From: Candidatus Hydrogenedentota bacterium
GTDB taxonomy: Bacteria > Hydrogenedentota > Hydrogenedentia > Hydrogenedentales > JAGMZX01
Length of the DNA stretch: 64,000 bases
Assembly: GCA_029556545.1 (NCBI GenBank)
Contig: JAKQEQ010000193.1
Span: 15,262-79,261 of the forward strand
Direction: 5' to 3'
The notes beneath the pieces are model-generated. The model was not told where the DNA came from. It saw nothing but the letters and a program-made list of their open reading frames with translations, and did not search any database. The translations under genes were made by a program, and so were the position numbers. How positions within the stretch are numbered: position 1 is the first letter of the stretch; each line of letters opens with the position of its first letter. This document shows positions 1 through 64,000 of this stretch, piece after piece.

Positions 1-218
1 TTCAGCGGCTTGTAACGGAATAACATCAACCCCCATAGCAAGGTCATAAAGTAGATTACATGCGCCGCCCCGCCCACCAGCACCGCCAACGCCCCCGAAA
101 CCAGCGCCCCCGGCCACCCCAGTAAATTCGGCGCGTCGGCCAGTCCGTCCAGATACCGGTGCGAATACTGCTGGTGCGCGTCCGTCACCAACGCCAGAAA
201 GAGGAGGAGCGTAAGCAT
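1..218 (-). CDS. partial hypothetical membrane protein (N-terminal part only; gene runs off the left edge)
   Basis: ATG at 218 on the minus strand. The translation MLTLLLFLALVTDAHQQ...LVGGAAHVIYFMTLLWGLMLF is hydrophobic and stays open to position 1. It is not in the ORF track because it has no stop inside the window. Confidence 0.3.
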   Translation of the reverse strand, partial: MLTLLLFLALVTDAHQQYSHRYLDGLADAPNLLGWPGALVSGALAVLVGGAAHVIYFMTLLWGLMLFRYKPL

Positions 219-600
219 GAACAAGCAGACGCCGAGGATTTCACAACGCCGCTCATTTTCCAATTTATTTAGAAATAGCATATTCAGTACGCCGTCCAGC
301 GAATCGCCTTCCTGCTATGATGCGCTCATCTTAGCAGAGATTCTCCGGTTTTGCAACAACATATTGCGTATCTCACGCAGGGTATAACTACATATGGCCA
401 GGACGGCCCTGCGGAACGCTTGAGGAGTTTTCTCTTGACAACAAGACGCCCCGGCTCCCGGACATGCCGCACCTGCCCGCCGAAGAACCGGGTCCAACGG
501 CGGCAGCGTGCCGCGCGGCCATTGACTGCATCGCGCGCGCCGGGGTACCCTGCGGCGCATGGGTCGTTGTTGGCGAGCGTATCGAAAGGGGATCAGTCCA

Positions 601-3569
601 TGAGCGCACGCAAATGGTTCGAGTCTGTCTTATTCGTGACGGGCCTGTTGTTACTTACGTTTGGAGGAACGGCCATGGCCTCCGAGATTTCCGAGAACGT
701 CTACACCGGCGAACTGGTGCGTTTCCCGGGGCCGTGGGCCTTCCACATTCCGCGGGCGCACATCATCCTCGTGAGCGATCAACAACTCATCGACCTTACG
801 GACCCGGACCGGGAAGTCGACATCGGCATGACGGGCACGCCGCGGGTGACGACGCTGAGGAAACTCTGCGAGCAGGCGCGCGCGGGCGGACAACGGACGC
901 TCATCTTCGCCTTCGACCACTTCTTCAGCCAGTACCGAAAAGGCCAGGAAGGCAAGCCGCGCGAGTTGCTGCCGGACACGGACGCCTACATCGGGCATAT
1001 CGCCAAAATCAGCAAGGTAGCGCAGGAGTACGGCATCGGCCTCGAATTGAGTCTGCTCAGCCCGCTCGAAATCGGCAAGGGCTATCACGAGCGCACGGGC
1101 GAGTCCGGCGTGTGGATGCACTACCGCGAAGGCCTGCGCGACCCGCGCACGGGCGCGTTCAGCGTGCAGTTCTGGCGGCAGACCAAGTGGTGCAACAACA
1201 AGGGCCCGATCACCGTCGAAGACGCGGGGGTACGGGCGTTCGCGTTCCGCGAGCGTGTCATCGACCGCACGCCCTACCGCGTCGTGCGGCCCGAGGATAT
1301 CGTCGAAATCACGGACGGCTTCACGGCGGAGGTGTGGGAGGGGACCGCGCGGCGCGCCGGGGACTATGAGGCGGTGCGCGTGTGCGTGCGGGGCGAGGGC
1401 GGCCCGCGCGGCTTTGACCGCGTGCTCGTGGTGCAGCAATACCGCACGCCCGAGATGGACTACTTCAGCGATTCGGCGTTGCCGTTCTTGCGGGACCTGG
1501 CGGACCGGTACGCGGACGCCGGCATCCTGCTGAACGGGCTGTATTCGGACGAGATGCACATCCAGCAGGACTGGCGGTATTTCAGCCACCACGACGCCGG
1601 CCAGTTCGCGCTCCGGTACGTGAGTCCCGGCCTCGCGAAACGCTTCGCCGATCACTACGGCGATCAATATCGCGACTTCGCGAAGTACATGGTCTATTTC
1701 GCTTATGCACAGGAGGACTTCACAAACGACCTCCGCGCGCGGGACGCCGCGATGCACGTGTTTGGCGATACGCCCGAGGCGGTGCGCGAGACCGCGTTAT
1801 TCCGGGCCCGGTACTACAAGTTGCTGCAGGACGGCGTGGTGGACCTCTTCGCCGAAGCGAAGCGCTACGCGGAGTCGCGCATGGGCCACCGGCTCGAGGC
1901 GCGCGCGCATCCGACCTGGGCCGAAAGCCCGACCATTGACGCCTGGGACACGGGCCGCCAGCAGCGCGCGCGCTTCCAGTACGAGTACACGCCGAATTTC
2001 ACGTGGTCGAACACGGTGCACCAGGCGGCGTCGGCGTGCCACGATTTCTTCAAGTGGAACGACTTCCTGACGGGCAACGGAAACGATCACGCGGAAGGCG
2101 GCTGGATCGACCGGAATTACTACGCGCCCGCGTTGGCGTGCTCGACGGGCATCCTCAACGACGTGCCGTATTCCTATGCCGCGCACTGGGGCGCGCCCGG
2201 CGAAGTGAGCCGGCGGCGTTCGGCCCTCGAAGCCGCCTACGGCGCGGCGGGCCATCCCGCGCACGGCATGGTCCAGAACCTCGAACACCGCGACGTGGAC
2301 GTGCTGATGCTGTATCCGCTCGACCTCGTGGCGGTCGAGGAACGGTTCGGCAGTTGGACCACCCAATACGGCTACGCGAACATGGTCCCGCAGGCGCAGA
2401 TTCTCGAACGCGGCGTCGTCAAGGACGGCGCCATCGAGATGGCGGGCCGTCGCTTCACGACCCTCGCGGCGACTTTCGAGCCGTTCCCGCGCCGGGCGCT
2501 GCTCGACATGATGCGCGCGCTCGCCGAGAGCGGCGGGCGGGTCGTCTGGTCGGGACCGCCCCCGTTGATCACCGCCGAGGGCGCGCCCGCGCTCGAAACG
2601 TGGCAAGCCCTGTTCGGTGTCGCCTACGTGCCGACCGTCGAGGACGGCCTGATCGCGCCAGGGCAGGAGGTGCGCTTCGAGGGCGCGCTGGCCCCCGTGC
2701 CGCCCCAGACGATCCTCACGCATTTCCTCGTGGACCGCGTGTATCCGGTGACGCCGGGCGAGGACGCGGCAACCGTGGCGCAGGTCGGCGACCACGTGGC
2801 GGGCACGGACAAGACGTTCCCCGGCGGCGGGCGCAGCGTATTCCTCGGGTTCCGCCCGCGCGACGACCAGGCGCGGAGCCTCGGCTATGAGACGCGCACG
2901 TGGTTCGAGACGCTCGACGCGCTGGGCGCGTACCCGCCGACGGGCGCGTTTCCGGACGCCAACGACAACACGGAGTACCTGTCGCGCACGACCGACTGGC
3001 TTTGCTGCCGGTTCCCGAACGGCGCGGTCTCGATCGCGCCGCACCTGCGCGACGTGCTCGAAGGCTGGCCGGGCGGCTTCGTGCGGAACCCGGAAGAGGA
3101 CGCCGAAATCATCAAGCACTTGGTCCTGCCGTCCGAGCGCATCGAACTCGCCGACTTCCAGGTCAACGGCCACCGCGTGACGTATTCAGGCGGCCGTGTC
3201 GTCACTTTCCGCGTGGACGAGCAAGGAAATCTGATCGCGTTCGCCGGGCATGACGCGAAAGAGATCGCCATCGACGGCCGTAACACCGCGTTCGCCGACG
3301 CCCCCATGCCGCTCGTCGCCTGGGCACCGGTCCAGCCCGAGCGGCGCGTCAAAGGCGGGGCGGTATTGTTGCTCATGGTGCATGGCGCGGGCGCGGTGCG
3401 TATCCCGGCCCACGGGCTGCCCGAAGAGATGCATTTCGTCGCCCAGGGGCCGACGCCGGGAAGCCGGGGCGCGGCCATATCCAGTCGCCGCGACGGCGAC
3501 GCCTTCGTGCTCACCATTGAGGCGGGTGCCTCGGGCGCGTGGCTCTACGGCATGCCGGGGCCTGCATAA
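601..3569 (+). CDS. large hypothetical signal-anchored protein (about 989 aa), function unknown
   Basis: Track ORF 351..3569. I chose the internal ATG at 601 (MSARKWFESVLFVTGLLLLTFGGTAMA) because it gives an N-terminal signal anchor. The frame has coding-like composition and no recognisable catalytic motif. Confidence 0.65.
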
Positions 3570-3896
3570 AGGCACAGACAACGCAGTCAAGACTTGGGAC
3601 CGTCCACCGCGCGCGGAGAGGCCGACGCGCATTGCGCGGGTTCGGTTTGCCGGTGGGCGTCGTGGTGGCGACCCTTGGAGACTTGGATCGCTACGTCAAT
3701 TCACCAGCGTTGGTCTATCGAGACGCGCTAAGAGATGGAAGAGAGTTGTATGCCGCATGACGGGGAACGAGCGGATGCGCCTGCGAGATGGTTGGCGAAC
3801 GCCGTCGCCGACTTGGTCGAAGCCACGTTGACCAAATCGGGCTCATACCGCGGCGTCGCACTCCAGGAAGCGCATATGCGCTATTACCGCTCCTTC

Positions 3897-4202
3897 TTAC
3901 CGGTATGCGTCGCGGCGATCATCCAGCGTCAATAGAAAGACTATGCGCTTTGTGCGGTCCACTGTGAAGAATATCCGAAAGTCGCCAATGCGATATCGCC
4001 ATGTATCGGGCGCGTAACCCTTAAGCTTCTTGATATTGGGACCAAGGAACGGATTCTCGCGCAATTGCGGATAGACATACCGTCGCAGCTTACGTTGCAG
4101 GAACTCGGAGGCGGCTTTAGAAAGTCTTTCGAGGCGTCGCCGGAATTCGTCCGTCTCGAAGATTCTGAATTCAAACGAAGCGCCCCTGTCCCGTTTCGGC
4201 AT
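3897..4202 (-). CDS. RelE/ParE-family type II toxin
   Basis: 101 aa with the C-terminal motif WRYRIGDFRIFFTVDRTKRIVFLLTLDDRRDAY, typical of RelE/ParE (RIGDYRIIY-type). It overlaps the upstream antitoxin gene by 32 nt. Confidence 0.8.
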   Translation of the reverse strand: MPKRDRGASFEFRIFETDEFRRRLERLSKAASEFLQRKLRRYVYPQLRENPFLGPNIKKLKGYAPDTWRYRIGDFRIFFTVDRTKRIVFLLTLDDRRDAYR

Positions 4203-4410
4203 TCTTCATTCCCCGCGTTAGACTGCGATTCAACGCGACGTTGGCCCGGATTTCCTCCATTTCGAAATCGTCCGCGAACTGCGCCGTTTCGACGTAGCGC
4301 AGGGCCGCCGTCTCGATGAAATTTGAGAGCGGCCGGTTTTCCCGCTCCGCCAAGACACGAAACCGCCGATAAGTCTCGTCCGGAAGTCGTAAAGTGACTA
4401 TCTTCGACAT
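4171..4410 (-). CDS. ribbon-helix-helix (CopG/ParD-like) antitoxin
   Basis: Internal ATG at 4410 of track ORF 4171..4593. The N-terminus MSKIVTLRLPDETYRRFRVLAERENRPLSNFIE matches RHH antitoxins. It sits directly upstream of and overlapping the RelE/ParE gene. The longer start at 4593 would lie upstream of the predicted promoter. Confidence 0.7.
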   Translation of the reverse strand: MSKIVTLRLPDETYRRFRVLAERENRPLSNFIETAALRYVETAQFADDFEMEEIRANVALNRSLTRGMKNAETGQGRFV

Positions 4411-4549
4411 AGCACGTAGCGCCTCCCTTGCGCGCTGCAGCTTACATCTCCGCGCTTCGCGCGTGAAGCCGCCCGCAAACGTCGAGAACCTTCGTGGGGC
4501 GCGATAAAGCGGCCCCCACGCGAGCGCCTGAAAGCTAGTACCCGCAACT

Positions 4550-4578
4550 AGTTTACAATGCAATACATGCATTGTCAA
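4550..4578 (-). promoter_or_regulatory. sigma70-like promoter with inverted-repeat operator for the antitoxin-toxin operon
   Basis: Minus strand reads TTGACA(4578-4573)-N17-TAAACT(4555-4550). The 17-nt spacer atgcatgtattgcattg contains the inverted repeat CAATGCA-N5-TGCATTG. It lies about 140 nt upstream of the antitoxin ATG. Confidence 0.45.
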
Positions 4579-4935
4579 TCGCTTCGCCTGCAAACGATCC
4601 TGCTATCCTGCTCGTCGATCACGCGCTGACTTTCGCCGTAGTGTGCCCGCCCCGGGAGAACCTTCGCGGCACGGGTATCGCAGCCGCACGCCACTCGCGA
4701 AGTGTCGCCCTCATTCTGCGATTCGCACGCGGCGACACTGCTCCAGCGCTGTGTCCGGGCGGCAAGGGTCCCCGAGGCTCGGCTAAGCGGCAGTCCAGAA
4801 CCTGGACAAATCCAGTACGGTTTCTGGACTGCCGCCAGTCATCGCTTAGAAAACTAAACAATAGTTAATGCCAATTTGCATCGTAAGTGCCCTATTCGCA
4901 GTGCCTTGCGCCTTGCGCAAAAAGAATGGGTAACT

Positions 4936-4950
4936 TGGCAAGAAACTTGC
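4936..4950 (+). promoter_or_regulatory. candidate sigma54 -24/-12 element (TGGCA-N6-TTGC)
   Basis: cTTGGCAAGAAACTTGCTg has a GG to GC spacing of 12, as in the TGGCAC-N5-TTGC consensus, with one mismatch in the -24 box. It is about 360 nt upstream of the hybrid kinase gene. Confidence 0.25.
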
Positions 4951-5309
4951 TGCCCCTAATTCCAACGCGTCGCGTCCCCCCAGGACGTGACGGCATAGTT
5001 GAATGGACAATGGGAAGACGAAATAATCCAGGGGAACGTCAGGTATCTTCGGTGAGCGTTGTCGCCATCGCGTCCGAGCGACTCTCGGGCGCGATGGCGG
5101 GCGGGGCGGCGGTATCTATGCCTATTCCGGCCTTTGCAGGGGTTTGTTCGGAAACGTGAATAGTGCTATGATGTGGATAAAAGGGGGCTATGCCGGGGAG
5201 GAGACCGCCAAGGGGGCATTGCGAGAAAGGAGGGCGGGGGGTGTAGTTTCGACGGAGGTCGGTGAGGCAAGCTTGCGGAAAGCGGGTGATGGTGCGTAGG
5301 GCGCAAGAC

Positions 5310-6821
5310 ATGGATACGGAACGTGTCATCCAGGTGCTTCTCGTTGATGATGACGAATATCATGCCTTTCTTGTGGAGGAGTATCTCAAGGAATCGCATG
5401 GCGCGCGCTTTATTCTGGAATGGGCGAATACCTACGACAAGGGCCTTACGGCGATCAAGGAACGCCGCCACGACGTGGTGCTGCTCGACTATTATCTGGG
5501 CAAGGCCACGGGCATTGATCTCCTCGAAGCGTTTCCCTCGCTTACGTTCCAAGTGCCGGTGATTCTCCTGACCGGCCACGCGGATGAACGGATAGACTCG
5601 GAAGCCCTGAGACGCGGCGCTTTCGACTTCCTGGACAAGAACGACTTGAACGGGGCCGTCCTCGAACGGACGATCCGCTACGCGGTCCGGCATTTCAGCG
5701 TGCAACAGGCGTTGCGCGAGAGCAAAGAGCGATTCGAGGGGCTCTACCATTCCGTCTTCGAGGGCATTCTCGTGCATGACGGAGAACGTGTCCTGCACGC
5801 AAACCCTTCCCTACTCCGGATGTTGGGTCGCTCACAGGAGGATATCGCCGGGGCGTCGCTCTCGGCCGTTTTTAACGGCGCGCTTGCACCCATGCTGGGG
5901 GCGACGGTTCACGAGGGCGCCGCCGCGACGGAGCTCGAATTGCGCGCGAACGGCAATGAACCGCTCCTCGTGGAAGTGCGCGCCCGGCCGCATGTCTTCA
6001 ATGGCCGGGATGCGTACCTTCTGGCCGTTCGCGACGTCACGGAGCTCAAACGGCACCAGGCTGAGCTTCAGCGCATGAACGAGGAACTCGAAGGGCGCGT
6101 CGAGCAACGAACGGAGGCGTTGCGAAGAAGCAACCGGGACCTGGAACACTTCGCGCATGTCATTGCTCACGACATTCGCGCGCCTTTGTCCGCCGTGGGC
6201 CACCACCTTCAGGAAGCGCGTCTCGACTGTGCCCAGACAGCGGAAAGTGGGGAGGCGCAGTTGCAGTCGCACTTCCTCGACAAGGCGGTGGCGACCGTGG
6301 AGCGGCTCCAGGGATTGATCGACGCGGTGCTTGAATATTCGCGAATTTCCACCCGAGATCGGACTATGCTGCCCGTAGACCTGAACGGCGTGATGCAGGA
6401 CGCGCTGCTTTGCCTGGATTCGCAACTCAAGGAGGCAGACGCCACGGTCATCGCGCCGCGGTTGCCCGTGGTGCAAGGCGACCCGATTCTGCTCGTCAAT
6501 CTTTTCCTGAATCTCTTGCAGAATGCGCTCAAGTACCGAGGCGAGGTATCGCCCCAGGTGAACGTTTCCGTCCGCGAGAGGGGCGCCTTCTGGCAACTTC
6601 AGGTGTCCGACAACGGCATTGGTTTCAGGGGCGAGGAAGCGCACGACATTTTCATTGTGCTGCATCGCGGGGAAAACTCGACTGCGTACCCCGGAACGGG
6701 ATTGGGCCTGGCGACGTGCAAGAAGATTGTGGAACTGCATGGAGGGCGAATCTGGGCGGAGTCGACGCCCGGCCAGGGCGCTACGTTCTTCTTCACGCTG
6801 CCGAAAACCGAGGTGAGGTGA
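5310..6821 (+). CDS. hybrid two-component protein: N-terminal receiver (REC), PAS, HisKA, HATPase_c
   Basis: VLLVDDD...DVVLLDYYLG...ILLTGHAD (REC); PAS segment; H-box HFAHVIAHDIRAPLSAV; N/G boxes NLLQNALKY, DNGIGF, GTGLGLATCKKIV. The start is ambiguous between GTG 5262 (RBS too close), ATG 5289 and ATG 5310. Confidence 0.8.
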   Translation: MDTERVIQVLLVDDDEYHAFLVEEYLKESHGARFILEWANTYDKGLTAIKERRHDVVLLDYYLGKATGIDLLEAFPSLTFQVPVILLTGHADERIDSEALRRGAFDFLDKNDLNGAVLERTIRYAVRHFSVQQALRESKERFEGLYHSVFEGILVHDGERVLHANPSLLRMLGRSQEDIAGASLSAVFNGALAPMLGATVHEGAAATELELRANGNEPLLVEVRARPHVFNGRDAYLLAVRDVTELKRHQAELQRMNEELEGRVEQRTEALRRSNRDLEHFAHVIAHDIRAPLSAVGHHLQEARLDCAQTAESGEAQLQSHFLDKAVATVERLQGLIDAVLEYSRISTRDRTMLPVDLNGVMQDALLCLDSQLKEADATVIAPRLPVVQGDPILLVNLFLNLLQNALKYRGEVSPQVNVSVRERGAFWQLQVSDNGIGFRGEEAHDIFIVLHRGENSTAYPGTGLGLATCKKIVELHGGRIWAESTPGQGATFFFTLPKTEVR

Positions 6822-6851
6822 GGCGCGCTGTGTTCGCGCGGGAGACCAGGA

Positions 6852-7784
6852 ATGAAGCACATTCTAGCGGTGGACGACGATGTCGGATTGCTTGATCTGC
6901 TCGGCAAGGCGCTGGCCCCGCGCGGCTATGCGCTGTCCGCCGCGCATCGCGTCGGCGGCGTGCTGGAGAAGGTCCGCGAGGTCAAACCCGATTATCTGCT
7001 GCTGGACGTTATGCTGCCGGACGGCGCGGGCTATCAGGTGGCGCGCGCGGTGCGCGGCGACGCCCGCTTGAATCATATGCCCATACTCTTCATCTCGACG
7101 TTGAATGACGGCCCGGAAGTGGCGCACGCGATGAAGCAGGGCGGCGACGCCTACCTGACAAAACCCTTCACGCTCGAACAGTTGCTGGACCGGCTGCGCT
7201 CGCTGGACGCGTTGACCGACAGATTGTCCGCGCCTGACGCCAAGACGGGCTTGCTTCACGTCGAGGCGATAACACGGGAAATCGACCGGCGCATTCTCCG
7301 GCACGAATCCTACGCGTTGTGCTATTTCACCATAAGGAATTTCCCCGCCTACCAGAGTGTGCGGCCGCCCGCCGACTGCGAACGGGTCATTGCCTGGGCC
7401 GCCTCCCTGCTGCGGGAACAAGCCCGGGACTTGGCGCTGCGCGACACGCGTCTCGCGTACGTGGGTGGCGGCCATTTTCTCGTCTTGGTGCATCCCGATG
7501 AAGACCGCAAGTACTGCAAGGCCGTTAACGCGCTATTCGATGACGGCGTGAAGCAGTTCTATCGGTCCTTCGAGGTCGAACAAGGCTATACCGTCAACAC
7601 GCCCGCGCAAGGCGTTTACGAAGGCGCGCGGCTCATGCGCTTGCACATCGTCATACTGCGTTCCGACGAGCACGATTTCAAGAGTTCGCACGAAGTGCTG
7701 AAGGCGTTCCAGAGGGCCGTTGAATCTCCCGACGAGGAGAAAACGCAAGCGGTCTTTCGTTACTATCAGAAGTACAAGTGGTAG
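6852..7784 (+). CDS. response regulator: REC domain fused to a degenerate GGDEF-like domain (GGGHF in place of GG[DE]EF)
   Basis: MKHILAVDDD...LLLDVMLPDGAGY...YLTKPF (REC). The C-terminal domain DAKTGLL...YALCYFTIRNFPAYQSV...AYVGGGHFLVLV aligns to the GGDEF core with the catalytic residues replaced. RBS ggagaccagga precedes ATG 6852. Confidence 0.8.
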   Translation: MKHILAVDDDVGLLDLLGKALAPRGYALSAAHRVGGVLEKVREVKPDYLLLDVMLPDGAGYQVARAVRGDARLNHMPILFISTLNDGPEVAHAMKQGGDAYLTKPFTLEQLLDRLRSLDALTDRLSAPDAKTGLLHVEAITREIDRRILRHESYALCYFTIRNFPAYQSVRPPADCERVIAWAASLLREQARDLALRDTRLAYVGGGHFLVLVHPDEDRKYCKAVNALFDDGVKQFYRSFEVEQGYTVNTPAQGVYEGARLMRLHIVILRSDEHDFKSSHEVLKAFQRAVESPDEEKTQAVFRYYQKYKW

Positions 7785-7903
7785 GCGCGCGGGCCGGCGA
7801 ACGACGCGGGGCGGACTTCGGCGGGGGCGGGGGGGGACGATCATTGGCTCTGTCAATTCGACACTGAAGTGCGCGCTGAAGCGCGAAGGACGGCCCAAGG
7901 CCC

Positions 7904-10528
7904 ATGAAACACGCCGCCAAGGTCGGTACATTCGGCATAGGAATATGTGTCGTTGCCTCCGTGGCCGCGGCGATGCTTTCGCCGTTCGCGGTACGCCAGC
8001 CTGGTCACGCATATACCCTGTGGCGGTGGGAATACCCGCGCCTCGAAGCGGCCCTGTCCGCCTTCTCGGCGCTTGCATCGGTACTAATGGCCCTGACGCT
8101 GGTCACGGCATCGCGCAGTCGACAACAAGCGGAACGCGATTTCTTCCCCGCCCTGGGTCTCTTCGGCATGGGCTTACTTATCGCGTTTCAGTCCGTGGCC
8201 GATCTGGGCAAGGGACTGCTGTTGCTGCACACCGCCGCGGCGGTTGTTGGAGGCGTCGGCTTCGCCTTGGTGTGGGCGCCCCGCGCGGCGGCGCGGCGCG
8301 GCCTGCAGTGGAAGGCGCAGCTATTTGTGCTGCTTGCCTTGTGTAGTGGCGCGTTCGCGCTCCTTGTCCTCATCCAGCGCGATCTCTTCCCTATCATGCT
8401 CGACAACAGTGCATATACGCAGGCCACTGTCTGGCTGAGCATGGCGGCCGGCCTGCTCTTTTTCTGCGCCGCGGTCCGCTACATGGTGGAGGCGTTCCGG
8501 GTTCCGCGTGGGGAGATGGCGGTCTTCTTCTGTCTCGCGCTCTTGTTTGCCTGTTCCTCGTTATTGTTCTCCTTCTCCCTGCCCTGGGACGTGGGCTGGT
8601 GGATATGGACCACGATGCGATTCCTCGCTTCTCTTGTCGTTCTAGGCTTTCTGCTCCACAACCATCTGGCAAACGTGAACGTCCTCGCGGATTCCCACTT
8701 GCGACTGCGGCGCATCAACAAGACCCTGAGTTTCACCCGTCACGCGGTGGATCACGGATTTGAAGCAGCCTTTTTCCATACGGCGGACGGACGCTTCGTC
8801 GATGTCAACGAGGCTGCGTGCCGTTCCTTGGGATACAAGCGGGAGCAACTGATGCAAATGACGGTGCATGACGTGGACCCGGATATGCCGGCGTCCGCCT
8901 GGCCCGACTTCTGGAACCGCATGCGCGAACAGCGGGCCGCCATATTCGAGTCGCATCATCGCACACGAACCGGCCGCGTCTTTCCCGTGGAAGTCGCCGC
9001 AAGCTATTTTCTCTTCGGCGGCGAGGAATACGTATTCGCGGCGGTGCGGGACATCACGGAACGCAAGCGGGCGGAGGAAGACTTGCGCCGCGCGCACGAC
9101 TATATCAACCACTTGATCGAGTCGGCGAACGTCATGGTGGTCGGCCTCGACGACACGGGCCGGATACGGGTCTTCAACAACGCGGCGCGGGAAATCACGG
9201 GGTATTCGATTGAAGAACTTGGAGATCGGAACTGGTTCGAGACAATTGTGCCCCGCGATCGTTATCCGGACGTATGGAAGATATTCACGGGGTATCAGGA
9301 AGGCGGTGCGCTACCCCCAAATTTCGAGAACCCCATCGTGACAAAATCCGGAGAGGAGCGCGTCATCTCGTGGCGGAACAGCCACATATCGCGCGAGGAA
9401 GACGGCGTCTCAACCGTATCGTTCGGTATGGACATCACAGATCGAAAGCGCGCCGAGGAGGCGATGCGCGCCAGTGAAACGCGGTATCGCCGCCTGCTCG
9501 AGGGTCTGCCCCAGAAGGTCTTTTACAAGGACACGCATTCCGTATATGTCACGGTCAATCGGAGCATGGCCGATGATCTGCGTTTGACTCCGGCGGACTT
9601 CGTGGGCAAGACGGACTTCGACTTCTTCCCCGAGGAAGACGCCGAGAAGTATCGCCAGGACGATCTCCGCGTGCTGGCGACCGGCGAACTGCTGGAAATG
9701 GATGAGTCTTACGTGGCGGGCGCCAAGAGGCTGACGGTCCACACAATCAAGGGGCCCATTCACGACGACAGTGGCCGGATCGTCGGTATTCTGGGTATCG
9801 CCTGGGACATTACGGCGCGCAAGCAGATGGAGGAAGCGCTTGCGCGGTCCAATGAGGACTTGGAGCGTTTCGCCTACATAGCCTCCCACGACCTGCAGGA
9901 GCCGCTGCGGGCCGTATCGGGAACACTTGATCTCCTGCGGCGTCGGCATGGAGATACGCTTGACGAAGAAGGCAATCGGTTTCTTGCGCGGGCGCTTGGC
10001 GCTGCGGAGCGCATGAGAACGTTGATCAACGACTTGCTGGCTTATTCCCGCGTCACAGCGCAGGGCGAGCCGCCCGAGGAGGTGGACTCCGCCGCGTTGG
10101 TGGATCAATTGTTTGAGGACCTCAAGAGCACCATCGAGGAACACGGCGCCGTTGTCACCAGGGACGAAATGCCGCGCGTACTCGCTGACCCGCCGCAACT
10201 CCGCCGTGTGTTCCAGAATCTCTTGAGCAACGCCATCAAGTTCCACGGCGAGGAACCGCCCAAGATCCACATCACGGCGGACTTTGCGGGTGAGTTTTGG
10301 GAATTCTCGGTCTCCGACAACGGCGTCGGGATTGACCCGGAGTACTTCGACCGCATCTTTGTCGTCTTCCAGCGGCTGCATGGCCACTCGGAATATCCCG
10401 GGACCGGCATCGGACTTGCCATATGCAAACGGATCGTCGAGCGCCACGGCGGGATGATTTGCGTCGAATCCGAGCCGGGGAAGGGTTCCATCTTTCGCTT
10501 CACCATCCCGGCGGTCCAGCACCACTAG
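7904..10528 (+). CDS. membrane sensor histidine kinase with multi-helix N-terminal domain and three PAS domains
   Basis: The N-terminal 260 aa has about 7 hydrophobic helices. It has three PAS-like segments (each followed by ITERKRAEE / ITDRKRAEE / ITARKQMEE linkers), then H-box FAYIASHDLQEPLRAV and HATPase motifs NLLSNAIKFH, DNGVGI, GTGIGLAICKRIV. Confidence 0.85.
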   Translation: MKHAAKVGTFGIGICVVASVAAAMLSPFAVRQPGHAYTLWRWEYPRLEAALSAFSALASVLMALTLVTASRSRQQAERDFFPALGLFGMGLLIAFQSVADLGKGLLLLHTAAAVVGGVGFALVWAPRAAARRGLQWKAQLFVLLALCSGAFALLVLIQRDLFPIMLDNSAYTQATVWLSMAAGLLFFCAAVRYMVEAFRVPRGEMAVFFCLALLFACSSLLFSFSLPWDVGWWIWTTMRFLASLVVLGFLLHNHLANVNVLADSHLRLRRINKTLSFTRHAVDHGFEAAFFHTADGRFVDVNEAACRSLGYKREQLMQMTVHDVDPDMPASAWPDFWNRMREQRAAIFESHHRTRTGRVFPVEVAASYFLFGGEEYVFAAVRDITERKRAEEDLRRAHDYINHLIESANVMVVGLDDTGRIRVFNNAAREITGYSIEELGDRNWFETIVPRDRYPDVWKIFTGYQEGGALPPNFENPIVTKSGEERVISWRNSHISREEDGVSTVSFGMDITDRKRAEEAMRASETRYRRLLEGLPQKVFYKDTHSVYVTVNRSMADDLRLTPADFVGKTDFDFFPEEDAEKYRQDDLRVLATGELLEMDESYVAGAKRLTVHTIKGPIHDDSGRIVGILGIAWDITARKQMEEALARSNEDLERFAYIASHDLQEPLRAVSGTLDLLRRRHGDTLDEEGNRFLARALGAAERMRTLINDLLAYSRVTAQGEPPEEVDSAALVDQLFEDLKSTIEEHGAVVTRDEMPRVLADPPQLRRVFQNLLSNAIKFHGEEPPKIHITADFAGEFWEFSVSDNGVGIDPEYFDRIFVVFQRLHGHSEYPGTGIGLAICKRIVERHGGMICVESEPGKGSIFRFTIPAVQHH

Positions 10529-10715
10529 GATGCTGCGACGGCTATTGCACTGAACGGCCGATCCCGAGCCTCCTCTCGTGCCGGGCATGTCCACACCGCC
10601 CATTTCGTCCATACCGTCCGTCAAATGATCTGCGCGCGCCGGGCGCAAGCACGAGCGAGTACGAATCTTGGGGTGCGCGCGGCTATACTGGCCCGGCGTG
10701 AGAAGGAGAGAAACC

Positions 10716-11558
10716 ATGCGATTGAGTATCGGCGGCTACAGTTTTCACCGGCTGCTCGAAGCGGGCAGGCAGGACATGTTCCGGTACATCCGCGACTGCA
10801 AGGAATTGGGCGCGACCCAGCTTGACCCGTGGAACGCGCAGCTCGCGCCCATTCGTGACGCGGACCAGGTGGTCCACGCGGGAAGCGATCCGGGGCACGC
10901 GCAACTCACCGCGCAGGACGACGCCTATCTCATGCGCGTCCGCGAAGCGGCGGAGGAAGCGGGTCTGCCCTTCGGCTGCATCGCCGTGGACGGCGCGCAC
11001 ATCTACGAGCCGGACCCGGCGGCGCGCGACGCGAACCGCCGCCTCGCGGACCGCTGGCTCGAGGTCGCACGCATCCTCGGCGCGCCCCAGGTGCGCATCG
11101 ATGCCGGAGGACCGGAAGACTTGCCGGATGACGTGTTCGCGATCATCGTGGCGGGATATCGCGACCTCATCGCGCGCGCGGCGGCCAAGGGCATCGAAAT
11201 CCTCATGGAAAACCACTGGGGACCGAGCGTGATCCCGGAGAACGTCGTGCGCGTCCTCGACGCCGTCGAGGGGCTGGGACTCCTCCTCGACAGTAACAAC
11301 TGGGCGCCCGGCATGACCGAGCGCGGCTGGGAATTGTGCGCCAAGTATGCGCGCTCGACCCATTTCAAGACCTTCTCGTTCGACGATCAGGGCAACGAAC
11401 CGTCCGTTGACTTGCCGCGCGCGGTCCGCTTGCTGGTCGAGGCCGGGTACGACGGCTGCTGGGGCATCGAAAGCTGCCCGACTGACGGCGACGAATACGG
11501 GGCCGTGCGCAAGACCGCCGCACTCCTCAAGCGGGCGTTGGCGGCGCTCGGCAAGTAA
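10716..11558 (+). CDS. sugar phosphate isomerase/epimerase (xylose-isomerase-like TIM barrel) family protein
   Basis: Internal ATG 10716 is preceded by the RBS aggagag. MRLSIGGYSFHRLLEAG...ENHWGPS is typical of AP-endonuclease-2 / xylose-isomerase-like TIM barrels. Confidence 0.75.
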   Translation: MRLSIGGYSFHRLLEAGRQDMFRYIRDCKELGATQLDPWNAQLAPIRDADQVVHAGSDPGHAQLTAQDDAYLMRVREAAEEAGLPFGCIAVDGAHIYEPDPAARDANRRLADRWLEVARILGAPQVRIDAGGPEDLPDDVFAIIVAGYRDLIARAAAKGIEILMENHWGPSVIPENVVRVLDAVEGLGLLLDSNNWAPGMTERGWELCAKYARSTHFKTFSFDDQGNEPSVDLPRAVRLLVEAGYDGCWGIESCPTDGDEYGAVRKTAALLKRALAALGK

Positions 11559-11597
11559 CGGCGCGTAACAAGACGAATTGATCTCAAGGAACTGGGT

Positions 11598-11831
11598 ATG
11601 AAATGCCTCATTTGCCATAGCGAGGACATTGAAGTCAGCTCCGTTTACGAAGAATTCGAGAGGGCGGACGACGTCATCCGGGTTTTCCTAACGGTGTCCG
11701 TATGTGCGAACTGCGGCGAGCGTTATTACGACCGACGGACCGTGCGAAAACTTGAACAAATTAGGCGTCAACTCGATAATGGCTCTCTTCCGCTGAAGGA
11801 AGTCGGAAAGGTTTACGTAGGCCGTGTATAG
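11598..11831 (+). CDS. YgiT-type (MqsA N-terminal-like) zinc-ribbon protein, orphan
   Basis: 77 aa, MKCLICHSEDIE...SVCANCGERYYD has C-x2-C...C-x2-C spacing like the YgiT zinc-finger domain. No partner toxin or HTH domain is present. Confidence 0.55.
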   Translation: MKCLICHSEDIEVSSVYEEFERADDVIRVFLTVSVCANCGERYYDRRTVRKLEQIRRQLDNGSLPLKEVGKVYVGRV

Positions 11832-12037
11832 GCGTCTGGCCGTCCGGGTACAATACATATGCTTCAATCGACCGGGAATCAATCGCAAACTCCGCCCGCT
11901 TCCGTTCCCCTCCGAGTTGCAGACTTGGGCTGGACCAGAGAAGAAGCGCTGGAAACATGCCTGCGACTTCGCTCGTTCGAGAAAGAATGGGATGCTCCGG
12001 GAATGGATGCCTATGACCGCGTATAGGCGAAACTACA

Positions 12038-13198
12038 TTGGGATTGTTACTCATGATTGCGAATAGCACTTCCGACGCGACGGACGTCGCGCGAACCCGC
12101 ATTGGCGTCATCGGCGTGGGGCAGATCGGCAAGATACACTTGGACAATTATCGCGCCGCGCCGAATGTCGAGGTGGTTGCTATCGCGGATACGGACGAGG
12201 CGGAGGCGCGCCGTGTGGCCGCGGAGTACGACATCGAGAGCCTATACCGCGACGCGCGGGAACTTCTGGCGCGGGACGACATCGAGGCCGTGGACGTCTG
12301 CCTGCACAACAACCTGCACCGCCCGTACACGGTGGCCGCGCTCGAAGCGGGCAAGCACGTCTACTGCGAAAAGCCGATGGCGGGCGCGTACTGCGACGCC
12401 GCGGCGATGCTCGACGCCGCGCGCGCCTGCGGGAAGATGCTCTCGATTCAGCTCTCGACCTTGTTCTCGCGCGAGACGAGGGCCGCGAAGCAGCTTATCG
12501 ACAACGGCAACCTCGGCAGGCTCTATCACGCGCGCTCGACGGGCTTTCGCCGTCGCGGGCGGCCCTTTGTCGACGGCTACGGCACGGCGCGCTTCGTACA
12601 GCGGGAAATCGCGGCGGGCGGCGCGCTCTTCGACATGGGCGTCTACCACGTCGCGAACATGCTGTACCTTCTCGGGAACCCCGAGGTGCGCTCCATCACC
12701 GGCAAGACGTACCAGGAGACCGAGATGGACGCGACGCGACGCGCATCGAGCGGCTACGACGTCGAGGAACTCGGCGTCGGCTTCGTGCGCCTCGCCGACA
12801 ACGTCACGCTCGATATCATCGAGTCGTGGGCCATCCACATGAACGCCTTCGAGGGCTCGTTTGTCGTCGGCGGCGACGGCGGCGTGCGTCTTGATCCCTT
12901 CGGTTTCTTCCAGAACATCGGCGACCTCGAACTGGATTGCCGCGCGGACCTCGATAGCTTCGACTACCGCCTTCACAACGTACACGACATGGGCGACGCC
13001 TACGACAGCCCGCAGCACCATTGGGCCGCCGCGTTACAGGGACGTGCGCCGCTTCTGCCCACGGCGGAAATCGCGCTCAACACCATGCTCATTTCCGAGG
13101 GCATCTACCTGTCGGACCGGCTCGGGCGTGAAGTCACGGCGGACGAGGTCCGGGCCGCGTCGCAGTCAACCGCGATCATGCAAAGCCTCATCGGATAA
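12038..13198 (+). CDS. Gfo/Idh/MocA-family NAD(P)-dependent oxidoreductase
   Basis: Rossmann N-terminus [18 protein letters not shown]...VVAIADTD and the EKP motif (HVYCEKPMA) are typical of Gfo/Idh/MocA. Confidence 0.85.
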
Positions 13199-15914
13199 TC
13201 GTGCGGGGTGTGGTCTCGGGCGCGGTGGGGCCGCCGCGTTCCTTGATCTTCTCGCGGCGGGCCGCCACGTCCTCAGACGCCGCGCCGCGCCGCTCGGCCT
13301 CGCCAAGATATCTGGCCGCTCCCGCGCCATCGCCGTGCTCAATCGCGATATCGCAGAGTTCCAGCCACGGCGCGGAATCATCGGGCCGGACATTCACGGC
13401 CTTGTCGAAGTAGTGCGCGGCGCGCTCCGCTCGGCCGACCTCGAGGGCAATCTTGCCGAGCGCGAGTGAACGCCGGACCTCGTCGCCGAGGTCGGCGTTG
13501 TGCCCGAGATACGACTCCGCGGTCTCCCACGACCCGCCGGCCATGCAGCGCGTGGCGAGTTTCGACCACGCCTCGGGCGTCGCGACAGCGTCGCCGCCGT
13601 GATCGCGCACAAACGCATCCGCCGCGCCCGTGCACGCGCGGAGATATCCCAGCGACAGCCACGTTGTCTCGTTTGCCGGCTCCTTCTCGATTGCCGTCTC
13701 GAGGAGATATCCCGCCTGCGTCCATTCGCCGCGCAGCAGGGCGGCCTCGCCCATGACCCGCATCCCTTCGATGATCCGGTCCGGCGTGACGAGCAACGCC
13801 TGCGCGCGCGCCTCGATCGCGGCGGCTTGACCCGCAAGCCGCGCGAATCGTTCCGCCACGGCCTTTAGCGCGCCCTCAGGAGCCCCCCTCGCCGCCTCGC
13901 TTAACACGCCCGCGCAGGACACGACATCGCCAATACCCGCCAGCACGGCGGCATATCGCGCAAGAGCCTCGACGGGCAGTTCGCCGAGGGCGCGCGCGCG
14001 GGCGAAGTATTGCGCCGCCAGACGCAGCGGCTCGATGTCGTGGCCGGTGCGGCCCCACGCTTCAAAGAGCAGCGCAAAATGCGCCGCGACGTCCGGCCCG
14101 TCGGGGTGGGCGCGCAGGAGCCGCACGAACTCCTCGCCGATTTGCGGCGACCACCCGGCGCGGGCGCGCGCTTCGTCGAACGCCGCAAGCACCGCCCCAC
14201 GCGTCCGCGCCTCGTGCAACAGCGCGATCTGCAGGGCGGCGGCCTGATCGAAGGGATTGCGGCGCAACACGTCTCTGAGTTCCGTCATGGCCTCGGCATC
14301 CCGGCCCAGTTGCCGCAACGTCATGCCCAGCTTGCCGCGATAGGAGACGTCGCCGGGCTTGCGATGCAGCGCCTCTCGCCAGCAGCGATCGGCGGCCATC
14401 CAGTGCGCGCGCGCTTCGGGCGCGTTTGCGGCGCTTCGGGCCGACTCGACGGCAAGCGTCCCGAGGTACTCCCAAGGCCGCGCGTCATCCGGCACGGCAT
14501 CCGCGGCGGGGGGCCACAAGCGTACCGGCTCGGACCAGAGTACAAGCCGCTGGTAGGTCAGGACTCCCGATGCAAGCACGCAGCCCGCCACGATCAGACC
14601 GAGCGCGGTCCGCGCGAGGCGCGGCGTGACCACCGAGAACAGCCACGGCGCCAGCAGGGCGAAGCCCGCCATGGCAAAGTAGGCGCGTCGCGCCGTCAGC
14701 AGGTCATCGGAGGGAAGAAGACAGACGGCGGCGCACGCCGCGGCCAACGGCCACAGCAACGCAACACCGCCGATGCCGCGCACAGCGATCAGAAGCACGG
14801 CGGCGACCATCAGGCACGCGAGGATGCCCAAGCCGAGAGACGAAATCGCCATGCCGGCCACGCTCGGCGCGATAGGATTCAACGCAACAGGCCAGAACAC
14901 GTGCGGCAGCAGGCGTTCGAGATACACGGTCAACGCGCCGAAGACCGCGCCGGGCGCCCGCAGGTACTCCGTGCCCCCATCGCCGCCGGACGCAACGCGC
15001 ACCAGCATCAGCGCGATGAAGAACAGTCCGTACAGACCATGCACGGCGCCGCATGCGCGCAGACGCGGCCAACCGCCGCGCACCCAGTCCGCCCAGAACA
15101 AGATCACCGGCAGCACAATCGCCGTGGGCTCCGCCGCGAACGCCAGCGCGTAACAGGCAAGGGAACCGGCAAGCGACAACGCGGAAACCCGCGGTCCCGC
15201 CGGTGGCTCGGTCCCGCCTTCGCTGAAGCTACGGTGGGCACGCAGGAGACCGGCCACAACGGCGTCGCCCGCCTCTCCCTCTGGGAGAGGGGTAGGGTGA
15301 GGGCTCGCGCCTCTTTCGTCCGTGGCGCGGAAGAACAGCAGCGCCGACAACAACGCGAGACACAACGCGAGCGGGCCGGGTCGGCCGAGGGCGTTGGCGA
15401 CGTTCTCCGTCGCGAGCGGATGCACCACGAAGACCAGGCCCGCCGCCATCGCGACCGGCTCCGCGAACCCGGCCCCCAGCAGCCGTCGCGCAAACAGATA
15501 CAGCGACACGCCGCTTAGCAGGTGCAGCGCCAGACTGACCGCGCGAAATCCCCACGCCATGCCGGGCGTGATCCGCCAATTCAGCGCGTGGGAAAACAGC
15601 GCCAGCGGCCCCGTCGCGTCGGTTTCGCGCGCGTCGAGGAACGTCGTCACGCGATGCAGCGCCGGATTGTCCCGGAGATGCGCCGTCTCCGCCCCTTGAA
15701 ACGGCACGCGGAACACGCCCAAGTACGCCACCAACCCGACGATCACGATAAGGAACGCGCTGACCCAGACCTGGGCCGTGTCAATGCCGCGATTGAAATC
15801 CACCACGCCTTTCTCGAGGCGGCGGTCCAACGCGGCATTCCCGGTCGATTCCTCGACCGGCGTATCCGGGTGTTGCGGTTCGTCTGTGGCCACGGCGCGA
15901 GTCCCCGACTTCAT
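13188..15914 (-). CDS. polytopic membrane protein with C-terminal TPR repeats (PMT/DUF2723-like glycosyltransferase-type membrane domain plus TPR)
   Basis: 908 aa. The N-terminal about 450 aa has many TM helices, and the C-terminal half has TPR-like helical repeats. Its 3' end overlaps the oxidoreductase gene convergently. Confidence 0.75.
15243..15275. repeat. third copy (partial, in-frame inside the TPR membrane protein gene) of the roughly 30-bp repeat that flanks the abrB/vapC cassette
   Basis: caggagaccggccacaacgg matches the core AGGAGACCGGCCACAAC of the repeats at 26742-26771 and 27200-27232. It encodes VVAGLL next to a Pro-rich island [10 protein letters not shown]. Confidence 0.5.
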
Positions 15915-16002
15915 GGTGAAAGCGCGGCGGGATTATAACAACCAGTCACCGGAGATTTCGCACACCGGCATTCACGTGGACAATCTCGCAGCTCGTAGTG
16001 CG

Positions 16003-16048
16003 GCCTTCAGGCTGTCTTTCTCATTCGTAGTTCAGCCTTCAGGCTGTC
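16003..16048. promoter_or_regulatory. direct repeats (about 24 bp, 2 mismatches; 14-bp perfect core GCCTTCAGGCTGTC) in a divergent promoter region, followed by the palindrome CAGGCTAAAGCCTG
   Basis: tcgtagtgcggccttcaggctgtc ... tcgtagttcagccttcaggctgtc with a start-to-start spacing of 32 bp. It lies between the divergent genes 13188..15914(-) and 16223..18553(+). Confidence 0.4.
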
Positions 16049-16222
16049 CTCAGGCTAAAGCCTGCACTACAAACACGCACTGGCTCTCCATCTTTCTTTG
16101 CATTTCTTTGCGCCTTTGCGCACGGCGATGGAAGACCCGCCCCAAGTCGCAAAGGTCGCCAAGGCGGCGGCGGACTTGGTACTGTCATGTGCGGGGGCAA
16201 AGACGCAAGGAGATGTGACGCG

Positions 16223-18553
16223 ATGTGGGCCGCGGTTGGTTGGAAACGACGGCTGATACCGTGGGCGGTGTGTGTCGTTTGTCTTTCGTCGCTCACGGCG
16301 GCGGGCGCGGACACCGCCGCGCCGTGTGTGGCGAATGCATGGCTGCGGGTCTGCTTGGACGCCGCGGACGGGCGGCTCGTGAGTTTCACGGACCTCGCGG
16401 TCGACCACGAGTTTCTGGGCACGGCCGAGAACGCGGACCTCTGGTGGATGGACCTGCTGCCGCCGGGCACGCCGCCGATTACGCCCCGCGACGCGAAGCG
16501 GTTCGCGTGGCGCGCGGGCGCCGCGGCGAACACCCTCGAACTCGAATGGGACGCCTTCGCGGTCGCCGCCGCGCCGGAACTCCGCGTTCGCGCGTCGGTG
16601 CGCGTCGAGCAGGACGCGCCCGCGAGTCATTGGCGCATCGCCGTCGAAGGTGCGGACGCGCTGCAAGTGGCGGCGATTCGGTTTCCCCGCATTGCCGCCG
16701 TCGCGCCTCAGCAGGACGAAACGCTCACCGTGCCCATCTGGATGGGCCAGCGGACGGAACGCGCGCGCGAAATGCTGTCGAGCGGCGGGTCGGCGCACAG
16801 ACTCGAATGGGAGTATCCCGGTATCCTGTCCCTGCAATGCTTGGCCCTGTACGGTCCCGACGGGCCGGGACTCTACCTCGCCTGCGACGACACCCGGCGG
16901 GCGCGCAAGACCTTCGCCGTTTTCGGCGATGGACAGGGCGGCCTCGGCATGGAGATTTCGCACGCGCCGGGAGCGGGCGGCGCGTCGGCGGAATACGCGC
17001 TGCCCTACGCGGTCGAGCTGGCAATTATCGAAGGCGACTGGTTCGCGGCGGCGGCGCGGTATCGCGACGGCGAGCCGAGCGCCTTGTTCGGGCAGGCGTC
17101 GAGGCGCGTGAACGGCGCGGTTCCCGAATGGCTGTTGCGGACCGGCGCATGGGTCTGGAACCGCGGGCGCTCCGAGAACGTGCTCGATCCCGCGCGGGTC
17201 CTGCTAGAACGTCTCGGTATGCCGGTGAGCGTGTTCTGGCATTGGTGGCACGGCTGCCCCTACGACGTGGGCTTCCCCGAGTATCTCCCGCCGCGCGAGG
17301 GCGCGGAACCGTTCCGCGCGGCGGTCGCCGCGATGCACGACGCGGACCTGCGCGCCATCGTGTACATGAACCAGCGGCTTTGGGGCATGGCCACGGCAAG
17401 CTGGCGCGACAAGGCGGCCGAGCGCTTCGCCGTAAAAGGGCCGGACGGCGCGGTCCATCCCGAGGTGTACAACACGTTCACGCGGTCGCCGTGCGCGTCC
17501 ATGTGCATGGGCACCGCGTTCTGGCGGGACAAATACGCGGGCATCGCGGAAGAAGTCCTGTGCGATTACCGCCTCGACGGCATCTACATGGACCAGGCGT
17601 GTTCGAGCCTCGCGTGTTTCGACCCGGCGCACGGCCACCTGCTCGGCGGAGGCACGTACTGGATGGAGGGATTCCAGGCGCTCGTGGGAGATATCCGTCG
17701 CCGCGCGGCGTCATGCGGCAATAGCAGTGACCCTCACCCCAATCCGCTCCCGCGGGGATCGGGCATCGTGCTCGCGGGCGAGGGCTGCGGCGAGGCGTGG
17801 CTGCCGCACCTCGATCTGATGCTCAGCCTGCAAGTGAGCATGGAACGCTACGCAGCGCCGGGCGACTGGGAACCGATCCCCTTCTTCCACGCCGTCTACC
17901 ACGACAAAGCCGTGCTCTACGGCAACTATTCCTCGCTCACGACGCCTCCCTACGATGAGTTGTGGCCCGCCGAGACCGCGCCGAAGGAACCCCTGGCGCT
18001 GCTCGACCGCAAGTATGCGCGGCAGTTTTTCCTCGAACAGGCCCGCGCGTTCGTATGGGGCCAGCAGCCCACGATAGCGAACTTCCGGCCCGGCCACTTC
18101 GATGATCGGGCCGAGGAAATGGCGTACTTCGCGCGCCTGGCCCAGGCGCGCATGAGGGCCTTGCCCTGGCTGCGCGACGGCGTCATGCTGCGACCGCCGC
18201 GACTCGACGTTCCCGAAATCGTCTTCGATGCGTCGCGCCTCTCGATCTACGCCGGTCAAGGCGAGGCGGTGAAGGAATTCTCGATGCGTCATCCCGCGGC
18301 CCTTGCCGCGGCGTGGCAAGCCCCGCGCGACGGAAGCGTGGCGGTCGCCCTCGCGAGCATTTCCGCCGACCCGCTCGACGTCGAACTGCGCTTGCACGGC
18401 CCCGCCTATCCCCTCCCGCGCGCGGGCACGGTTCTCCGCGTCGACGAAACGGGCCAGCAGCCCGTGGGGCGGTTCGAAGACGGTGCGGCGGTGATCACGG
18501 CGCGACTGAAAGCACTGGACGTGTGTGTGTACGTTCTTGTCGGCGACTCATGA
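16223..18553 (+). CDS. secreted hypothetical protein (776 aa), possibly carbohydrate-active
   Basis: Internal ATG 16223 gives a signal peptide MWAAVGWKRRLIPWAVCVVCLSSLTAAGA. The long frame is open and aromatic-rich, with no recognisable motif. Confidence 0.65.
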   Translation: MWAAVGWKRRLIPWAVCVVCLSSLTAAGADTAAPCVANAWLRVCLDAADGRLVSFTDLAVDHEFLGTAENADLWWMDLLPPGTPPITPRDAKRFAWRAGAAANTLELEWDAFAVAAAPELRVRASVRVEQDAPASHWRIAVEGADALQVAAIRFPRIAAVAPQQDETLTVPIWMGQRTERAREMLSSGGSAHRLEWEYPGILSLQCLALYGPDGPGLYLACDDTRRARKTFAVFGDGQGGLGMEISHAPGAGGASAEYALPYAVELAIIEGDWFAAAARYRDGEPSALFGQASRRVNGAVPEWLLRTGAWVWNRGRSENVLDPARVLLERLGMPVSVFWHWWHGCPYDVGFPEYLPPREGAEPFRAAVAAMHDADLRAIVYMNQRLWGMATASWRDKAAERFAVKGPDGAVHPEVYNTFTRSPCASMCMGTAFWRDKYAGIAEEVLCDYRLDGIYMDQACSSLACFDPAHGHLLGGGTYWMEGFQALVGDIRRRAASCGNSSDPHPNPLPRGSGIVLAGEGCGEAWLPHLDLMLSLQVSMERYAAPGDWEPIPFFHAVYHDKAVLYGNYSSLTTPPYDELWPAETAPKEPLALLDRKYARQFFLEQARAFVWGQQPTIANFRPGHFDDRAEEMAYFARLAQARMRALPWLRDGVMLRPPRLDVPEIVFDASRLSIYAGQGEAVKEFSMRHPAALAAAWQAPRDGSVAVALASISADPLDVELRLHGPAYPLPRAGTVLRVDETGQQPVGRFEDGAAVITARLKALDVCVYVLVGDS

Positions 18554-20080
18554 CGCATCCGACCGGTCGCCGCGCGAGTCCTCATCGAGAAACGACGTGT
18601 CCGCCGGCGGTTCGCCACCGCGACGACCGAATCGCGCGAACACGAGCCCGAATGCGCCGACGATGAAGAGCGCCATGCCGAGCAGTTTCGCTGGGCTGCC
18701 CAACGTGCGTTCCGCGCGCAACACGACGGCATCGGCGGCGGCGAGGTCCGGCCGAATCGCAAATATCCAGTCGCCCTGGCGACGCCGCTCGCCGGGGCCG
18801 ATCGTGAACGTCTTCTCGTCTCCGCCGTCAATCGGGACCGCGCGCAAGGTGCACCGCACCTCGGGCGGCGTCGGCTCGCGGCGGTACGCCAGCATGACAT
18901 CGCCGTGCCGCATGTTTTCGCCTTGTCGAAGCGCGAGCGTCTCGCCCGCACTTTCGAGCAGGGCCTCGAAGACCGGTTGCTCCGTCTCCGGGACAGGCAG
19001 CGCCGCGCCCATGAGTTGGTCCAACCGGATTTCGTAAGGGAATTCGTCCGGACGCCACGCCTCCCGATCCTTGATCTCGCCGGTGAAGCGTTTCGCGGCG
19101 GCAGGCTGCGCCTTCGGCAATTCGTAAGCGGCGACAAGCGCGTGACCCTCGCGCCACGCATCCGCCGCGACCACGTGTTGCCACGCGGCGGGCCACTCGA
19201 AACGGAGGCGGCTTTCCGGGTCACGCGCGTTGGCGTCGAGCGTTTCCCTCTGTTGCTTGCCGTCCGCGGCGAATTCCACCGTAATACGCGGCGGTTCCGA
19301 CTTAAATTCAACGAGCGTCGCCTCCGTCCCGTCGCGCAGGACGTGGCCGGTCCCCGGAACAAACGAAGTCGACCAGTGCACGATGGTTGTGGCCGGTCGC
19401 CCGACCGCGCCGTTATCCACCACGCCCCAACGTCCCTCGAACAGGGATTCCGGCGATGCGGCGTGCGCCGCCCGCGCGGCCTCCTCGTCCGTGTGCCAGC
19501 GCAACCGAAGACCGATGCCCGGCGCCACGCGCAGCCAGTTCTCGGCATCCACGAAGAGATGCTCCGTCCAAGGCTCGCCTCGTCGCCGCAACGAGAACGC
19601 CGCCATCGGCTGTCCCTTCGGGTGTCGGACCAATCCACTCCAGCGCCGCAGCGTGACGCGGTACGCCTGGTCGTCAAAGGTGATCGTGGCGCCGTCATGG
19701 AGCGGGATTTCGCGCCGGTCCTCCGCCGCCCGCACGCGCAACACGTCGCGCGGCGGATACTCCCGCAGCACGTCCGCCTCTTCGAGGCGCAGACGGAACG
19801 GAAGGGTCATCGCGTCGTAGGCAAGGTCCGGGTCGAGCAGTCGTCGCGCGATGGCCGGGTTGTCGAACGCGATCACGTCGAGGGGCGCGCGCCGCTGCAT
19901 GCCGACAAAGACCTGCCCGGCCCGACTAGGGCGCACCACGCTCTTCTCGGTGCGGCCCAAGGCCAGCGGCAGTTCGCCGGAGAAGGCGGCCAACCGCTGG
20001 TAGACCAGGCCGCCCAAAGCGAAGACCGCGCCAAGATAAAAGAGCGCGAAAAACAGTCGCGGCGACGATGAGCGTTGCAT
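18548..20080 (-). CDS. hypothetical membrane protein with N- and C-terminal TM anchors and a large extracytoplasmic domain
   Basis: Internal ATG at 20080 (MQRSSSPRLFFALFYLGAVFALGGLVY) gives an N-terminal TM helix. There is a C-terminal TM LLGMALFIVGAFGLVFARF. The upstream 232 codons of track ORF 18548..20776 are rejected as an arginine-rich GC artefact. Confidence 0.55.
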   Translation of the reverse strand: MQRSSSPRLFFALFYLGAVFALGGLVYQRLAAFSGELPLALGRTEKSVVRPSRAGQVFVGMQRRAPLDVIAFDNPAIARRLLDPDLAYDAMTLPFRLRLEEADVLREYPPRDVLRVRAAEDRREIPLHDGATITFDDQAYRVTLRRWSGLVRHPKGQPMAAFSLRRRGEPWTEHLFVDAENWLRVAPGIGLRLRWHTDEEAARAAHAASPESLFEGRWGVVDNGAVGRPATTIVHWSTSFVPGTGHVLRDGTEATLVEFKSEPPRITVEFAADGKQQRETLDANARDPESRLRFEWPAAWQHVVAADAWREGHALVAAYELPKAQPAAAKRFTGEIKDREAWRPDEFPYEIRLDQLMGAALPVPETEQPVFEALLESAGETLALRQGENMRHGDVMLAYRREPTPPEVRCTLRAVPIDGGDEKTFTIGPGERRRQGDWIFAIRPDLAAADAVVLRAERTLGSPAKLLGMALFIVGAFGLVFARFGRRGGEPPADTSFLDEDSRGDRSDAS

Positions 20081-20326
20081 GGCTTCGAGTATGGCACGGC
20101 CCGCGCCGGGGATGCCAGAGTATCGTCGGCTTTGACGGGTATACGCCGGAAGCGGACCGGTTCTCAGCGTTCGGTATCCAAGGCTCCTCCCAAGACGGCC
20201 ACGCCTTTTCTTGCGCATCATGATCATAAGTCGTTTGTGTCCCTTCGGCTCCTTGCGTCCCTGAGCGGTCTTCTCGCGCGCAATTGGTGGACACGCCCGC
20301 GGACCTTGTGTGAGAATGATTCCCTT

Positions 20327-20965
20327 ATGTCTGAACGACAGCAACGTATCCGCCGTTCGCGGCGAACCGGCCTCAGCGGGGTGCTGCAACTCGCGAACGA
20401 ACTCGATTCCGAGCCGGAACACGCGCGCCACGTGCGCACGCTGGCGCGGCTGCTCTTCGACCAGACGAAATCGCTGCACGGCCTTGGCCGCCGCGAACGC
20501 CGCGTCCTCGAAGCAGGGGCACTCCTGCATGACACCGGGTTGCGCCGCGGCGTGAACCGCCACCACAAGCATTCCCGCGACATCATCCTCGACTTGGAAC
20601 TCCCCGGCTTCTCCGAAGAGGAGAAGGCCGTGATCGCCTGTCTTGCGCGATACCACCGCAAGGCCCCGCCCCGCCCGGATCATCGCGTCTTCCGCGACCT
20701 CGCGCCCGAGACGCAGCGAACCGTCCGCGTGCTCGCGGCGATCCTGCGAATCGCCGACGGGCTGGACCGGGCGCATCTGGCGGCGTCACGCGGGCTGCGC
20801 GTGGCCTTGAACGGAACCGACTGCCGCATCGCGGTGGACCAGTCTGCCGAAAGTCAGACCGACCTGTGGGGCGCGATGCGTAAGCGGGACCTCTTCGAGG
20901 AAGTCTTCGGTGTTCGGGTCGAAATAGCGCCCGCCGACATGGCCGCCGCGAGGCCCGAAGGATAA
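20327..20965 (+). CDS. stand-alone HD-domain protein of the Ppx/GppA C-terminal type
   Basis: 212 aa from internal ATG 20327. HARHV...LLFD...LEAGALLHDTG...HHKHSRDIIL...GFSEEEKAVIACLARYHRK matches the HD-like C-terminal domain of exopolyphosphatase/GppA. The ASKHA N-domain is absent. Confidence 0.7.
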   Translation: MSERQQRIRRSRRTGLSGVLQLANELDSEPEHARHVRTLARLLFDQTKSLHGLGRRERRVLEAGALLHDTGLRRGVNRHHKHSRDIILDLELPGFSEEEKAVIACLARYHRKAPPRPDHRVFRDLAPETQRTVRVLAAILRIADGLDRAHLAASRGLRVALNGTDCRIAVDQSAESQTDLWGAMRKRDLFEEVFGVRVEIAPADMAAARPEG

Positions 20966-20975
20966 GGAACGCGCT

Positions 20976-21842
20976 GTGGGCAAGGTATCCGAGGTGTGTC
21001 AGGAGCGTATCGTCGAGGCGATAACGACGCGGGTGCGCGTACTGCGAGAACACGTCGATGCCGTGCGCCGCGAAGACCCCGACGGCATTCACGACATGCG
21101 CGTGGCGTCGCGACGGCTCCGAGCCGCGCTGTCCGAATACGCGGCGTTCTTACCGAAAGCGCCGCGCGGGGAGTTATTGCATGAAGCCCGCCGCATCACG
21201 CGTCTGCTGGGCCGCCCCCGGGAACTCGACGTGACCCTTGGATTGCTGGCGCGGTATCACGACGAGAGCGACGCCGCCGCGCGCGCCGCCGCAACCACCC
21301 TCATGGACCGCTTACGCGGGGAACGCGCGCAGCTCGCCGCGGATTGCCTCGAAGCGGCGGATATGGCGGCATCCGAAACGATCGACGGCATGCTGCGGCG
21401 ATTGATCGAGGGGACGCGGCCGAAAGGGCGATCCGTCGTGGACGAGGTCGCGCGCCGCCTGCGCCGGCGTTTCAACGCCCTGACCGACGAGTACGGCGCA
21501 TGGATCGATACGGGTGAACGGGAACAGTTGCATCGCGTGCGCGTCGCGTTCAAGAAATTCCGTTACGCATGTGAACTGTTCACGCCCTACTTCGGCGATC
21601 GTATGGACGTGGTCATTCAAGAACTCAAGCAGATTCAGGAGCATCTCGGCGCGTGGAACGACGGGCGCGTGCTCTTGCGCGAAGCGGGCAACCTGCCCGA
21701 CGCGCCTGGAATGGATGCGCTGCGCGCTGCGTTCGAGGAAGAAACAAGGAAACACCTCCACGCGTTTCAGACGATCGCGGGGGACTTCTTCTCGAAGAAA
21801 CGCCGCACGCGCCTCCGGCGCTTCTTCCGCGCCGCACAGTGA
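20976..21842 (+). CDS. CHAD-domain protein
   Basis: GTG start 11 nt after the HD gene stop, with RBS aaggaac. IHDMRVASRRLRAALSEY...HRVRVAFKKFRYACELF are the conserved His/Arg helices of CHAD. Confidence 0.8.
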   Translation: MGKVSEVCQERIVEAITTRVRVLREHVDAVRREDPDGIHDMRVASRRLRAALSEYAAFLPKAPRGELLHEARRITRLLGRPRELDVTLGLLARYHDESDAAARAAATTLMDRLRGERAQLAADCLEAADMAASETIDGMLRRLIEGTRPKGRSVVDEVARRLRRRFNALTDEYGAWIDTGEREQLHRVRVAFKKFRYACELFTPYFGDRMDVVIQELKQIQEHLGAWNDGRVLLREAGNLPDAPGMDALRAAFEEETRKHLHAFQTIAGDFFSKKRRTRLRRFFRAAQ

Positions 21843-21871
21843 TGATCTCGGCCGATCTATCGCCCGACCGG

Positions 21872-22312
21872 CTAGCCCTCAAGACGCCGCCGCGCTTCCC
21901 GCGCGCCGAGGCCGCGAATTGCGTAGAGCGCCTTCTTGGTATTCGAACGCAACCGTAACCGGCCCCCCTTCCGTTCCCATTGGTAGATGGATTGCGCGCT
22001 CACGCCGACGAGTTTCGCGAAGTCGGCCTGCGTCAGCCGCAGCCGATCACGCAGCGTGCGAATGGTCGTACTGCTGATTCGCAGCCGATCCGCCTTGTCC
22101 TCCGACGCGACGGCCTCTTGCTCCTTCAGCCCCGCCGTCGCGCGCGCAAGCCGCCGATTCTCCGTCTCGAGCTTCGCTACGCGGCGTTTCAAGGACGCGA
22201 GCGTGCGCCTCATCTCCGCTTGAAACTTGTGCGCTTTTCCCGTGCCGTCCTTCACCTCTTTTCGCGCAAGACGACGCACTTCCTCTTTGAACGCGGAAAC
22301 GAAATTGGGCAT
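21872..22312 (-). CDS. XRE-family HTH transcriptional regulator with N-terminal coiled coil
   Basis: RLTQADFAKLVGVSAQSIYQWERK is a Cro/C1-type HTH. A strong RBS aaggagag lies 7 nt before ATG 22312. Confidence 0.8.
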   Translation of the reverse strand: MPNFVSAFKEEVRRLARKEVKDGTGKAHKFQAEMRRTLASLKRRVAKLETENRRLARATAGLKEQEAVASEDKADRLRISSTTIRTLRDRLRLTQADFAKLVGVSAQSIYQWERKGGRLRLRSNTKKALYAIRGLGAREARRRLEG

Positions 22313-22379
22313 CGTAACTCTCCTTCGCGGTTAGCAACCCGATCTTGTCACGAGAAAACCGAATGAATCGCCTGTTAGT

Positions 22380-22985
22380 ATGTCATTTCCGCCGCGATCT
22401 TGTCAACCGTAATGATTATAGCATCGCTTAGATTAGGGTGCTGTTCCGCAATTACCGCTGGATTGCCGGATTCTTGGCGGAGTCGCGGTTGAATCGTGGC
22501 CTATGTTGCGGATAGCGCGGACGACGTGCCTCATGTCGCGGATACCGCGGACGACTTGTTAGCGCGCTTTAGCGCGCTCCTCTTTGCACCCTGCTTTAGC
22601 AGGGGTGTAGGGGAATTGCCTTTCCCGCCGATAGGGCGCTTCAGCGTCGCTTTCCGGATGGCTTCAGCGCTGAAGCACTTGAAAAGCCGCGCTGAAGCGG
22701 GCTTTGGCGCAGGAGAGCCCTCGTCTCACCCCGCATGAATGCGGGTGCAAAGAGGAGCCCGCCGAGGCGCGCTAATCAGCCCCTGAGACGCCGCAGTCGG
22801 TAATCGCGGAACCGCACCCTTAGATTATCGGCGACGGCGGCAAGGCAATCTCGAATCTGTGTCTTATTCTTAACGCGGCGGCGCATCCAGCGAAGCATGA
22901 CGAGAGAGCATTCGTGGTCGGCTAAGCCGCCGCACATTACGTCTCCAGGCGCATAGCGCATACTTCTTCCTCGTTTGTACGAATT
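22380..22985. other. non-coding island of lower GC, rich in short GC-stem hairpins and short direct repeats
   Basis: No credible ORF is present. Hairpins: gcgcgc-ttta-gcgcgc, ccctgc-ttta-gcaggg, gcttcagcgctgaagc (perfect palindrome), cccgcat-ga-atgcggg. Direct repeats: gcggata[g/c]cgcggacgac x2 and cgatcttgtca x2. Confidence 0.5.
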
Positions 22986-22987
22986 GG

Positions 22988-23073
22988 CCTGGATTCCCGC
23001 TTTCGCGGGAATGACGCCGGGGGCGAATTTGGCCCTCTTTTCCGTCATTCCCGCGAAAGCGGGAATCCAGAAA
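22988..23073. repeat. perfect 28-bp inverted repeat with a 30-bp spacer; each arm contains the nested palindrome ATTCCCGC-N-GCGGGAAT
   Basis: Left arm ctggattcccgctttcgcgggaatgacg (22988-23015) equals the reverse complement of cgtcattcccgcgaaagcgggaatccag (23046-23073). It sits about 80 bp downstream of the stop of the minus-strand gene 23154..23966. Confidence 0.8.
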
Positions 23074-23153
23074 GGTACAGATAGTGCCCTTAACCGAACA
23101 CGAATGGACGAGAGAGTGAAAAGTGACCCTCACGCGCACGCGGAGTGACACGA

Positions 23154-23966
23154 TCAGGGCGGCGTGGCCAAGCGCAGCATGCCCATGCGCGTCAATGCGA
23201 AATCATAACGAACCGGGTCTTCCGGACAGACGCGGCGAAAGCCCGCGGTCGCCTCGATAGCAGCCCGCGCGTCCGCGGTCTTTCGCGTCGTAAGGCCCAA
23301 CTTGAGACAAATTCGATGCATGTGCGTGTCGAGCGGTATGACGAGCTTCGCGGGGTCGAGACCCGTCCAGGTTCCCGGGTCCACCGCGTCGCGGCGCACC
23401 ATCCAGCGAAGATAAAGCCAGAGCCGCTTGCACGCGCTGCCGCGCGCCGGTTCCGGTAGAAGATAGTTCATCACCGGCGGCGATTCCGCGCGCAGTTCAT
23501 CCACGAAGCGCGTGAGCGCGGCAAGATAATCGGCGTCCCCTTCCCGTATGCACGCACGAAAGCAGGCGTGAAGCGATCCCCGCGTGAGCAGTACCCGCCG
23601 TGCACCCGTCAACAGGTCCGCGAGTTCGCGCTCCCGCGCGAAACGGTGCTGGAAACCGCGGCACAACCTCCTGATCGCCGTTGGTTCCGCGGCGCGCAAG
23701 TCCGCGGCCGGCCGTGGCAGGCGCGCGATCGCGGCGTCCACACTGCGCAAGATCGTCTTCACATTCCCGAACGCCAGCGACGCCGCGATCAGCCCGACCA
23801 GTTCCTGGTCCGCCGGGTCCGAGAAACGCAACACCGCCGCCAGGGGATCGGTGTGCACGTACTCGGCGCGCGTGTACTCCCGATAGATCCGTTCGAGGGC
23901 CGCCCGCCGGACAGGCGCCGCGTTCCTCGCGAGGGTCTCGGGACGGTGGAAGCGTTCGCGCATCAC
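23154..23966 (-). CDS. conserved hypothetical protein (TIGR02757/DUF2400-like)
   Basis: 270 aa coding-like frame. The C-terminal RYDFALTRMG and overall pattern resemble the TIGR02757 family. This assignment comes from memory of the family, not from a search. Confidence 0.6.
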   Translation of the reverse strand: MMRERFHRPETLARNAAPVRRAALERIYREYTRAEYVHTDPLAAVLRFSDPADQELVGLIAASLAFGNVKTILRSVDAAIARLPRPAADLRAAEPTAIRRLCRGFQHRFARERELADLLTGARRVLLTRGSLHACFRACIREGDADYLAALTRFVDELRAESPPVMNYLLPEPARGSACKRLWLYLRWMVRRDAVDPGTWTGLDPAKLVIPLDTHMHRICLKLGLTTRKTADARAAIEATAGFRRVCPEDPVRYDFALTRMGMLRLATPP

Positions 23967-24078
23967 TTGCCTTGCTGCCGTTATGGTCGGTCGCGCACCG
24001 TGTGAATCGCATCTACCGTTGCATCAGGATGCGCGCGGTGGTCCGCGTCCGATAGCGTCACGGCGGCGAGGTCCTACG

Positions 24079-24894
24079 TCACCCGCCTCCGAGTCGGAGG
24101 CGCTCTTGCGCGTCCGGCTCGGAATCATGCGGCAACACCACCGCGAACCAAATGATGAAGACGGTCAGCGCCCAGATCGCCACGTGTTCCAGCAGGGGAA
24201 AAGACTCCAGCCCGCGAACAGCCACAGTCAAATAGGCGGCTATCTCGCGTCCGGAAGCGCTCGCGGCGGCCCGGATTGCCGCATAGACGGAACCCCATTC
24301 GATCTTCCAGCCGACCGCCGCAAACACGGGCACACACACCAGGAAGGGCCCGATGAGTCTCGAATAAGGGAGACTCCCCTCTTCGGCGAGGGCCTCCCGT
24401 TTGATCTTGTTCCTGATCAGGAATACGCCGTACCAGATAACGCCCAGGGAAAACCCCGCGGCAATCACGCCGGCCGAGTGCCTGTGGACGTCCTGCCATT
24501 GCAGGTTGCCGAGGACACTGCCGTGGGCGTCGGGGAACAGGCCCGTCAACGCGATCGCGGCGCAACCCACGAGAAAGAAGACCGCCCCGATTCCCGCGCC
24601 CCGGCCGGAAATGGCCGCAAGCCTCCGCCAAATGTAGAAGATGACCGGCGTCATTACCACGCCGCAATACACCATCGCGACGGAGAAGAGCCAGTACCAG
24701 TCGGGATTGTGTCTGTTGTCAAAACTACCCAGGGCGCTTAGCGTGTGCGTCTTGATCGAATAGGCGTGTTCCGCCGGATAGCCCAGCCAGGCACAGAAGA
24801 CCAATCCCCAATACCCCACCGCCAGAACCGCCAGGTGCCGGCGAATCTCCGCCCGAGTGTGCCGGCCCGACATGTACCGTTTCAGCGTTTCCAT
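24079..24894 (-). CDS. hypothetical integral membrane protein (about 7 TM)
   Basis: 271 aa with multiple hydrophobic helices and Trp/Tyr-rich loops. No motif recognised. Confidence 0.6.
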   Translation of the reverse strand: METLKRYMSGRHTRAEIRRHLAVLAVGYWGLVFCAWLGYPAEHAYSIKTHTLSALGSFDNRHNPDWYWLFSVAMVYCGVVMTPVIFYIWRRLAAISGRGAGIGAVFFLVGCAAIALTGLFPDAHGSVLGNLQWQDVHRHSAGVIAAGFSLGVIWYGVFLIRNKIKREALAEEGSLPYSRLIGPFLVCVPVFAAVGWKIEWGSVYAAIRAAASASGREIAAYLTVAVRGLESFPLLEHVAIWALTVFIIWFAVVLPHDSEPDAQERLRLGGG

Positions 24895-25290
24895 TGACTT
24901 GCCTCGTACACTGCCTCAAGCAACTCGGTCGCGCATTCCCGCAAACGCATTCGCCGTCCGCGACGCGCGCAACGGCGCATAGTCTACCGCCATGCAGGTT
25001 CCGAACGCGACAAAGCCGGCGCCGCCGACGGCGGTCACGCACCCGCCACCCCGGCGCGGCGCATGGATACTATCATATCGCTCAACACAGCCAAAGCGCC
25101 AAGCCCTCCATGCGCCCGCTTGAAGCCGGAACGTGATTCCGCGGTCCCCTTGTCGCGTCGCTTTTGTGACGGCACGTGGACCTGCTACGATGAAACCGTC
25201 CGAAACAGTAGCGGCGTTGCGGCCGGACGTCGTCCCGCGCGGCGCCACGGGTGTCGCGAACCGGAATCTTCCGCGCGTAAGGAGTCGATC

Positions 25291-26625
25291 ATGAAGACCA
25301 GCCGGCGTTCCTTCCTCAAGGAGTTGTCCATCCTCTCAACCGCTCCGTTCATTCTCCCGTCCCGCGTCTGGAGCGCTGAGACCAAGCCGAACGACCGTGT
25401 TGTCATGGGATTTATCGGTATGGGCAAGCAAAGCAGGGGACTCCTCGAGGCCTTCCTGCACCGCCGAAACTGCCAGGTCGTAGCCGTCTGCGACGTTGAC
25501 ACGACCCGCCGGACAGCCGCGCGGGACCGAGTCGATAAGTTCTATACGGACAGGCGGAAGACCGGCGCCCCGGAATGCAAAGCATACAACGATTTCCGCG
25601 AACTCATCGCGCGAGACGATATTAACGCCGTGTGCATCGCCACCCCGGACCATTGGCACGCCATACCCACCATCGCGGCCCTGCGCACGGGCAAGGACGT
25701 CTATTGCGAGAAGCCCTTGACCCACAACATCCACGAATCCATCGCCGTCATGGATGCGGTCAAAGTGAACAACCGCGTCCTGCAGAACGGCTCCATGCAA
25801 CGCTCCATGGAGGAATTCCGAGTCGCCTGCGAACTGGTCCGGAACGGCGCTATCGGGAAGATAGACCGCGTGGAATGCAGTTTCGGGCCCCCGGGAATCC
25901 CCTGCGACTTGCCGGAAGAGCCGTTAGAGCCCGGACTCGACTGGGATATGTGGGTCGGGCCCGCGCCGATGCGCCCCTACAACTCGGTATTGAGCCCCCG
26001 CGGCATGCACGACCACTTCCCGGACTGGCGCGCGTACAAGGAATTCGGCGGCGGCGCTGTGTGCGACTGGGGCGCCCATCACCTCGATATCGCGCAATGG
26101 GGCCTGGGAACCGACGACAGCGGCCCGGTCGAGATTCATCCGCCGAGCGACCCGCGGGCGAAGGAGGGCGCCGTGCTGCACTATGACAACGGCGTGCGCG
26201 TGATCCACCGGCAGGGGTTTGGCGTCCACTTCTTCGGCAACGACGGCGAAATCAAGGTAAACCGCGGCCAGTTCGAGTTCTGGCGCGACGGCAAGAAGAT
26301 CGCCGGCTTCGCCAACCGAGAGGACGGCGGCTCCCTCGAATCCACCATTCTCCGCGTCAAGAAGGACTTCCTGGAAAATGCCGAGATTCGACTCTACGAG
26401 AGCCGCGATCACATTTGGAACTTCATGGACTGCGTACGATCGCGCGCCAAGCCGATCACCGACGAAGAAATCGGCGGCCGCAGCGCCATATGTTGTCACC
26501 TGCTGAATCAGGCGTACTACAACCACGAAGTCATCAAGTGGAATCCGAAGCAAATGTGTTTCGCGCACGACAGCGGAAAACCCGAATGGCTCACCCGCGA
26601 CTACCGCGCCCCCTGGAACGTCTAG
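25291..26625 (+). CDS. Gfo/Idh/MocA-family oxidoreductase with twin-arginine (Tat) signal peptide
   Basis: Internal ATG 25291 is preceded by the RBS aaggag. MKTSRRSFLKELSILSTAPF is a Tat motif. GFIGMGKQ is the Rossmann motif and YCEKPLTHN the EKP motif. Confidence 0.85.
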   Translation: MKTSRRSFLKELSILSTAPFILPSRVWSAETKPNDRVVMGFIGMGKQSRGLLEAFLHRRNCQVVAVCDVDTTRRTAARDRVDKFYTDRRKTGAPECKAYNDFRELIARDDINAVCIATPDHWHAIPTIAALRTGKDVYCEKPLTHNIHESIAVMDAVKVNNRVLQNGSMQRSMEEFRVACELVRNGAIGKIDRVECSFGPPGIPCDLPEEPLEPGLDWDMWVGPAPMRPYNSVLSPRGMHDHFPDWRAYKEFGGGAVCDWGAHHLDIAQWGLGTDDSGPVEIHPPSDPRAKEGAVLHYDNGVRVIHRQGFGVHFFGNDGEIKVNRGQFEFWRDGKKIAGFANREDGGSLESTILRVKKDFLENAEIRLYESRDHIWNFMDCVRSRAKPITDEEIGGRSAICCHLLNQAYYNHEVIKWNPKQMCFAHDSGKPEWLTRDYRAPWNV

Positions 26626-26642
26626 TTGCTCCCGCGCCCGGT

Positions 26643-26675
26643 CCCGTCCCCTCTCCCCGAGCGAGAGGGGACGGG
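26643..26675 (+). terminator. GC-rich hairpin (13-bp perfect stem, 7-nt loop), 18 nt after the oxidoreductase stop
   Basis: cccgtcccctctc-cccgagc-gagaggggacggg. There is no U-tract, which is common for intrinsic terminators in high-GC genomes. Confidence 0.4.
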
Positions 26676-26741
26676 TAAGGGTTGGGGGCGGGCCGAAACC
26701 TTCGCCACGCGGCGCAGGCGCCTCCACCGCGTGTCGCCCCG

Positions 26742-26771
26742 CTGGCGCGGTCAAGAGACCGGCCACAATGG
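26742..26771. repeat. left copy (inverted orientation) of the roughly 30-bp repeat ATTGTGGCCGGTCTCYTGACCGCGCCASCG
   Basis: Plus strand gctggcgcggtcaagagaccggccacaatgg. Its reverse complement matches 27200-27232 with 2 mismatches over about 30 bp. Confidence 0.6.
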
Positions 26772-26880
26772 AGAACGCCGGAACCAACGGGCGTCGATAT
26801 ATTCGTGTCGCGACCGCGACTTGACTCGACGGAGGGTTAGCCGGTACAGTCTTATTGGTAAGATTCGAAGGAGCTATGCC

Positions 26881-27147
26881 ATGAGTCAGACCGTCGCAAC
26901 GACAAAGATGAGTTCCAGGGGACAGGTGGTCATCCCGGAGACTATTCGCGACCGCCTGCGGCTTGGTCCCGGCGTGCAATTCGCGGTGTTCGCACAGGAG
27001 GACGTAGTCATGCTGAAGGTAATCAATCCGCCATCGGCGGACGAATTCGCGCGCCTGAAACGTGAGCTTCAACGGCAGGCGCGCCAAGGCGGCCGCAAAC
27101 GGTCAGACATCCCCAAGACCATTTCCAAAGTGCGTGGCCGCCGGTGA
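26881..27147 (+). CDS. AbrB/MazE/SpoVT-fold antitoxin (VapB-like)
   Basis: 88 aa from ATG 26881 (RBS ggag). SSRGQVVIPETIRDRLRLGPGVQFAV is the swapped-hairpin AbrB-fold motif. The stop overlaps the GTG of a PIN-domain ORF (GTGA). Confidence 0.7.
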   Translation: MSQTVATTKMSSRGQVVIPETIRDRLRLGPGVQFAVFAQEDVVMLKVINPPSADEFARLKRELQRQARQGGRKRSDIPKTISKVRGRR

Positions 27148-27221
27148 GACTCGTAGTCGATACGAACGTGCTGATCTCGGGTGCATTCTACCCGGGACCA
27201 TTGTTGTGGCCGGTCTCCTGA
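27144..27221 (+). pseudogene. truncated PIN-domain (VapC) toxin gene; only 25 codons remain
   Basis: GTG 27144 overlaps the antitoxin stop. VRLVVDTNVLISGAFYPGPLLWPVS* has the canonical PIN start (VVDTNVLIS). The frame ends inside the right copy of the 30-bp repeat. Confidence 0.5.
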
Positions 27222-27232
27222 CCGCGCCACCG
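27200..27232. repeat. right copy of the roughly 30-bp repeat; together with 26742-26771 it forms an inverted pair bracketing the abrB-vapC remnant
   Basis: ttgttgtggccggtctcctgaccgcgccaccg. It supplies the stop codon of the truncated vapC. Confidence 0.6.
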
Positions 27233-27356
27233 CCGCGACCGAAGGTCTCCAAGACCCTTACGACAGAACCCCATGAAGTCCCGCAATAACCCTGTGGTCT
27301 CTGTAATCCGTAATCCGCAATCCGCATTCCATACGCTGCAAGATAACGCCAAGCGC

Positions 27357-28133
27357 CTACCCAAGGTGCCCGACGGCGTTCCGGAAGACTTGCAGCCCCG
27401 CGCCTTCCTCGGGGAATTCTTCGCGGGTCCAGCGGGGATGTTGCGTGCGCGCGACGAACGCCTCGGGGTGCGGCATAAGCCCGAGCACGCGCCCCGACGG
27501 ATCGCAGATGCCCGCGATATCATCCACCGCGCCGTTCGGATTCGCCGGGTACGCGCCGCGGGCGGGCGCGCCGTCGGGTCCCGCGTAGCGGAACACGACC
27601 TGGCCGTTGGCGCGGAGTCTTTCGAGTACGGCGTCGTCGCGGGGGATGAACTTGCCCTCGCCGTGGCGAATCGGCAGTTCGAGGCCGGTGATGCCCTGGC
27701 TCCAGACGCAGCGGGTGCCCGGGTCCGCCGTGAGGCGCACCCAGCGGTCCTCGAACCGCCCCGAGTCGTTGTGCGTGACCGTGACCTCCTGTCGGAACGC
27801 GCCGTTGAACAGCGGCAGGATGCCCATCTTCACCATGACCTGGAACCCGTTGCAGATGCCGATGGCGAGCTTGCCCGCCGCGAGGAACTCCGCGATCGGC
27901 TCGCCCAGCTTGAAGCGGAGGCGGTTCGCGAGAATCTTTCCCGAGGCGACGTCGTCGCCGAAGGAGAACCCGCCGGGGACCGCGAGGATATGGAATTCGT
28001 GCAGCCGCGCCGGGTCCGCCACAAGATCATTCAGGTGGACAAACGCCGTCTCCGCGCCCGCAAGATGGAAAGCGTGTGCGGTCTCGTGCTCGCAGTTAAT
28101 CCCGAAACCGGTCACTATCAGTGCGCGTACCAC
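27357..28133 (-). CDS. purQ: phosphoribosylformylglycinamidine synthase glutaminase subunit PurQ
   Basis: ALIVTGFGINCEHETAHAF..., catalytic GICNGFQVMVKMG and PHPE motifs. I chose GTG 28133; the alternative ATG 28250 adds 39 non-conserved residues. Confidence 0.8.
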   Translation of the reverse strand: MVRALIVTGFGINCEHETAHAFHLAGAETAFVHLNDLVADPARLHEFHILAVPGGFSFGDDVASGKILANRLRFKLGEPIAEFLAAGKLAIGICNGFQVMVKMGILPLFNGAFRQEVTVTHNDSGRFEDRWVRLTADPGTRCVWSQGITGLELPIRHGEGKFIPRDDAVLERLRANGQVVFRYAGPDGAPARGAYPANPNGAVDDIAGICDPSGRVLGLMPHPEAFVARTQHPRWTREEFPEEGAGLQVFRNAVGHLG

Positions 28134-28283
28134 CGAAGGAGGGCCTTTCCCCACTGTGGACTGCGGCAGCTTGCTGCCGCTCTTCCTTCCGGGCGGCTTG
28201 CCGCCCGAGACAGGCTTCGAGATGAACTGAGCGCAAGCAAGCTTGCGCACTCCACAGGCAACCGTAATCCAAATACCATGAGC

Positions 28284-28496
28284 TTAGGCATTTACTACAG
28301 CCTCAAACGTGGTCATCATGGCCGTGGAGGCCGCCGGCATGGGAAATTCCATGAGGTAGGCTTCAGTCGCTTCCTTTAGGTTGGCGATGGCCTCCTCGAC
28401 CGTATAACCTTGGCTAACCGTGCCCACCTCCGGGCAATCGGCGACGTAGAGATCATCTTCCTTGTGTAATACGGCTGTGAATGTCTTGTGCGTCAT
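28284..28496 (-). CDS. HicB-like (UPF0150) antitoxin-family protein, orphan, located between purSL and purQ
   Basis: 70 aa. MTHKTFTAVLHKEDDLYVADCPEVGTVSQGYTVEEAIANLKEATEAYL matches the small HicB/UPF0150 fold signature (YVAxxPElxgc...G.T.EEAl.NlkEAiELyl). No hicA-like ORF is nearby. Confidence 0.65.
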   Translation of the reverse strand: MTHKTFTAVLHKEDDLYVADCPEVGTVSQGYTVEEAIANLKEATEAYLMEFPMPAASTAMMTTFEAVVNA

Positions 28497-28602
28497 GCCG
28501 CAGCCTCCATCTCGGCGCTGCCTCGGAGATCAGTCACCGTATCGTTCCTCTGTCGACACTTTCATTATCCATGATGCCCAGACTTGCTGTCCAGCGATGT
28601 TC

Positions 28603-31563
28603 TTACCACCGCAGCGGCCGCCGCCACGCTTCCTTTAACTCCGCGAGCGACGCCTTGACCGCCGCGCCGCCAGCGCACGCCGCCTCGAACACCGGCTCCG
28701 GCGTCACGACGCCCAGGCGCGTCACGGGGCAGCCCGCCAGCGCCGCCTCGAAGTGATCGGCCTTCTCCGGCGACACGCTGGCCACGAACCGGCTCTGCGA
28801 TTCGCTGAACAGCGCCACGACGTTGCTTTCGAGGCCCATCGCCGCAATATCGAGGCGCATGCCGTACCCGCCCGCGAACGCGGACTCCGCCAGCGCCACC
28901 GCCAGCCCGCCGTCGCTGCAATCGTGACACGACGCGACCAGACCCGCGCCGAAGGCCGCCGACAGCTTCTCATAGAGCGCCCGCGCCCGCGCCGGGTCCA
29001 CTTTCGGCACATTCGCGCCCAGTTGGCCGCGCAGGGCGAGGTACTCGCTCCCGCCCAGTTCATTTTTCGTCTCGCCGAGGACGTACACGACGTCGCCGGG
29101 CCGCTTCACGTCCATCGAGACGACCCTGTCCGTGTCCTCGATGACAGCCGCGGCGGTGAACAGCACGGTCGGCGGAATCGAAATCTTCGTGTCGCCGATC
29201 TTGTAGTCGTTCTTCATGCTGTCCTTGCCGCTGATGAGCGGGACATCGTAGGCGGTGCACACGTCGTACAGCGCCTCGCACGCGCGCACGAGTTGCGCGA
29301 GCTTGTAGCGTCCGTCCGGCGTCTTCTCGCTCGCGACCGGGTCCGGCCAGCAGAAGTTGTCGAGCCCCGCGATGAGCCCGAGCCTTGCGCCGACGGCGAC
29401 CAGGTTGCGCACGGCCTCGTCGATGACGCATGCCATCATGTGATAGGTATCTAGGTCACTATATTTCGGGCAGATGCCGCACGCCACCGCGATCCCGCGT
29501 TTCGACCCGAGCACGGGCCGGATCACCCCCGCGTCGCCGGGGCCGTCGTGCGCGACGCCCTGGAACTGCTTGAGCACGCTCTGGCCCTGGACCTCGTGGT
29601 CGTACATGCGCACGAACGTTTCCTTGCTGCACACGTTCAGCGCGCCGAGCACGGCCTTCAGCTCCGCCGTCAGGTCCGCATCCTCGACGATGATTTCCGG
29701 TTCGAGCGCGGGCGGCGTCCATTCCGCTTCGAGGCGCATCCTCGGCACGCCGTCATGCAGGAACTCCATATCGAGCGCGCCGATGAGCCTGCCGTCGTAA
29801 TAGCACTCGAGGCGTCCCGAGTCCGTGAACTCGCCCAGCACCGTCGCCTCGACCTCGCGCCGCCGCGCCAGTTCGAGGAAGGCGTCGATCTGGTCCGGCG
29901 GCACGGCCAGCGTCATGCGCTCCTGCGCCTCGGACAGGAAAATCTCCCACGGCGCGAGCCCGGCGTACTTCAGCGGCGCCCGCTCAAGATGGACCCGCGC
30001 CCCGCCGCACCCGCGCGCCATTTCGCCCACGCTCGACGACAGCCCGCCCGCCCCGTTGTCCGTGATGTTGTGGTACAGGCCGAGATCGCGCGCTTCGAGC
30101 AACAGGTCGGCCATCTTTTTCTGCGTGATCGGGTCGCCTATCTGCACCGCCGTCGCCGGCGAACCCGCGTGCAACTCCTCCGAGGAAAAGGTCGCGCCGT
30201 GGATGCCGTCCTTGCCGATGCGCCCGCCCGTCATCACGATCAGATCGCCCGGCTGCGCCTTCTTGACGTGGCTGGGCCGCCCGGCAACCGTCCGCGGGAT
30301 CAGCCCGCCCGTGCCGCAGAACACCAGCGGCTTGCCCAGGAACCGCTCGTGGAAGACGATGGCCCCGTTCACGTCCGGGATGCCGCTCTGGTTGCCGCCG
30401 TCCTTCACGCCCCGGTGGACCCCGCGAAGCACGCGCCGCGGATGCAGCAGCCGCTCCGGTATCGCGCCCTCATGGAACGGCGACGCGAAGCAGAACACGT
30501 CCGTGTTGAAAATGCAGCGGCAGCCCAGCCCCGCGCCCAGCACGTCGCGGTTCACGCCCACGATGCCGGTCATCGCCCCGCCATAAGGATCGAGGGCGGA
30601 TGGACTGTTGTGCGTCTCCGCCTTGAGCGCGAAATTGTGGTCTTCGTCGAAGCGGACCGTGCCCGCGTTGTCGTCGAAGACGCTCACGAGCCAATCGACC
30701 TTTTTCGCCACGGCGTCCGTCGTGGCCTTGACATAGGTCTTGAACAAACCGTCTATTGTTCGTTTTTGTTTGTTTTCGTCCGTATAGCGGATGGTTGCGT
30801 TGAAAATCTTGTGTTTGCAGTGCTCCGACCACGTCTGCGCGAGCACTTCGAGTTCCAGATCCGTCGGCCGCGGTGGCAGGCCCAGCGTCGCCCGCGACGC
30901 CCGTACCGCCGGGTCGCGGTAGTGCGCCTGGATCGCCTGAATCTCGTGCAGTTCGAGGGCAAGCACCATGTCGCGGCTGAGTCGCCGCAACGCCTCGTCC
31001 GGCACTTCCAGGTCGATCTCGCGGACCGCCGCGTCGCTTGTCGTGGTGACGATGGGCAGCGCGAGGAGGGGCTTGCCATCCAGCGCGCGCATTTCGGCGG
31101 CGGACTTCACGACCCACTGCTCGATCAGTTCATTGGCGAGCAGGTCGCGGGCGATCCGCGCGCACGTTGCGGCGTCCACGCCGCCCCGAACCACGTACAG
31201 CGTCGACTTGAACACGGCTTCGCCGGCGGCCAATGGCCGCCCGAGCACGTCCGCGATGCCCTCCGCGGAACTCTTGCCGATATTGTCCGTGACGCCGGGC
31301 AGAAAGCCCACTTCGATGACGTAGTCGTAGTCTCGGGCGAGCGATCGGTCAATGGCCGATTCCTGGATAATCGGGTCGGTGAACAACTCGCGGCGGACGG
31401 TCTCCAGTTCGTCCGGGGACACCGCCGCGTGGACGGTATACACGTCGATGACGCTGACGTCGTCCACGTGGATGCCGAGGTCTTCCGCGAGCCGGTCGCG
31501 GACGGACGCGCCCGCCGGGTCCGGGAGACCCGGCTTCATCGCCACTTCGATCCGGCTAGGCAT
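28603..31563 (-). CDS. purL: phosphoribosylformylglycinamidine synthase, PurS-PurL fusion (FGAM synthase II with N-terminal PurS domain)
   Basis: 986 aa. The N-terminal 80 aa IEVAMKPGLPDPAGASV is PurS-like. It is followed by PurL N-domain, linker and AIRS/AIRS_C duplications with GGRIGKDGIHGATFSS and DCSDGGLAVAL. Confidence 0.9.
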   Translation of the reverse strand: MPSRIEVAMKPGLPDPAGASVRDRLAEDLGIHVDDVSVIDVYTVHAAVSPDELETVRRELFTDPIIQESAIDRSLARDYDYVIEVGFLPGVTDNIGKSSAEGIADVLGRPLAAGEAVFKSTLYVVRGGVDAATCARIARDLLANELIEQWVVKSAAEMRALDGKPLLALPIVTTTSDAAVREIDLEVPDEALRRLSRDMVLALELHEIQAIQAHYRDPAVRASRATLGLPPRPTDLELEVLAQTWSEHCKHKIFNATIRYTDENKQKRTIDGLFKTYVKATTDAVAKKVDWLVSVFDDNAGTVRFDEDHNFALKAETHNSPSALDPYGGAMTGIVGVNRDVLGAGLGCRCIFNTDVFCFASPFHEGAIPERLLHPRRVLRGVHRGVKDGGNQSGIPDVNGAIVFHERFLGKPLVFCGTGGLIPRTVAGRPSHVKKAQPGDLIVMTGGRIGKDGIHGATFSSEELHAGSPATAVQIGDPITQKKMADLLLEARDLGLYHNITDNGAGGLSSSVGEMARGCGGARVHLERAPLKYAGLAPWEIFLSEAQERMTLAVPPDQIDAFLELARRREVEATVLGEFTDSGRLECYYDGRLIGALDMEFLHDGVPRMRLEAEWTPPALEPEIIVEDADLTAELKAVLGALNVCSKETFVRMYDHEVQGQSVLKQFQGVAHDGPGDAGVIRPVLGSKRGIAVACGICPKYSDLDTYHMMACVIDEAVRNLVAVGARLGLIAGLDNFCWPDPVASEKTPDGRYKLAQLVRACEALYDVCTAYDVPLISGKDSMKNDYKIGDTKISIPPTVLFTAAAVIEDTDRVVSMDVKRPGDVVYVLGETKNELGGSEYLALRGQLGANVPKVDPARARALYEKLSAAFGAGLVASCHDCSDGGLAVALAESAFAGGYGMRLDIAAMGLESNVVALFSESQSRFVASVSPEKADHFEAALAGCPVTRLGVVTPEPVFEAACAGGAAVKASLAELKEAWRRPLRW

Positions 31564-32617
31564 ATTGCAGCGTCCCGGTGTAGGTGACCTTCCGTTCGCC
31601 GGTCACGACCTTGCCGACCACCATCGCCTGCTGCCCGGCCATTTCGACGCTCTGCACCGCCTTCGCCGCCTGCTTCTCGGGGACGATGAAGAGGAATCCG
31701 ATGCCCATGTTGAACGTGCGCAGCATTTCGGCGTCGGCGACGCGCCCCGCCTCCTTCAGGAACGTGAACAGGCGCGGCACGGACCAGCTCGAAAGGTCGA
31801 TCTCGACCCCGAAACCGTCGGGCAGGGCGCGGGGCAGGTTGTCCGTGATGCCGCCGCCGGTCACGTGGGCCATGCCGCGGACTTCGACCAGCTTCATCAC
31901 GATCTGCATCAACTTGGCGTAGCTGATATGGGGCTCCATCAGCGCGGCGGCCACGGTCTTGCCGAGGCCGGGCACTTCATCCTCGATGCGCAGTTTCGCC
32001 ACGTCGAACACGATGCGCCGCGCCAGGCTGTATCCGTTCGTGTGCAGGCCCGACGACGGGAGCCCGACGACCACGTCGCCCGGCGCGATGCGCGACCCGT
32101 CCACGATGTTCTTGCGGTCCACCACGCCCACGATGGTCCCGGCCAGGTCGTACTCGTTCTCCGCGTACATGCCCGGCATCTCGGCCGTCTCGCCGCCGAT
32201 GAGGGCGCAGCCCGCGTAGCGGCAGCCCGCCGCGACACCGCGGATGACGTCGCCGATGATCTCGGGATCGACCTTGCCCGCGGCCAGATAATCGAGGAAG
32301 AACAGGGGCCGCGCGCCCTGCACCAGGATGTCGTTCACCGAGTGCGACACGAGATCCACGCCGACGGTGTCGTGCTTGTTCGTCATGAACGCGAGCTTCA
32401 GCTTCGTGCCGACGCCGTCCACGCTCGAAACCAGCACCGGCGCCTCCATGTCCTTGATGTCGAGCAGGTACATGGCGCCGAAACTGCCGATATCCTGAAG
32501 CACGTTGTCGTTGAACGTGCGCTTGATCGCTTCCTTCGCGCGGGCGAGCGCCGCGTTCGCCGCGTCGATATCGACGCCCGCGTCCTTGTAGCTCAAACCC
32601 GGTGTGTCGTGGTTCAT
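31556..32617 (-). CDS. purM: phosphoribosylformylglycinamidine cyclo-ligase (AIR synthase) PurM
   Basis: Internal ATG 32617 with RBS ggagga. MNHDTPGLSYKDAGVDID... is the classical PurM N-terminus. The stop overlaps the purL start by 8 nt. Confidence 0.9.
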   Translation of the reverse strand: MNHDTPGLSYKDAGVDIDAANAALARAKEAIKRTFNDNVLQDIGSFGAMYLLDIKDMEAPVLVSSVDGVGTKLKLAFMTNKHDTVGVDLVSHSVNDILVQGARPLFFLDYLAAGKVDPEIIGDVIRGVAAGCRYAGCALIGGETAEMPGMYAENEYDLAGTIVGVVDRKNIVDGSRIAPGDVVVGLPSSGLHTNGYSLARRIVFDVAKLRIEDEVPGLGKTVAAALMEPHISYAKLMQIVMKLVEVRGMAHVTGGGITDNLPRALPDGFGVEIDLSSWSVPRLFTFLKEAGRVADAEMLRTFNMGIGFLFIVPEKQAAKAVQSVEMAGQQAMVVGKVVTGERKVTYTGTLQYA

Positions 32618-32799
32618 CGTGGGGATTCCTCCGGAAGGCCATAAGGATAGCCGCCCCACCGGGTCAAAGCAAATGGCGCGACGCCCAGGCAACATGCGCC
32701 AATGTGGGGCGGACATACTTGCCTGCCGCTCATTCCTTCGCTTGCGGGCGCGCTAGGAACGTTCAGTCTTCACTGCTCGGCGCGGCTGCCCCGTTGGCG

Positions 32800-33585
32800 T
32801 CATTTCCGCTCAAGGCTGTGGCGGATGTAGCGTTCCAGCGCGGCCTCGGCGTCTAGCACGCGCTTAAGCAAGGGCTCGATGTGCCGCTCGAGGTAGCTGC
32901 GGGCGTTGCGTGCTTGCTCGGGTTTGGGTTCCGCGCCCGTCTCGTATTCCTGAATCCAGCCCTCGACCTGTCGCTTGGCCTCTTCCAGGTGCGACCGTTG
33001 TTTGGCCAACACGTCCGCGTCTCGCCCGCCGCCCCAGAAGGCGAACAACTTGGTGGCGAACTCGACGTGCGCGCGGATTACTTCCCAATCTCGCGGATCG
33101 TGATTTTGGAATAGGTCCTGAAATCCCGACTCCACCAATTGAAGACTGGGACGAAACAGTGGATGCCCGCGTTGTGACAGAATTTGCGCAAGCACGGCCC
33201 TGATCTCGACCGCTCGATCGTCGTTCGGATGTTCCTTCAGCCACTGCTGGCCGACCTGCAGTGCGCGCCACTCGCGGTACGTCAAGGCGTATAGCTCGAC
33301 TTGGCGCATCGCGGCCCAACGACGCAGCGGCTCGGGCGCCGTTGCATCATCCAGCAGCGCCTGGCACGCCGCCAGGGGTTCCGCCTCGACCCCGTTGCCC
33401 AAGGTGCGCTTTGCAGCCGGGATCAACTCATCCTGGGCCAGCGTTGTTGCCTCATACGGCAGCTCGGGGAAGGGATTGAAATCGGCCAAGCTCGCTCCGA
33501 AGGCGGCCACATTCGGAACGATGCTCAAGAAAAGGACCGACCACACACGAACAACAGTCGCCGCTGCTTTTCGTTTCCACCACAT
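32800..33585 (-). CDS. hypothetical secreted protein
   Basis: 261 aa. The N-terminal signal-like MWWKRKAAATVVRVWSVLFLSIVPNVAAFGA precedes a helical Glu/Arg-rich body. Confidence 0.55.
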   Translation of the reverse strand: MWWKRKAAATVVRVWSVLFLSIVPNVAAFGASLADFNPFPELPYEATTLAQDELIPAAKRTLGNGVEAEPLAACQALLDDATAPEPLRRWAAMRQVELYALTYREWRALQVGQQWLKEHPNDDRAVEIRAVLAQILSQRGHPLFRPSLQLVESGFQDLFQNHDPRDWEVIRAHVEFATKLFAFWGGGRDADVLAKQRSHLEEAKRQVEGWIQEYETGAEPKPEQARNARSYLERHIEPLLKRVLDAEAALERYIRHSLERK

Positions 33586-33642
33586 ATGCCCGAATTCCTC
33601 CTTGAGCGTTCTCTCGTTTCGTGTTCGGCGATCCGGCGCGTC

Positions 33643-34554
33643 CTAAGGCGTAGCGGCATCGACGCGCTCCGCATCGTTCCGCATTACGGCATCACGCCAC
33701 CAAAGCTGATAGTGGTAGTGTGCGCCGGGAGGCACCTCCGGCTCCCGCCGCTTTCGCGCCACGATCTCGGCGAACATGTGGCCAGCCACGTCCTCGAAGG
33801 TGTACTCCTCATCTTGCGCCCACCGTGTGCGTTCCGGGTTCGCGGGATAACGTCTGTGCAGACGTTCAAGCAAAGGCAGACTGAGGCTCGGGGGAAGGTG
33901 TCCGAGCACAGAAATCGCCCGCAGGCGCACCTGAATCCTGCCCTCCCACACGCTTGTGGACCACTTGGGGGAACGGACTGGCGCGGCGCCCCAGAACTCC
34001 TCCGTCATGCATTCTTCGAGGAGCCTCACCGTCTCGGCCAGGTGAATCCAACCCAGTAGTTCATAGGTCTCGATGAGCGCCTGCGCGTGCTCGTCGCCGA
34101 GTTTCTCGCCGCGCGGCGCCTGAAACGCCAGGCGCGCCAAGGACACTACGCGACAGTCCCGGGTCATGCCGGCCTTGGCCGCCCACAACACGACGCGATA
34201 CGACAGCCAGTCCGGGGGACTTTTCGCGAGCGCGCGCCGCCCCGCCTCGATGACGTAGGTCGCGTCGCCCGCGGGCTTCGGCGCATTCACCCATGCAAGG
34301 TACGTGGACCACGAGTGCCTGCCCAGACGAACACCTTCCTCCATGCGTCGCAGACCCACAACCGTATCCAGGTACAATTCCTTCAGGCGGACATCCGTAC
34401 TCTGCTCGATGTCCGGGTCGCCGGGCCAGACCGTCTCGGGCGGATAGATGATCGGCGGCTCGCCAGACGTCGCCACCGAACAGAGTATGCCCAACATCGC
34501 GAGTACGACGCAGCACCGGTGTTCGTTGACCTTTGCGCCATTGACTATGCTCAT
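33643..34554 (-). CDS. hypothetical secreted protein
   Basis: 303 aa. N-terminal hydrophobic segment CCVVLAMLGILCSVATSG. No motif recognised. Confidence 0.55.
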   Translation of the reverse strand: MSIVNGAKVNEHRCCVVLAMLGILCSVATSGEPPIIYPPETVWPGDPDIEQSTDVRLKELYLDTVVGLRRMEEGVRLGRHSWSTYLAWVNAPKPAGDATYVIEAGRRALAKSPPDWLSYRVVLWAAKAGMTRDCRVVSLARLAFQAPRGEKLGDEHAQALIETYELLGWIHLAETVRLLEECMTEEFWGAAPVRSPKWSTSVWEGRIQVRLRAISVLGHLPPSLSLPLLERLHRRYPANPERTRWAQDEEYTFEDVAGHMFAEIVARKRREPEVPPGAHYHYQLWWRDAVMRNDAERVDAATP

Positions 34555-34578
34555 GCGCGCGTCTCCTCCTTCCTGATC

Positions 34579-35886
34579 CTACAACCAGTCTGGAATGTCG
34601 CTGACGAATTGCGGTTTCTGTGCCCACCAATTGACATCCGCCCCGTATCTCCAGTCGCCGATCCACATTACATTGTATTCGACGACGCCCGGATCGTCAT
34701 GCCCCAGACCGACAACGTGACCGGTTTCATGCGCAAACGTCTGCTGAAGATCGCGCGACACGACGCTAAGCCATATGAAGGCCGACGCGGCATTTGCGAG
34801 ACCCCACAGACCATTGCCCGGAGGTCGGTGATCCATGGAGTAAACGCGCTCGCACGTCATCAGATCGTAACCACAAGCGTCGAGAAGTTGGAAGCCACTC
34901 CAGTGATCTGGATTGCATTCATCGAACTCTACTCTAGCATCAGTCTCCCTTGCGTACTCAAGCAAATGATAATGCACTGGCACCGCACTATCCAGAGGAT
35001 CGTCAAATCGCTCTTTGAGAGTTGTCTGTTGCACATCCGGGTTCTCTGAAAGATCTTGGCGAAGTCGCAATGACGCCCCCGCGAGGATGTTCTCCAGCGG
35101 TAATTCACGGGCTTCGGGGTGGCGTACCGCGCGTAGACCGTAGGTTTTTGCCGGGTCAACCTGCCCCGGAATGACTATTTCCGCGTAGTTAGGTTTTCCC
35201 CCGTCTTCAGGTTGACTCGCTCCGAATCGTGTAACCCTTATTCTGTATCCGCGCGAACCGGCTAAGTAATCCGGCTTTACCTCGTAATAGCAGCGCGCCA
35301 TCAGCGGTTCTTCTGGATCGGGTTCAACCTTGTGGACATAGCCGGCTATCGAGTAGAGATATGGAGTAGCTGCGTTGGAAACGATACAGAGGCATGTCAA
35401 GTCCGAATCCCCATAGTCTCTCAGGCAATCTTCACTTTCACCGCAATCTCCTCCACAGTGGTCCTGAGCACCCTCCCTCATTTTCACGTCGAAGGCGTCG
35501 TAACGAATGTCGCAGTCTTCACCGCCTTCAACTCTGAGATCGCCTATCGTCCCTGGATACGCGGCGAGTAAGGGAAGCCCCACAGGTCGTATTTCCGTAA
35601 TGGGATTCATGGCGTGGGGCCAGCCCGCCGCGGCTATTGGAGCGGTGCACGCACATGTGTTGATCTCGCCAACATCGAGATGCTCCAACATGCGCGGACA
35701 GGCAGCCAGTAATGTAGTTGCCACGAGCAGAACAAAAGATTTGAACGGGATCCCGAGAAAATTTCCCGACACCACGCCACGCGAGGACCTGCGAATCGCG
35801 CTTGGTGCTGTCCCGCCCACAAGAGACGGCAAAGAAACCTTAAGTGGTAGGGAAGAACCATCTACCCCCCCCCGAGTCCAGCGCAC
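34579..35886 (-). CDS. secreted zinc metalloprotease of the metzincin type (HExxHxxGxxHD)
   Basis: HETGHVVGLGHDD is the extended zincin motif. There are a hydrophobic signal FKSFVLLVATTLLAACP and a Cys-rich pro-region. The start codon is uncertain; the longest ORF is used. Confidence 0.7.
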   Translation of the reverse strand: MRWTRGGVDGSSLPLKVSLPSLVGGTAPSAIRRSSRGVVSGNFLGIPFKSFVLLVATTLLAACPRMLEHLDVGEINTCACTAPIAAAGWPHAMNPITEIRPVGLPLLAAYPGTIGDLRVEGGEDCDIRYDAFDVKMREGAQDHCGGDCGESEDCLRDYGDSDLTCLCIVSNAATPYLYSIAGYVHKVEPDPEEPLMARCYYEVKPDYLAGSRGYRIRVTRFGASQPEDGGKPNYAEIVIPGQVDPAKTYGLRAVRHPEARELPLENILAGASLRLRQDLSENPDVQQTTLKERFDDPLDSAVPVHYHLLEYARETDARVEFDECNPDHWSGFQLLDACGYDLMTCERVYSMDHRPPGNGLWGLANAASAFIWLSVVSRDLQQTFAHETGHVVGLGHDDPGVVEYNVMWIGDWRYGADVNWWAQKPQFVSDIPDWL

Positions 35887-36068
35887 CTCCCAACGCTATA
35901 CGTTTCTCGCCCGACAACCGAACCTTCGCATTTCCGCGCCATTTCGTTACCCCCCGCCGTCACAATCAACCCCTTCTGACGACACTCTACCCCGTTTGCG
36001 GCGATTTGTCAACCCCCCGAATCGCGCGACGGCCACGAGGTCCGCGGGAGGAAGAGGGCGAGGGCGGA

Positions 36069-37016
36069 TCAGGGGGGCGGCGGCATGGCCTGGAGGGCGG
36101 CGTCGGGCGTGAAGACGATGTCGGCGTAGGCGCGGGGCTGGGCGAGGGTGCGTCCGGAGAGTACGACGCACCGTTCGAGGCGCATGGGCGCGGTCAATGC
36201 GACATGATCGCCGACGACCGTCTCGATGAGTTCCACGCCGTCCGCGATGCGGCAGTTTTCGCCGACCAGCGATGTCAGTCCGCGCCGGCGCAACTCGTGA
36301 ACGCAGCAGGCGATGAGATCGGCGATGTAGGTGAGGTTCATGTCCCATTGGACGACGGGCGCGACGCGCACGGGGTATTCGTAGTCGATCAGTATCTGGA
36401 TCGAGTCGGTGATCTCGTATTCGTCGCGCAAGGCGGTGCGCGGCGTGCGGCGGATAGCGTCGAAGATGCGCATGTCGAAGAGGTAGAGCCCGCAACCCTT
36501 CAGCTTATTGGTCACGTGCCGGGGTTTTTCGATGACGCGCCGGACCGTGCCGTCGGGGCGCAGGTGGACGCAGAAGTTCTTTTTGATTGCCTCGATGTCG
36601 TCCTCTTCTTTCACCGCCAGGACCGCGGCGGCCTCGTGCCGCTCGAATTCCTCGATCATGCGGGCCGGCTCCGAGACATCGAAGAAGATGTCGCCGAGGA
36701 ACAGCACGAACGGCCGGTCCACGTGGCGTTCGAGTTGGCCGACCGCGTGCGCGAGCCCGAGCCGCTGCTCCTGTTCGACGTAGCGCAGCCGCACGCCGTA
36801 TTCGCGGCCGTCGCCGAGGACTCGGGTGATCACGTGCCCGAGATGGCCGATGACGACGATGATGTCTTCGATGCCGAGGTTGCGCAGGTGTTCGAGTTGA
36901 TAGGCGAGCAGGGGCTTGTTGCAGATGGGCGCGATCGGTTTCGGCACGCTTTCGCCGAAGGGCCCCATGCGCGACCCATGCCCCGCCGCGAGAATTACGC
37001 CCTGATACGCCGACAT
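36069..37016 (-). CDS. sugar-1-phosphate nucleotidylyltransferase (N-terminal NTP-transferase fold plus C-terminal left-handed beta-helix)
   Basis: Internal ATG 37016 with RBS ggaggg. GVILAAGHGSRMGPFGESVPKPIAP is the G-x-G-t-R-l signature of nucleotidyltransferases. Confidence 0.8.
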   Translation of the reverse strand: MSAYQGVILAAGHGSRMGPFGESVPKPIAPICNKPLLAYQLEHLRNLGIEDIIVVIGHLGHVITRVLGDGREYGVRLRYVEQEQRLGLAHAVGQLERHVDRPFVLFLGDIFFDVSEPARMIEEFERHEAAAVLAVKEEDDIEAIKKNFCVHLRPDGTVRRVIEKPRHVTNKLKGCGLYLFDMRIFDAIRRTPRTALRDEYEITDSIQILIDYEYPVRVAPVVQWDMNLTYIADLIACCVHELRRRGLTSLVGENCRIADGVELIETVVGDHVALTAPMRLERCVVLSGRTLAQPRAYADIVFTPDAALQAMPPPP

Positions 37017-37152
37017 CGTCTTTCCCTCCGGGACCGTGGCGCCTGGAATCGTTCCAGGCGCGGTCGAATTGTCGCGGAAGCGACGGCGACGGCGCAAGTG
37101 GGGTGGACGCGATATGCGTGTCGCCGCGCGTCGCGACTGGCCGCCGCCCGAA

Positions 37153-38745
37153 TTAACGATCGGGCGATGCCGCGGCGGCCACGTCGTCCGAATCCGGCTT
37201 TGTCGCGTCATTGATCACGGGCAGCAGGCGGCGGGGCAGCGGCCCGGCGCGGTCGCGAATGCGCAGATCGAATCCATGATCCGTGATTTCCCCAAGGCGG
37301 ACTTCCACCGCCGCCCGCGCCGGCCAGGTCTGTTCCGGCGTGTAGGGCCACGGAGCGACGGCGACGGGGCGCGCCCCATCCACGCGAATCACGCCTTCCT
37401 CCGGCTCCCAGGCCGCCACGGTAATGTGCGCTTTCTTGCGTCCCACGTAGTGCATCGGCAACAACGACACGTGCGGTACGCGGCGGCTGAACGGCGTGTC
37501 GTGGGCGATGGACTCGGAAAGCATCATCGGCGCGCCGCGAAAGCATTGGAAGTCCGGCAGCACGCCCAGGACCTCGTTCGGATGCGCGGTCGCGAAGGCG
37601 GTCGCCTGCTGCCGGAAGCGGGCCGCTTCGCGCGCCGCGTGCCGCCAGGACATGATCGCGCCCCATTGCAGCAGGAACAGGAGCACGCAAAGGGCGGTCG
37701 TCAACAGCACCATCGGCTTCGGCCACTTGGGATGCCGCATGATCCGTTCGCACAGCGCCGCCGCGCCCACCGCGAAGAATCCCAGCGGCAGCAGCAGCGC
37801 GCCGCCGCCGGTCATATGCACGGGGTCGATGAACCCGCGGTCCTGCCCCGCACGGACAAGAACCATCGAGATCAGCGCGAAGGTGAACGCCGGCAGGCGC
37901 ACACGCCGTTCCAGGAACACCAACGCGGCAATGGCCAACGCAGCGGCGCCGTAGGCGAGAAGGGGATGGGCAACGAATCGGCCCGCCGTCTCGGGCAGGA
38001 GGCCGATAGGGTAGAAGAGCAAGCCCAACGGCGCGAACAACCGCAGGGGGGCCGGGACTTCCGGCGGCGACGCGATACCGTGCGCGACAAACGCCGCCAG
38101 AGCGATGGCCGTGAACGGCGCGAGCCGCGCCGGCGAACGCCGGTCCCGCTTCTTCAGCAGGAACTCATGGCAGATAAGCGGCGCGATGAGCAACAGGTTG
38201 CCGCGAAACGGCAGGACGGCGCAGGCGAACACCGCCAATGCGGAAACATATGCTCGTGACGCCGCCGCCCCGTGCCCGCCGCGCGCGCCCCGGGCCGACC
38301 GCACGTACATCGCTGTCGCGCTTAGCCCGAGGAACGCGGGCAACAGGTCCGCCGCGCCGGTCAGGTGCAGCGTGGCTTCGCTCTTTGCCGGGTGCGCCAT
38401 GAAGATCACCGCCGCCAGCGACCCCAACCAGACCGGTCCGCCGACAATCCAGCGCGTGAGAAAGAACACCGCGACCATGCAGCCGTAGAGCAAAGCGAGA
38501 TTCACCGCGTGATACGGCGCGGCCATGTCGAAGAACAGCCACCGCTCGGCGGAAATCGCCGCGCGTAGCGGCCAACCCAAGGTACCCGGATCGGCCAACA
38601 GCGCGAAATCCCGCCCGAGCGGTCCTACGCCGATTCCCCATGCGTGAACCAGCAGCAGATAGAAGAAGTCCGCGATGAGGAAATAGCGGACCAGATTGCG
38701 CGGCCTGACCGCGCGCGCCGATTGCAGGGATTCCGGACTCAGCAT
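37153..38745 (-). CDS. polytopic membrane protein (PMT/ArnT-like glycosyltransferase-C-fold candidate or polysaccharide polymerase)
   Basis: 530 aa from internal ATG 38745. About 12 TM helices are followed by a C-terminal soluble domain. Confidence 0.65.
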   Translation of the reverse strand: MLSPESLQSARAVRPRNLVRYFLIADFFYLLLVHAWGIGVGPLGRDFALLADPGTLGWPLRAAISAERWLFFDMAAPYHAVNLALLYGCMVAVFFLTRWIVGGPVWLGSLAAVIFMAHPAKSEATLHLTGAADLLPAFLGLSATAMYVRSARGARGGHGAAASRAYVSALAVFACAVLPFRGNLLLIAPLICHEFLLKKRDRRSPARLAPFTAIALAAFVAHGIASPPEVPAPLRLFAPLGLLFYPIGLLPETAGRFVAHPLLAYGAAALAIAALVFLERRVRLPAFTFALISMVLVRAGQDRGFIDPVHMTGGGALLLPLGFFAVGAAALCERIMRHPKWPKPMVLLTTALCVLLFLLQWGAIMSWRHAAREAARFRQQATAFATAHPNEVLGVLPDFQCFRGAPMMLSESIAHDTPFSRRVPHVSLLPMHYVGRKKAHITVAAWEPEEGVIRVDGARPVAVAPWPYTPEQTWPARAAVEVRLGEITDHGFDLRIRDRAGPLPRRLLPVINDATKPDSDDVAAAASPDR

Positions 38746-38879
38746 GACGCCGCAGTCTAGTCGCGCGGGCGGCGACGCGCAACATTGTCGCGCGCGATCG
38801 AGGGACGGGTCCGATTGGCGGAGCGTTTGCGGGTATAATCCGCGCGACGACACGTCAACCGGAATAAGGAGACGCTTGC

Positions 38880-40202
38880 ATGGGAATCGCCGCGGATATT
38901 CGGAGGTTGGTGGACCGCACGCCGTTCGTGGACACCCACGAGCACTTGTGGGAGGAATCCGTGCGCTTGCGGGCCCTTGATCTTGAGGACGAAAGCAAGA
39001 TGCCCGCGCCGGACATCGGCATGTTGTTCAGTCATTACACCGATTCGGACCTGAAAGTCGCGGGTATGCCGGGCGACGCGCTGGCCGTCGCGTTTCGCTG
39101 GGACATCGCGCCGCGGGACAAGTGGAAGGCCCTCGAACCGTATTATCGCCGGACCCACAATACCGGGTACATGATGAATGTCCGCGAATCGCTCCGGCTG
39201 CTTTATGACGAGGACGACCTGCGCGCGGACAACGTCGAGCGCATCTCGGCGAAGATGCGCGCCGCCGTGCAGCCCGGTTTCTATCGCGTCGTCCTGCGCG
39301 ACTTCGCGAACATCGAATATGCGCAGGTGAACTGCATCGAGGGCCCCATCTTCGGCGAGACCGCGCAGCCCGACCTGCTCGCGCAGGACCTCAGTTTCGC
39401 CGCGTTGAGCGCGGCGGGCGACCGCGATCGGCTCGCGGCGGAGGCCGGCGTGACCCTGAAGGGCCTGAAAGACTGGCACGCCGTCATCGACTGGGCCTTC
39501 GAGACCTACGGCCCGCGCGCCATCGCGGTCAAAAGCCAGAACGCTTACGCGCGCGGCCTGGACTATGCCCGCGTCGCGGCGGAGGAAGCCGCGCCGTACT
39601 TCGAGAAGATGCTGCGGGACAGGGGCGCGCTCGAGGCCGCCGAGCGCAAGGCCGTCGAGGACCACCTGTTCCACTATTGCGTTCACAAGGCGACGGAATA
39701 CGATCTGCCGGTCAAACTGCACACCGGCTACTACGCCGGGCACAACTCGATTCCCCTCGGGCGGCTTCAGGGCAACCCCGCCGAAATGTGCGAGTTGTGC
39801 CGTGCGCATCCCGACGCGCGCTTCGTCTTCATGCACATCACGTACCCCTACCACGACCACATCATCGCCGCCGCCAAACACTGGCCCAACGCCTACATCG
39901 ACATGTGCTGGGCGTGGATCATCAACCCGATGGCCTGCGTTCGGTTCGTGAAGGAGTTCCTCGGCGCGGCCCCCGCCTGCAAACTCCTCACCTTCGGCGG
40001 TGACTACCGCCCTGTCGAGATGGTCCCCGGCCATGCCGCCGTCGCGCGCCGCGGCCTCGCGCAGGCGCTCTCGGAACTCGTCGAGGAACGCTGGCTCCGT
40101 GAAGCCGAACTCGAAGCACTGACGGACTGCCTCATGCGCGGCAACGCCCACGAGCTATTCGACCTCGAACGGACGTTGAAGAATTGGAATAAGGTGCAAT
40201 AG
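38880..40202 (+). CDS. amidohydrolase-2-family metal-dependent hydrolase (TIM barrel)
   Basis: FVDTHEHLW at the N-terminus (metal-binding HxH) and FMHITYPYHDHII later; the amidohydrolase_2 pattern. Confidence 0.75.
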   Translation: MGIAADIRRLVDRTPFVDTHEHLWEESVRLRALDLEDESKMPAPDIGMLFSHYTDSDLKVAGMPGDALAVAFRWDIAPRDKWKALEPYYRRTHNTGYMMNVRESLRLLYDEDDLRADNVERISAKMRAAVQPGFYRVVLRDFANIEYAQVNCIEGPIFGETAQPDLLAQDLSFAALSAAGDRDRLAAEAGVTLKGLKDWHAVIDWAFETYGPRAIAVKSQNAYARGLDYARVAAEEAAPYFEKMLRDRGALEAAERKAVEDHLFHYCVHKATEYDLPVKLHTGYYAGHNSIPLGRLQGNPAEMCELCRAHPDARFVFMHITYPYHDHIIAAAKHWPNAYIDMCWAWIINPMACVRFVKEFLGAAPACKLLTFGGDYRPVEMVPGHAAVARRGLAQALSELVEERWLREAELEALTDCLMRGNAHELFDLERTLKNWNKVQ

Positions 40203-40337
40203 TCGTTCATGCATGATGAGTACCGGACGTGGCACGGCAAAGACTCTCGTTATGGAGTGGCTGGAGCCTCATAATCACGAATGACGCGGACGACACGAGT
40301 GCGACCGTGTCGTGAAGCGAATCCGTCTTGTGCCGGT

Positions 40338-40420
40338 TGGGTCCCTATCGGTCCCATCGGTCCTGTCGGTCCTATCGGTCCGATCAGGTCCCTTTGGTCG
40401 CTTTGGTCCTCTTGGCCCCC
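40338..40420. repeat. tandem 9-bp repeats (CGGTCCNNT x5, then TTGGTCNCT x3) between convergent genes
   Basis: ggtccctat cggtcccat cggtcctgt cggtcctat cggtccgat caggtccct ttggtcgct ttggtcctc ttggccccc. Confidence 0.7.
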
Positions 40421-40452
40421 CTTGTGTCGCTTGCTGCGCTCGCCGATGCAAG

Positions 40453-41664
40453 TCAGACCTTGGTTGCCGCCAAAGGCCGCGCGGTGCGCTCCAGCACGCG
40501 CAGAACGTGGACCGACTTCTCCTCGATGCGCCGCTCCCAGGAATTCGCGCGCGCCACGGCCTGGCGCGCCCCGATGCGCGCCGGGTCCCTTTCCGCGAGT
40601 GCGTCCTCGATGCGGTCGAGGAATGCCGGATGCGACTCCGCGATGTACACCACGTCCCGGTACTGGACCACAGCGGGCAGGGCCGCGCTGACGACGGGCT
40701 TGCCGGCGGCGAGGTATTCCTGGAGTTTGAGCGGGTAGATATAGCGGGTGGCTTCGTTGGTCTTGTAGGGAATTAGCGTCACGTCCATGCCTTTGAGATA
40801 GGCGGGCAGCGCCTCGATGGGGCGATTGCCGAGCAGATGGACGTTCGCGACGTTCTTCAGCGGTGTGAGGTCCATATCGGCTCGCGCGGGCCCGACCAGC
40901 ACCAGGGACCAGTCCGGACGTTGCCCGGCGAGAAACAAGATAAGGTCCGCGTCAAACCGCGCGGGGTCGATAACCCCGACCGCGCCGATGACGGGGCGCG
41001 GCAACCGCGCGATGTCCTCGGGCACGACGGTTTCCGGCGCGGCGGCGGCGGCGAAATGGTCGTAGTCCGCGCCGTGATGCACGACATGTAGGTCGGCGTT
41101 CGTTCCGTCGCGGAGCGCCTTGCCCGTCTCGGTGCCGACAAAGACGAGGTCCGCGTCACGGCAGAGGGCCGCATCTATCCATTGGATAACGCGCTTCCCG
41201 GACGGGTCCGGCACATAGTTGTCCCATTCGTCGCAGATGTCGTAGATGGTGAGACTTCGCGGAATGGACGGGACGGCCCCGCCGTGGAGGGGCGAGAAGT
41301 TCCAGAGAACGGGATCACGCATGCCCAATCGCGCCAGTTGCCGACGCACCAGCGCCGCCAAGATGCGCCCGTTCAGCATGAGTGACGCCCGCGCCGCCGC
41401 GAACGGCAGGCGGCCCACCGGCGCGAACACCCGCGGCGGATGATACACGAACAGACGCTCGCGCACTTCCTGGACCGGCGGCCCGTCCCACTGCCCCGCG
41501 CCTTGGGGGTCGGGCGCGCGGAACCGATAAAGGAACGATCGAGGCACGTCCACGTAGAGCACGCGATTCCGCGGGGCCAGTCGCGCGGCGATCTGCTGCG
41601 GCGTGCTCCAACTCGCGCGCCAATCGGCATACGTGTAGATCAGGATGTCGCATCCTTCGAGCAT
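40453..41664 (-). CDS. GT4-family (GT-B) glycosyltransferase
   Basis: Internal ATG 41664. The C-terminal E-x7-E-like region IPYKTNEATRYIYPLKLQEYLAAGKPVVS is typical of GT1/GT4 retaining transferases. Confidence 0.8.
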   Translation of the reverse strand: MLEGCDILIYTYADWRASWSTPQQIAARLAPRNRVLYVDVPRSFLYRFRAPDPQGAGQWDGPPVQEVRERLFVYHPPRVFAPVGRLPFAAARASLMLNGRILAALVRRQLARLGMRDPVLWNFSPLHGGAVPSIPRSLTIYDICDEWDNYVPDPSGKRVIQWIDAALCRDADLVFVGTETGKALRDGTNADLHVVHHGADYDHFAAAAAPETVVPEDIARLPRPVIGAVGVIDPARFDADLILFLAGQRPDWSLVLVGPARADMDLTPLKNVANVHLLGNRPIEALPAYLKGMDVTLIPYKTNEATRYIYPLKLQEYLAAGKPVVSAALPAVVQYRDVVYIAESHPAFLDRIEDALAERDPARIGARQAVARANSWERRIEEKSVHVLRVLERTARPLAATKV

Positions 41665-41917
41665 GGGCCGGCGTATCCTTGGACGTTGCGGTTTCGTATC
41701 GTAGCGCCTCGCGGCGCGGCCCGCAAGACGGCGTCGGTGTCGCCCGAGAACGCGCGTTTCGACGTAAGGGCCGCGAAGTAGGCCGCGGAGCCGGGTTGAA
41801 ATTGCGGAACCGGGCACGGGATACTCGGGCGAACCGCTTGGCGGCTATTGGCCGCCGTCAATCGACGTCGCGCCTTAACGGCGCAGCGGTTCGCAACTGT
41901 GGGGTCTTTCTTGGCCT

Positions 41918-44602
41918 ATGACTCGGCGCATCGAGAACCCTGACCGCGCGCGGAAACCGCTGACGCTCGGGATCCGCGCGGCGTTGCTCCTGTCCCTGGC
42001 CGCATTGGTGGCGCTAATGACCGCGGGCGCGCTGGTCGTGGGCTACGTCGAGCGGCATCTCGCGGTCGAGGAGTGCGCCGACGCCGTCGTGCGCGGCGGA
42101 TTGGACCGCATGGAGGCGGAACTCGACGGGCTGCTCGGTCCCGTCTACGACCGCGTCCACACAGTTCGGGACTGGACCATGCGCCGCACGTTGCCGCTGC
42201 GGGACCCGACCGCGATGTTTCACACATTGCAGCCGCTTATCGAGAGCACGCCCATTGTGCGCGGTGTCATGTTCTACTCGAATGAGGCCTCGTTCTCCTT
42301 GCGCCGCGACGACGGCGGCTGGGTTTCCCGCGCGCGGCGCCTCGACGAAGACCTCGATGTCGCCGTCGCGTATTGGGACGACCGCGGCAATCTGATCCGC
42401 GAGGAACACGAGGCGCCCTCGTCCGCGCCGCCCACGGGCGAGCCCCTGTTTCGCGAGGCGCTTGTCCGCTGCCGGGCGCGCGGCGACCAGGACGGCGCCG
42501 GGCGCGTGGACATCTGCTGGGAATTGCCCGGCGCGGAAGGCCCCGACGCCGCCTTGCGTCTTGCGTTCGCCGTCGGACCGGGGCCGCGCGAGACCGCGGT
42601 CTCCTTTGAACTGGACTTGGCCCGGTTTGCTGAGGCGATCGTCGGGATTCATCCGACCCCCGCCGGTTACGCGGTTGCGTTGCACGAATCCGGTCGTGTG
42701 CTCGGTTTGACGGGGTGGCGGTACGCCGCGGCCACGGCGTGTCCGGTCTTGGAGGAGATCGCACCGTCGGGAATCGGGCGTGCTTACGCGTACTGGGCCT
42801 CCGACGTGAATCAGGGCACGCGCCCGTTCGCTACGGACGCCGCCGACACCACGTGGTGGTGCGCGTTTCGGCGGATGTCATCGCGAAAGGACGCGCCCTT
42901 CGTGTTCGGCGTGGCCGCGCCCCAGCCCGACCTACTGTTCGCGGCGCGACAAGGGCGCGACTACCTGTTGCTGGTCGGCCTGTGGGGTATGGTGGCCGCG
43001 GGCGCGCTGGCGTTCGTTCTTGCCGCCGCCGTGCGTCGACCGGTCCGCCGCTTTGTCGAGCACGTCCAACGCTACGACGCGCTCGAACCCGCCGATAACT
43101 ACTGGCCGCGAAGCCGCGTCACGGAAGTGCGCTCCTTGACCGACGCGCTCGACGAATTGTGCCGCCAGGCGGCCGCGCGCGCGCCCGCCGCCGCGGTTTC
43201 CAGAACGACGGACGTCATACCCGACGCGCAACTCCAGGCGCTCTTCACCGCGCGGAAACAGATGCGCGATGCGCGGGCGCGCCTCGAGGACCTGCGGGCG
43301 CGGCTGCGCGGACAGGAGGCCGCCGACGCCGAGACCGCGCGCCGGGCACGGGAGCAACGCGCACTGTTGCGCGACCTGGTATGTTCGCCCGACATCTGCG
43401 AGGACGACCCGCGAAAAGCGGCGGCTTTGCTCGCGGAGGCCGCCGCGCGGAGCCTCGATGTCGCGCGGGCCGCCGTATGGAGGTTGGATGACGACGGCGT
43501 GCTGACCTGTCTGGACCGTTACGACGCCTCCGCGCAGGCGCATGCCGCGGGCATGTTGTTCTCCCGCGCCGAGTTCCCCGAGCTTTTCGACGCCGTCGGA
43601 GGAAACCCCGCGTTTGCGATCCCGGACGTGAACGGGGATCGTTGGACGCGGCGGCTCGCGGCTGCGATCGGCGGCGCGCCCGCCGCGACCGCGATCATCG
43701 CGTGCGCCATCCGCGAAGACGCGCGCATAGTGGCGCTCCTGCTGTGCGAGCACACCGGCGGCCCCCGCGAATGGACCGAGGACGAGAAGGACCAGGCGAT
43801 TATTCTTGCGCATGTCCTTGCCCCGGCGCGGATCGGCGGCCTGAGCGCCGCGTCGCCGACGCGCGATACGCTCGTAGCGGCGGCGGGAGCCCAGCTCGAC
43901 GCCGCGCCCGTCGTGCTCTGGACAACGGACGCGATAGGGTGCGTCACGTATGTAAGCGGCGCCATCGAGCGCCTTTACGGGTATGCGCGGGAGGAACTGC
44001 TGGGGCGGCCCTTCGCAATGCTCAGCGCGGAAGACGACGGCGCGGCGCGCCTCGAAGTGGTGGCCGATGAAACGGATGACGCGGCGCTGCGGTCGTATGT
44101 GAGTACGCACCGCCGCAAGAACGGCGAAACGATGGACGTGCGGGTCGCGTCCGCGCCGCTGCGCAATCCGGAAGGGGCGTGCGTCGGCAGGGTGGGCGTT
44201 ATCGAAGCGGTGGACGAGGCCGCGCGCCTGGCCGAGGTGGGGCATCTGTTGCGCTTCCTCGCCGCGCGGGACGAACACCTGCTCCTGGCCGTGGACCGGT
44301 CCGGGCGCGTGCTCTGGCTGACGCTGTCGCCGTCCCTCGAAGACCGCCTCGAGGTCGACTTGCGCGAGGCCGCCGGCTCGAGTTTCCATGACCTGCTCCG
44401 GTCCTGGCGCGCGGCGGAACAGCAGGAGACCTTCTTCGAGACCTTGCGAACCTGCGCCGTGCGCGACGCGGTGTTCGCGGCGCAGTTTCCCGGCGGAAGC
44501 TACGAATTCGAGGCGACATTTATCCCGTTGCCGGAACGGGGCGAAGTCGCCCGCGTGTTGGTGTGCATGCGTGATGTTACGCTCGGCGGCGCCCGCACGT
44601 AG
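41918..44602 (+). CDS. membrane-anchored sensory protein: periplasmic domain between two TM helices, coiled coil, GAF and PAS domains, no recognisable output domain
   Basis: TM1 at residues about 20-45 and TM2 about 345-370 (LLLVGLWGMVAAGALAFVLAAAV). The cytoplasmic region has GAF-like and PAS-like segments. No H-box, GGDEF, EAL or HTH was found. Confidence 0.7.
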   Translation: MTRRIENPDRARKPLTLGIRAALLLSLAALVALMTAGALVVGYVERHLAVEECADAVVRGGLDRMEAELDGLLGPVYDRVHTVRDWTMRRTLPLRDPTAMFHTLQPLIESTPIVRGVMFYSNEASFSLRRDDGGWVSRARRLDEDLDVAVAYWDDRGNLIREEHEAPSSAPPTGEPLFREALVRCRARGDQDGAGRVDICWELPGAEGPDAALRLAFAVGPGPRETAVSFELDLARFAEAIVGIHPTPAGYAVALHESGRVLGLTGWRYAAATACPVLEEIAPSGIGRAYAYWASDVNQGTRPFATDAADTTWWCAFRRMSSRKDAPFVFGVAAPQPDLLFAARQGRDYLLLVGLWGMVAAGALAFVLAAAVRRPVRRFVEHVQRYDALEPADNYWPRSRVTEVRSLTDALDELCRQAAARAPAAAVSRTTDVIPDAQLQALFTARKQMRDARARLEDLRARLRGQEAADAETARRAREQRALLRDLVCSPDICEDDPRKAAALLAEAAARSLDVARAAVWRLDDDGVLTCLDRYDASAQAHAAGMLFSRAEFPELFDAVGGNPAFAIPDVNGDRWTRRLAAAIGGAPAATAIIACAIREDARIVALLLCEHTGGPREWTEDEKDQAIILAHVLAPARIGGLSAASPTRDTLVAAAGAQLDAAPVVLWTTDAIGCVTYVSGAIERLYGYAREELLGRPFAMLSAEDDGAARLEVVADETDDAALRSYVSTHRRKNGETMDVRVASAPLRNPEGACVGRVGVIEAVDEAARLAEVGHLLRFLAARDEHLLLAVDRSGRVLWLTLSPSLEDRLEVDLREAAGSSFHDLLRSWRAAEQQETFFETLRTCAVRDAVFAAQFPGGSYEFEATFIPLPERGEVARVLVCMRDVTLGGART

Positions 44603-44660
44603 GAGCGGGCTCGTGCGTCCGCGCGATACATTGCCGCGACCGGGCAAGAAAGGAGTTGTG

Positions 44661-46799
44661 ATGCTTTATCGGATGCCACACTGTGCCATCCTGTTGGGAA
44701 TTCTCCCGGCGATGCTGTGGACTGTGAGCGCTTGGGCCGAGTCGGCGCCCCATCGTATCGGGCGCTTTCCCCAGGAAATTGCGCATCATTACACTGCTGA
44801 CAACGGCCTGCCCTCGGACGACGTGACGTGCGTGTGGATCGACGGCGGCGGCAGGGTGCTGGCCTTGGCGGGGGGGCAAGTCGTCGTATTCGACGGCGCG
44901 GCGTGGGTCGCCTTGGATGCGCCCACGGTGCCCCCGGCGCCGCAGCCGCGCGCCGCGACGTATCCCGGCAAGCCCACGGCCTACGCGACGCGCGAGGGAC
45001 TGCTCCTCGAGGCGGCCACCGGCGCGCGGACGCCCCTCGATATTCACGACGGGCTGGGCCGCCGCTGGGCCGCGTCGGACGTGCGCGGCGTCGCCTATGA
45101 CCCCGAAGGCCGCCTGTGGTTCGCCACGCTTGCCGGCGCGGGCCATCAAACAACGGAAGGTTGGAAATTCTTCACGGGTCAGGAGGGGCTTCCCTACAAC
45201 GACTTTACCTGCGTCGTGGCCGTGCCGGACGGCGAGATGTGGTTCGGCACGACGAAGGGCGCCATACGTTACGACGGCAAGGAATGGGCCTATCGGCAGG
45301 GGCTGCGCTGGCTGCCCGACGACCACGTGCGCGACATCGCCGTGGACGGCGACGGGAACGTCTGGTTCGCGACGCCGCGCGGCATCGGCCGTATCGAGCG
45401 GCGCATGATGACCCTCGCGGAGAAGGCGGCGCACTACGAAGACGAAATGGACCTGATCCGCCGCACGCCCTTCGGGTACGTCTCGGAAGTCCACCTGAAA
45501 GCGCCCGGCGACAGAAGCGAAATCATCCGCAGCGACAGCGACAACGACGGTCTCTGGACCAGCATGTACGGCGCGGGCGAATGCTTCGCCTACGCGGCCA
45601 CGGGCGACCCGAAGGCGAAAGACCGCGCGAAGCGCGCCTTCGAGGCGCTGCGCTTCTTGCAGAAGGTCACCCAGGGCGCGGAACACAGCCCGCCCCACGG
45701 CTACGTTGCGCGCACCATCCTGCCCACGGACGGCCCCGACCCGAACGTCGGGCGTATCGAGCGGGACCTCGAACATCGCGAGAAGAATGACTCGCTGTGG
45801 AAGATTTACGAGCCGCGCTGGCCCAAGAGCGCCGACGGCCAATGGTATTTCAAGACCGACACCAGTTCCGACGAACTGGACGGGCATTATTTCTTCTATC
45901 CGCTCTATTACGACCTCGTCGCCGACACGGAGGAGGAGAAGGATCGCGTCCGCGAGGTCGTGCGCGATCTTACCAACCATCTCGTCGAACACGGGTTCTA
46001 TCTCGTCGACCATGACGGGACCCCGACACGCTGGGCCGTGTACGGGCCGGCCTCACTCAATAACGATCCCATGTGGTTCCCCGAGCGCGGCCTGAACTCA
46101 TTGAGCATTCTCTCCTACCTCGCCGTCGCCTCGCACGTGACCGGCGACCCGAAATATGACGCGGCCGCGCGCGAACTCATCGACAAGCACGGGTACGCGC
46201 ACAACCTCATGTTCCCGAAGCTCCAATTCGGCGTGGGTTCCGGCAACCAGTCGGACGACGAGATGGCCGTCATGAGTTACTACAGCCTTCTCAAGTGCAC
46301 GAAGGACGAAAAACTCCGCGATCAGGCCCTCGCGTCATTCTACATGTATTGGATTCTTGAACAGCCAGAAATGAACCCCCTTTTCAATTTCGCCTACGCC
46401 GCCCACGGCATCGGCGCGAAGGTCACCGACCCCTACGGCACGTACGGGATTGCGCCATGGCGGGGCTGGATCGAGGACACCGTCGCGACGCTCAAGGGGT
46501 TTTCGCTCGACCGCTGCAACTGGGGCCATCTCAACAGCCACCGCATTGACATCGTGCGTCTGCCCCGGCAACAGGCCTCCGAGCCCACGGTGCCCATGCG
46601 CCGCGACCGCGGCCATCGCGTCAACGGCAAGGTCCTCCCCGTCGAGAACCGCCACTTCGGCCACTGGAACACCGACCCCTGGCAACTCGATTACGGCGGC
46701 GACGGCCGCGAACTGGCAAATGGAACGGTCTTCCTCTTGCCCTACTACATGGGGCTTTATCACGGGTTTATCGAGGAAATCCCCGAAGCCCCGGAGTGA
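44661..46799 (+). CDS. secreted protein with N-terminal two-component-regulator-propeller-like repeats and a C-terminal alpha-helical (possible (alpha/alpha)6 glycosidase-like) domain
   Basis: Internal ATG 44661 with RBS aaggag. Signal MLYRMPHCAILLGILPAMLWTVSAWA. Repeats of the form GLPSDDVTCVWIDGGGRVL / GLPYNDFTCVVAVPDGEMWFGT. Confidence 0.65.
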   Translation: MLYRMPHCAILLGILPAMLWTVSAWAESAPHRIGRFPQEIAHHYTADNGLPSDDVTCVWIDGGGRVLALAGGQVVVFDGAAWVALDAPTVPPAPQPRAATYPGKPTAYATREGLLLEAATGARTPLDIHDGLGRRWAASDVRGVAYDPEGRLWFATLAGAGHQTTEGWKFFTGQEGLPYNDFTCVVAVPDGEMWFGTTKGAIRYDGKEWAYRQGLRWLPDDHVRDIAVDGDGNVWFATPRGIGRIERRMMTLAEKAAHYEDEMDLIRRTPFGYVSEVHLKAPGDRSEIIRSDSDNDGLWTSMYGAGECFAYAATGDPKAKDRAKRAFEALRFLQKVTQGAEHSPPHGYVARTILPTDGPDPNVGRIERDLEHREKNDSLWKIYEPRWPKSADGQWYFKTDTSSDELDGHYFFYPLYYDLVADTEEEKDRVREVVRDLTNHLVEHGFYLVDHDGTPTRWAVYGPASLNNDPMWFPERGLNSLSILSYLAVASHVTGDPKYDAAARELIDKHGYAHNLMFPKLQFGVGSGNQSDDEMAVMSYYSLLKCTKDEKLRDQALASFYMYWILEQPEMNPLFNFAYAAHGIGAKVTDPYGTYGIAPWRGWIEDTVATLKGFSLDRCNWGHLNSHRIDIVRLPRQQASEPTVPMRRDRGHRVNGKVLPVENRHFGHWNTDPWQLDYGGDGRELANGTVFLLPYYMGLYHGFIEEIPEAPE

Positions 46800-46832
46800 C
46801 CATGTCGGAATTCCGGCGGGTTCATCGGTCTA

Positions 46833-48200
46833 TTACGCCCAGTCCTGCTCGATTTCCTCGAGGGTTCTGCCTTCGGTCCTTGGCACGAAGCGCCATACGA
46901 AGAAGAAGCACAGGACGCACATGACGGCGTAGAGGAAGAAGCTGTTGCCGGAGAAGGTTTCGAGCAGCCAGGGAAAGGTCTGCGATACGCCGTAGCACGC
47001 GATCCACAGGCAGACCGTGGCGACGGACATGGCCGTGCCCCGCACGCGGGTCGGGAAGATTTCCGATAGCACCACCCACACCACCGGCCCCATCGCGACG
47101 GCGAACGACGCCACGTAGGCCAATACGAGCAGTAACACGAGCAACCCCTCGAATCGGTCAAGCTGGTACGCGAGGCCCAGCGCGGCCAGCGACGCGCCCA
47201 TGCCGGCGGACGCCACGAGCAACAACCGTTTCCGGCCCACGCGATCGACCACCCAGATGGCGACGAGCGTGAACAGGACGTTCACGACGCCGACAATCAC
47301 GGTTTCGTAGATTGCGGTGTCGGCGGCGCGCCCGACGCTCTTGAAAATCTCGGGCGCGTAATACAGCACGACGTTGATGCCCGTTACTTGTTGCAGCACG
47401 GCGAGGGTGATCCCGACGAACATGGCCATGCGCATGCCCGGTCTGAGCAGTTGCAGCACCGAGCGGTCTTCGTGGGCTATGGCGTCGCCGATCTCGGCCA
47501 TGTCCGCCCGCGCCTGATCCGCGCCGTTGATGCGGGCGAGGGTGGCGAAGGCCGCGACGTTCCGGCCGTTCTTGACGAGCCAGCGCGGGCTCTCGGGCAC
47601 GGCGAAGAGCAGCACGAAGAACAACAGCGCGGGGATCGTCTCGGAGGCGAACATCCAGCGCCAGCCCGAGGCGACGTTCCACGCTTCGCCGCCGATGTGC
47701 ATGCCGAACCGCGCGATCAGGGCATTCACGAAGTAGACGACCAGCATGCCGCCGACGATGGTCAGTTGATTCAGGGATACGAGGCGGCCCCGGATGCGCG
47801 CGGGCGCGACTTCGGCAATGTACAGCGGCGACAGCATGGACGCCGCGCCGACGCCGAGTCCGCCCAATATCCGCGCAATCGCGAATTGCGTCACCGACTC
47901 GGGAATCGCGGACAGGACGGCGGACACCGAAAACAGGACGGCGGAGAGTATGAGCACCTTCTTGCGGCCCAGCCAGTCGCTCAGGACGCCCGCGAAGCAC
48001 GCCCCGACAATGCAGCCGGTCAACGCGCTGGACGCCGCCCAGCCGCGCATGTGCGCATCGAGCCCGAAGTAGTCGCTCAGGTAGCCGATGGCCCCCGAGA
48101 TCACCGCCGTGTCGTAGCCGAAGAGCAGCCCGCCCAACGCCGCCACGGAAGCGAGCACGAAGGCATAACCGGCGCCGCCCTCCGAGTCCTGTCTTGACAT
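46833..48200 (-). CDS. MFS sugar porter (XylE/GalP-type sugar:H+ symporter)
   Basis: Internal ATG 48200. Sugar-transporter signatures GRKKVLILSAVLFSVSA, PESPRWL, VDRVGRKRLLL and PETKGRTLEEI-like PRTEGRTLEEIE. Confidence 0.9.
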   Translation of the reverse strand: MSRQDSEGGAGYAFVLASVAALGGLLFGYDTAVISGAIGYLSDYFGLDAHMRGWAASSALTGCIVGACFAGVLSDWLGRKKVLILSAVLFSVSAVLSAIPESVTQFAIARILGGLGVGAASMLSPLYIAEVAPARIRGRLVSLNQLTIVGGMLVVYFVNALIARFGMHIGGEAWNVASGWRWMFASETIPALLFFVLLFAVPESPRWLVKNGRNVAAFATLARINGADQARADMAEIGDAIAHEDRSVLQLLRPGMRMAMFVGITLAVLQQVTGINVVLYYAPEIFKSVGRAADTAIYETVIVGVVNVLFTLVAIWVVDRVGRKRLLLVASAGMGASLAALGLAYQLDRFEGLLVLLLVLAYVASFAVAMGPVVWVVLSEIFPTRVRGTAMSVATVCLWIACYGVSQTFPWLLETFSGNSFFLYAVMCVLCFFFVWRFVPRTEGRTLEEIEQDWA

Positions 48201-48423
48201 GGTTCCCACGCTTTCCCATAGGCCGATCCGGCCGTGGCGATGCGCCAGAGTCTTCCCCCCGGCGAAAGCCGCGGAGAGGCAAAGGCGACCGCTATCTAAC
48301 AGGAACGGCGACGTGCGATGCAAGCGGATCGCGCGCGCCGCCGTTTGGGGGCGCTGTGCGGGGCCTGCTATATTGCGGGAAGCGTTGATGCCTTGAAGAA
48401 GCGATACGGGGAGAACCACGATC

Positions 48424-49689
48424 ATGACTTCGCGGGAGCGTGTGAACACCGCCTTGAATCATGCCGAGCCGGACCGGACGCCGCTGGACCTGGGCGCGTC
48501 GGCGGTCACCGGCATGCATGTCAGTTCGGTTTATCTTTTGCGGCAGGCCCTCGGGCTGGACGCGCCGGGGACGCCCGTGAAGGTGGTCGAGCCGTATCAG
48601 ATGCTCGGCGAGATTGCGCCGGACCTGATCGACGCATTGGGCGTGGACGTGGTGGGTTTGGGCGGATCGCGCACGTTGTTCGGTTTCAGAAACGAGGGAT
48701 GGAAGGAATGGCGGCTCTTCGACAACACGCCCGTGCTCGTGCCGGAGGCGTTCAACACGATGCCCGAGGCGAACGGCGATATCCTGATGTACCCGGGGGG
48801 CGACGCCACCGCCGCGCCGAGCGGCCGCATGCCGAAGGACGGCTTCTATTTCGACACGATTATCCGGCAGGACCCGATCGACGAAGCGGCGCTTGACGTC
48901 GAGGACAACTTGCAGGAGTTCACGCCCATCAGCGACAGCGAACTCGACTGGTATCGCGCGGAGGCGCAGCGGCTCGCGGGAACGGACAAGGCGGTGCTGG
49001 CCTCGTTCGGCGGCGCGGCCTTCGGCGACATCGCCCTCGTGCCGGGACAATGGTTGAGGCGACCGCGCGGCATACGCGACATCGCGGAGTGGTACACGAG
49101 CACGCTCTGCCGCCGCGACTACGTCTACGAGGTTTTCTCGCGGCAATGCGACATGGCCTTGGCCAACTGGGAGAAGATTCACGCTATCGTGGGCGACCTC
49201 GTGACGGCGGTGTTCGTGACGGGGACGGATTTCGGCGCGCAGCACGGCCCGTTCATCGGCCTGGACGTGTATCGGGACCTCTACAAGCCGTTTCACCGGC
49301 GGGTGAACGACTGGATACACAGGAACACGGGCTGGAAATCGTTCATCCACTCGTGCGGCAGCGTGCGGGTCTTTCTGGAGGATTTCATCGACGCCGGGTT
49401 CGACATCCTGAACCCGGTCCAGTGCTCGGCGCGGGACATGGAAGCGCGGGAACTGAAGGAGGGCTACGGAGACCGGCTGGTGTTCTGGGGCGGGGGCGTG
49501 GACACGCAGCACACGCTGCCGTTCGGGACGCCGGAGGAGGTGGCGGCGCAGGTGCGGGAACGGGTGCGGATTTTCGGGCGGGGCGGCGGCTTCATATTCA
49601 ACACGATCCACAACGTGCAAGCGCGGGTGCCCCGCGAGAACCTGCTGGCGTTGTATAGGACGCTGCTTGAGTTGGCGGGAAACACGTAG
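48424..49689 (+). CDS. uroporphyrinogen-decarboxylase-like (URO-D/MtaA-fold) family protein
   Basis: RVNTALNHAEPDRTPLDLG at the N-terminus and the overall URO-D-like TIM-barrel pattern. The substrate is unknown. Confidence 0.75.
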   Translation: MTSRERVNTALNHAEPDRTPLDLGASAVTGMHVSSVYLLRQALGLDAPGTPVKVVEPYQMLGEIAPDLIDALGVDVVGLGGSRTLFGFRNEGWKEWRLFDNTPVLVPEAFNTMPEANGDILMYPGGDATAAPSGRMPKDGFYFDTIIRQDPIDEAALDVEDNLQEFTPISDSELDWYRAEAQRLAGTDKAVLASFGGAAFGDIALVPGQWLRRPRGIRDIAEWYTSTLCRRDYVYEVFSRQCDMALANWEKIHAIVGDLVTAVFVTGTDFGAQHGPFIGLDVYRDLYKPFHRRVNDWIHRNTGWKSFIHSCGSVRVFLEDFIDAGFDILNPVQCSARDMEARELKEGYGDRLVFWGGGVDTQHTLPFGTPEEVAAQVRERVRIFGRGGGFIFNTIHNVQARVPRENLLALYRTLLELAGNT

Positions 49690-49771
49690 CGCGCGCGACA
49701 AGGCGGACAGGACAACCGCGCACGCGGGGCGCGCGACTTCGGAACCGTGAATCACGCCGCGAACGGGGGCG

Positions 49772-51343
49772 TCACTGGGCCATCATCTTGCGGCAGTAGG
49801 CGGCCATGCGATCGCGGTGATCGTCGTCCCGTGAGGCGACATTCGGCTGATCAATGACTGGGGCGTTCTCGTCGAGGTAGGTAGGGGGCAGATCGTCGAA
49901 ACTGCGCCATGCTTCGATGGCCCGTGTGAGCGCCTGAATCTCGTCCCGGCAGGCGGGATCGTCGTACCGATCATGGACCTCGGCGGGATCATGCTCGATA
50001 TCGAAGAAGAGCGATTTGCCGTGTTTCCGTGACAGGAGCAGTTTGCGTGTTCCTGTTCGCGCCATGGCATGGGTGCCGCCGGCGCTCTCGGCAAACACGT
50101 GGTCACGTCCGATGTCCTCGGCGGCGAGGTCGATCCCGCGCATGCCGTCGGGCACCGCGCAGGACGCCTGTCGGAGGATGGTCGGCGCGACATCGATATT
50201 CGACACCATGGCCTGCGAGACGCGGCCGCCGAACTTGCCGGCGGGGTACTTGATAATGAGCGGGACTTTCACGAGCGGGTCGTACATGTAGTTGCCTTTC
50301 AAAAGCATGTGATGGCAGCCCAGGTACTCTCCGTGATCGCTTGTGTAGATGATCATTGTGTTGTCATACAAGCCCTTGCGCCGCAAGACCTCGATCATGC
50401 GGCCCACCTGGTGGTCGATCTGCTCGATGCTTGCGTAGTAATACGCCATTACCCGCTGGAGTGCGGCGACCGTGAGACTCTCGTGCGGGAAGTAGCCGCG
50501 GTGCAGTTCGAGGTCGTGAGGCAGGCAGGCGTCCGTCCAGCCCGGCAGCAGCGACAGCGCGTCGGGCTCATATCTCTCGGCCCACGACGCGGGGGGGTCA
50601 AACGGGTGGTGCGGCTTGATGAAGCCGACCATGAGGAGTTGGCCGGACGTTCCCCAGCCCTCGATGGTCTCGACCGCGTGATCGCCGATCCACTGGGTCG
50701 AGTAGAAGGCGTCCGGGAGGTTGGTCGGCAGCGCGCCGAAGGTTTGCCAGTACTCGGGCCGCGCGCGGTCCCGGTACTCCTTGCGTTGATCCTCAAGATC
50801 GTTCCTGTCGACGAGCCCGGCGTCCCGTAGCGCCCGGTGATAGTCGTCGTCCCAGCGTCCCGGCCCGTCCTGCTCTGACAGTATCATCTCCTCGAAACCC
50901 ACATCGAGATAGGTGGGGGTGAAGTGCATCTTCCCCACGGCCTTGGTTGGATACCCGGCGTGTTTCAGCACGGAAGGAAAGGTCTCGGTCCCCGGGAACA
51001 AGGTGCAGTGGTTTGTCCAGCCGCGATGCTCGTGAACGTAGCGCCCGGACAGGAGCGAGTAGCGCGACGGCGTGCAGACGGGGTATGGGCAGAAGCTGTT
51101 CTCGAAGCGCACGCCGTCGGTGGCTATCGCGTCGAGGTGGGGCGTGCGAATCTCGTTGTTGCTGTAAGCGCCGAGGCACTCGATCCGATGCTGGTCCCCG
51201 TGGATTAGCAGCACGTTTGGCCGCGCCGCCGTGCGTGCGGATGCGGTTGCAGCGTCGTCCTGTGCGCGGGCGCACACCGACGCCCCGGCGAGTGTGGCCG
51301 CCGCCGAGCCCAGGAAACCGCGTCGGTCTATTCTGTCCGCCAT
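49772..51343 (-). CDS. sulfatase (arylsulfatase-family) with Tat signal peptide
   Basis: Internal ATG 51343 with RBS ggagaggagg. DRRGFLGSAAATLAG Tat motif. Sulfatase signature CTPSRYSLLSGRY (C-x-P-x-R formylglycine motif) and GKMHF. The 1162-aa track ORF is rejected upstream of this start. Confidence 0.9.
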   Translation of the reverse strand: MADRIDRRGFLGSAAATLAGASVCARAQDDAATASARTAARPNVLLIHGDQHRIECLGAYSNNEIRTPHLDAIATDGVRFENSFCPYPVCTPSRYSLLSGRYVHEHRGWTNHCTLFPGTETFPSVLKHAGYPTKAVGKMHFTPTYLDVGFEEMILSEQDGPGRWDDDYHRALRDAGLVDRNDLEDQRKEYRDRARPEYWQTFGALPTNLPDAFYSTQWIGDHAVETIEGWGTSGQLLMVGFIKPHHPFDPPASWAERYEPDALSLLPGWTDACLPHDLELHRGYFPHESLTVAALQRVMAYYYASIEQIDHQVGRMIEVLRRKGLYDNTMIIYTSDHGEYLGCHHMLLKGNYMYDPLVKVPLIIKYPAGKFGGRVSQAMVSNIDVAPTILRQASCAVPDGMRGIDLAAEDIGRDHVFAESAGGTHAMARTGTRKLLLSRKHGKSLFFDIEHDPAEVHDRYDDPACRDEIQALTRAIEAWRSFDDLPPTYLDENAPVIDQPNVASRDDDHRDRMAAYCRKMMAQ

Positions 51344-51499
51344 GGGATGCCTCCTCTCCGCCAGTATACCTAGCAAGCAGCCGCGCTGCGATTCGCACGT
51401 TTCGACATGCATCGCCGGATATGGCCTGATAGAATAGCGCTTGGGGCTTGGTGACTGTGGTTCCCGCGACATCGGCCCAATAACGGAGTACTTTCGCCC

Positions 51500-52558
51500 A
51501 TGAACTTGCCCTTTTCCGACCATGACCACCCCGAGACCGCGTTCGCGTTGGCGGCGGTGCGCGCGGCGGCCCGGTTGACGACGCGCGTGCGCGCGGAGAT
51601 GCCGCACGCGAAGATCACGAAGACCGACTTGAGTCCGGTGACGGTGGCGGACTTCGCGGTGCAGGCGTATATCGCGCGTGCGCTGGCCGAGGCGTTTCCC
51701 GGGGACGCGCTGGTGGGGGAGGAGCGCGCGGCGGCCCTCGAAGCGGACGACGGCGCGGCGATGCGGGCGCTCGTGGCCGAGTTCGTGCGGGAGGAAGCGC
51801 CGGATGCCACTGAGGCGCGGGTCTGCGCCTGGATCGAGCGGGGCGCGGGCGCGGCGGAGGGGCGGTTCTGGGTCCTGGACCCCGTGGACGGGACGAAGGG
51901 CTACCTGCGCGGCGGGCAATATGCCATTGCCTTCGCGCTCATCGAGGACGGCGTCGTGCAATTGGGCGTGCTTGGCTGCCCCGGTCTGGATGCGCAGTGT
52001 CGTCCGGCGGAGAACGGACCGGGCGCGTTGCTCGTGGCTCGGCGCGGCGGGGGCGCATGGTGTGGTCCCCTCGCGGATGGTCCCGGCGAATTCGTGCAAT
52101 TGCACGCGTCGGACTGTGCGGACGCGCGGCGGGCGCGTCTCTTGCGGTCTTTCGAGGCAAGCCACACGAATGAAGGGCAGATTGAGGCCATCGCCGCGCG
52201 ACTCGGGCTTGCCGCGCCGCCCGTGTTGATGGACAGCCAGGCGAAATATGCCGTGCTGGCCGCGGGCGGCGGCGAGTTGATGCTGCGCCTCCTGTCGCCG
52301 AAACAGCCCGACTACAAGGAACGCATCTGGGACCAGGCGGCGGGGAGCATCGTGGTCGAGGCGGCGGGGGGACGGGTCACGGATCTGTGCGGTCATCCGT
52401 TCGATTTCAGCGCGGGCCGGTTGCTGGAACGGAACACCGGCGTATTCGCGTCGAACGGACCGCTGCACGACGCGGGGCTCGAAGCGATTGCGGCTCTGGG
52501 GACTGGCACAAGCGACCCCGCGCTTCGCGGGGGAGACGTGCCTGTCCTCCCAAGTTAG
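51500..52558 (+). CDS. 3'(2'),5'-bisphosphate nucleotidase / inositol-monophosphatase-family protein (CysQ/HAL2-like)
   Basis: WVLDPVDGTKGYLRG and the metal-binding pattern typical of the PAP phosphatase family. It is divergent from the sulfatase gene. Confidence 0.8.
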   Translation: MNLPFSDHDHPETAFALAAVRAAARLTTRVRAEMPHAKITKTDLSPVTVADFAVQAYIARALAEAFPGDALVGEERAAALEADDGAAMRALVAEFVREEAPDATEARVCAWIERGAGAAEGRFWVLDPVDGTKGYLRGGQYAIAFALIEDGVVQLGVLGCPGLDAQCRPAENGPGALLVARRGGGAWCGPLADGPGEFVQLHASDCADARRARLLRSFEASHTNEGQIEAIAARLGLAAPPVLMDSQAKYAVLAAGGGELMLRLLSPKQPDYKERIWDQAAGSIVVEAAGGRVTDLCGHPFDFSAGRLLERNTGVFASNGPLHDAGLEAIAALGTGTSDPALRGGDVPVLPS

Positions 52559-52708
52559 CCCCAGTCCCCCCAAGTTTGGGGCCGCTTGCGCGGCAAGCGG
52601 GTTGCCTGCTAGTATCCGGGAGGCCGGTAAGTATGCCGGGAGTGTCCCCGCGCGCGGAGAGGCGCGGACCACGGGCGGGACGCCCGTGCCACGAAGAGAG
52701 GGTACAAC

Positions 52709-53710
52709 ATGTCCAGGCGATGGTGTGTGGCCGCAACGGCGTGCGCTTTCTTGGCGTTGGTCGCGGCGGATGCCCAGGCGCAGTGGCGCTGGACGCCGCA
52801 GACGGGCCGTTTTGTAAACATCAAGAATCTGCCGAAGGAAACGCCGGAGATTCAGGTCGAATATGCCCGGGGCTTGTATATGAACGGGCGCTATAAGGAG
52901 GCGTACCGGGAGACGGAGAAGTTCGAGCAGTTCTACAGTGACACGGAATACGCGGACGACAACCAGTTCCTCCGCGGCGAAATCCGGCTGGCCCAGGGCA
53001 AGCACCTCGCCGCCGCGCGCGAGTTCCAGCAGGTCATCGCGAATTATCCGGACAGCGACCTTTTTGACGCCGTGATCGCGAAGCAGTACGAGATTGGCGA
53101 CGGGCTCTACGACCTGGGCACGAAGCGGGCGTTGCGGTGGTGGCCGATGTTCCGGCATCGCCCGCTCAAGCGGGCGGCCGAGGTGTATGGGATGGTCATC
53201 CGCAATCAGCCGTTCACGACGGCGGCGGCCGAGGCGCAGTACAAGGTGGGCCTGTGCCACTTCGCGCGCAAGGCGTACCTGGAGGCGGCCTACGAGTACC
53301 GGCGCGTGATCGAGGATTACGCCGGGTCCGAGTGGGTGGACGAGGCCGGCGAAGGGCTGGCCTTGTGCTACTACCGCATGTCCCTCCCGCCGGAATACGA
53401 TCAGGCCCCGAGCGAGTTGGCCATCAACGCCATCGACGATTTCAAGGCCCGTTTCCCCGAGGATGCGCGGGTGGCGGACCTCGACGGGAAACGCGTCGAG
53501 ATGCGGGAAAACATCGCGATGCAGCGGCTGGTTACGGCGCGGTTCTACGAGCGGCGCCGCGAGTTTCCGGCGGCGCGGTTATGCTATGAGGTGGTCGTCG
53601 AGCAGTTTCCCGAAACCGAAGCGGCCAAGGGCGCGCAGAGGTGGATCGACGAACACCCTGGCGTCGAGAGTCCGTTCAGCAAGGGCATCGGTCGCGAAAG
53701 CCGGGACTAG
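52709..53710 (+). CDS. bamD: outer-membrane assembly lipoprotein BamD-like (TPR-type)
   Basis: Signal peptide, then TPR-like repeats with YEIGDGLYDL, AQYKVGLCHF and the YEYRRVIEDY pattern seen in BamD/YfiO. It is followed by lptE and holA. Confidence 0.7.
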   Translation: MSRRWCVAATACAFLALVAADAQAQWRWTPQTGRFVNIKNLPKETPEIQVEYARGLYMNGRYKEAYRETEKFEQFYSDTEYADDNQFLRGEIRLAQGKHLAAAREFQQVIANYPDSDLFDAVIAKQYEIGDGLYDLGTKRALRWWPMFRHRPLKRAAEVYGMVIRNQPFTTAAAEAQYKVGLCHFARKAYLEAAYEYRRVIEDYAGSEWVDEAGEGLALCYYRMSLPPEYDQAPSELAINAIDDFKARFPEDARVADLDGKRVEMRENIAMQRLVTARFYERRREFPAARLCYEVVVEQFPETEAAKGAQRWIDEHPGVESPFSKGIGRESRD

Positions 53711-53713
53711 GGC

Positions 53714-54280
53714 GTGATATCCGGAATGCGATATGCGGTGTCAAGCGCGTTACTGTGCGCGCTGCTCGCAGGCTGCGGCTACACGACGGAGAGCACCCTC
53801 CCGACAAAGTACCAGACGGTCTTTGTCTCGACATTCAAGGACATGAGCCCCCAATACGACTTGCAGGCCCCGCTCACGAACGCGCTTGTGCGCAAGTTCA
53901 TCACCGACGGGCGGCTCCAGGTGGCGAAGCGGGACGATGCGGACCTCGTGCTTGAGGGCGCCATCCTCGACTATCGCATGAAGGGCCTGACCTTCGACCA
54001 GGCGGACGATGTGACCCAGTTTGTGGTCGTCGTCGCGGCGGCGGCGCGTTTAACCGACGCCGAATCCGGCGAAGTCCTCTGGGAAGACCCCCTCATGGCC
54101 GGGGAAACGACGTATTACACCCGCGCGGCGGGGCAGTCTTCCGACCGGCTGCGCGGCAACGCCGAGGTCTTTCTGCCGACCGTGCGGTCCTTTTCGACCG
54201 AAGAGGAGAACCGGGCGGCGGCGGAGGCGCTCGAACAACTAGCCTCCGACATCTTCTACCGCACGGTGGAGCCGTGGTGA
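53714..54280 (+). CDS. lptE: LPS-assembly lipoprotein LptE-like
   Basis: Lipobox LLAGCGY, about 188 aa, located immediately upstream of holA (a conserved lptE-holA neighbourhood). Confidence 0.65.
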   Translation: MISGMRYAVSSALLCALLAGCGYTTESTLPTKYQTVFVSTFKDMSPQYDLQAPLTNALVRKFITDGRLQVAKRDDADLVLEGAILDYRMKGLTFDQADDVTQFVVVVAAAARLTDAESGEVLWEDPLMAGETTYYTRAAGQSSDRLRGNAEVFLPTVRSFSTEEENRAAAEALEQLASDIFYRTVEPW

Positions 54281-54284
54281 GGGC

Positions 54285-55328
54285 GTGCAGGTTCAGGAAT
54301 TCCTAGACCGCTTCAATCCGGGGCGCGTGCCCCCGGTCGTCTTGTTGTGTCCGGGAACCGCGGGGAAGAGCAAGAACGTCACCTTCGAGCCCGTAAGAGC
54401 CCAGCAAGCGGCCGATCGCATCGTCGAGGCCTTCATCGACCCTTCCCTCCGCGACCTCGCCTATGCCTTGTACTACGGAGACGAAGCGGACCCCGCCGGC
54501 GTGGTTCTCGAAGCGCAGACGCTCCCGTTCCTCGCCGACCGGCGCGTCGTCGAGGTCCGCAACGCCGATGTCTACGAAACCGAAACGCGCGGGAAGGCGA
54601 TCCACGCCTATCTCGCGTCGCCCAACGAGACGACCGTGCTAATCCTCGTTGCGTCGCGCATCGACCGGCGACTCAAGTTCTTCAAGGCGTGCCAGAAGGC
54701 GGGCGAGATCATCGAGTGCCCCGAGTTGTCCGAGAGGGAAGTGCATGCGTGGGTGGGCGAGAGAATGGACACGCTCGGCAAGCGCATCGACGGCGATGCG
54801 GTCAGCGAACTGGTGCGCCGGGCCGGAACGCGCCTCGGCGACGTGAACAACGCCATCCAGGTCGTGGCGGACTACGTGGGCGGCAAGGGGCGCGTGACGC
54901 AGGAGGACGTCGCGGGGGCGTGCGCCGACGTGGCCGAGGAGGAGATTTGGGCGCTCACGGATGCCATCGCCGCGTCGGAAGTGGGCAAGGCCGTGACGGC
55001 GCTGCGGAAGCTGCTCGCGTTTGGGAAAGCGCCCGACGAAATCATGGGGACGATTAACTGGCTGGTGAAAATGACCTACGGGGTTCTTGTCCCCGAGAGC
55101 GGCCAGAAAGTCCATGCTTTCGTGGCGGACAAAGTGAGGAAACTCGGCGACAAGTTCGGGCGCGCCAAGACGCAAGACGCCTTCAAACTTTGCACCAGCA
55201 CCCATTTCATGATGCGCAGTACAGGCGTCGACCCCGAACTCGCCCTCGAATTGCTCGTCATCAAGCTCGCCGCGCCGCGCAAGGCCCCCCAGCCCAAGCG
55301 CGGCGCCGTCTTCAGGGGGCAGTGTTGA
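54285..55328 (+). CDS. holA: DNA polymerase III delta subunit
   Basis: 347 aa with a GTG start; clamp-loader delta fold pattern and gene-order context. The exact start is uncertain. Confidence 0.75.
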   Translation: MQVQEFLDRFNPGRVPPVVLLCPGTAGKSKNVTFEPVRAQQAADRIVEAFIDPSLRDLAYALYYGDEADPAGVVLEAQTLPFLADRRVVEVRNADVYETETRGKAIHAYLASPNETTVLILVASRIDRRLKFFKACQKAGEIIECPELSEREVHAWVGERMDTLGKRIDGDAVSELVRRAGTRLGDVNNAIQVVADYVGGKGRVTQEDVAGACADVAEEEIWALTDAIAASEVGKAVTALRKLLAFGKAPDEIMGTINWLVKMTYGVLVPESGQKVHAFVADKVRKLGDKFGRAKTQDAFKLCTSTHFMMRSTGVDPELALELLVIKLAAPRKAPQPKRGAVFRGQC

Positions 55329-56550
55329 GCGTGTATTCAATGATGACGCCGCGGACTTCTACCTTTCCACCCCCCCAGTCACTTGAGTATGCTGAGCAAG
55401 TAAGACTAGTTGCTTCATTGTTTACAGTCCTTCTTGGGATAGCAACCGTCTTGGCGCCTACTCCGGAAATTCCGGAACTGTCAACTTCAGCCCAAGTGGA
55501 GAAATTACCGTCGAGTGGATAATAACGGGCGAAATTTACAGTCACATCCTCCGTGTGTGTCGGATCTTTATCAAAATACACGGTGAACGAATCGACAATG
55601 GCGCCGTCCGGCAGATTCACCGGCGCGATCATTTTCCCGAAGCCGCTCGAAGTAACACAAAAACCACCGTTACCACCTTGCGAGCTATACTCCGTCGAAC
55701 TCATATTGGGCTGCCATGCTGCGCGATCAATTGAGTAGAAAAAAGTGTACGGACCATGTGTATGCGAACTTGCGGCAAACGCGCTCGCCTGCTGGCCGTC
55801 CAGCGTGTCCGCATCAATGCCGCTTCCTGCACCGTCGTTGGCCAGTATGTGGGGGATGATCTCGCTGTCCAGCGCAAAATCAGTGGCCTGCTGGCCGTCC
55901 AGCGTGTCCGCGTCGAGCCCGCTGCCCGGTCCGTCGCTCGCAAGCACGGTCGGCAGGATCTCGCTGTCCCGCGCGATGGCCGCGTCGATGTAGGCTTGGG
56001 CGATGGTTCCCGCGCGGATGGCCTCGCCATAAATGAAGGCCGCGCTCGTAAGCGTGATATTCTGCGGAATCAGGAACGGCGGAAAGACGCCGCTTTCGAT
56101 GTCGATCGCGTCGTGCGTGTGGGATGCGTTCGCCAAGTCCGCCTTGTGCGCGCCGTCCAGAGTGTCCGCGTTGCCGCTCTGCAGCGCATAAGCCACGGAA
56201 GCGACGCGCCGGCGCGGCGCGAGGTCTTCCCCGTTCACGTTCACGTTCAGCCAGACGCTGTTGCCGCTGAACACCGTGGCGGGAACCAGCAGCGCCGGAT
56301 CGTCGCCAATCATGGTGCTATAGACCCCGTCCGCGTCCGGCGTGACCGTGTCGGCGTCGGAGAAACCGCTGCCGAGTTGTGTGCCGCCCGACTCGCTGCT
56401 CCAGAAGGTGAACGTCACGGTGATCGCGCTCGTCACGGGGTTCCCTGCCGCGTCCGTGATGCGCCCCTGATAGGCAATCAGCCCCGGCGCCGCCAGCGCC
56501 GCTCCACCCAGCGCGATAGCCAGTAGCACCAGACCCATGCTCGCTTTCAT
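55312..56550 (-). CDS. secreted protein with tandem tail-fibre-like repeats (GSGLDADTLDGQQAxxFA) and C-terminal beta-rich domain
   Basis: Signal MKASMGLVLLAIALGGAALAAP. There is an internal 33-aa repeat with a 25-bp identical DNA core (cctgctggccgtccagcgtgtccgc at 55789 and 55888). Confidence 0.65.
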   Translation of the reverse strand: MKASMGLVLLAIALGGAALAAPGLIAYQGRITDAAGNPVTSAITVTFTFWSSESGGTQLGSGFSDADTVTPDADGVYSTMIGDDPALLVPATVFSGNSVWLNVNVNGEDLAPRRRVASVAYALQSGNADTLDGAHKADLANASHTHDAIDIESGVFPPFLIPQNITLTSAAFIYGEAIRAGTIAQAYIDAAIARDSEILPTVLASDGPGSGLDADTLDGQQATDFALDSEIIPHILANDGAGSGIDADTLDGQQASAFAASSHTHGPYTFFYSIDRAAWQPNMSSTEYSSQGGNGGFCVTSSGFGKMIAPVNLPDGAIVDSFTVYFDKDPTHTEDVTVNFARYYPLDGNFSTWAEVDSSGISGVGAKTVAIPRRTVNNEATSLTCSAYSSDWGGGKVEVRGVIIEYTLNTAP

Positions 56551-56590
56551 CGCAGTAATCTCCTGTCGTTCTCCCGGGGGTGCTTCATGA

Positions 56591-57205
56591 CTAGAGCCCC
56601 GGGCAGAATCCGTCTTCCGTGCCCTCGCCCGGGCAGGCGTGGTAGCCGCCCGAATTGTAGAACTGAATCACACGCAGCAGTTCCGTTAACTTGATCTGCC
56701 AGTCGGGTCCGGACGGGGCATAGTCGCTGGAATGGGGCGCGCAGCTATGGTTGGCGCCCGATCCCGGCACGTAGCCGTCTTCCGTGGAGGCAGGATCGTC
56801 CGCGCAATGAAAGCCGCCCGAATTGTAGAATTGAATGATGCGGAGCAGTTCTGTCAGGTTGATCCGTGAGTTCCCGTCCTGATCGGCGGAATGGCCGCCC
56901 TCGCCTTCGCCTTCGCCTTCGCCTTCTGCTCCGGCGGTGAATGGCGGGACCGTATGCGCAAAACCTCCAAATTCGCGATATGAGGCGGACGCGCCGGTAC
57001 GTGGCAGGAATTCGAGACCAATCGTCGTCAGCGGCGCGTTGAAGGAAGAGGCCATGGACGCCCCGCCGCCGGAGCACAAGACGTCGGTGACCAGGTCATA
57101 GCTGGCGCTGGAAGCGGCCTGAACAGGGCATGGCAGGAAGAACATCGCGGAAAACGCCGCGACAACGCCTAAAGGAAATGACCATCCGCATCGAAGACAT
57201 GTCAT
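56591..57205 (-). CDS. secreted protein with (Glu-Gly)n linker and two dockerin-like Ca-binding repeats
   Basis: Signal peptide, then AEGEGEGEGEGG, then DQDGNSRINLTELLRIIQFYNSGGFHC and a second copy IKLTELLRVIQFYNSGGYHAC. RBS aggggg before ATG 57205. Confidence 0.65.
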   Translation of the reverse strand: MTCLRCGWSFPLGVVAAFSAMFFLPCPVQAASSASYDLVTDVLCSGGGASMASSFNAPLTTIGLEFLPRTGASASYREFGGFAHTVPPFTAGAEGEGEGEGEGGHSADQDGNSRINLTELLRIIQFYNSGGFHCADDPASTEDGYVPGSGANHSCAPHSSDYAPSGPDWQIKLTELLRVIQFYNSGGYHACPGEGTEDGFCPGL

Positions 57206-57278
57206 ATAAACCCCCTGACATTTCGAGACAGAAGTTCAAGGTCTGCATGGATAACACCTCCCCTCCCCTATTGGTTTA

Positions 57279-57307
57279 ATCTTATAATAACGAAATTATT
57301 TTGTCAA
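57279..57307 (-). promoter_or_regulatory. candidate sigma70 promoter TTGACA-N17-TAAGAT in an AT-rich patch upstream of 56591..57205
   Basis: Minus strand: cTTGACAaaataatttcgttattaTAAGATtaaacc. It is the only AT-rich stretch in the neighbourhood. Confidence 0.35.
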
Positions 57308-57749
57308 GCACTCGAATTTCCGAACTTTCCCGAAGGTTGTCATCGATTGGACGGGGTTGCGTGACGCCTTCAGCGAAGAGGGCGAGTCGGGCATCATTCA
57401 CGGCTCGGATGCGGGAGACCGGCGCGCTTGGGTGTCGGGCAAACAGGGCGCGCAGGCCATCGGCCAAGGCGCAATACTTGAAGTCTGGAATACCAAGAAA
57501 GGCGTCTGGCGGCCTGATCGGCGTATCGGGCCGTGACACGCAGGTGGGAGTCATGATCCCATATACGGGCGGAAAAGAACATTACGGCCAGGAGCAGGGG
57601 TAGCAGGTTTCGCAGCCCCCGACAATTGAGGGCAGGACGTATTCTCGACGCCATCTTGACCCATGAAGGTGCCCCGTTCAATCCCCTGAATGCTCCCGAG
57701 ACATTTTCAAAGACCGATAAACTATTGTTCCCCAATAACTTACGGCACG

Positions 57750-58103
57750 CTACCCAGCATTCTTCGAGGAACGCTTGCCCTCGGTCTCGCCGTCCGGCGC
57801 CGCGTCTTTCTCCGGCAGGTCCCGCATAGCGCGGATGGCGTCGATGCCTTGCCAATACTCATGGAGCGCGTCGCGGCCCGCGGCGGTGATGCGAAACTCG
57901 GTGTGGGGGATGCGCCCGTTGAAACTCTTCTCGACCTCGACGAAACCAGCCTTTTCGAGCTTGTCCATGTGCGACGAGAGGTTGCCCTTTGTCAGCCCCA
58001 GTGTGCTGAGTAGGAAGCTAAAGTCGACCACGTCCACCCCGGAGAGCAGCGTCAGGATACGCAGGCGCGCCGGCTCGTGTATTGTGCGGTCGAGGTCCGT
58101 CAT
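57750..58103 (-). CDS. winged-helix transcriptional regulator (HTH_34/PadR-like small regulator)
   Basis: HEPARLRILTLL...LTKGNLSSHMDKLEKAGFVEVEK...RITAAGRDAL is a wHTH pattern. It overlaps the upstream membrane protein gene by 4 nt (ATGA). Confidence 0.75.
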   Translation of the reverse strand: MTDLDRTIHEPARLRILTLLSGVDVVDFSFLLSTLGLTKGNLSSHMDKLEKAGFVEVEKSFNGRIPHTEFRITAAGRDALHEYWQGIDAIRAMRDLPEKDAAPDGETEGKRSSKNAG

Positions 58104-58870
58104 GCGTCCTCGTCTCCGTCACGATCCTCCGCCGGCTCGTCTTCGAGGCCGGACCGCGCAAGCCGGCGCAGTTTCCACAGGGCGTAGCGGCTGTAGACGT
58201 GGCCGATGATGATGGCCGCCAACCCATACCCGAATACGGGCACAATCATGTTGAGAATGGTCCACTCGCCGGTGAACCGAATGGGCAGGTCCGTCAAGAG
58301 CAGGACCGCGTGCAGCGCGTAGAGAATGGGCCAGAACCATGCCCAGAAGCCGAGCCCCTGCGCGTAAATCATGTACATGAGGAACGGCGCCATATACAGC
58401 GCCGAGAAGGGTTGCAGGTTTCGCAGCGCGAGGTAATTCAGGCTCACGAGCAGCGCGCCGACGAGATGATAGATCACGAGGCCGCCGCCGAGCGTGGTGA
58501 GCAGCCACGGGCGCGCAGGACCATCGTGATCGTGGTCCTCGGAATAGGATACGTAGCCTTCCTGGCCGTAGAGCCACTGCGTGATCCGGAAAATCAGGTC
58601 GCCGCCCCAGGGCGACAACGAAAACCAGGTCAAGACGATGATCATCAGCCCCATGAACGCGACGGACACGTACACGAGCACGGCATTGTTCGATTGGTAC
58701 GCCATGTTGGTCAGCGCCGCCGTGATCCCGATAACCACCACCATCGCGACAATGAACACCCATTGAACCAGAAACGAAATGGTGCGGCTCTTCGCGTAAC
58801 GACGCGCCCATCGCACGATGAGGCGCGGATCGCCCGCCTGAAAATCCTGGGAAGTGCTGTTGCGGTTCAT
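58100..58870 (-). CDS. hypothetical integral membrane protein co-transcribed with the wHTH regulator
   Basis: Internal ATG 58870. About 6 TM helices and an acidic C-terminus EDEPAEDRDGDEDA. Confidence 0.65.
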   Translation of the reverse strand: MNRNSTSQDFQAGDPRLIVRWARRYAKSRTISFLVQWVFIVAMVVVIGITAALTNMAYQSNNAVLVYVSVAFMGLMIIVLTWFSLSPWGGDLIFRITQWLYGQEGYVSYSEDHDHDGPARPWLLTTLGGGLVIYHLVGALLVSLNYLALRNLQPFSALYMAPFLMYMIYAQGLGFWAWFWPILYALHAVLLLTDLPIRFTGEWTILNMIVPVFGYGLAAIIIGHVYSRYALWKLRRLARSGLEDEPAEDRDGDEDA

Positions 58871-59172
58871 TCGGCCTATGCTCCTCCATCCCCTGCCTTC
58901 CCGCGTTGTAACACACGGCCTAAGGCATGTCAAGACAACAAGATAGCCCAATCCGCCGCGCATCCGGCAAGGCGCGTGCCGCGTGGCATGGGCATCTTGC
59001 CCAAGTCTTGATCACGGGCGGGACGCCCGTGCCGCGCCCGCCTGGGAAGCCCGTCGCCCCCCGGCGTGTTGTTTCAAAGAGTTCATAATGTTAAGATTTC
59101 CATGCGGGCCGGCACACCCCGCGTCATGCTGCATGGTGATATGTCTGGGAAGGAAGAGCGGAACTCGTGCTC

Positions 59173-62100
59173 ATGGATGCCGCATTGCGCCCTAGGAAGG
59201 GGAGCTTCCTGCTGACCGTTCCGGCCGCGGTCTGCCTGCTTCTCGCGGGCATCGCCGCGTCCGGGCAGGAGACCGTCCTCACGCTCCAGCGCGTCGTCGA
59301 AGGCAACGGCACGTACCTGCCGGGCAGCGCGGTGGATTTCACGGTCACGTTCGATAAGTCGGGGCCGGACGACGTCACGCAACTTGGCTTGGAGGAGACG
59401 ATTCCCGACGGTTGGACCTTTGACTCGCTCCAGGCCGGCGCGCTGCCCGAGGTGTCGCCCATGCCGGGCGATTCCGGGACGTTGTCGTTTGCCTATTTTG
59501 CGGTTCCCGCGCTTCCGGCCAGTTTCACGTACCGTCTCAACGCGCCCGCGGACGCGACGGGGCCCCAACAGATTTCCGGAGTGGCGCTCTACGGCACGGG
59601 CGGCCCGCCATTGCAGGCCGACCCGGTCTTGACAACTATCGATGAAGGAACTGCGGGCGAAGGTGAAGGCGAAGGCGAAGGCGAGGGCGAAGGGGAAGGC
59701 GAGGGCGAGGAACTAGTGTTGGCGCGCTTTGTGCCCGCAGGTGAATACAACCCGGGAGGTCGCCTGGACATTCGGGTAACGCTGCTGTACGGTGGCGCGG
59801 AAACGGTGACTTCGCTCGCGCTTGCGGAGACGCTCCCGGCGGGCTGGAGTTTCCATTCCTTGGTCTCCGGGGCTATGCCCCAGTTCGCGCCCGCCGTCGG
59901 CACGACGGGCACGATAGATTTCGGATGGCTATTGATTCCATCCTTTCCCGCAACCTTTACGTATCGCGTGAATGTGCCCTCGGGAGCCGCCGGTACACAG
60001 GTGATCTCAGGTCAGGCGGCCTATCGCACCACGGGCGATGAAATGTTCTCGAACGTCGTGGTCACGGATGTGCCCGAGGGCCCGCCGGCCAGCGAGGGGG
60101 AGGGCGAAGGCGAAGGCGAGGGGGCAGGAAATATGGCCTTGAGCCGCGTCCCTGTGGGCGGTCCAGCGTATAGCCCGGGCGCGGCGGTGGACCTGACAGT
60201 GACGCTGAGCTACGGGCTTGCGGATGCGGTTACCGCGCTCGCGCTCGAAGAAACCCTGCCGGCCGGGTGGACCTTCGATTCCATTACCTCGGGCTCGGGT
60301 GCGAACATCAATCCCGCGGCGGGGTCTTCCGGCACGCTGCAATTCTTGTGGGTCGTGGTGCCCGCTTTTCCGATCACGTTCACCTATCGCGTGAATGCGC
60401 CCGCGGGGGCGACCGGCGATCACACCGTCTCCGGCGTCATCATATACCGTACCACCGGCGACGAATTGCGCACCGACCCCGTGCTCACGGTGCTCGAAGA
60501 GGCGCAAGACCCGAATCTCCTGCCCGTGGCGGTCGAACCGCAGGAACAGGCTTACGCCGGTCAGCCCATCGTCGTGCGCTGGATCGTCACTAACGCGAGC
60601 AACAGCCCCGCGCCCGCAACGTGGCAGGAATGCGCCTACCTGTCCATGGACGACCAGCCGGGAGACGACCTTCTGCTGGGCTGCGTCACGCGCGAACGCG
60701 ACGCCGGTCCCGGCGAAACCTACGAGGTGCGTGCCGAATTCCCCTTGCCAGCGGTCGATGTCGGAGAGTACTGGGTTATCGTCGTTACGGACGACGGCGA
60801 CGCCGTGGCCGAGTCCAATGAGGATGATAACGTTATCGTCTCGGCGCCCATTACGATTGAAACCGTCAATTATGCGGCCACCGTGACGACGTCCGTGACC
60901 AAGGCCGCGGCGGGCACGACTGTGCCGTTGACTGGAGAGGCCCATTTTCTCGCGAGCGGCGCGCCCGCGCCGAACGTACCGGTGGCGGTCGATGTCGAGG
61001 TCCGCGGAATTCATCGCGTCTTTACGGTTCAGACAAACGGCTCCGGACAGTTCAGCCTCACCTTCACGCCGTTGGCCGCCGAGGCGGGTGCATACACCGT
61101 CGGCGCGAAGCACCCCGGCATCGTCGTGACGCCCATACAGGATACATTCACGCTCGCGGGGCTGGCGTTGGACCGGCCCGTGGCCGCCTTCGATCTCGCG
61201 CCCGGAATCCCCGTCGAGGCCGTATTCGAACTCCGCAACCTCGGCGATACGCCTCTCACGGGTCTCTCGGCGAGTGTCGCGGGATCGCCCGCCAACGTGA
61301 CCGTGCACGCCGAGGTGGACCCCGACCTGCCGCCGTTGGGTTCGGGGACGGTAATGGTGACGCTCGATGCGCTGAACGACAGCGTGACCACGGGACAGGC
61401 GACCTTGACCGTCAGTACTTCCGAGGGAGCTACCGTCGCGCAGGAAATTCAGTTCCGTGTCTTGCCGGCAGCGGTCGACTTGCAGGCGGCGCACGTGCCG
61501 TTGCGCGCGGGCGCGGCCGCCGGCGCGCAGACCTTGTACAGCTTTCAACTCACAAACGCCGGCGGCGCAACGGCCGCAGGCTTGACCGTATCCCCACCAG
61601 CATCGTTGCCGTGGGTGCATGTCGTCGCCCCGTCGCGGCCCGTGGACCTGTTCCCCGGCGAGTCGGTCGAAGTGACCGTACAGTGTCTCGCGCCCGCGGG
61701 ACAGCCCACCGGCGTTGTCTCCGGGCAATTGACCTTTCTGTTCAATGAAGGCCAGTCGCGCGTAATGACCCTGCAAATCAGGGTGAGCGCGACGGACGCC
61801 GGTGACCTATATGTCTGGGTCAAAGACGATTTCGGCGCGGTGGCGGACGCCGCAGTGGTGTTGCGCGACCCGTTCACGGGCGGCGAGACGGCAACACAAA
61901 CGACGAGTGCCACGGGAAGCGCCTTTTTCGAGGGCATCGCGGGCGGCCCGTACAACTTCGAAGTGCGCACTCCTGATCATGGCGACTATTACGGTGCAAC
62001 CGAGGTGCGGCGCGGCGCGGCGCGCCACGAGGAAGTCCGGCTCCATCGCGATCTCGTGCAGCAGGAGTGGACCGCTCTCTTGCCCTTCGACGGCGGCGCC

Positions 62101-64000
62101 ATCCACTACGCGGCGGACAACCGGCTTGCGGCGACCCTTGGTCCCGCCCTCGTGATGGACCCGCCCCTGGTCGATTTGCGCGCCATGCGTGACCCGACCA
62201 CGCAAATCGAGATAACGGTGGTGAACCAGGGGCTTGCCTCCGCGCACGGGGTTCGACTCCTGTTGGCCAACCACCCCCGATTCGTCTTTCAGACCCTCAC
62301 AACCGAACTGGGCAGCCTTACCCCCGGCGGCATTGTTCGCGTGCCCGTGCTAGTCACCGATACCGCCTTCGGTCTGGGCGACATCGCCGACGACTGCTCC
62401 GTCGTCGAGCCGTCCGGCGTCATTTACTATTGGGACCAAGACGATGCACCGGATTGGCGGCGCGAGCCGGCGGCCCTGCGCCTCCCCATGGCCGTATGCC
62501 CGGACGCGCCGCCCGCGTTCGGATTGCTCACCATGGACACGGCGGATATGTCGGCGTACACGACCCGCCCCGTGTTCCGCGTCGGGCTCGGCTGCGCACC
62601 GGACTCGGGCGAGGAGACCGTGATCACGCTGACGCGCACGCCCTCGGGCGGCGGCGTCTACACCCCCGGCGGCGCCGTGGACCTTACCATCGAGTTGAGC
62701 GCCACGGGCGGAAAGACGATTACCGGGCTCGGCGTCGAGGAAAACCTCCCGGCGGGATGGACCTTCGATTCCGTCGTCGGCGGTTCATCGCCGCCGCCGT
62801 TGACCTCCCCGGCGGGAACCGAGGGTACACTGGCCTTCGCCTGGATTTTCGTCCCGCCCCGGGACCAATTCCCCATCAACTTCACGTACCGCGTCAACGT
62901 GCCCCCCGGCGCGACGGGCGTGCAGACTGTCTCCGGCGAGGGCATCTATTACACCGACGGCCCCGAATTGCGCACGGGCGTCGTGACGACGGACCTGACG
63001 CCCGTGGGAAAGAGCATGATGACGGCGGCGCGACCAACCGGACGCCTGAAAGCGGATGCGAGCGAAGAGCCGTGTGTCGCGGCGGAATTCCAGGTCGCGG
63101 CAGCGGCGGTATTGCCGGGACGGTCCTTTGAAGCCGCGTTGGCGCTGGCCAATGACGTGCCCGACGAAGACCTCTTGAATGTGCGGATCGACCTGATTGT
63201 TCGCGACGAGGCGGGCGTGAATGTCACCGATCGTTTTACCGTTGCGGTGGACGTCCTGGAAGGCTTGCCCGACCTCGCGGGCGGCGGCGACCTCGAATCC
63301 GGCGCGGACGCGGTGGTGCGGTGGCGCGTCACGCCGCTGGCGGCCGCGGCGGGCGCGAACGTCCGCGCTTACCAGGTCGGTGGGCGGGCGCGCTTCCGCG
63401 TCAGCGGCGTCTCCGTGACGCTGCCGTTCTATCCCGAGGTCCTGTTGGTGCATCCCCAGGCGTCACTGCAAGGAACACTGTTTTTCCCGGACGAAACCTA
63501 CGCGGACGACCCGGCCACCGCCGAGGTCGAGGCGGCGGACCCGTTCGAGGCGGCGCTACTGCTCCGCAACACGGGGGTCGGCAACGCTTACGGCGTGACG
63601 GCCTTCGGCTTGACGCCACAGGTTACGCATATTGACGACGGGCTCTTGCAGCCCTTCGAACTGATCGCGACGTATGCGAACCACGACCCCGTGACAACCG
63701 CCCTCGCCGCCACCCTCGGCAACGTCGCCCCGCAAGCCGCCGCCGCGGCGACCTGGACTCTCGCCGGCGCGTACACCGGCTACATGGGCGGCCTCGATGT
63801 TCTGATCGCGCGGGAAGACCCCGAAGGCCGCGCGTTTGTCGCGCCGCTGAGCATCACACAGACATACAATCTGGTGCGTGTCGTGCGGGCCGACCTGCCC
63901 ACGGACGACGGCGTCCCCGATTTTCTGCTGAATGAAGTGCCGGATGCCGTGCCGGACCTCTTGCACACGAGCACCGGCCAGCAGATATTCGTGTCGAACG
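59173..64000 (+). CDS. giant cell-surface protein (partial, over 1600 aa, continues beyond window): four LPAGWTFDS-type repeat domains, (Glu-Gly)n linkers, a CARDB-like domain, a carboxypeptidase-regulatory-like domain
   Basis: ATG 59173 with signal-like LLTVPAAVCLLLAGIAASG. I verified the frame by hand at eight checkpoints to the window end and saw no stop. It is absent from the ORF track (no stop in window). CARDB signature VIVVTDDGDAVAESNEDDNV; CarboxypepD_reg-like DLYVWVKDDFGAVADAAVVLRD...GPYNFEVRTPDHGDYYG. Confidence 0.8.
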   Translation, partial: MDAALRPRKGSFLLTVPAAVCLLLAGIAASGQETVLTLQRVVEGNGTYLPGSAVDFTVTFDKSGPDDVTQLGLEETIPDGWTFDSLQAGALPEVSPMPGDSGTLSFAYFAVPALPASFTYRLNAPADATGPQQISGVALYGTGGPPLQADPVLTTIDEGTAGEGEGEGEGEGEGEGEGEELVLARFVPAGEYNPGGRLDIRVTLLYGGAETVTSLALAETLPAGWSFHSLVSGAMPQFAPAVGTTGTIDFGWLLIPSFPATFTYRVNVPSGAAGTQVISGQAAYRTTGDEMFSNVVVTDVPEGPPASEGEGEGEGEGAGNMALSRVPVGGPAYSPGAAVDLTVTLSYGLADAVTALALEETLPAGWTFDSITSGSGANINPAAGSSGTLQFLWVVVPAFPITFTYRVNAPAGATGDHTVSGVIIYRTTGDELRTDPVLTVLEEAQDPNLLPVAVEPQEQAYAGQPIVVRWIVTNASNSPAPATWQECAYLSMDDQPGDDLLLGCVTRERDAGPGETYEVRAEFPLPAVDVGEYWVIVVTDDGDAVAESNEDDNVIVSAPITIETVNYAATVTTSVTKAAAGTTVPLTGEAHFLASGAPAPNVPVAVDVEVRGIHRVFTVQTNGSGQFSLTFTPLAAEAGAYTVGAKHPGIVVTPIQDTFTLAGLALDRPVAAFDLAPGIPVEAVFELRNLGDTPLTGLSASVAGSPANVTVHAEVDPDLPPLGSGTVMVTLDALNDSVTTGQATLTVSTSEGATVAQEIQFRVLPAAVDLQAAHVPLRAGAAAGAQTLYSFQLTNAGGATAAGLTVSPPASLPWVHVVAPSRPVDLFPGESVEVTVQCLAPAGQPTGVVSGQLTFLFNEGQSRVMTLQIRVSATDAGDLYVWVKDDFGAVADAAVVLRDPFTGGETATQTTSATGSAFFEGIAGGPYNFEVRTPDHGDYYGATEVRRGAARHEEVRLHRDLVQQEWTALLPFDGGAIHYAADNRLAATLGPALVMDPPLVDLRAMRDPTTQIEITVVNQGLASAHGVRLLLANHPRFVFQTLTTELGSLTPGGIVRVPVLVTDTAFGLGDIADDCSVVEPSGVIYYWDQDDAPDWRREPAALRLPMAVCPDAPPAFGLLTMDTADMSAYTTRPVFRVGLGCAPDSGEETVITLTRTPSGGGVYTPGGAVDLTIELSATGGKTITGLGVEENLPAGWTFDSVVGGSSPPPLTSPAGTEGTLAFAWIFVPPRDQFPINFTYRVNVPPGATGVQTVSGEGIYYTDGPELRTGVVTTDLTPVGKSMMTAARPTGRLKADASEEPCVAAEFQVAAAAVLPGRSFEAALALANDVPDEDLLNVRIDLIVRDEAGVNVTDRFTVAVDVLEGLPDLAGGGDLESGADAVVRWRVTPLAAAAGANVRAYQVGGRARFRVSGVSVTLPFYPEVLLVHPQASLQGTLFFPDETYADDPATAEVEAADPFEAALLLRNTGVGNAYGVTAFGLTPQVTHIDDGLLQPFELIATYANHDPVTTALAATLGNVAPQAAAAATWTLAGAYTGYMGGLDVLIAREDPEGRAFVAPLSITQTYNLVRVVRADLPTDDGVPDFLLNEVPDAVPDLLHTSTGQQIFVSN
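59656..59709 (+). repeat. (GAAGGC)n hexanucleotide microsatellite encoding (Glu-Gly)9; shorter copies at 60094-60126 and (minus strand) 56898-56927
   Basis: ggcgaaggtgaaggcgaaggcgaaggcgagggcgaaggggaaggcgagggcgag. The unit length of 6 keeps the frame on expansion or contraction. Confidence 0.8.

Follow-up and report, generated by a model that had tools for sequence, protein, structure and literature searches.

A hairpin-rich spacer in a Candidatus Hydrogenedentes genome probably holds two separate MITE-like insertions, one of which encloses a dRS3-type REP doublet

Introduction

MITEs are short non-autonomous elements that are mobilised in trans by DDE transposases. Bacterial examples such as the Correia elements of Neisseria, ERIC/IRU and Nezha are small and non-coding, have imperfect terminal inverted repeats with perfect flanking duplications, and can fold into long hairpins. 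REP units of the CGTC-1 family, which is pan-bacterial and explicitly includes dRS3 of Neisseria as well as RPE-6 of Rickettsia, are defined by an unpaired terminal CGTC tag, an 8-bp stem with A and T at its first two positions, and a 4-nt loop (Di Nocera, De Gregorio & Rocco 2013, PMC3733652). They are organised as homodimers, and REPs are often found downstream of ORFs and between co-oriented genes, and some affect mRNA stability (PMC3733652). Di Nocera et al. found neither a transposase gene flanked by CGTC repeats nor a dedicated transposase (PMC3733652). In Neisseria a CGTC-1-like unit forms REPINs, that is, pairs of inverted REP units, separated by less than 130 bp, that fold into one hairpin, which the authors associated with a Group 2 RAYT (bioRxiv 10.1101/2021.07.10.451892).

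Here we analyse a stretch of 64,000 nucleotides (the window) from a Candidatus Hydrogenedentes MAG, in which an intergenic island dense in hairpins lies upstream of an XRE-family gene. We consider it probable that this island is not a single unit but two separate non-coding mobile-element insertions, MITE-like in character, in an otherwise ordinary promoter spacer. We call them element A and element C. Both share with the bacterial MITEs their small size, lack of coding content, imperfect terminal repeats, perfect duplications and capacity to fold into long hairpins, and A is in addition multi-copy, intergenic and found in A/T-rich targets. Unlike those elements, neither A nor C resembles any annotated sequence in the plasmid and phage records, and no parent insertion sequence was identified for them.

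The doublet inside C, in turn, resembles the described REP systems. It has the tag, the AT-starting stem, the 4-nt loop and the homodimer organisation of CGTC-1, and it is likewise extragenic, downstream of an ORF and between genes of the same direction. It differs in that its host belongs to Hydrogenedentota, outside the five phyla given for CGTC repeats in the Results of the defining paper, and in that its tags point inward (TT), an arrangement called rare for these repeats (PMC3733652). It also occurs at very low density, one doublet in about 99 kb, and lies inside an element bounded by terminal inverted repeats and a target-site duplication. Compared with the Neisseria REPIN-RAYT system, the unit ATTCCCGCGAAAGCGGGAATC departs from the meningococcal master 21-mer ATTCCCGCGCAGGCGGGAATC in its loop alone, the two inverted units again lie less than 130 bp apart and form one long hairpin, and the best full-length matches are from Neisseria; here, in contrast, no REPIN population is evident in the sampled DNA and a flanking duplication is present (bioRxiv 10.1101/2021.07.10.451892).

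Results

The spacer spans 22313-23153, between an XRE/HTH_3 gene (21872-22312, minus strand) and a DUF2400/TIGR02757 gene (23154-23966, minus strand). The initial annotation had placed the island between the start of the former and the stop of the latter; both genes and their boundaries were confirmed, but the spacer measures 842 bp rather than 770 bp. The hairpins, direct repeats and 28-bp inverted repeat quoted in that annotation are all present, displaced by at most 1-2 nt. Its view that there is no credible ORF also held, since the four ORFs of the spacer had no Pfam or NCBIfam hits. The lower GC content that it described applies to the spacer as a whole (57.3% vs 64.7% for the window, a level as low as this being found in 3.6% of 841-bp windows) but not to the hairpin block: the original spacer sequence has 45-54% GC and element C 55.6%, whereas element A, which contains that block, has 62.5%, near the level of the genome.

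All 64 kb were scanned for terminal inverted repeats matching at 15 or more of 18 positions and abutted by perfect direct repeats of at least 8 bp. Elements A and C were the sole structures returned, and 20 local shuffles returned none. Elsewhere in the 64-kb window there is no further copy of A, of C or of the REP unit. In silico excision of both elements leaves a spacer of 241 bp; at the orthologous XRE-CHAD-Ppx/HD locus of three relatives the spacers measure 204, 288 and 678 bp and contain no A, C or REP units. Among the explanations first offered for the island, that of a REP/MITE-like cluster is thus borne out by two bounded elements, by copies of A at other loci and by a dispersed REP unit. 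Two pairs of terminal inverted repeats with target duplications, and the division of the listed features between two elements, had been overlooked.

Element A (22436-22819) is 384 bp long and non-coding. It is flanked by an 8-bp target-site duplication, TTAGATTA, at 22428-22435 on the left and 22820-22827 on the right, and CTTAGATTA occurs exactly twice in the 64 kb, each time abutting an end of A. The left terminal inverted repeat (22436-22457, plus strand) reads GGGTGCTGTTCCGCAATTACCG; the right one (22798-22819, minus strand), read as the reverse complement GGGTGCGGTTCCGCGATTACCG, matches it at 20 of 22 positions. Between them lies an imperfect palindrome of 217 bp (22559-22775) with 49-nt arms that are 78% complementary and with further hairpins nested inside. 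This interior is the source of the apparent run of GC-stem hairpins, all four of which fall within A: gcgcgc-ttta-gcgcgc (22562-22577), ccctgc-ttta-gcaggg (22589-22604), gcttcagcgctgaagc (22661-22676) and cccgcat-ga-atgcggg (22730-22745). The gcggata[g/c]cgcggacgac pair (22508-22525 and 22538-22555) belongs to a 30-bp tandem duplication (22495-22554) that is present in the window copy only, the other three copies having a single unit. Nested long-range inverted repeats at 22435-22457/22798-22820 and 22559-22607/22727-22775 had also escaped the initial annotation.

In its terminal repeats, abutting duplication, small size without coding capacity and dispersed copies, A resembles a MITE. An 80-aa ORF within it matched no protein family in Pfam or NCBIfam and shared words with no protein, and the copies of A are separated by frameshift. 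Several DDE families produce 8-bp duplications and have GG...CTGTT-type ends; we make no family assignment for A on this basis.

Element A is a repeat family with copies at no fewer than four loci, in this Candidatus Hydrogenedentes genome or in a sibling MAG. Searching by the terminal-repeat pattern recovered copies in the metagenome contigs L016, L013 (identical to L012) and L010, which have unrelated flanks and whose flanking proteins match the HNT/HNR Candidatus Hydrogenedentes MAG series of the window. These copies are 77-82% identical over 177-314 bp, and in every one the similarity begins exactly at GGGTGC. The sequence to the left is an A/T-rich 8-mer in all four copies, in a genome of about 65% GC, which suggests a preference of A for A/T-rich targets. 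The assembly also behaves as it would at a repeat, with three independent short contigs that end 35-45 bp within A. Only the window copy is complete: the other three are one-ended remnants that retain the left end, and neither a right terminal repeat nor a duplication was detected for them. The family may therefore be an old one in decay and not an active one.

No autonomous partner or transposase with the terminal repeats of A was found in the genome contigs, metagenome contigs, viral contigs, plasmids or phages at the sensitivity of these searches, and A itself had no match in the viral contigs, plasmids or phages. Some isolated matches were set aside. Single 22-mer matches to the terminal repeat in Streptomyces and Geobacter genomes are attributed to chance, BLAST having extended nothing past the 22-mer in a collection that lacked the source species. 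The 22-mer matches in L009, L011 and L014 were likewise judged to be chance, since they fall within ordinary genes, one of cytochrome-b type and one for an electron-transfer flavoprotein; an apparent partner repeat of about 6,970 bp in L009 and L011 was rejected.

A different reading of these copies is that A is a structured non-coding RNA gene, or a cis-regulatory RNA, in paralogous copies, with the terminal repeats as its closing helix. The predicted fold is indeed very stable (z-scores of -7.7 and -9.1 on the two strands for 22420-22840), several hairpins are invariant across the four copies, and in our own reading of the flanks a -10-like hexamer lies just before GGGTGC in three of the four. 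However, A folds equally well on both strands, as a DNA palindrome would, and no Rfam family matches it. Compensatory changes were found in 0 of 60 predicted pairs, with a covariation term of -0.25 kcal/mol, although four sequences give this comparison low power. The other copies stop at different internal points, so that the putative closing helices are left without their 3' half. An RNA gene would have no use for an 8-bp flanking duplication, and A is missing at the orthologous loci of relatives. The whole window had no Rfam hits at gathering thresholds, and at E<=10 the island gave weak sub-threshold matches only, mostly of microRNA-precursor hairpin models to the REP doublet. We therefore regard an RNA gene, which the initial annotation had listed as a candidate, as very improbable, and treat A as a MITE-like insertion.

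The bases between A and the XRE gene belong to the original spacer (22313-22435, minus strand, 45.5% GC), as judged by promoter scan and alignment to relatives. The scan predicts a sigma-70-like promoter on the minus strand, with TTGACA at 22406-22401, an 18-nt spacer and CATACT at 22382-22377. A conserved upstream block, AATCTAAGCrAyGCTATAA...GTTGACA...GATACT, begins at AATCTAA and aligns with the relatives L017 and L018 with a score of 44 (shuffle mean 17.4, shuffle maximum 27). The relatives, whose XRE proteins are 65-68% identical, carry one AATCTAA and no element A. Conservation with them starts at the A junction and does not cross it, so the argument for an empty site depends on the single versus duplicated AATCTAA and not on a continuous alignment. 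On the XRE strand, the predicted empty-site junctions are GTCGCCGATAATCTAAGCGATGC for the absence of A and TTTTCACTCTCTCGTCATGCTTCGC for the absence of C. No allele lacking A was found, and every contig that reaches the site carries it. A distance of 30 bp separates element A from the downstream -35 box of this conserved regulator gene.

The proximity of the island to the XRE promoter could also mean that the island was selected as a unit, as a regulatory array for the XRE repressor or as a bidirectional terminator or insulator. It lies immediately upstream of the promoter, the direct repeat pair TGACAAGATCG (cgatcttgtca; 22340-22350 and 22395-22405, minus strand) overlaps the -35 box with its upstream copy, and the position of the REP units, downstream of an ORF and between same-direction genes, is one in which REPs are often found (PMC3733652). 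Yet the orthologous XRE genes of relatives have kept the promoter block while hairpins, A, C and REP units are all absent, and copies of A elsewhere are not beside XRE genes. Nor are the large hairpins followed by a T-run on either strand. Terminator-like sites number 2 against 1.4 expected, which is chance level, and a terminator for the DUF2400 gene was not found in the hairpin after its stop codon, which is not significant (z = -1.1). Selection of the island as a unit is thus extremely unlikely. Of the proposals made initially, a bidirectional terminator is not shown, and an array of XRE sites formed by the hairpin block and the 28-bp repeat is not supported, the block and the repeat both being missing upstream of the XRE orthologues of relatives. 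The TGACAAGATCG pair by itself is still a plausible candidate operator pair for the XRE protein; its second copy is not kept in relatives.

The second of the two insertions, element C (22909-23106), is 198 bp long and encloses the perfect 28-bp inverted repeat. Its 18-bp terminal inverted repeats (22909-22926 and 23089-23106; CATTCGTGkTCGGyTAAG) match at 16 of 18 positions and are abutted by a perfect 10-bp target-site duplication, GACGAGAGAG, at 22899-22908 on the left and 23107-23116 on the right. This 10-mer occurs exactly twice in 64 kb, at the two ends of C, and the element has a folding z-score of -7.9. Element C therefore carries terminal repeats and an abutting duplication as MITEs do, but it is known from one copy, a second being absent from about 35 kb of other DNA of this organism and from the other loci retrieved. 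The parts of C outside the REP units had no match in viral contigs, and no transposase or autonomous element with its terminal repeats was found in the limited DNA searched. Four single viral-contig matches to a 16-base pattern of these repeats do not extend into C and were judged to be at chance level, given an approximate collection size.

An ORF of 61 codons (22776-22961, minus strand) that is annotated as a gene on JGI and ENA contigs runs from inside C into the right end of A, and for this reason we judge it to be a chimeric artefact. It has no homologue besides itself among 1.84 billion representatives and no family hit. We rejected the idea of a real gene disrupted by A, the ORF being an orphan and its restored forms of 64 aa and 93 aa having no database record.

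By sequence and predicted structure, each 28-bp arm in C is a CGTC-1 REP unit. Unit 1 (22989-23016, minus strand) and unit 2 (23043-23070, plus strand) both read CGTC, ATTCCCGC, GAAA, GCGGGAAT, CCAG, that is, an unpaired terminal CGTC tag and an 8-bp stem ATTCCCGC/GCGGGAAT, with A and T first, around the 4-nt loop GAAA. They form a tags-inward (TT) homodimer, a REPIN-form doublet, across a spacer of 26 nt (23017-23042) that has its own small hairpin GGGGGC...GCCCTC and is not conserved in the dimers of other genomes. The hairpin of the two arms has a predicted energy of -72 kcal/mol and a folding z-score of -11.0, and the 20-mer core of the arm occurs twice against 0.01 expected.

The initial annotation had noted a likeness to dRS3 of Neisseria in the ATTCCC-N8-GGGAAT core and had considered it probably convergence or coincidence. 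The likeness is correct in every sequence and structural feature of CGTC-1, and it extends to similarity with the Neisseria copies, which are the best full-length database matches; family membership thus replaces convergence. Records of N. gonorrhoeae match at 31-34 places each, the best being 78% identical across 96% of the doublet, and one gonococcal sequence contains the 22-mer exactly. An exact 24-mer is present in 109 viral or prophage contig stretches, in which 263 units at no more than 4 mismatches occur in HH, TT and HT arrangements. This 24-mer is also found in proteobacterial replicons, those of Neisseria, Photobacterium, Azospirillum and sphingomonads.

This identity raises an alternative for C: the doublet may have arrived as an ordinary REPIN through a RAYT (an IS200/IS605-like tyrosine transposase) encoded elsewhere in this genome, with the repeats around it unrelated to its arrival. 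The doublet fits the formal description of a REPIN, and TT dimers with spacers of 23-33 nt recur in other genomes. The near-identical unit ATTCCCGCGCAGGCGGGAATC forms REPINs in Neisseria that are associated with a Group 2 RAYT (bioRxiv 10.1101/2021.07.10.451892). Against this, at the density seen in N. meningitidis about 11 (10.8) REP units would be expected in the 98.8 kb available, a sample and not the whole genome, and 2 were seen (Poisson P(<=2) = 0.0014); no REPIN population of near-identical copies was seen in that sample. Within the 64-kb window no REP-flanked RAYT was found, all its REP units being those of the spacer doublet. The loci of relatives have no REP units, the 16/18 inverted repeat with an abutting perfect 10-bp duplication is absent from shuffles, and transposition of the RAYT/IS200 type is not known to make target duplications. 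For CGTC repeats in general, moreover, no flanked transposase gene was found (PMC3733652). We consider arrival as an ordinary REPIN improbable.

The further proposition, that C is a DDE-type MITE carrying the CGTC-1 REP dimer as cargo, is one that we put forward only tentatively and hold to be unlikely. Of the 263 units elsewhere, none belongs to a dimer bounded by terminal inverted repeats and a target duplication, so element C is not an example of a wider pattern.

Discussion

We propose that an AT-richer spacer of about 241 bp, containing the promoter of a conserved XRE-family gene, grew to 842 bp by two independent insertions. Element A would have entered at the upstream border of the conserved promoter block, with a duplication of 8 bp (TTAGATTA), and the insertion of element C, about 40 bp beyond the DUF2400 stop codon, would have duplicated 10 bp (GACGAGAGAG). 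Both were likely moved in trans by DDE-type transposases that make staggered cuts of 8 and 10 bp. The tags-inward homodimer of the CGTC-1 unit, which is the perfect 28-bp inverted repeat, may be either a passenger or the core of C. Incidentally, its hairpin may act as a stabiliser of RNA 3' ends, or as a barrier to read-through from the DUF2400 gene towards the XRE promoter. Element A, for its part, could affect XRE expression, given its position so close to the -35 box.

The island is ordinary genome litter, and a false lead is thereby removed: the hairpin cluster is neither a new RNA or riboregulator nor a regulatory device or operator array. What it adds is a MITE-like family described for Hydrogenedentota, a poorly studied candidate phylum. 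This family can break metagenome assemblies and yields spurious gene calls, of which the 61-aa chimeric ORF is an example.

The dRS3/CGTC-1 REP family is now recorded in Hydrogenedentota, beyond the five phyla of the paper that defined it (PMC3733652). The presence of a REP dimer within an element bounded by terminal repeats and a target duplication bears weakly on how CGTC repeats move. If the cargo reading of C were true, dRS3-type REP units could hitch-hike inside transposase-mobilised elements, which would give CGTC repeats one route by which to spread within and between distant phyla, and would explain why a near-identical unit is found as a lone doublet in Hydrogenedentota.

Two bounded elements in the XRE promoter spacer

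The low-GC island is a promoter spacer that two MITE-like elements have enlarged by inserting into it; one of them contains a REP dimer of the CGTC-1 (dRS3) type. The spacer (22313-23153, 842 bp) separates an HTH_3/XRE-type gene (21872-22312, minus strand) from a DUF2400/TIGR02757 gene (23154-23966, minus strand). As the initial annotation had proposed, it is poorer in GC than its surroundings (57.3% versus 64.7% for the window, a value within the bottom 3.6% for windows of this size) and holds no credible ORF, none of its ORFs matching Pfam or NCBIfam. The repeats described there are likewise present: four short GC-stem hairpins (22562-22745), a gcggata... repeat pair (22508-22555), a cgatcttgtca pair (22340-22350 and 22395-22405) and a perfect 28-bp inverted repeat with arms at 22989-23016 and 23043-23070. 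Fold stability relative to shuffled sequence is high for 22420-22840 (z = -7.7 and -9.1 on the two strands) and for the hairpin of the 28-bp arms (z = -11.0). A repeat finder also returned nested long-range inverted repeats, not noted before, which closer inspection shows to belong to two distinct elements, each with defined ends.

Element A (22436-22819, 384 bp) has 22-bp terminal inverted repeats (TIRs; GGGTGCkGTTCCGCrATTACCG, 20 of 22 positions matching), and TTAGATTA abuts both of its ends; the 9-mer CTTAGATTA occurs twice in 64 kb, precisely at these two flanks. Element C (22909-23106, 198 bp) has 18-bp TIRs (CATTCGTGkTCGGyTAAG, 16/18 matching) abutted at both ends by the perfect 10-bp GACGAGAGAG, which also has two occurrences in the window. 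When the whole window was scanned for inverted repeats of at least 15/18 that abut perfect direct repeats of 8-11 bp and bound elements of 80-2,500 bp, A and C were the sole results, and 20 locally shuffled windows yielded no such structure. A encloses all four hairpins together with the gcggata pair, and C encloses both 28-bp arms, leaving the cgatcttgtca pair as the only one of these features in the remaining spacer. Removing A and C in silico, each with one copy of its target-site duplication (TSD), leaves 241 bp of 52% GC, within the size range of the spacers of relatives. A 61-aa ORF called by the JGI and ENA gene callers (22776-22961, minus strand) starts within C and ends within A, and a homologue search returned only itself; we regard it as a chimeric artefact for these reasons.

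Element A is a dispersed family

In JGI metagenomes the TIR pattern of A was found at the window's own locus and seven others. The matches in L009, L011 and L014 fall within coding sequence and were set aside as chance. True homologues are present in the contigs L016, L013 (the same as L012) and L010, at 77-82% identity over 177-314 bp, with flanks otherwise unrelated to those of the window. In every copy the similarity has its start precisely at the TIR sequence GGGTGC, which fixes the left boundary of A independently. The left flanks of the four copies are all A/T-rich 8-mers (TTAGATTA, CTTGAAAA, CTACTATA and AAAACAAT). The three other copies part from the window copy at differing internal points, have neither right TIR nor TSD, and are one-ended remnants of A; they hold a single unit of a 30-bp sequence that is tandemly duplicated in the window (22495-22554). 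By exact look-ups, the CHAD protein of the window is HNT89529.1, and a single series of Candidatus Hydrogenedentes MAG accessions (HNT/HNR) accounts for the flanks of all four copies. The A family is thus multi-copy within a single organism or among very close strains. At the XRE locus, three independent short contigs (L004, L005 and L006; two Logan, one JGI) end 35-45 bp inside A, at window positions 22470-22480, which is consistent with repeat-induced assembly breaks.

The surroundings of two remnants are also of note. In L016 (4529-7531) the partial copy is found 64 bp downstream from a PIN(VapC)/AbrB-type toxin-antitoxin pair and is followed by a block, seemingly of lower GC by eye, whose products are a protein of 175 aa and the three-Cys-motif partner TcmP (HNT86252.1); this stretch looks like a small acquired island. 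In L010 (7614-9341) a 575-aa integrase-like ORF adjoins a GH43 gene, which abuts the partial copy.

A structured RNA gene, as the initial annotation had considered, is disfavored as an account of the spacer: there is no Rfam match, compensatory changes were seen in 0 of 60 pairs (from four sequences, hence at low power), folding is equal on both strands, the copies of A are truncated differently, and a flanking duplication is present. The earlier suggestion of a REP/MITE-like repeat fits instead, with two TIR- and TSD-bounded elements, dispersed copies of A and REP units in the arms.

The conserved XRE promoter block

The XRE protein family is spread through Hydrogenedentota and PVC-group bacteria. 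We compared the loci of three relatives, whose XRE proteins are 68%, 65% and 60% identical to that of the window. The two closer relatives retain the downstream gene order (CHAD, then Ppx/GppA-HD), the gene upstream of the XRE locus is different in all three, and the upstream spacers measure 288, 678 and 204 bp. None of these three orthologous loci contains A, C or the REP unit. Ahead of the XRE gene, a promoter block (AATCTAAGCrAyGCTATAA...TTGACA-18-(C/G)ATACT) is kept between the window (22313-22435) and the Hydrogenedentota relatives L017 (4881-5000) and L018 (3262-3380), with an alignment score of 44, where shuffles average 17.4 and reach at most 27. AATCTAA is single at the start of this block in the relatives, and in the window it is duplicated, with a copy at each side of A; the alignment stops at the junction of A, with no conservation across it. 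The single versus duplicated AATCTAA is good evidence for the insertion of A, in an alignment that does not cross the junction and is not a continuous empty-site alignment.

An array of XRE binding sites and a bidirectional terminator had also been listed as candidate explanations. Both an operator array and a unitary terminator are disfavored, as the block is missing from the relatives' XRE loci and copies of the A family adjoin unrelated genes. The large hairpins lack a T-run after them, and the number of terminator-like sites is that expected by chance. Insertion of A into an existing promoter spacer is the reading that we retain.

Other features of the locus deserve mention. Within the promoter block a perfect TATAAT precedes the -35 box, and in the relatives the block reads TTGACA-18-GATACT, followed by GATTCATT in the leader. 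The direct repeat TGACAAGATCG (minus strand, 22340-22350 and 22395-22405) places one copy over the XRE -35 box and the other in the 5' leader; the second copy is not kept in the relatives, and the pair is a plausible candidate for an autoregulatory operator pair of the XRE gene. The order XRE, CHAD, Ppx-GppA_III/HD is kept in the relatives (L017 5001-8572, where two thymidylate-kinase-like genes are inserted; L018 3381-5672), which suggests a functional link between the regulator and polyphosphate-related genes. Gene calls conflict nearby: a 742-aa ORF without Pfam match (18548-20776, minus strand; called in the ENA contig L001) overlaps by ~450 bp the opposite-strand Ppx-GppA_III/HD gene (20075-20965, plus strand; a 212-aa call in the JGI contig L002), and its N-terminal part is probably spurious.

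A CGTC-1 REP dimer within element C

Each 28-bp arm reads CGTC-ATTCCCGC-GAAA-GCGGGAAT-CCAG. CGTC-tagged REPs were defined by Di Nocera et al. (PMC3733652), who give family 1 a 4-nt loop and an 8-bp stem whose first bases are AT, and who equate the CGTC-1 elements of Neisseria with dRS3. The arms have all the sequence features of CGTC-1, and the meningococcal REPIN master sequence ATTCCCGCGCAGGCGGGAATC, associated with a Group 2 RAYT (Bertels & Rainey, bioRxiv 10.1101/2021.07.10.451892), differs from the window unit in the loop alone. The exact 24-mer of the unit occurs in 109 stretches of a viral/prophage contig collection, which holds 263 units at up to 4 mismatches; the GC content of the hosts ranges from 40 to 71%. 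In the plasmid collection the whole doublet is matched over nearly its full length only by N. gonorrhoeae records of chromosome size (78% identity, 31-34 places in each) and one Photobacterium replicon, with single-unit matches in Azospirillum, Novosphingobium, Sphingopyxis and Halioglobus. On these sequence features and matches, together with the Neisseria master, the arms are true members of the dRS3/CGTC-1 family. The likeness to dRS3 remarked on in the initial annotation is therefore real, and its reading as coincidence fails.

The tags of the doublet face inward, making it a TT homodimer, an arrangement called rare for CGTC repeats (PMC3733652); neighboring units in the viral/prophage set are 50 head-tail, 38 tags-outward and 16 tags-inward. 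Comparable TT dimers in other genomes have spacers unrelated to that of the window doublet, and as judged from these repeats the conserved entity is the ~30-nt unit, not the doublet. Some genomes have head-to-tail arrays with a regular ~77-bp period (viral-contig loci L047, L079, L072 and L089), and tags-outward dimers elsewhere in that set have a very tight spacer of ~54 nt, suggesting distinct composite repeat types built from one CGTC-1 unit.

It is possible that the doublet itself is part of an active REPIN-RAYT system. However, REP units are sparse in this organism (one doublet in ~99 kb, where the meningococcal density would predict ~11 units; P = 0.0014), and both this sparseness and the duplication that surrounds C fit such a system poorly. 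A REP dimer riding in a MITE is a single observation, since none of the 263 units in other genomes is enclosed by TIRs and a TSD.

Proposed origin and significance

We propose that DDE-type transposases inserted A and C in trans, making cuts staggered by 8 and 10 bp whose filling-in would have produced the TSDs, and that A may prefer A/T-rich targets. No parent transposase was found for A in genome, metagenome and viral contigs, plasmids or phages, or for C in viral contigs; C is known from a single copy, and no same-species allele without A or without C was found. The REP dimer could have arrived as cargo of C or by insertion into it. Its hairpin may stabilize RNA 3' ends or block read-through in the interval from the DUF2400 gene to the XRE promoter, and A may alter XRE expression because only 30 bp separate it from the -35 box downstream. 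The finding is genuine yet ordinary, comprising known kinds of element in a little-studied phylum; the one point that merits specialist attention is a REP dimer within a TIR- and TSD-bounded element.

What the first reader, a model, noticed from the sequence alone, without database searches (positions are those of the whole stretch)
26742..27232. Inverted pair of a 30-bp repeat brackets an AbrB-type antitoxin gene and truncates its PIN toxin partner
gctggcgcggtcaagagaccggccacaatgg (26742-26771) and its inverted copy ttgttgtggccggtctcctgaccgcgccaccg (27200-27232) match in about 28 of 30 positions. Between them lie:
- a promoter-less-looking abrB/mazE-fold antitoxin gene (26881-27147)
- the first 25 codons of a vapC PIN gene. 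Its GTG overlaps the antitoxin stop (GTGA), and its frame is terminated by a TGA contributed by the right repeat.

This looks like a small repeat element that has inactivated a vapBC toxin, leaving an orphan antitoxin. Alternatively the pair could be a MITE-like structure that carried the cassette. The unit is immediately downstream of a terminator hairpin (26643-26675).
Basis: seen in the sequence. Interest (0 to 1): 0.7.

Follow-up and report, generated by a model that had tools for sequence, protein, structure and literature searches.

The report
REP repeats flank decayed toxin-antitoxin locus
Two copies of a widespread hairpin repeat, of the kind moved by a dedicated REP-associated transposase, flank the remnant of a toxin-antitoxin gene pair, and the toxin gene is cut off exactly at the edge of one repeat, so this is ordinary genome decay with an unusually clean breakpoint.

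Summary
A 36-nt inverted repeat (26733-26768 / 27204-27239, 89% complementary) flanks an intact 88-aa AbrB/MazE-type antitoxin gene and a 25-codon ORF. Only the first 19 codons of that ORF are PIN-derived.

The arms are not a private pair. They are two single copies of a dispersed hairpin repeat: a bulged ~10-bp stem with a GGTC-RGGA-GACC core, an unpaired GTTG/CAAC "foot", and usually a second small hairpin GAGACC-loop-GGTC. At least four copies lie in this 64-kb Hydrogenedentota window, and more than 130 in Planctomycetota and other MAGs.

In three of those loci the same repeats flank a gene that passes NCBIfam's cutoff for REP-associated tyrosine transposase. The arms are therefore REPs.

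Antitoxin homologues at 81-91% identity all precede an intact 134-166-aa PIN_3 toxin. Similarity to them stops at 27201-27204, within 2 nt of the right REP's foot, and codons 20-134 are absent from the window. A sigma-70-like promoter and RBS upstream of the antitoxin are conserved.

The two arms have the opposite polarity to the family's compact doublets and REPtrons, and intact cassettes elsewhere lack the repeats. The pair is therefore not a vehicle for the cassette.

Verdict: REP-associated toxin truncation leaving an orphan antitoxin. It is a new member of known kinds, of modest interest.

The parts
26643..26690 (.). Hairpin-2: 13-bp perfect stem (26643-26655 / 26663-26675) followed by a GGGTAAGGG-type tail. 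It belongs to a second dispersed repeat and is not a canonical intrinsic terminator.
   Evidence: Inverted repeat I4. No T-tract and not called by the terminator scan. A similar CTCTCCC-loop-GGGAGAG + GGGTrAGGG element lies at 15273-15300.
26696..26769 (+). Left REP unit (copy A). It has a degenerate first hairpin (GAAACCTTCGCC, about 26696-26707), a spacer about 27 nt longer than usual, the main bulged hairpin TGGC-G-CGGTC-AAGA-GACCG-GCCA (26743-26765) and a degenerate foot CAAT (26766-26769). It holds the left arm of the 36-nt inverted repeat (26733-26768).
   Evidence: Comparison with the family consensus from 134 copies.
26807..26820 (.). Palindrome GTCGC-GACC-GCGAC just upstream of the -35 box. 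It is a candidate operator for the AbrB-type antitoxin (inference). Similarity to intact cassettes begins here (26806-26821).
   Evidence: Sequence. BLAST boundaries. Alignment A1.
26821..26850 (+). Sigma-70-like promoter TTGACT-18 nt-TACAGT. The -35 box is conserved in intact cassettes. Their -10 box is TATAAT/CATAAT, so the window copy carries two substitutions.
   Evidence: 1 site found against 0.1 expected. Alignment A1.
26881..27147 (+). vapB-like antitoxin gene. It is intact at 88 aa, of the AbrB/MazE/SpoVT type, with RBS AAGGAG at 26868-26873.
   Evidence: Weak Pfam MazE/PrlF hits (E about 1e-3, below the gathering score). 465 homologues, nearly all 88-89 aa, many carrying PF04014 and named AbrB/MazE/SpoVT by NCBI.
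27144..27201 (+). Stub of the PIN_3 toxin gene (codons 1-19, VRLVVDTNVLISGAFYPGP). Its GTG overlaps the antitoxin stop.
   Evidence: 89-95% identical to residues 1-19 of intact toxins in L130, L131 and L133. DNA similarity ends at 27199-27204. No other PIN sequence occurs in the window.
27202..27250 (-). Right REP unit (copy B), a canonical full unit. Read on the minus strand it is GAGACC-TTC-GGTC (27237-27249), spacer GCGGCG, GTGGC-G-CGGTC-AGGA-GACCG-GCCAC, then AAC. On the plus strand the GTTG foot is at 27203-27206 and the main hairpin at 27207-27229. It supplies codons 20-25 and the TGA (27219-27221) of the stub ORF, and it holds the right arm of the inverted repeat (27204-27239).
   Evidence: The outer edge at about 27250 comes from where L005 diverges. 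Its main hairpin differs only in the loop from the REP flanking the RAYT gene in L039.
27305..27330 (.). Short 7-nt tandem repeat (AATCCGC x 3.7) in the spacer between the right REP and the purQ stop codon (27357).
19386..19413 (-). REP copy C (ACGGCGCGGTCGGGCGACCGGCCACAAC). It lies in frame inside a coding-like ORF (18548-20080, minus strand), where it reads GAVGRPATT.
   Evidence: Gene call in L001.
15183..15302 (.). In-frame insertion of about 120 nt in the PMT_2/TPR membrane-protein gene. It consists of REP copy D (15205-15260, plus strand, the same stem around a 33-nt extra loop) and a hairpin-2 copy (15273-15300). All orthologues lack it.
   Evidence: Alignment A3.

Best explanation
The two arms are independent single copies of a REP (repetitive extragenic palindrome) family. 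This family is mobilised, or was once mobilised, by a REP-associated tyrosine transposase (RAYT, an HUH/Y1 enzyme).

Each unit has three parts:
- a bulged ~10-bp stem with a conserved GGTC-RGGA-GACC core;
- an unpaired tetranucleotide foot (5'-GTTG, written CAAC on the other strand);
- usually a second small hairpin, GAGACC-loop-GGTC, a few bases away.

Between the two REPs lies the remnant of a horizontally acquired vapBC-type cassette (AbrB/SpoVT antitoxin plus PIN_3 toxin). The cassette sat between the convergent GFO-family oxidoreductase gene and purQ. Its promoter, RBS and antitoxin gene are intact. The toxin gene ends after codon 19, within 0-2 nt of the foot of the right REP, and the remaining ~115 codons are gone.

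The most likely history is a REP-associated rearrangement, in one of two forms:
- a REP inserted into vapC and the distal part was then lost by recombination with another REP; or
- a deletion was anchored at the REP's foot, where the transposase cleaves.

This inactivated the toxin. The antitoxin then survived as an orphan. It is probably still transcribed from its own, somewhat weakened, promoter, with the REP hairpins at the 3' end of its transcript.

Shown here: the anatomy, REP family membership, the RAYT association in other genomes, the toxin truncation and its exact boundary, and that these repeats arise by insertion in this lineage.

Inferred: that the REP event caused the truncation, that the antitoxin is expressed, and any present-day role for it (neutralising related toxins, or none).
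For: **REP identity**
- Each arm folds into the same bulged hairpin.
- In 56 sibling copies that my search pattern did not constrain, the outer stems co-vary. Examples are GTGGCAA/TTGCCAC, GTGTCGC/GCGACAC and GCAGCAC/GTGCTGC. Mean pairing is 5.45 of 6, against 4.12 +/- 0.13 for shuffled partners (maximum 4.50 in 200 shuffles). The core and the (C/G)AAC foot stay fixed.
- Copies are depleted from ORFs: 41% fall in ORFs against 83% of random positions. They show no orientation bias relative to the upstream gene.
- Compact inverted doublets of 106-171 nt occur in about 14 loci, without target-site duplications.
- Three homologous ~181-aa genes (L021, L039, L050) are flanked on both sides by these units. 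The two that were scanned (L050, L039) score 92 and 101 bits against NCBIfam NF047646 'REP-associated tyrosine transposase' (cutoff 80, full length). The L050 protein best matches E. coli TnpA_REP 4ER8 in the PDB. The third, L021, is 85% identical to L050.

**Insertion in this lineage**
- A ~40-aa in-frame segment made of a REP plus hairpin-2 is absent from all orthologues of a window gene.

**Truncation**
- Antitoxins 81-91% identical are each followed by an intact 134-166-aa PIN_3 gene with the same 4-nt overlap.
- The stub equals residues 1-19 of those toxins, and DNA similarity runs from 26806-26821 to 27199-27204.
- No further PIN sequence occurs in the window.

**Real, not an assembly artefact**
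- Nine independent contigs from JGI, ENA and NCBI are 100% identical across the junctions.

**Promoter**
-.
Against: - No ancestral or empty-site allele was found. The nearest purQ relatives are at most 75% identical and share no synteny. The order of events, and whether the REP caused the deletion, are therefore inferred from the boundary coincidence alone.
- No RAYT gene lies in the 64-kb window, and the rest of the source genome could not be scanned.
- The foot is GTTG, not the GTAG that defines the best-studied REP superfamily (PMC3733652, PMC8266576).
- Two of the four window copies are intragenic.
- The junction is ambiguous by about 3 nt, because CATyGT is shared between vapC and the REP edge.
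- The left REP does not abut a recognisable cassette boundary. About 36 nt of unassigned sequence lies between them.
- Non-Planctomycete taxon labels on some loci may reflect MAG mis-binning. For example, a PSCyt2 gene sits on a contig labelled Deltaproteobacteria.
Confidence: 0.72

Rival explanations
1. The inverted pair is the two ends of a MITE-like or composite mobile element that carried the antitoxin cassette to this site.
For: - A real 36-nt inverted repeat brackets the cassette.
- The cassette family is found in a different context in every relative, so it is mobile by some route.
- RAYT genes sit between inverted REPs, so genes between inverted REPs do occur.
Against: - Intact cassettes in ten other loci have no such repeats nearby.
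- In doublets and REPtrons the feet point outward (5'-GTTG ... CAAC-3'). Here they point inward.
- The cargo would be a truncated toxin.
- All contigs carrying this antitoxin share the same left flank.
- No target-site duplication is present.
- The left arm lies about 36 nt from where cassette similarity begins.
Confidence: 0.05
2. The toxin was lost by an ordinary deletion unrelated to the repeat. The REP simply lies next to the breakpoint, or inserted there afterwards.
For: - Toxin loss with antitoxin retention is a common way for TA modules to decay (established knowledge; orphan antitoxins are reviewed in PMC7354431).
- REPs accumulate in intergenic spacers anyway.
- No ancestral allele fixes the order of events.
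Against: - The break falls within 0-2 nt of the REP's foot, out of about 400 possible positions in the gene.
- The foot side is where RAYTs act on REPs (PMC8266576).
- REP-plus-hairpin insertions have demonstrably occurred in this lineage.
- A second contig (L005) has another junction at the other edge of the same REP.
Confidence: 0.13
3. The inverted pair is a functional regulatory structure. For example, a long-range stem or cruciform might insulate or control antitoxin expression.
For: - The arms are 89% complementary.
- REPs are known to affect mRNA stability and termination (established knowledge; summarised in PMC3733652).
- The right REP would sit at the 3' end of the vapB transcript.
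Against: - The left arm lies upstream of the vapB promoter, so it is not in the transcript unless there is read-through from the GFO gene.
- Each arm folds stably on its own.
- The geometry is not recurrent. The family's pairs are mostly compact and of the opposite polarity.
- Intact cassettes lack any such arms.
Confidence: 0.05
4. Assembly artefact: the assembler jumped between two copies of the repeat, which created an apparent truncation.
For: - L005 shows an alternative junction at the same REP.
- An NCBI contig appears to break at the REP cluster in another gene.
Against: - Nine contigs from different samples and pipelines are 100% identical through both REP edges. They include k141 MEGAHIT-style contigs and a 355-kb contig.
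- The unit is only about 50 nt, shorter than such k-mers.
- No distal vapC sequence exists anywhere in the window.
Confidence: 0.03

Closest known systems
REP/BIME sequences with their RAYT (TnpA_REP) transposase, known as 'REPtrons', of E. coli, Pseudomonas, Stenotrophomonas and Marinomonas (PMC3333891, PMC8266576, PMC3733652)
   Same: - A 25-30-nt imperfect palindrome with a bulged stem and a conserved unpaired tetranucleotide foot.
- Many dispersed, mainly extragenic copies, occurring as singlets and inverted dimers.
- A small Y1/HUH transposase gene flanked by the same repeats.
- No target-site duplication.
- Occasional in-frame copies inside genes.
   Different: - The foot is GTTG (sibling variants GTTC), not GTAG.
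- The loop and inner stem (GGTC-RGGA-GACC) are the most conserved part, while the outer stem co-varies.
- Most units carry an extra small hairpin (GAGACC-loop-GGTC) 6-8 nt away.
- The hosts are Planctomycetota and Hydrogenedentota MAGs.
- The R. baltica REP families listed in PMC3733652 translate differently and are not this element.
REPINs (REP doublets forming hairpins; Bertels and Rainey, PMC3116915)
   Same: In other genomes the family forms compact inverted doublets of 106-171 nt with sharply defined ends. These look like the replicating unit.
   Different: The window holds only singlets. The two arms are 435 nt apart and have the opposite relative polarity, with the feet inward, so they are not a REPIN.
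Type II toxin-antitoxin modules of the vapBC kind with an AbrB/SpoVT-type antitoxin and a PIN_3 (PF13470) toxin
   Same: - Gene order, the 4-nt GTGA start/stop overlap, an 88-aa antitoxin and an upstream promoter with a palindrome.
- Close homologues are complete modules.
   Different: Only 19 codons of the toxin remain here. Just the first acidic residue of the PIN fold is left, so no nuclease can be made. The module is an orphan antitoxin.
Palindromic elements inserted in frame into genes: Rickettsia RPEs and intragenic REPs of Opitutus terrae (PMC3733652)
   Same: Copy D plus hairpin-2 adds about 40 residues in frame to a membrane protein without breaking the ORF. Copy C also lies in frame in an ORF.
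   Different: At the locus under study the element does not extend a protein. It ends one, by supplying a stop codon after six foreign codons.

Membership tests
REP / REP-RAYT (REPtron) system | Short (about 20-40 nt) imperfect palindrome able to form a stem-loop | tested here: met
   Both arms fold into the same bulged hairpin. Outer-stem covariation in 56 unconstrained sibling copies gives 5.45 of 6 pairs, against 4.12 +/- 0.13 for shuffled partners.
REP / REP-RAYT (REPtron) system | Conserved unpaired tetranucleotide 'foot' at one end of the hairpin | tested here: met
   (C/G)AAC follows the stem, giving 5'-GTTG/GTTC on the other strand. It is invariant or nearly so across canonical and sibling copies while the stems vary. 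In the window the right arm has GTTG and the left arm a degenerate ATTG.
GTAG-tagged REP superfamily (Di Nocera et al. 2013, PMC3733652) | The foot fits GTAG or its listed variants (GYAG, GYRG, GTRG, GTMG, GTGG) | tested here: not met
   The foot is GTTG or GTTC. The R. baltica GTAG-20/21 intragenic translations in the paper's supplement do not match this element.
REP / REP-RAYT (REPtron) system | Many dispersed copies per genome, mainly extragenic | tested here: inconclusive
   There are 4 copies in this 64-kb window. In other genomes there are 134 copies in 115 loci, often several per MAG, and only 41% fall in ORFs against 83% of random positions. The genome-wide count for the source organism could not be made, and 2 of the 4 window copies are intragenic.
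REP / REP-RAYT (REPtron) system | Occurrence as inverted dimers (BIME/REPIN) | tested here: met
   About 14 loci have compact outward-facing doublets of 106-171 nt. The window pair itself does not have this geometry.
REP / REP-RAYT (REPtron) system | A cognate RAYT (Y1/HUH) gene flanked by the same REPs | tested here: met
   L021, L039 and L050 each carry the gene. The L050 and L039 proteins score 92 and 101 bits against NF047646 (cutoff 80). The L050 protein best matches PDB 4ER8. L021 is 85% identical to L050. REP clusters lie on both flanks. This was met in Planctomycetota MAGs only. No RAYT lies in the window and the rest of the source genome was not available.
REP / REP-RAYT (REPtron) system | The RAYT binds and cleaves the single-stranded REP | not testable with these tools
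   This needs the in vitro cleavage and strand-transfer assay of PMC8266576.
Type II TA module (AbrB/SpoVT antitoxin + PIN_3 toxin, vapBC-like) | Antitoxin with an AbrB/MazE/SpoVT DNA-binding domain | tested here: met
   The window protein itself gives only weak Pfam hits (E about 1e-3, below the gathering score). It has 465 homologues, nearly all 88-89 aa, many with PF04014 on record and NCBI's AbrB/MazE/SpoVT name, including the identical protein.
Type II TA module (AbrB/SpoVT antitoxin + PIN_3 toxin, vapBC-like) | A complete PIN toxin gene immediately downstream | tested here: not met
   Only residues 1-19 remain. Relatives have 134-166-aa PIN_3 genes.
MITE or composite transposon carrying the cassette | Terminal inverted repeats in element polarity, a target-site duplication, and the same unit at other loci | tested here: not met
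   The polarity is opposite to the family's doublets and REPtrons. No duplication is present. There is no second locus with the block, and intact cassettes lack the repeats.
Intrinsic (Rho-independent) terminator, for the hairpin at 26643-26675 | A GC-rich stem followed by a T-tract | tested here: not met
   The stem is present, but there is no T-run and the scan did not call it. A similar hairpin recurs at 15273-15300.

The most novel reading that the evidence does not exclude
This GTTG-footed, two-hairpin REP family is an active REPIN-RAYT system whose near-identical sequence is shared across several orders of Planctomycetota and reaches Hydrogenedentota. That would imply horizontal spread, in contrast to the largely vertical, lineage-specific inheritance described for REPIN-RAYT systems. 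Three features would then be natural footprints of RAYT-catalysed rearrangement in vivo: the vapC truncation at the foot, the alternative junction in L005, and the in-frame gene insertions. On this reading, REPs reshape genes and disarm toxins in the wild.
Probability: 0.2. Interest if true: 0.6.

Novelty: new member of a known kind. Interest (0 to 1): 0.35.

Why it matters
For the locus itself, the result is a tidy example of how a toxin-antitoxin module decays: the toxin is cut, and the antitoxin and its promoter are kept. The breakpoint can be tied to the edge of a mobile repeat. This is expected biology.

The wider by-product is more useful. It is a well-defined REP family with its own tyrosine transposase in Planctomycetota and Hydrogenedentota, phyla where such elements are barely described. 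The features are clear enough (GTTG foot, conserved loop, co-varying stem, accessory hairpin) to build a model and annotate it.

These repeats break assemblies, create spurious or extended ORFs (peptides such as ...GRPATT..., ...RWRGQETGHN...) and insert in frame into real genes. Recognising them would improve annotation of these MAG-dominated groups.

The family also offers RAYT biochemists a natural variant foot for testing the guide model of cleavage-site choice.

Tried and rejected
- **Rfam** on 26000-28000 at E up to 10: only sub-threshold noise, and nothing on the arms.
- **Viral contigs and PLSDB plasmids:** no copy of the unit or of a doublet.
- **Literature search** for the sequence itself and for Planctomycetes REP/MITE papers: no description of this element. 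The R. baltica families in PMC3733652 are different.
- **Synteny route to an ancestral allele** (purQ scan of metagenome contigs): relatives are at most 75% identical, and none has GFO, the TA cassette or HicB next to purQ.
- **Resolving L005:**
  - Its alternative flank is not in the window.
  - The identical PPDK_N protein was not found by homology search.
- **Clustering of proteins encoded near the units:** it found only ordinary Planctomycete paralogue families. The RAYT was found only by a motif pre-screen.
- **Pfam on the RAYTs:** no hit. NCBIfam and the PDB did recognise them.
- **The idea that the arms are 3'-end elements oriented with their upstream genes:** rejected, because there is no orientation bias across 62 cases (34 opposite, 28 same).
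- **Target-site duplications:** none, under several boundary definitions.
- **Homology search for orthologues of the PMT_2/TPR protein by word index:** it returned only a partial self-hit. The exhaustive library search was needed.
Full report
**1. The observation**

The region contains a 36-nt inverted repeat (26733-26768 / 27204-27239, 89% complementary, 435 nt between the arms). In a simple ungapped score it reaches 24. The mean in 300 Markov shuffles of the surrounding 2 kb is 11.1, and 1 of 300 reached 24. The maximum in 20 shuffles of the whole window is 17.

Between the arms lie an 88-codon ORF (26881-27147) and a 25-codon ORF (27144-27221). The short ORF's GTG overlaps the first ORF's TGA, and its own TGA lies inside the right arm.

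**2. The arms are copies of a dispersed hairpin repeat**

The 24-nt core recurs at 19387-19410, and its 14-nt tail recurs at 15246-15259. Each arm folds on its own into a bulged hairpin, GTGGC-n-CGGTC / 4-nt loop / GACCG-GCCAC, followed by AAC. The loops differ between copies (AAGA, AGGA, GGGC). Copy D keeps the stem around a 33-nt extra loop.

Most are Planctomycetota MAGs. Several are labelled Hydrogenedentota, which NCBI also gives as the phylum of the source organism. A few carry other phylum labels.

The 134 copies give this consensus: GGAGACC-(TTC/TGC/...)-GGTC, 6-8 nt, GT-GGC-n-CGGTC-RGGA-GACCGGCCAC-AAC. Read on the minus strand, the window's right arm (27202-27250) fits it almost perfectly. 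The left arm has a degenerate first hairpin and a longer spacer.

**3. Structure is conserved, not only sequence**

Among 188 GGTCnGGAGACC cores in those loci, 57 lack the tail I had searched for. Their outer stems differ but stay complementary, for example GTGGCAA/TTGCCAC, GTGTCGC/GCGACAC, GCAGCAC/GTGCTGC, TGGCAT/ATGCCA and GTGCGG/CGCGCAC. Mean pairing is 5.45 of 6, against 4.12 +/- 0.13 when partners are shuffled (maximum 4.50 in 200 shuffles).

The inner stem, the loop and an unpaired (C/G)AAC are constant. On the other strand that unpaired element is a 5'-GTTG/GTTC foot. A hairpin plus a conserved foot is the defining anatomy of REPs (PMC3733652, PMC8266576).

Further family properties:
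- Copies avoid ORFs: 41% fall in ORFs against 83% of random positions, using a generous ORF model.
- They show no orientation bias relative to the upstream gene (34 opposite, 28 same).
- In about 14 loci they form compact doublets of 106-171 nt, 5'-GTTGTGGCC...GGCCACAAC-3', with sharp ends and no target-site duplication.

**4. The family has its own transposase**

Clustering of neighbouring ORFs found nothing recurrent except ordinary Planctomycete paralogue families. A motif pre-screen for HUH...Y..NP then picked out three homologous ~181-aa ORFs, in L021, L039 and L050.

- The L050 and L039 proteins score 92 and 101 bits over the full length of NCBIfam NF047646, 'REP-associated tyrosine transposase' (cutoff 80).
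- The L050 protein's best PDB match is E. coli TnpA_REP, 4ER8.
- The L021 protein is 85% identical to L050.
- Pfam gave nothing.

Each gene is flanked on both sides by clusters of the units. In L039, a unit with foot GTTC lies 147 nt upstream of the gene, and a unit ending GGTGGCGCGGTCGGGAGACCGGCCACAAC lies 21-71 nt downstream, with the feet pointing outward. That downstream unit differs from the window's right arm only in the loop. This is the REPtron arrangement (PMC3333891).

No RAYT lies in the window. L163, a purQ relative, has an unrelated RAYT flanked by its own, different hairpin repeats. It serves as a useful control.

**5. The repeats arise by insertion in this lineage**

The window ORF 13188-15914 (minus strand; PMT_2-like N-terminus plus TPR repeats) contains copy D and a second kind of hairpin. 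HMMER splits nearly all of its 150 best homologues into two stretches at residue 196-208. In an alignment with six orthologues, the best being 67% identical and 866 aa against 908 aa, a segment of about 40 residues is present only in the window protein. That segment corresponds to about 15183-15302. The local codon-position GC pattern is disturbed there.

**6. The toxin-antitoxin remnant**

The 88-aa protein has 465 homologues, nearly all 88-89 aa. Many carry PF04014, and NCBI names them AbrB/MazE/SpoVT. On its own it gives only weak Pfam hits.

Homologues at 81-91% identity sit in five different genomic contexts. Each is followed by an intact PIN_3 gene of 134-166 aa with the same 4-nt overlap.

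The window's short ORF equals residues 1-19 of these toxins: VRLVVDTNVLISGAFYPGP against, for example, VKLVVDTNVLISGAFYPGPSSRILDAC.... DNA similarity runs from 26806-26821 to 27199-27204. The junction reads GGGACCAT|TGTTGTGGCC in the window and GGGGCCAT|CATCTCGT in L133. It therefore lies 0-2 nt from the GTTG foot at 27203-27206.

No other part of the toxin gene occurs anywhere in the window. Upstream, the -35 box TTGACT, the RBS AAGGAG and a palindrome are conserved. The -10 box is TACAGT where intact cassettes have TATAAT or CATAAT. The cassette has a lower GC content than the window (0.588 against 0.647).

**7. Why the pair is not a vehicle for the cassette**

- Ten loci with intact cassettes show no unit-like motifs.
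- In doublets and REPtrons the feet face outward. Here they face inward across vapB.
- About 36 nt of unassigned sequence separates the left REP from the start of cassette similarity.
- All ten contigs retrieved for this exact antitoxin share the same left flank.

The junctions are not an assembly artefact. Nine contigs from three sources are 100% identical across both REP edges.

One short contig, L005, follows the window through the right REP and then continues into a different gene. That PPDK_N-like gene's similarity to its homologue stops about 37 nt from the REP. I could not decide whether this is a real recombinant or a mis-join.

**8. Mechanism**

I conclude that a REP-associated event truncated vapC. 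Either a REP inserted and REP-REP recombination followed, or a deletion was anchored at the foot.

RAYTs cleave single-stranded REPs at a dinucleotide 5' or 3' of the hairpin, and the foot acts as a guide (PMC8266576). By that model a GTTG foot would select CA, and CA lies 2 nt 5' of the foot at both window arms (CCATTG). This last step is my inference, not a result.

The left REP, the hairpin at 26643-26675 (a second dispersed repeat with no T-tract) and a 7-nt tandem repeat make the GFO-purQ spacer a mosaic of repeats, much like a BIME cluster.

**9. Limits**

No ancestral allele was found. The nearest purQ relatives are at most 75% identical and share no synteny, and purL and purQ abut directly in them. 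The source genome outside the window could not be scanned for copy number or for a RAYT. Some non-Planctomycete labels may be binning errors.

**10. Verdict**

The finding combines two known kinds of thing: a REP-RAYT repeat family that is apparently undescribed (no match in the held literature), and an orphan antitoxin left by toxin loss. Interest is modest.

Noticed in passing
window 15183-15302 (within ORF 13188-15914, minus strand): An insertion of about 120 nt, made of REP copy D plus a hairpin-2 copy, lies in frame in a PMT_2/TPR membrane-protein gene. It adds about 40 residues that all orthologues lack. An NCBI partial protein from the same organism starts just after it, which suggests that a contig broke at the repeats.
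   Followed up: yes
window 19386-19413 (within ORF 18548-20080, minus strand): REP copy C lies in frame inside a coding-like ORF with no Pfam match, where it reads ...GAVGRPATT.... I did not test whether orthologues lack it.
   Followed up: partly
window 28284-28496 (minus strand): A 70-aa HicB/UPF0150-like antitoxin gene with no HicA partner is wedged between purL and purQ. In all purQ relatives examined, purL and purQ abut directly. Its GC content is about 0.56 against 0.647 for the window. It is a second orphan antitoxin within 1.5 kb of the first.
   Followed up: partly
window 26643-26690 and 15270-15303: A second dispersed hairpin family (CTCTCCC-loop-GGGAGAG followed by GGGTrAGGG) occurs twice in the window, each time beside a REP copy but on different sides of it. 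In L005, a degenerate copy also sits next to the REP.
   Followed up: partly
L005 (JGI 3300025861, contig Ga0209605_1040269), 530-620: This contig matches the window through vapB, the toxin stub and the right REP. It has one G-to-C difference inside the REP. It then joins a truncated PPDK_N-like gene instead of the purQ flank. It is either a REP-mediated recombinant in another population or a mis-join.
   Followed up: partly
L163 3800-4640 (JADHEF010001331.1): A different RAYT gene (3923-4459) lies immediately downstream of purQ in a relative. It is flanked by its own unrelated hairpin repeats, CGTCACCAAGTTGyACTTGGTGACG, and by 62-nt direct repeats.
   Followed up: partly
window 26845-26850: The -10 box of the orphan antitoxin's promoter is TACAGT, whereas intact cassettes have TATAAT, CATAAT or CATATT. 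This may mean that expression has weakened since the toxin was lost.
   Followed up: partly
window 27305-27330: A 7-nt tandem repeat (AATCCGC x 3.7) lies in the spacer between the right REP and the purQ stop codon.
   Followed up: no
window 22989-23070 and 22559-22775: A perfect 28-nt inverted repeat (CTGGATTCCCGCTTTCGCGGGAATGACG, arms 26 nt apart) and a 49-nt imperfect inverted repeat lie nearby. They look like further families of palindromic repeats.
   Followed up: no
window 59500-63000: Several long direct repeats (124-nt, 56-nt and 38-nt families spaced 423-2500 nt apart) and GAAGGC-type short tandem repeats, probably from a protein with repeated domains.
   Followed up: no
L051 3534-4532 (contig labelled Deltaproteobacteria MAG): This contig encodes a PSCyt2/DUF1549 protein, a family I know as typical of Planctomycetes. 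Some of the non-Planctomycete labels among the REP-bearing loci may therefore be binning errors.
   Followed up: no

Follow-up and report, generated by a model that had tools for sequence, protein, structure and literature searches.

The locus analyzed here is very probably a decaying class 2 hicBA toxin-antitoxin (TA) module that has been reduced to a solitary hicB gene, lodged in the purine biosynthesis operon of a member of Candidatus Hydrogenedentota. The module would have been acquired horizontally as a compact cassette of two genes overlapping by 8 nt, for a HicB of 70 aa that lacks a DNA-binding domain and for the RNase toxin HicA of 75 aa, together with about 100 nt of upstream DNA bearing a promoter-like site. 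This cassette appears to have inserted into the very short spacer between purSL and purQ in the ancestor of one Hydrogenedentota subclade; later, in the lineage studied here, hicA codons ~10-75 would have been lost, with a 104-nt palindromic repeat element apparently now standing in their place. In a TA module, the toxin can be the first component to go, whereas the antitoxin cannot, and a solo antitoxin is thus the expected intermediate of such decay.

The whole stretch of DNA that we analyzed, here termed the window, is 64 kb (64,000 nucleotides) long, and positions refer to it unless another locus is named. Its purine genes lie on the minus strand, where the operon block opens with purM (31556..32716), an AIR synthase gene identified from the ORF list and its Pfam AIRS and AIRS_C matches. 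It is followed by purSL (28603..31563, minus), whose 986-aa product is a PurL with an N-terminal PurS-like domain, matching the Pfam PurS, FGAR-AT_linker, AIRS and AIRS_C models and the NCBIfam PurL model (E=4e-155); the PurS-like domain occupies residues 4-69 and scores 27.6 bits in Pfam against a cut-off of 22.2. With this domain and the FGAR-AT linker fused to PurL, PurQ encoded separately, and the length of 986 aa kept in relatives, the architecture resembles a large PurL minus its glutaminase domain. The gene for the 258-aa glutaminase subunit of FGAM synthase, purQ (27357..28133, minus; Pfam GATase_5, E=8e-83; NCBIfam PurQ), has its longest ORF beginning at 28250, upstream of the GTG at 28133 that is marked as the start by alignment to relatives and by a 258-aa gene call in contigs L003 and L005 of the same species. 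Because purQ starts at this GTG, the spacer between hicB and purQ measures 150 nt (28134-28283). The preliminary description of this DNA had placed a 70-aa ORF at 28284..28496, on the strand of the pur genes, between purSL and purQ, 106 nt from purSL (28497-28602), with purM and purSL overlapping by 8 nt; the ORF coordinates and gene order bear out each of these points. The ORF, recognized as hicB from Pfam, homologues and fold, is intact, begins with MTHKTFTAVLHKEDDLYVADCPEVGTVSQGYTVEEAIANLKEATEAYL as quoted earlier, and encodes a short antitoxin now without its partner toxin. Direct reading of the sequence places a GGAGG ribosome-binding site (28504..28508, minus) 7 nt 5' of its ATG. The purQ ribosome-binding region, GGGGAAAGG (28144..28152, minus), is conserved in relatives, where the alignments show it directly after the hicA stop.

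Just downstream of purQ, the window also carries a gene for an 87-aa AbrB/MazE-type antitoxin-like protein (26884-27147, plus strand; TIGR01439, E=3e-7), which has below-threshold Pfam matches to MazE and PrlF and no obvious adjoining toxin partner. A 36-nt inverted repeat with 89% complementarity flanks the gene at 26733-26768 and 27204-27239. A dispersed repeat, GCGCGGTCAGGAGACCGGCCACAA, translated as the "WRGQETGHN" motif of spurious ORFs, occurs at 19387-19410 (minus), 26745-26768 (plus) and 27204-27227 (minus) with 0-2 mismatches, none being expected by chance, and is probably a short repeat found genome-wide.

The preliminary description had ascribed a clear HicB signature to the 70-aa ORF, a claim upheld by homologues, fold and linkage to HicA, although the signature is less strong by Pfam score, always below cut-off, than had been implied. 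In the comparison with HicB/UPF0150 profiles that it had proposed as a check, the ORF scored 18.9 bits against UPF0150 (PF21748; E=1.4e-3; cut-off 27.3) and 17.8 bits against HicB_lk_antitox (PF15919; E=3.9e-3; cut-off 27), matches that are real but lie below the curated thresholds; an NCBIfam scan of the ORF returned no match. Sequence comparisons with the PDB gave modest E-values: phmmer recovered the HicB structure 6g1n only at E=0.12, and a profile of 34 family sequences recovered TTHA1756 (2yzt) at E=5.5e-3 and 6g1n at E=0.025. Homologues are abundant, with more than 7,000 proteins of about 70 aa, and among the 120 listed, which span many phyla, nearly all are 68-74 aa long with identities of 71-86%. 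A record of the identical protein, from a MAG, bears the name "HicB family antitoxin [Candidatus Hydrogenedentes]", and some close homologues carry a precomputed PF15919 match and are named HicB by NCBI and JGI.

The AlphaFold2 model (mean pLDDT 70.7) displays a beta-beta-beta-alpha arrangement, with three strands (residues 9-13, 16-21, 26-30), a helix (33-50) and then a disordered tail. This agrees with the partial RNase H-like fold (beta-beta-beta-alpha-beta), except that the fourth strand is absent from the model owing to the low confidence of residues 57-70. In Foldseek searches, the best matches were 2yzt and 6g1n (probability 1.00 for both), then 3k6q and 4p7d, all of them HicB-type antitoxins, and 6g1n superposed on the model with an rmsd of 1.0 A over 45 columns. 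TTHA1756 of Thermus thermophilus, a 67-aa UPF0150/HicB-like protein, shares the size and single-domain build of the window HicB. In contrast, 6g1n, the HicB of Burkholderia pseudomallei, matched in its N-terminal domain, has a C-terminal ribbon-helix-helix DNA-binding domain that the window protein lacks; the window HicB is 23-31% identical to these two proteins. There is no Pfam match to a DNA-binding domain in the ORF, the model consisting of the core and the disordered tail alone, and at 70 aa, without an HTH, RHH or Phd/YefM domain, the protein falls in the 60-90 aa range of class 2. An adjacent HicA (PF07927) gene is missing in the window but present in L009, L010, L012, L173, L175 and L176, the related loci described below. 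Because both the orthologues and more distant homologues pair with HicA in this manner, the family assignment stands and the locus is to be viewed as a solo member of the family. It is the fold model and the gene linkage, not the Pfam scores, that settle the assignment: as judged from sequence and modeled structure, the ORF is a class 2 HicB antitoxin without a DNA-binding domain, and neutralization of HicA is its predicted activity.

The fate of the missing toxin becomes apparent from the relatives. The closest non-identical homologues of HicB (P0002, P0003 and P0004; 84-86% identity) are encoded in the metagenomic loci L009, L010/L011 and L012, which display the same purM-purSL-hicB-purQ gene order and whose PurQ and PurL proteins are 82-85% identical to those of the window. 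In L009, L010 and L012, the interval between hicB and purQ accommodates an intact 75-aa ORF, e.g., MPRLARVSGSEAIRVMERLGFRQVRQHGSH..., that matches PF07927 (HicA_toxin; E ~1e-17) and keeps the GSH motif. Its ATG overlaps the hicB stop (ATGCCTAG), giving an 8-nt overlap, and its stop lies about 18 nt before purQ. Since an intact module is present at this very junction in the relatives, the ancestral state there was a complete hicBA. The gene callers on record left the three hicA genes uncalled (L009 4206-4433, L010 943-1170 and L012 4206-4433), so that in the stored annotation each module seems to consist of a lone hicB; annotation gaps may account for part of the class 2 hicB genes that appear as "orphan" elsewhere. 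Between the purSL stop and the conserved promoter-like block, L009 is longer by about 80 bases (3815-3900) than the window, L010 and L012. The same organization extends to more distant HicB proteins with 76-77% identity from Desulfacinum, Dissulfurispira and an Ignavibacteriae MAG (loci L173, L175 and L176), which are encoded in hicB(70)-hicA(75) modules, again with an 8-nt overlap. HicA begins with MPKL in Desulfacinum and Dissulfurispira, and with MPRL or MPKL across the relatives and distant members as a whole. In the Ignavibacteriae MAG, a purE-type (AIRC) gene (2820-3213) is found about 0.9 kb downstream of the hicBA cassette (L176, 1501-1933), a second purine-gene neighborhood that is probably a coincidence.

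Alignment of the window with L009, L010 and L012 shows that the toxin gene has left a trace. A 5' remnant of hicA of about 27 nt, ATGCCTAAGCTC..., coding for MPKL, is found at 28265..28291 (minus), with its ATG overlapping the hicB stop as ATGCCTAR, just as in the intact modules; after the MPKL codons, about 15 more bases can be aligned, as ATGCCTAAGCTC...GGAT. The earlier observation that the gaps flanking hicB contain no hicA ORF is correct, and what it overlooked is this start with its first codons across the hicB stop. When three HicA proteins were compared by tblastn against the whole 64-kb window, nothing significant was recovered (best E=0.13). We rejected the 150-nt spacer as a slowly decayed hicA, as its global alignment scores did not stand out from dinucleotide shuffles (z=-0.05, 2.07 and -0.05), and accordingly treat its middle as hicA sequence that appears to have been replaced rather than decayed. 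The remnant ATG opens an ORF of 57 aa (28118-28291) that matches no Pfam or NCBIfam family, and by our own estimate chance alone would leave a frame of this length open about 1 time in 5 at the local GC content. The preliminary description had also offered the remnant of a hicAB insertion with a lost toxin as one explanation. The three loci with intact hicA and the ~27-nt remnant speak for that reading, as does the absence of any gene between purSL and purQ in about 100 more distant relatives; the gene order, however, is hicB-hicA, with the antitoxin first, and not hicAB.

The body of hicA is replaced at its position by an imperfect palindrome of 104 nt (28154..28257, unstranded), delineated by fold and arm alignment. 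Its 29-nt arms are 83% complementary and are separated by 46 nt containing a further hairpin, and its predicted RNA fold (z=-3.07) comprises nested GC-rich hairpins. A permissive Rfam scan (E up to 1) of 27000-33500 matched no RNA family in the two spacers or ahead of purM, and there is no second copy in the 64-kb window by searches allowing up to 3 mismatches or by blastn-short. A related, larger palindrome is present in a Hydrogenedens MAG whose PurQ is 68% identical (L039:5312-5476), in an intergenic position between convergent ORFs. For the left arm, 25 of 26 alignment columns agree (96%, with one gap; E=0.001 for 0.8 Mb searched), and a match is also seen for the right arm; this version has 64-nt arms, 80% complementary, and a DNA fold z of -7.59. 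Like REP/MITE-like repeats, the window element is an imperfect, intergenic palindrome with nested GC-rich hairpins, and its related copy is intergenic in the same phylum. It has been seen as two copies in all, one in the 64-kb window and one related in 0.8 Mb of other loci, and we provisionally regard it, on these two copies, as a member of such a family that replaced most of hicA. Half of the eight same-species metagenomic contigs (L001, L004, L006 and L008) end at window positions 28116-28164, no more than about 50 nt from where the palindrome terminates on its right-hand side and purQ starts, which suggests an assembly-breaking repeat or strain variation.

To place the insertion phylogenetically, we drew relatives from PurQ scans of GTDB species representatives and JGI metagenomes. 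About 135 related loci hold purL and purQ, and none outside the clade of the window contains hicB or hicA; purSL adjoins purQ, with neither gene present, in about 100 more distant relatives. This indicates that the hicBA insertion is specific to the clade of the window. In the relatives, the purSL-purQ spacer is mostly 5-80 nt, and in some cases just 5 nt. A metagenome PurQ scan for closer intermediates returned the same species or loci of no more than 75% identity alone. GC3 is lower in hicB (0.66) than in the pur genes (0.86-0.90), a difference that would fit a foreign gene which has incompletely adopted the composition of its host. Members of the hicB family were not found in phage collections, and in plasmid collections they were limited to two Thermus plasmids, with 57-58% identity to HicB.

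The same junction holds other cargo in other loci: a PD-(D/E)XK_3 gene in L045 and L049 (E=3e-36), a DUF1232 gene in L052 (E=6e-13), a radical SAM/SPASM gene in L061, an ORF of about 380 aa with no assigned function in L065 and L094, and small ORFs without a family in L013 and L015. The 58-aa junction ORF of L015 was considered as a HicA-like candidate and dropped, as neither Pfam nor NCBIfam supports it. The purSL-purQ junction looks like a repeated landing site in Hydrogenedentota. The presence of a TA gene in a purine operon had been called unusual, a view to be qualified, as the junction takes unrelated small inserts in several other Hydrogenedentota lineages and orphan antitoxins are common in general (PMC7192599).

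The purSL-hicB spacer contains a promoter-like element, TGGACA-N18-GATAAT (28564..28593, minus; 10 of 12 consensus matches), both hexamers of which are unchanged across L009, L010, L012 and the window; in other phyla, the region preceding hicB does not conserve them. This site could drive hicB and then purQ. No terminator-like site was found on the coding strand in either spacer around hicB. Given the intact ORF, the good ribosome-binding site and this lack of a terminator-like site, the antitoxin is probably still made, with its transcription probably coming from its own promoter, from read-through of the pur operon, or from both.

What the gene now does is best considered together with the constraint upon it. 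Against the three relatives, hicB displays dN of 0.077-0.088 with saturated dS, and hence dN/dS of at most 0.05. In a three-taxon split that we computed from the pairwise distances, the dN branch of the window hicB (0.035) is compared with 0.042-0.053 for hicB of the relatives and 0.062 for the window purQ. The window protein keeps all 29 family-invariant columns, its few private changes falling at variable positions. These figures argue against a long neutral decay of hicB. They have also to be weighed for the idea that selection maintains the solo HicB for anti-addiction or immunity, directed against HicA from paralogous loci or mobile elements, an idea that we consider unlikely. The ORF and its 29 invariant residues are intact, the window branch shows no excess of amino acid change, the 73-80% identity of the family across phyla makes cross-neutralization plausible, and such a role has been discussed for orphan antitoxins (PMC7192599). 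However, the toxin loss is undated and the low dN/dS may mostly reflect the time spent as an intact hicBA pair; there is no HicA within the 64-kb window; and the family is not on phages and is limited, among plasmids, to the two Thermus plasmids at 57-58% identity. Because the loss of hicA cannot be dated, selection on a solo gene and recent loss of the toxin are inseparable, and the nine same-species contigs, being 99.9-100% identical, carry no population signal on selection. A more elaborate version, by which purSL-purQ is a recurrent "safe harbour" in Hydrogenedentota, its small selfish or accessory cargo arriving repeatedly and riding on the transcription of an essential operon, and whose solo HicB is in addition selected as immunity, we hold to be doubtful; if true, it would mean that a solo HicB confers immunity against a promiscuous hicBA cassette, the proteins of which are 73-80% identical across phyla. 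For the decaying module that we favor, the likeliest present role of HicB is either none or the neutralization of same-family HicA from elsewhere in the genome or from incoming mobile elements.

Two further readings deny the antitoxin any such role. One holds that the segment persists for the sake of purQ expression, the insertion having brought in a promoter and set purQ apart from purSL, so that its deletion would damage an essential gene, while the HicB protein itself is irrelevant. The conservation of the promoter-like site in all four clade loci, the coding-strand spacers without a terminator-like site and the retained purQ ribosome-binding region are all compatible with this. Yet it predicts conservation of the DNA 5' of hicB rather than of HicB residues, which is at odds with the dN/dS of at most 0.05, and relatives without the insertion manage with a spacer of 5-60 nt, for which an extra promoter is in principle unneeded; we therefore judge it improbable. 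The other would make the 70-aa ORF a genuine part of the pur operon, as a domesticated regulator, which the preliminary description had entertained, or as a small PurS-like subunit. In many bacteria, a PurS of comparable size is encoded next to purQ and purL, and the ORF is both PurS-like in size and tightly embedded on the same strand. As a candidate PurS it had to be dropped, because it has no PF02700 match and PurL already carries a PurS-like domain; as a regulator it lacks a DNA-binding domain, the model offering beta-beta-beta-alpha and a disordered tail, and any tie to purine control. Moreover, it is absent from the ~100 relatives with the same operon, and its closest homologues pair with HicA in unrelated contexts. 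This last reading is thus already largely refuted, and we give it hardly any credence.

Comparison with described systems places the locus in a familiar setting. Class 2 hicBA modules are compact, usually overlapping hicB-hicA pairs whose HicB (60-90 aa) lacks a DNA-binding domain and whose HicA has 60-85 aa, and solitary hicB genes have been mentioned among them (Gerdes 2024, mBio, PMC10865869). The modules of L009, L010, L012, L173, L175 and L176 conform to this description, with hicB preceding and overlapping hicA and products of 70 and 75 aa, and the window HicB likewise consists of the partial RNase H-like core alone, with no HTH or RHH. The window differs from them in being devoid of hicA and in lying in a purine operon rather than in a defense island or next to a transposase. 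Orphan antitoxins were found to be common in a survey of Klebsiella pneumoniae, in which persistence as a relic, anti-addiction and a new regulatory role were discussed as their fates (PMC7192599). As in those cases, the antitoxin of the window is retained in its original pair context while the toxin side has been replaced; unlike in them, the paired ancestral state is visible in sister lineages at the same junction, and the toxin has given way to a palindromic repeat.

These observations have a direct bearing on annotation, in that the gene should be recorded as a solo class 2 HicB, and neither as a component of the purine pathway nor as a regulator. More generally, they show that a TA cassette can sit between the genes for PurL and PurQ, subunits of a single essential enzyme, with the operon left unbroken. 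The locus is not a new kind of system; the loss of the toxin here represents an ordinary stage of TA decay and leaves the current understanding of TA systems unchanged. Its value is as a clean natural example of that process, in which the sister lineages keep hicBA and the lineage of the window keeps the antitoxin alone.

Follow-up and report, generated by a model that had tools for sequence, protein, structure and literature searches.

What occupies the 3' end of the window (the whole 64,000-nt stretch of Hydrogenedentota DNA analysed here) cannot be read from its list of open reading frames, which shows only antisense and off-frame ORFs in this region. The first-pass annotation had proposed that a frame opening at ATG 59173 runs to the window end and represents the largest gene of the window, encoding a very large, secreted repeat-domain protein. 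Translation of frame +1 from this ATG gave 1,609 codons through 63999, among which a stop search found none, and the closest in-frame stop on the 5' side is at 59137-59139. The GC contents at codon positions 1, 2 and 3 were 0.685, 0.513 and 0.796, respectively, and the same pattern was found in each 600-nt block; it is that of genuine coding sequence in a high-GC genome. The antisense ORF 60007..61776, whose codon-position GC (0.785, 0.517 and 0.678) mirrors that of the sense frame and which is enclosed by the confirmed gene, was therefore rejected as a gene. The features of the locus are collected in Table 1.

The complete gene was recovered from other assemblies. Contig L006, obtained via a metagenome scan, shares the final 2,682 nt of the window without a mismatch and runs on to a stop codon at extended coordinate 67966-67968, so that the extension suggested earlier as a check reaches the end of a 2,931-aa reading frame, of which 3,968 nt lie past the window. 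Contig L018, a 355-kb contig from another sample that was found by look-up of the regulator gene, shows one synonymous base difference over 20,354 nt, and the gene called on it has exactly 2,931 residues. Both the gene and its length are thus shown by two independent assemblies plus the open frame and the coding statistics, and the window covers the 5' part (55%) of the protein. The view of the gene as a large secreted repeat-domain protein and the largest of the window was upheld, as was the reason given for its absence from the ORF list, namely that no stop lies inside the window; such a list by definition omits ORFs running off the source. The gene had been called "missed", which is accurate insofar as the list lacks it, but this is a window-edge artefact, as the JGI gene caller calls the full gene on the longer contig. 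It is a gene of the ordinary kind that public gene callers already call. The case illustrates that a window's largest gene can vanish from an ORF list that omits edge-crossing ORFs, and that in high-GC DNA long antisense shadow ORFs occupy the place of the omitted gene.

Four assemblies, evidently of one population, are identical across the (EG)n region described below, without length polymorphism of its microsatellites. Among GTDB representatives, only distant relatives were found (29-47% identity over parts). Proteins of the window match MAG proteins of Candidatus Hydrogenedentes/Hydrogenedentota exactly, which places the host in this phylum. Because the window also encodes LptE and a BamD/YfiO-like protein, the host is regarded as a diderm with an outer membrane.

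Table 1 Features of the locus, in window coordinates
Feature	Coordinates	Strand	Basis
5' untranslated and likely promoter region	59050..59172	+	Composition profile, sequence; promoter inferred
In-window part of the 2,931-aa gene (aa 1-1609 plus one base)	59173..64000	+	Open frame, GC3 0.80 vs GC2 0.51, L006/L018
Putative Sec-type signal peptide, aa 1 to ~31, MDAALRPRKGSFLLTVPAAVCLLLAGIAAS/GQ, without lipobox	59173..59265	+	Heuristic reading by eye
CLIPPER/DUF11-like Ig copy 1, aa 34-161 (to ~168)	59272..59655	+	Self-BLAST, local HMM; DUF11 best stretch aa 45-88
(EG)8 linker, aa 163-178	59656..59708	+	In-frame hexanucleotide microsatellite GGCGAA x8.8
CLIPPER/DUF11-like Ig copy 2, aa 181-303, lysine-free	59713..60081	+	Self-BLAST, local HMM
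(EG)5 linker, aa 308-317	60092..60123	+	Hexanucleotide microsatellite x4.7
CLIPPER/DUF11-like Ig copy 3, aa 321-444, lysine-free	60133..60504	+	AlphaFold2, Foldseek, repeat profile
Shadow ORF, 589 aa, not a gene	60007..61776	-	Mirrored GC; entirely within confirmed gene
Conserved block 1 (~610 aa), aa ~454-1066	60532..62370	+	Pfam, colinear relatives, local HMM
CLIPPER/DUF11-like Ig copy 4, aa 1149-1275, in variable insert between blocks 1 and 2	62617..62997	+	Self-BLAST, local HMMs
Conserved block 2 (~420 aa), aa ~1293-1609 of ~1293-1712 in window	63049..64000	+	Tandem beta-sandwiches; AlphaFold2, profile search

Upstream of the gene, an AT-richer dip (GC 0.48-0.52 at 59050-59125) is followed by the Shine-Dalgarno-like GGGAAGGAAGAG at 59147-59158 and by an in-frame alternative start, GTG, at 59167. 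A sigma-70 consensus scan gave no match in 59050..59172, and when the divergent intergenic region and the 3' end were scanned for promoters, terminators and repeats, no signal exceeded chance level. At the N-terminus, basic residues (R6, R8 and K9) make up the n-region and are followed by an 18-residue hydrophobic core with a Kyte-Doolittle maximum of 2.47 and by an AAS/G site. Judged by eye, these n, h and c regions are typical of a Sec signal, and equivalent N-termini were found in homologs.

Self-comparison delimited all four copies of the domain marked by LPAGWTFDS, three N-terminal and one further on, as had been described from the sequence; each spans about 125 aa, with a mutual identity of 44-54%, and the (EG)n linkers reported between the N-terminal copies were located as (EG)8 and (EG)5. 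A DUF11 or conserved-repeat type of domain had been predicted, and Pfam DUF11 (PF01345) indeed scored 58.4 bits against a cutoff of 24.6 in the window protein, with NPCBM_assoc slightly higher (62.8 bits in 4 stretches, above cutoff) and TIGR01451 under its cutoff (19.5 versus 24 bits). The AlphaFold2 model of copy 3 is an 8-strand beta-sandwich with a pLDDT of 96.5. The fold agrees with the CnaA-like Ig beta-sandwich of PDB 9IFR: Foldseek placed the CLIPPER domain of 9ifr at the top (E 1.4e-5, TM 0.61), and the other best PDB neighbours were SpaD, Cna/ACE and cohesins. Moreover, a profile of the repeat searched against PDB sequences had 9ifr_A as its sole significant match (E 5.6e-4). DUF11, or CLIPPER, is described as typical of the stalks that fibrillar adhesins have (doi 10.1101/2025.04.25.650565).

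In the crystallised CLIPPER domain 9IFR, a stabilising intramolecular isopeptide bond joins K715 and N806, with D748 as the catalytic acid, and some DUF11 domains are without this bond (doi 10.1101/2025.04.25.650565). Across 44 aligned copies of the repeat, no column carries lysine in at least 30% of copies, and copies 2 and 3 of the window protein have zero lysines. In 82% of the copies the first strand bears an Arg, and no conserved Asn was found at the isopeptide partner position. The Glu of "EETLP", which is aligned with the region of the catalytic Asp748, preserves an acidic residue in 91%. An isopeptide-stabilised CLIPPER domain was therefore ruled out, since lysine is not conserved. On the basis of these alignments, the CLIPPER-like domains here are an isopeptide-less variant, predicted to be unable to form the Lys-Asn bond.

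The cohesins among the fold neighbours (TM 0.61-0.65) raise the alternative of a cohesin-dockerin-like scaffold, in which the CLIPPER-like domains would be the binding partners of a double module, "LTELLRxIQFYNSGGYH", with which a 204-aa neighbour, P0035, P0038 and P0039 end C-terminally. This module opens with a loop like the EF-hand/dockerin calcium-binding loop (DQDGNSRINLTELL) and occurs as a dockerin-like tandem pair; P0038 has precomputed EF-hand Pfam families, and the 204-aa gene adjoins the giant gene. However, Pfam Cohesin (PF00963) and Dockerin gave no match in the giant protein or in the 204-aa neighbour, the beta-sandwich likeness is generic, with CLIPPER and pilin fold matches equal or better, and the adjacency is not conserved at the loci of the homologs. 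We consider such a scaffold very unlikely.

Between the N-terminal triplet and the window end lie two conserved blocks. Block 1 contains a CARDB domain (aa ~455-560), Ig-like stretches with a weak DUF7507 match at aa 780-837, a CarboxypepD_reg-like domain (aa 883-953) and a further domain in which a pair of Cys residues is conserved. It is colinear with nine relatives (P0001, P0002, P0005, P0006, P0029, P0031, P0033, P0034 and P0037). The CARDB, Ig-like and carboxypeptidase-regulatory-like regions had all been anticipated in the first-pass annotation, and the Ig-like stretches were borne out. CARDB (PF07705) reached 32.3 bits against a cutoff of 22.7, with its best stretch at aa 510-555 and higher scores in relatives at the homologous position. 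CarboxypepD_reg (PF13620) remained under its cutoff in the window protein (24.5 versus 32.3 bits), whereas the equivalent region of P0006 (39.7 bits) and of P0092 (32.6 bits) exceeds it.

The names attached to some of these families and relatives suggest another identity, that of a very large secreted hydrolase, either a protease or a glycosidase, whose Ig domains would be accessory. The JGI names for P0006 and P0079 are "subtilase family serine protease", the name NPCBM_assoc comes from alpha-galactosidases, and both NPCBM_assoc and CarboxypepD_reg often accompany enzymes. Nevertheless, when the window protein and its extension were searched with Pfam together with P0006, P0079, P0092 and P0058, neither Peptidase_S8 nor any further catalytic family was recognised, so the "subtilase" label was rejected. 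Additionally, both modelled regions (copy 3 and aa 1276-1609) are pure beta-sandwiches, and the window protein matched no sequence in the PDB. An enzymatic identity is thus highly improbable.

No family in the Pfam and NCBIfam copies used covers block 2. Its AlphaFold2 model (aa 1276-1609, pLDDT 83.8) shows two beta-sandwiches, whose neighbours were only generic Ig, RbmA, MG domains, pilins and CLIPPER. Queries of block 2 against a word index, either as a single sequence or as a profile, returned only P0044, probably because low-complexity words dominated the candidate pool, and an exhaustive HMMER search was used instead. The block-2 profile then matched 3,418 clusters (at 50% identity) at E <= 1e-3. 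Block 1 precedes block 2 in 117 of the 117 proteins having both, the core is nearly always single copy, and it reaches at least two invertebrate animal proteins. The Bacteroidota-style giants P0028 and P0031 (~2,300-2,800 aa) have the same block 1 (CARDB to CarboxypepD_reg) followed by block 2, also in single copy, at only 24-28% identity to the window protein. They differ in their other N-terminal domains (Cohesin, DUF5006 and LapA) and are without a PKD array, and Bacteroidota-style members carry a T9SS C-terminal domain (Por_Secre_tail in P0028) in place of a helix with an Arg tail.

Beyond the window, the L006 extension encodes 11 consecutive PKD domains at aa ~1711-2745. Of the PKD profiles used (PF18911, PF22352 and PF00801), PKD_4 scored 337 bits and K319L-like_PKD 375 bits, both above cutoff and each in 11 stretches. 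The post-PKD region is common only to P0002, and we read it as FN3-like. The C-terminal end consists of GD, the 15-residue hydrophobic helix SLVFLAAGTTLLLVA and RRRR. The whole protein is strongly acidic, with a net charge of about -180 and 0.3-1% lysine.

A GD-helix-Arg tail was also found in 17 relatives, whose tails carry a Cys motif, whereas that of the giant protein is without Cys. The pattern in the relatives is [quoted passage not shown], of which the window protein has a Cys-less version. None of the curated NCBIfam CTERM models (PEP-, MYXO-, GlyGly-, IPTL-, JDVT-CTERM and others) reached its cutoff with the giant's tail (<=9.6 bits), and the best scores of the relatives' tails were also below the cutoffs (JDVT-CTERM 12.8 and MYXO-CTERM 12.2 bits). 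As a positive control, the tail of P0043 scored 22.7 bits with IPTL-CTERM against a cutoff of 20.5. The tails resemble the PEP-CTERM/exosortase, MYXO-CTERM/myxosortase and GlyGly-CTERM/rhombosortase systems in having a short motif, a hydrophobic helix, a terminal Arg/Lys cluster and Sec export. The Cys-containing motif of the relatives is reminiscent of MYXO-CTERM, from which the giant protein differs in having no Cys. Exosortase, rhombosortase and CPBP families had no Pfam match among the ~16 scanned window genes or the genes called in L018. From their tail sequences, the Hydrogenedentota relatives may use a C-terminal sorting signal that has not yet been described and that some enzyme would handle. 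A recurrent tail in surface proteins of this phylum that matches no curated sorting-signal model could deserve follow-up.

The tail also bears on where the protein resides. In a diderm, a Sec signal and a C-terminal helix alone would make a protein periplasmic and tethered to the inner membrane, which counts against a surface location. The helix would then be a permanent anchor of a periplasm-spanning envelope protein, with its body beneath the outer membrane or an S-layer-like coat, or embedded in either of them. The diderm host, a tail that fits no curated model and lacks the Cys motif of its relatives, and the lack of dedicated secretion genes near the giant gene are consistent with this arrangement. 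It is opposed by the length of the chain, as 2,900 residues with about 25-30 Ig-like domains far exceed the width of the periplasm, and by the T9SS sorting domains on members with the same core in other phyla, which imply export to the surface. Moreover, the tripartite layout of motif, helix and basic cluster is a hallmark of processed sorting signals in diderms. A periplasmic protein is therefore unlikely.

Taken together, we conclude that the window probably carries the 5' 55% of a stand-alone gene for a fibrillar-adhesin-like, all-beta giant surface protein of a diderm Hydrogenedentota bacterium. The domain order is predicted signal peptide, three CLIPPER/DUF11-like domains with (EG)n linkers, block 1, a fourth CLIPPER-like domain, block 2, 11 PKD domains, the region shared with P0002 and the tail. 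The 11 consecutive PKD domains give the stalk of tandem Ig-like repeats that characterises fibrillar adhesins in the class sense of Monzon et al. (PMC8286594), and the four CLIPPER-like domains are present besides. No adhesive (ligand-binding) domain family of Pfam or NCBIfam was found in the window protein or its extension, so "adhesin" is a class assignment by architecture and the protein is called adhesin-like only. According to this model, the Sec system would export the protein, and the C-terminal helix and Arg cluster would hold its C-terminus at the membrane; alternatively, by analogy with PEP-CTERM, MYXO-CTERM and GlyGly-CTERM, the tail might be a sorting signal processed by an enzyme during export to the surface. 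The 11 PKD domains, arrayed next to the membrane, would serve as a stalk, probably tens of nanometres long, that keeps the two-block core and the CLIPPER-like triplet of the N-terminus at a distance from the cell. The core and the triplet might there contact a putative ligand, such as another cell, a polymer or a particle. Neither adhesins nor surface proteins come up in two genome papers on Hydrogenedentota (PMC10866078 and PMC11406978). For an uncultured phylum, a further giant surface protein of adhesin-like type helps annotation and is not surprising.

That the core is conserved from bacteria to animals hints at a role more specialised than that of a spacer or an adhesin, which counts against the adhesin reading. 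A tentative proposal, possible though less likely than not, is that the ~1,500-aa unit of block 1, variable insert and block 2 is not a mere stalk but the functional heart of a large unnamed family of giant extracellular proteins, and that the C-terminal sorting signal of the Hydrogenedentota relatives falls outside those described. The breadth of the family (at least 3,400 clusters), the single copy, the combination with different export and anchor systems in different phyla and the animal members are consistent with the first part of the proposal. Single-copy conservation at such depth would imply a specific activity, such as binding to one defined ligand, association with itself through an interface or a mechanical task. 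A widespread core whose second block has no Pfam or NCBIfam coverage and which reaches animals could deserve follow-up.

A wider unit had also been proposed, a cell-surface module made up of the giant gene, the genes of the 204-aa and a 412-aa secreted protein and a pair encoding a wHTH regulator and a membrane protein. Its members would be co-regulated and act together. These genes are adjacent, and the giant gene and the membrane-protein/wHTH operon diverge from a shared ~300-bp intergenic region. The 412-aa protein is fibre-like (a weak Bdello_MAT_N match and tail-fibre PHROGs), and the 204-aa protein also has an (EG)n microsatellite linker, the sole feature that the giant protein shares with a neighbour; such linkers are widespread among relatives and thus do not tie the two genes specifically. 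Against a five-gene module, the giant gene and the four genes upstream of it lie on opposite strands, the regulator pair and the two genes for secreted proteins are 544 bp apart, and the gene downstream of the giant encodes an enoyl-CoA hydratase. Furthermore, the shared intergenic region has no operator-like palindrome or significant promoter pattern, and the two closest homologs lie in neighbourhoods (L013 and L014) unrelated to that of the window and to each other. The module is therefore not supported, and we regard it as quite improbable.

The stand-alone, adhesin-like reading can be compared with named homologs and known systems. P0001, whose 2,764 aa are truncated at the C-terminus and which nr lists as [quoted passage not shown] (43% identity), and P0002 (2,782 aa, 34% identity) are colinear with the window protein over the whole length, with signal peptide, CLIPPER-like repeats, EG-rich linkers, CARDB, blocks 1 and 2 and PKD array, although their genomic neighbourhoods are unrelated. 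The number of N-terminal repeats is 4 in P0001, 2 in P0002 and 3 in the window protein. P0001 has the inter-block repeat, as does the window protein, whereas P0002 has none; P0002 shares the post-PKD region and ends in a helix and basic tail.

The CLIPPER-stalk fibrillar adhesins, represented by B9T28_05395 of Acinetobacter silvestris (PDB 9IFR), are likewise long secreted multi-Ig proteins with a DUF11 match. Compared with them, the domains of the window protein are located at the N-terminal tip with EG linkers between them instead of building an uninterrupted stalk, they have no isopeptide lysine while the acid near the Asp748 position is kept, and the anchor is a helix with an Arg tail instead of an OmpA-like domain. 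RTX/LapA-type adhesins (LapA, MpIBP and SiiE) are also giant and acidic, with long Ig-like arrays that project binding regions from the diderm surface. Pfam found no RTX or T1SS features in the window protein or its extension. The RTX/LapA-type adhesins leave the cell by type I secretion, directed by an RTX signal at the C-terminus, and have a retention module at the N-terminus, whereas the window protein has a predicted N-terminal Sec signal and a C-terminal membrane helix.

The giant gene opens at ATG 59173 and runs past the 3' edge of the window. Translation of 59173-63999 in frame 1 gave 1,609 codons with zero stops; the nearest in-frame stop 5' of the start lies at 59137-59139, and GTG 59167 and ATG 59173 are the only start candidates ahead of the hydrophobic segment. 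GC by codon position was 0.685/0.513/0.796 and stayed the same in each 600-nt block up to the window end, which is the profile of true coding sequence in a high-GC genome. With its unbroken codons and coding-type GC, the long frame proposed in the first-pass annotation was borne out. Across this region the mechanical ORF list holds antisense and off-frame ORFs only, because any ORF extending past the end of the source is omitted by design; the explanation offered earlier, that the gene has no stop inside the window, was therefore correct. The antisense ORF 60007..61776 (minus strand) was rejected as a gene, since its GC by codon position (0.785/0.517/0.678) mirrors that of the sense frame, as expected of a shadow frame.

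The stop codon was reached, as had been proposed, by extending the contig. L006 (Ga0116143_10009743), a contig found in the metagenome scan, overlaps the final 2,682 nt of the window with 0 mismatches and carries the stop 3,968 nt beyond the window; therefore, the giant protein comprises 2,931 aa, and 55% of the gene lies inside the window. L018 (Ga0116237_10000029), a 355-kb contig from a different sample retrieved by exact match of the neighbouring regulator, differs from the window plus L006 over 20,354 nt by a single base, which is synonymous (codon 1624). The JGI gene caller places on L018 a gene that shares this ATG start and encodes exactly 2,931 residues. Ordinary annotation thus does call the giant gene, which is already in public gene calls, and its description as missed does not hold. 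Additionally, three independent short assemblies (L019, L020 and L021) end in the 5' third of the gene (aa 704, 676 and 179, respectively); they match the window sequence exactly, and their (EG)n linkers do not vary in length. Because all three end within the gene, its internal repeats are suggested to break up short-read assemblies. The giant gene is real, complete and stand-alone.

Heuristic reading of the N-terminus gave a putative signal peptide (aa 1 to ~31) with basic R6, R8 and K9 and a hydrophobic core of 18 residues, plus an AAS/G site. A domain of ~125 aa follows in four copies (aa 34-168, 181-303, 321-444 and 1149-1275; pairwise identity 44-54%), the first three spaced by (EG)8 and (EG)5 linkers encoded by in-frame GGCGAA-type hexanucleotide microsatellites. 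In the window part, Pfam matches above cutoff were obtained for NPCBM_assoc (62.8 bits, four stretches), DUF11 (58.4 bits) and CARDB (32.3 bits), and those to CarboxypepD_reg (24.5 bits, cutoff 32.3) and DUF7507 (20.1 bits, cutoff 27) stayed under theirs; among the three domains that had been predicted, CARDB and DUF11 were thus confirmed, and CarboxypepD_reg was matched at a score below cutoff. The extension past the window encodes 11 PKD domains (aa ~1711-2745, period ~93 aa), followed by a ~110-aa region that matched only P0002, one of the two closest homologs (E 6.7e-22), and whose sequence pattern may be FN3-like. Overall composition is strongly acidic (net charge about -180), and lysine makes up 0.3-1%. 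No catalytic family was detected anywhere in the window part or the extension, and searching PDB sequences for the window protein gave no match. Together, we predict a fibrillar-adhesin-like giant surface protein, in which the 11 PKD domains beside the C-terminal anchor would form the stalk, and the conserved core with the N-terminal triplet of repeat domains would form the distal, interacting part.

Positions of features in the window and on the overlapping contig L006
Feature	Position	Strand	Remarks
1,072-aa protein	351-3569	+	strong coding statistics; no Pfam match
788-aa protein	16187-18553	+	DUF6259 (335 bits; Pfam)
BamD/YfiO-like TPR lipoprotein, LptE, DNA polymerase III delta (holA), in a row	52709-55328	+	
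412-aa secreted protein	55312..56550	-	
204-aa secreted protein	56591..57205	-	
HTH_34/ArsR-type winged-helix regulator	57750..58103	-	117 aa
Multi-pass membrane protein	58100..58870	-	256 aa per JGI; no family match
Giant protein, block 1	60532-62370 (aa ~454-1066)	+	CARDB, Ig-like stretches, CarboxypepD_reg-like, domain with conserved Cys pair
Giant protein, block 2	63049-64000, on into L006 to about 2990 (aa ~1293-1712)	+	colinear alignment
Giant protein, tail	L006 6520-6647		C-terminal 40 aa

The AlphaFold2 model of repeat copy 3 was an eight-strand beta-sandwich (pLDDT 96.5). Its best Foldseek match in the PDB (E 1.4e-5, TM 0.61) was 9IFR, the CLIPPER domain from a fibrillar adhesin of Gram-negative origin, followed by the SpaD pilin, Cna/ACE collagen-binding domains, integrin thigh/calf domains and cohesin modules; the repeat profile also matched 9ifr_A by sequence (E 5.6e-4). 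DUF11 has been renamed CLIPPER and described as a stalk domain of the CnaA-like type in fibrillar adhesins; in the crystal structure, D748 catalyses the K715-N806 isopeptide bond that stabilises the domain, and the bond is missing from some DUF11 domains (doi 10.1101/2025.04.25.650565). An isopeptide-stabilised domain was rejected for the giant protein, as the bond is impossible there: in an alignment of 44 copies from the giant protein and its relatives, Lys stays below 30% in every column, copies 2 and 3 have zero Lys, and 82% of copies carry Arg at the first-strand position. The acidic residue (Glu of 'EETLP') is retained in 91% of copies. Given the 9IFR matches and the absence of the bond, the 'LPAGWTFDS domain' of the first-pass annotation is an isopeptide-less CLIPPER/DUF11-type domain. 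As an N-terminal head, the arrangement of signal peptide plus three domains of this type recurs in 18 relatives (P0008-P0021 and P0023-P0026) with otherwise different middles carrying DUF5011 and HYR domains; P0022 has five copies.

Two conserved blocks form the core of the protein, and the variable insert between them is the site of the fourth CLIPPER-like domain. Both blocks are colinear, at 24-28% identity, with giant proteins well outside the close family (P0005, P0006, P0028, P0029, P0031-P0034 and P0037). No Pfam or NCBIfam model matched block 2 in the giant protein or in any of the relatives scanned. In an exhaustive HMMER search over 1.84 billion cluster representatives, a block-2 profile matched at least 3,418 representatives at E <= 1e-3 and 2,198 at E <= 1e-30. 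Block 2 is nearly always single copy, in host proteins of 2,000-7,500 aa. Block 1 was also present in 117 of the 164 block-2 proteins examined, always upstream of block 2 (117/117; median gap 374 aa), and the proteins without it were mostly short fragments. The top two representatives for the profile were animal proteins: XP_006822956.1 of Saccoglossus kowalevskii, which is 7,485 aa long and carries a type-I membrane tail, and KAK7084501.1 of Halocaridina rubra, with teneurin-type EGF domains. Export tails vary among members, that of P0028 being a T9SS Por_Secre_tail. The JGI name of some relatives, 'subtilase family serine protease', was rejected, as they lack the Peptidase_S8 domain. This unnamed two-block core is among the parts of the giant protein most worth following up.

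The four genes upstream of the giant gene all lie on the minus strand. Those for the regulator and the membrane protein overlap by 4 nt, are translationally coupled and diverge from the giant gene, and 544 nt separate the regulator gene from that of the 204-aa protein. The shared 302-nt intergenic region shows an AT-richer dip but neither a significant promoter match nor a clear palindrome; regulation of the giant gene by the divergent winged-helix regulator is possible. The gene downstream is an enoyl-CoA hydratase. The gene of P0001, the other closest homolog, adjoins those for a GFO/IDH/MocA oxidoreductase and a Flg_new_2 protein, and that of P0002 adjoins Wzy_C, TPR, histidine-kinase and sigma-54 response-regulator genes. 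Of the neighbours, the 204-aa protein alone has a feature in common with the giant protein, an (EG)n linker, and linkers of this kind are frequent in the set of relatives compared. Because these homolog contexts are unrelated and the only shared feature is widespread, the earlier grouping of the five genes into a cell-surface module is unsupported.

The 204-aa protein carries an (EG)6 microsatellite linker (56896-56926) and two tandem 'LTELLRxIQFYNSGG(F/Y)H...EDG(F/Y)xPG' modules, the first opening with a loop that resembles an EF-hand or dockerin calcium-binding loop; the LTELLRxIQFYNSGG module also ends P0035, P0038 and P0039. The protein had no match in Pfam, NCBIfam, PHROGs or PDB, and its JGI call, 184 aa from an internal Met, would delete its signal peptide. 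The 412-aa protein has repeated 'GSG(L/I)DADTLDGQQA' motifs, weak matches to phage tail-fibre PHROGs (E 1e-6 to 6e-4) and a weak N-terminal match to NCBIfam Bdello_MAT_N (mosaic adhesive trimer fibre; 35.7 bits, cutoff 60), and is possibly a trimeric fibre. Further upstream, a 1,162-aa ORF of the mechanical list (49772-53260, minus strand) was discarded as a high-GC artefact, as the long contig has other genes there: that of a 523-aa sulfatase and, on the opposite strand, a 352-aa inositol-monophosphatase-family gene.

Several proteins encoded in the window have identical counterparts among Candidatus Hydrogenedentes/Hydrogenedentota MAG proteins (NCBI), and the giant protein's best homolog is likewise from Hydrogenedentota. 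This phylum has no cultured member (PMC11406978), and the Hydrogenedentota genome papers searched make no mention of adhesins or surface proteins (PMC10866078, PMC11406978). LptE and a BamD/YfiO-like lipoprotein, encoded beside holA, point to a diderm whose outer membrane carries LPS.

The giant protein ends in '...PAAATVGD-SLVFLAAGTTLLLVA-RRRRQTASARPAPGRKTGT'. In a comparison that took in the C-termini of P0008-P0026 and P0041, 17 Hydrogenedentota-type relatives ended in the same tripartite layout, in which '(G/S)C(S/A/G)' and 10-13 small residues precede an invariant '(G/A)D', followed by a hydrophobic helix of 14-18 residues and an Arg/Lys cluster (RR(K/R)R). The giant protein has the Cys-less version, with GD-helix-RRRR and no nearby Cys, and shares 'PAAAT' ahead of the helix with P0002. 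No curated NCBIfam sorting-signal (CTERM) model reached its cutoff on these tails; the best scores, on the relatives, were 12.8 bits (JDVT-CTERM) and 12.2 bits (MYXO-CTERM), and the control tail of P0043 was recognised by IPTL-CTERM (22.7 bits, cutoff 20.5). Lying outside the curated models, the tail is also among the parts most worth following up and may be an undescribed sorting signal. In diderms, PEP-CTERM, MYXO-CTERM and GlyGly-CTERM proteins carry processed C-terminal sorting signals, and it is these signals that the tail layout of the giant protein and its relatives resembles.
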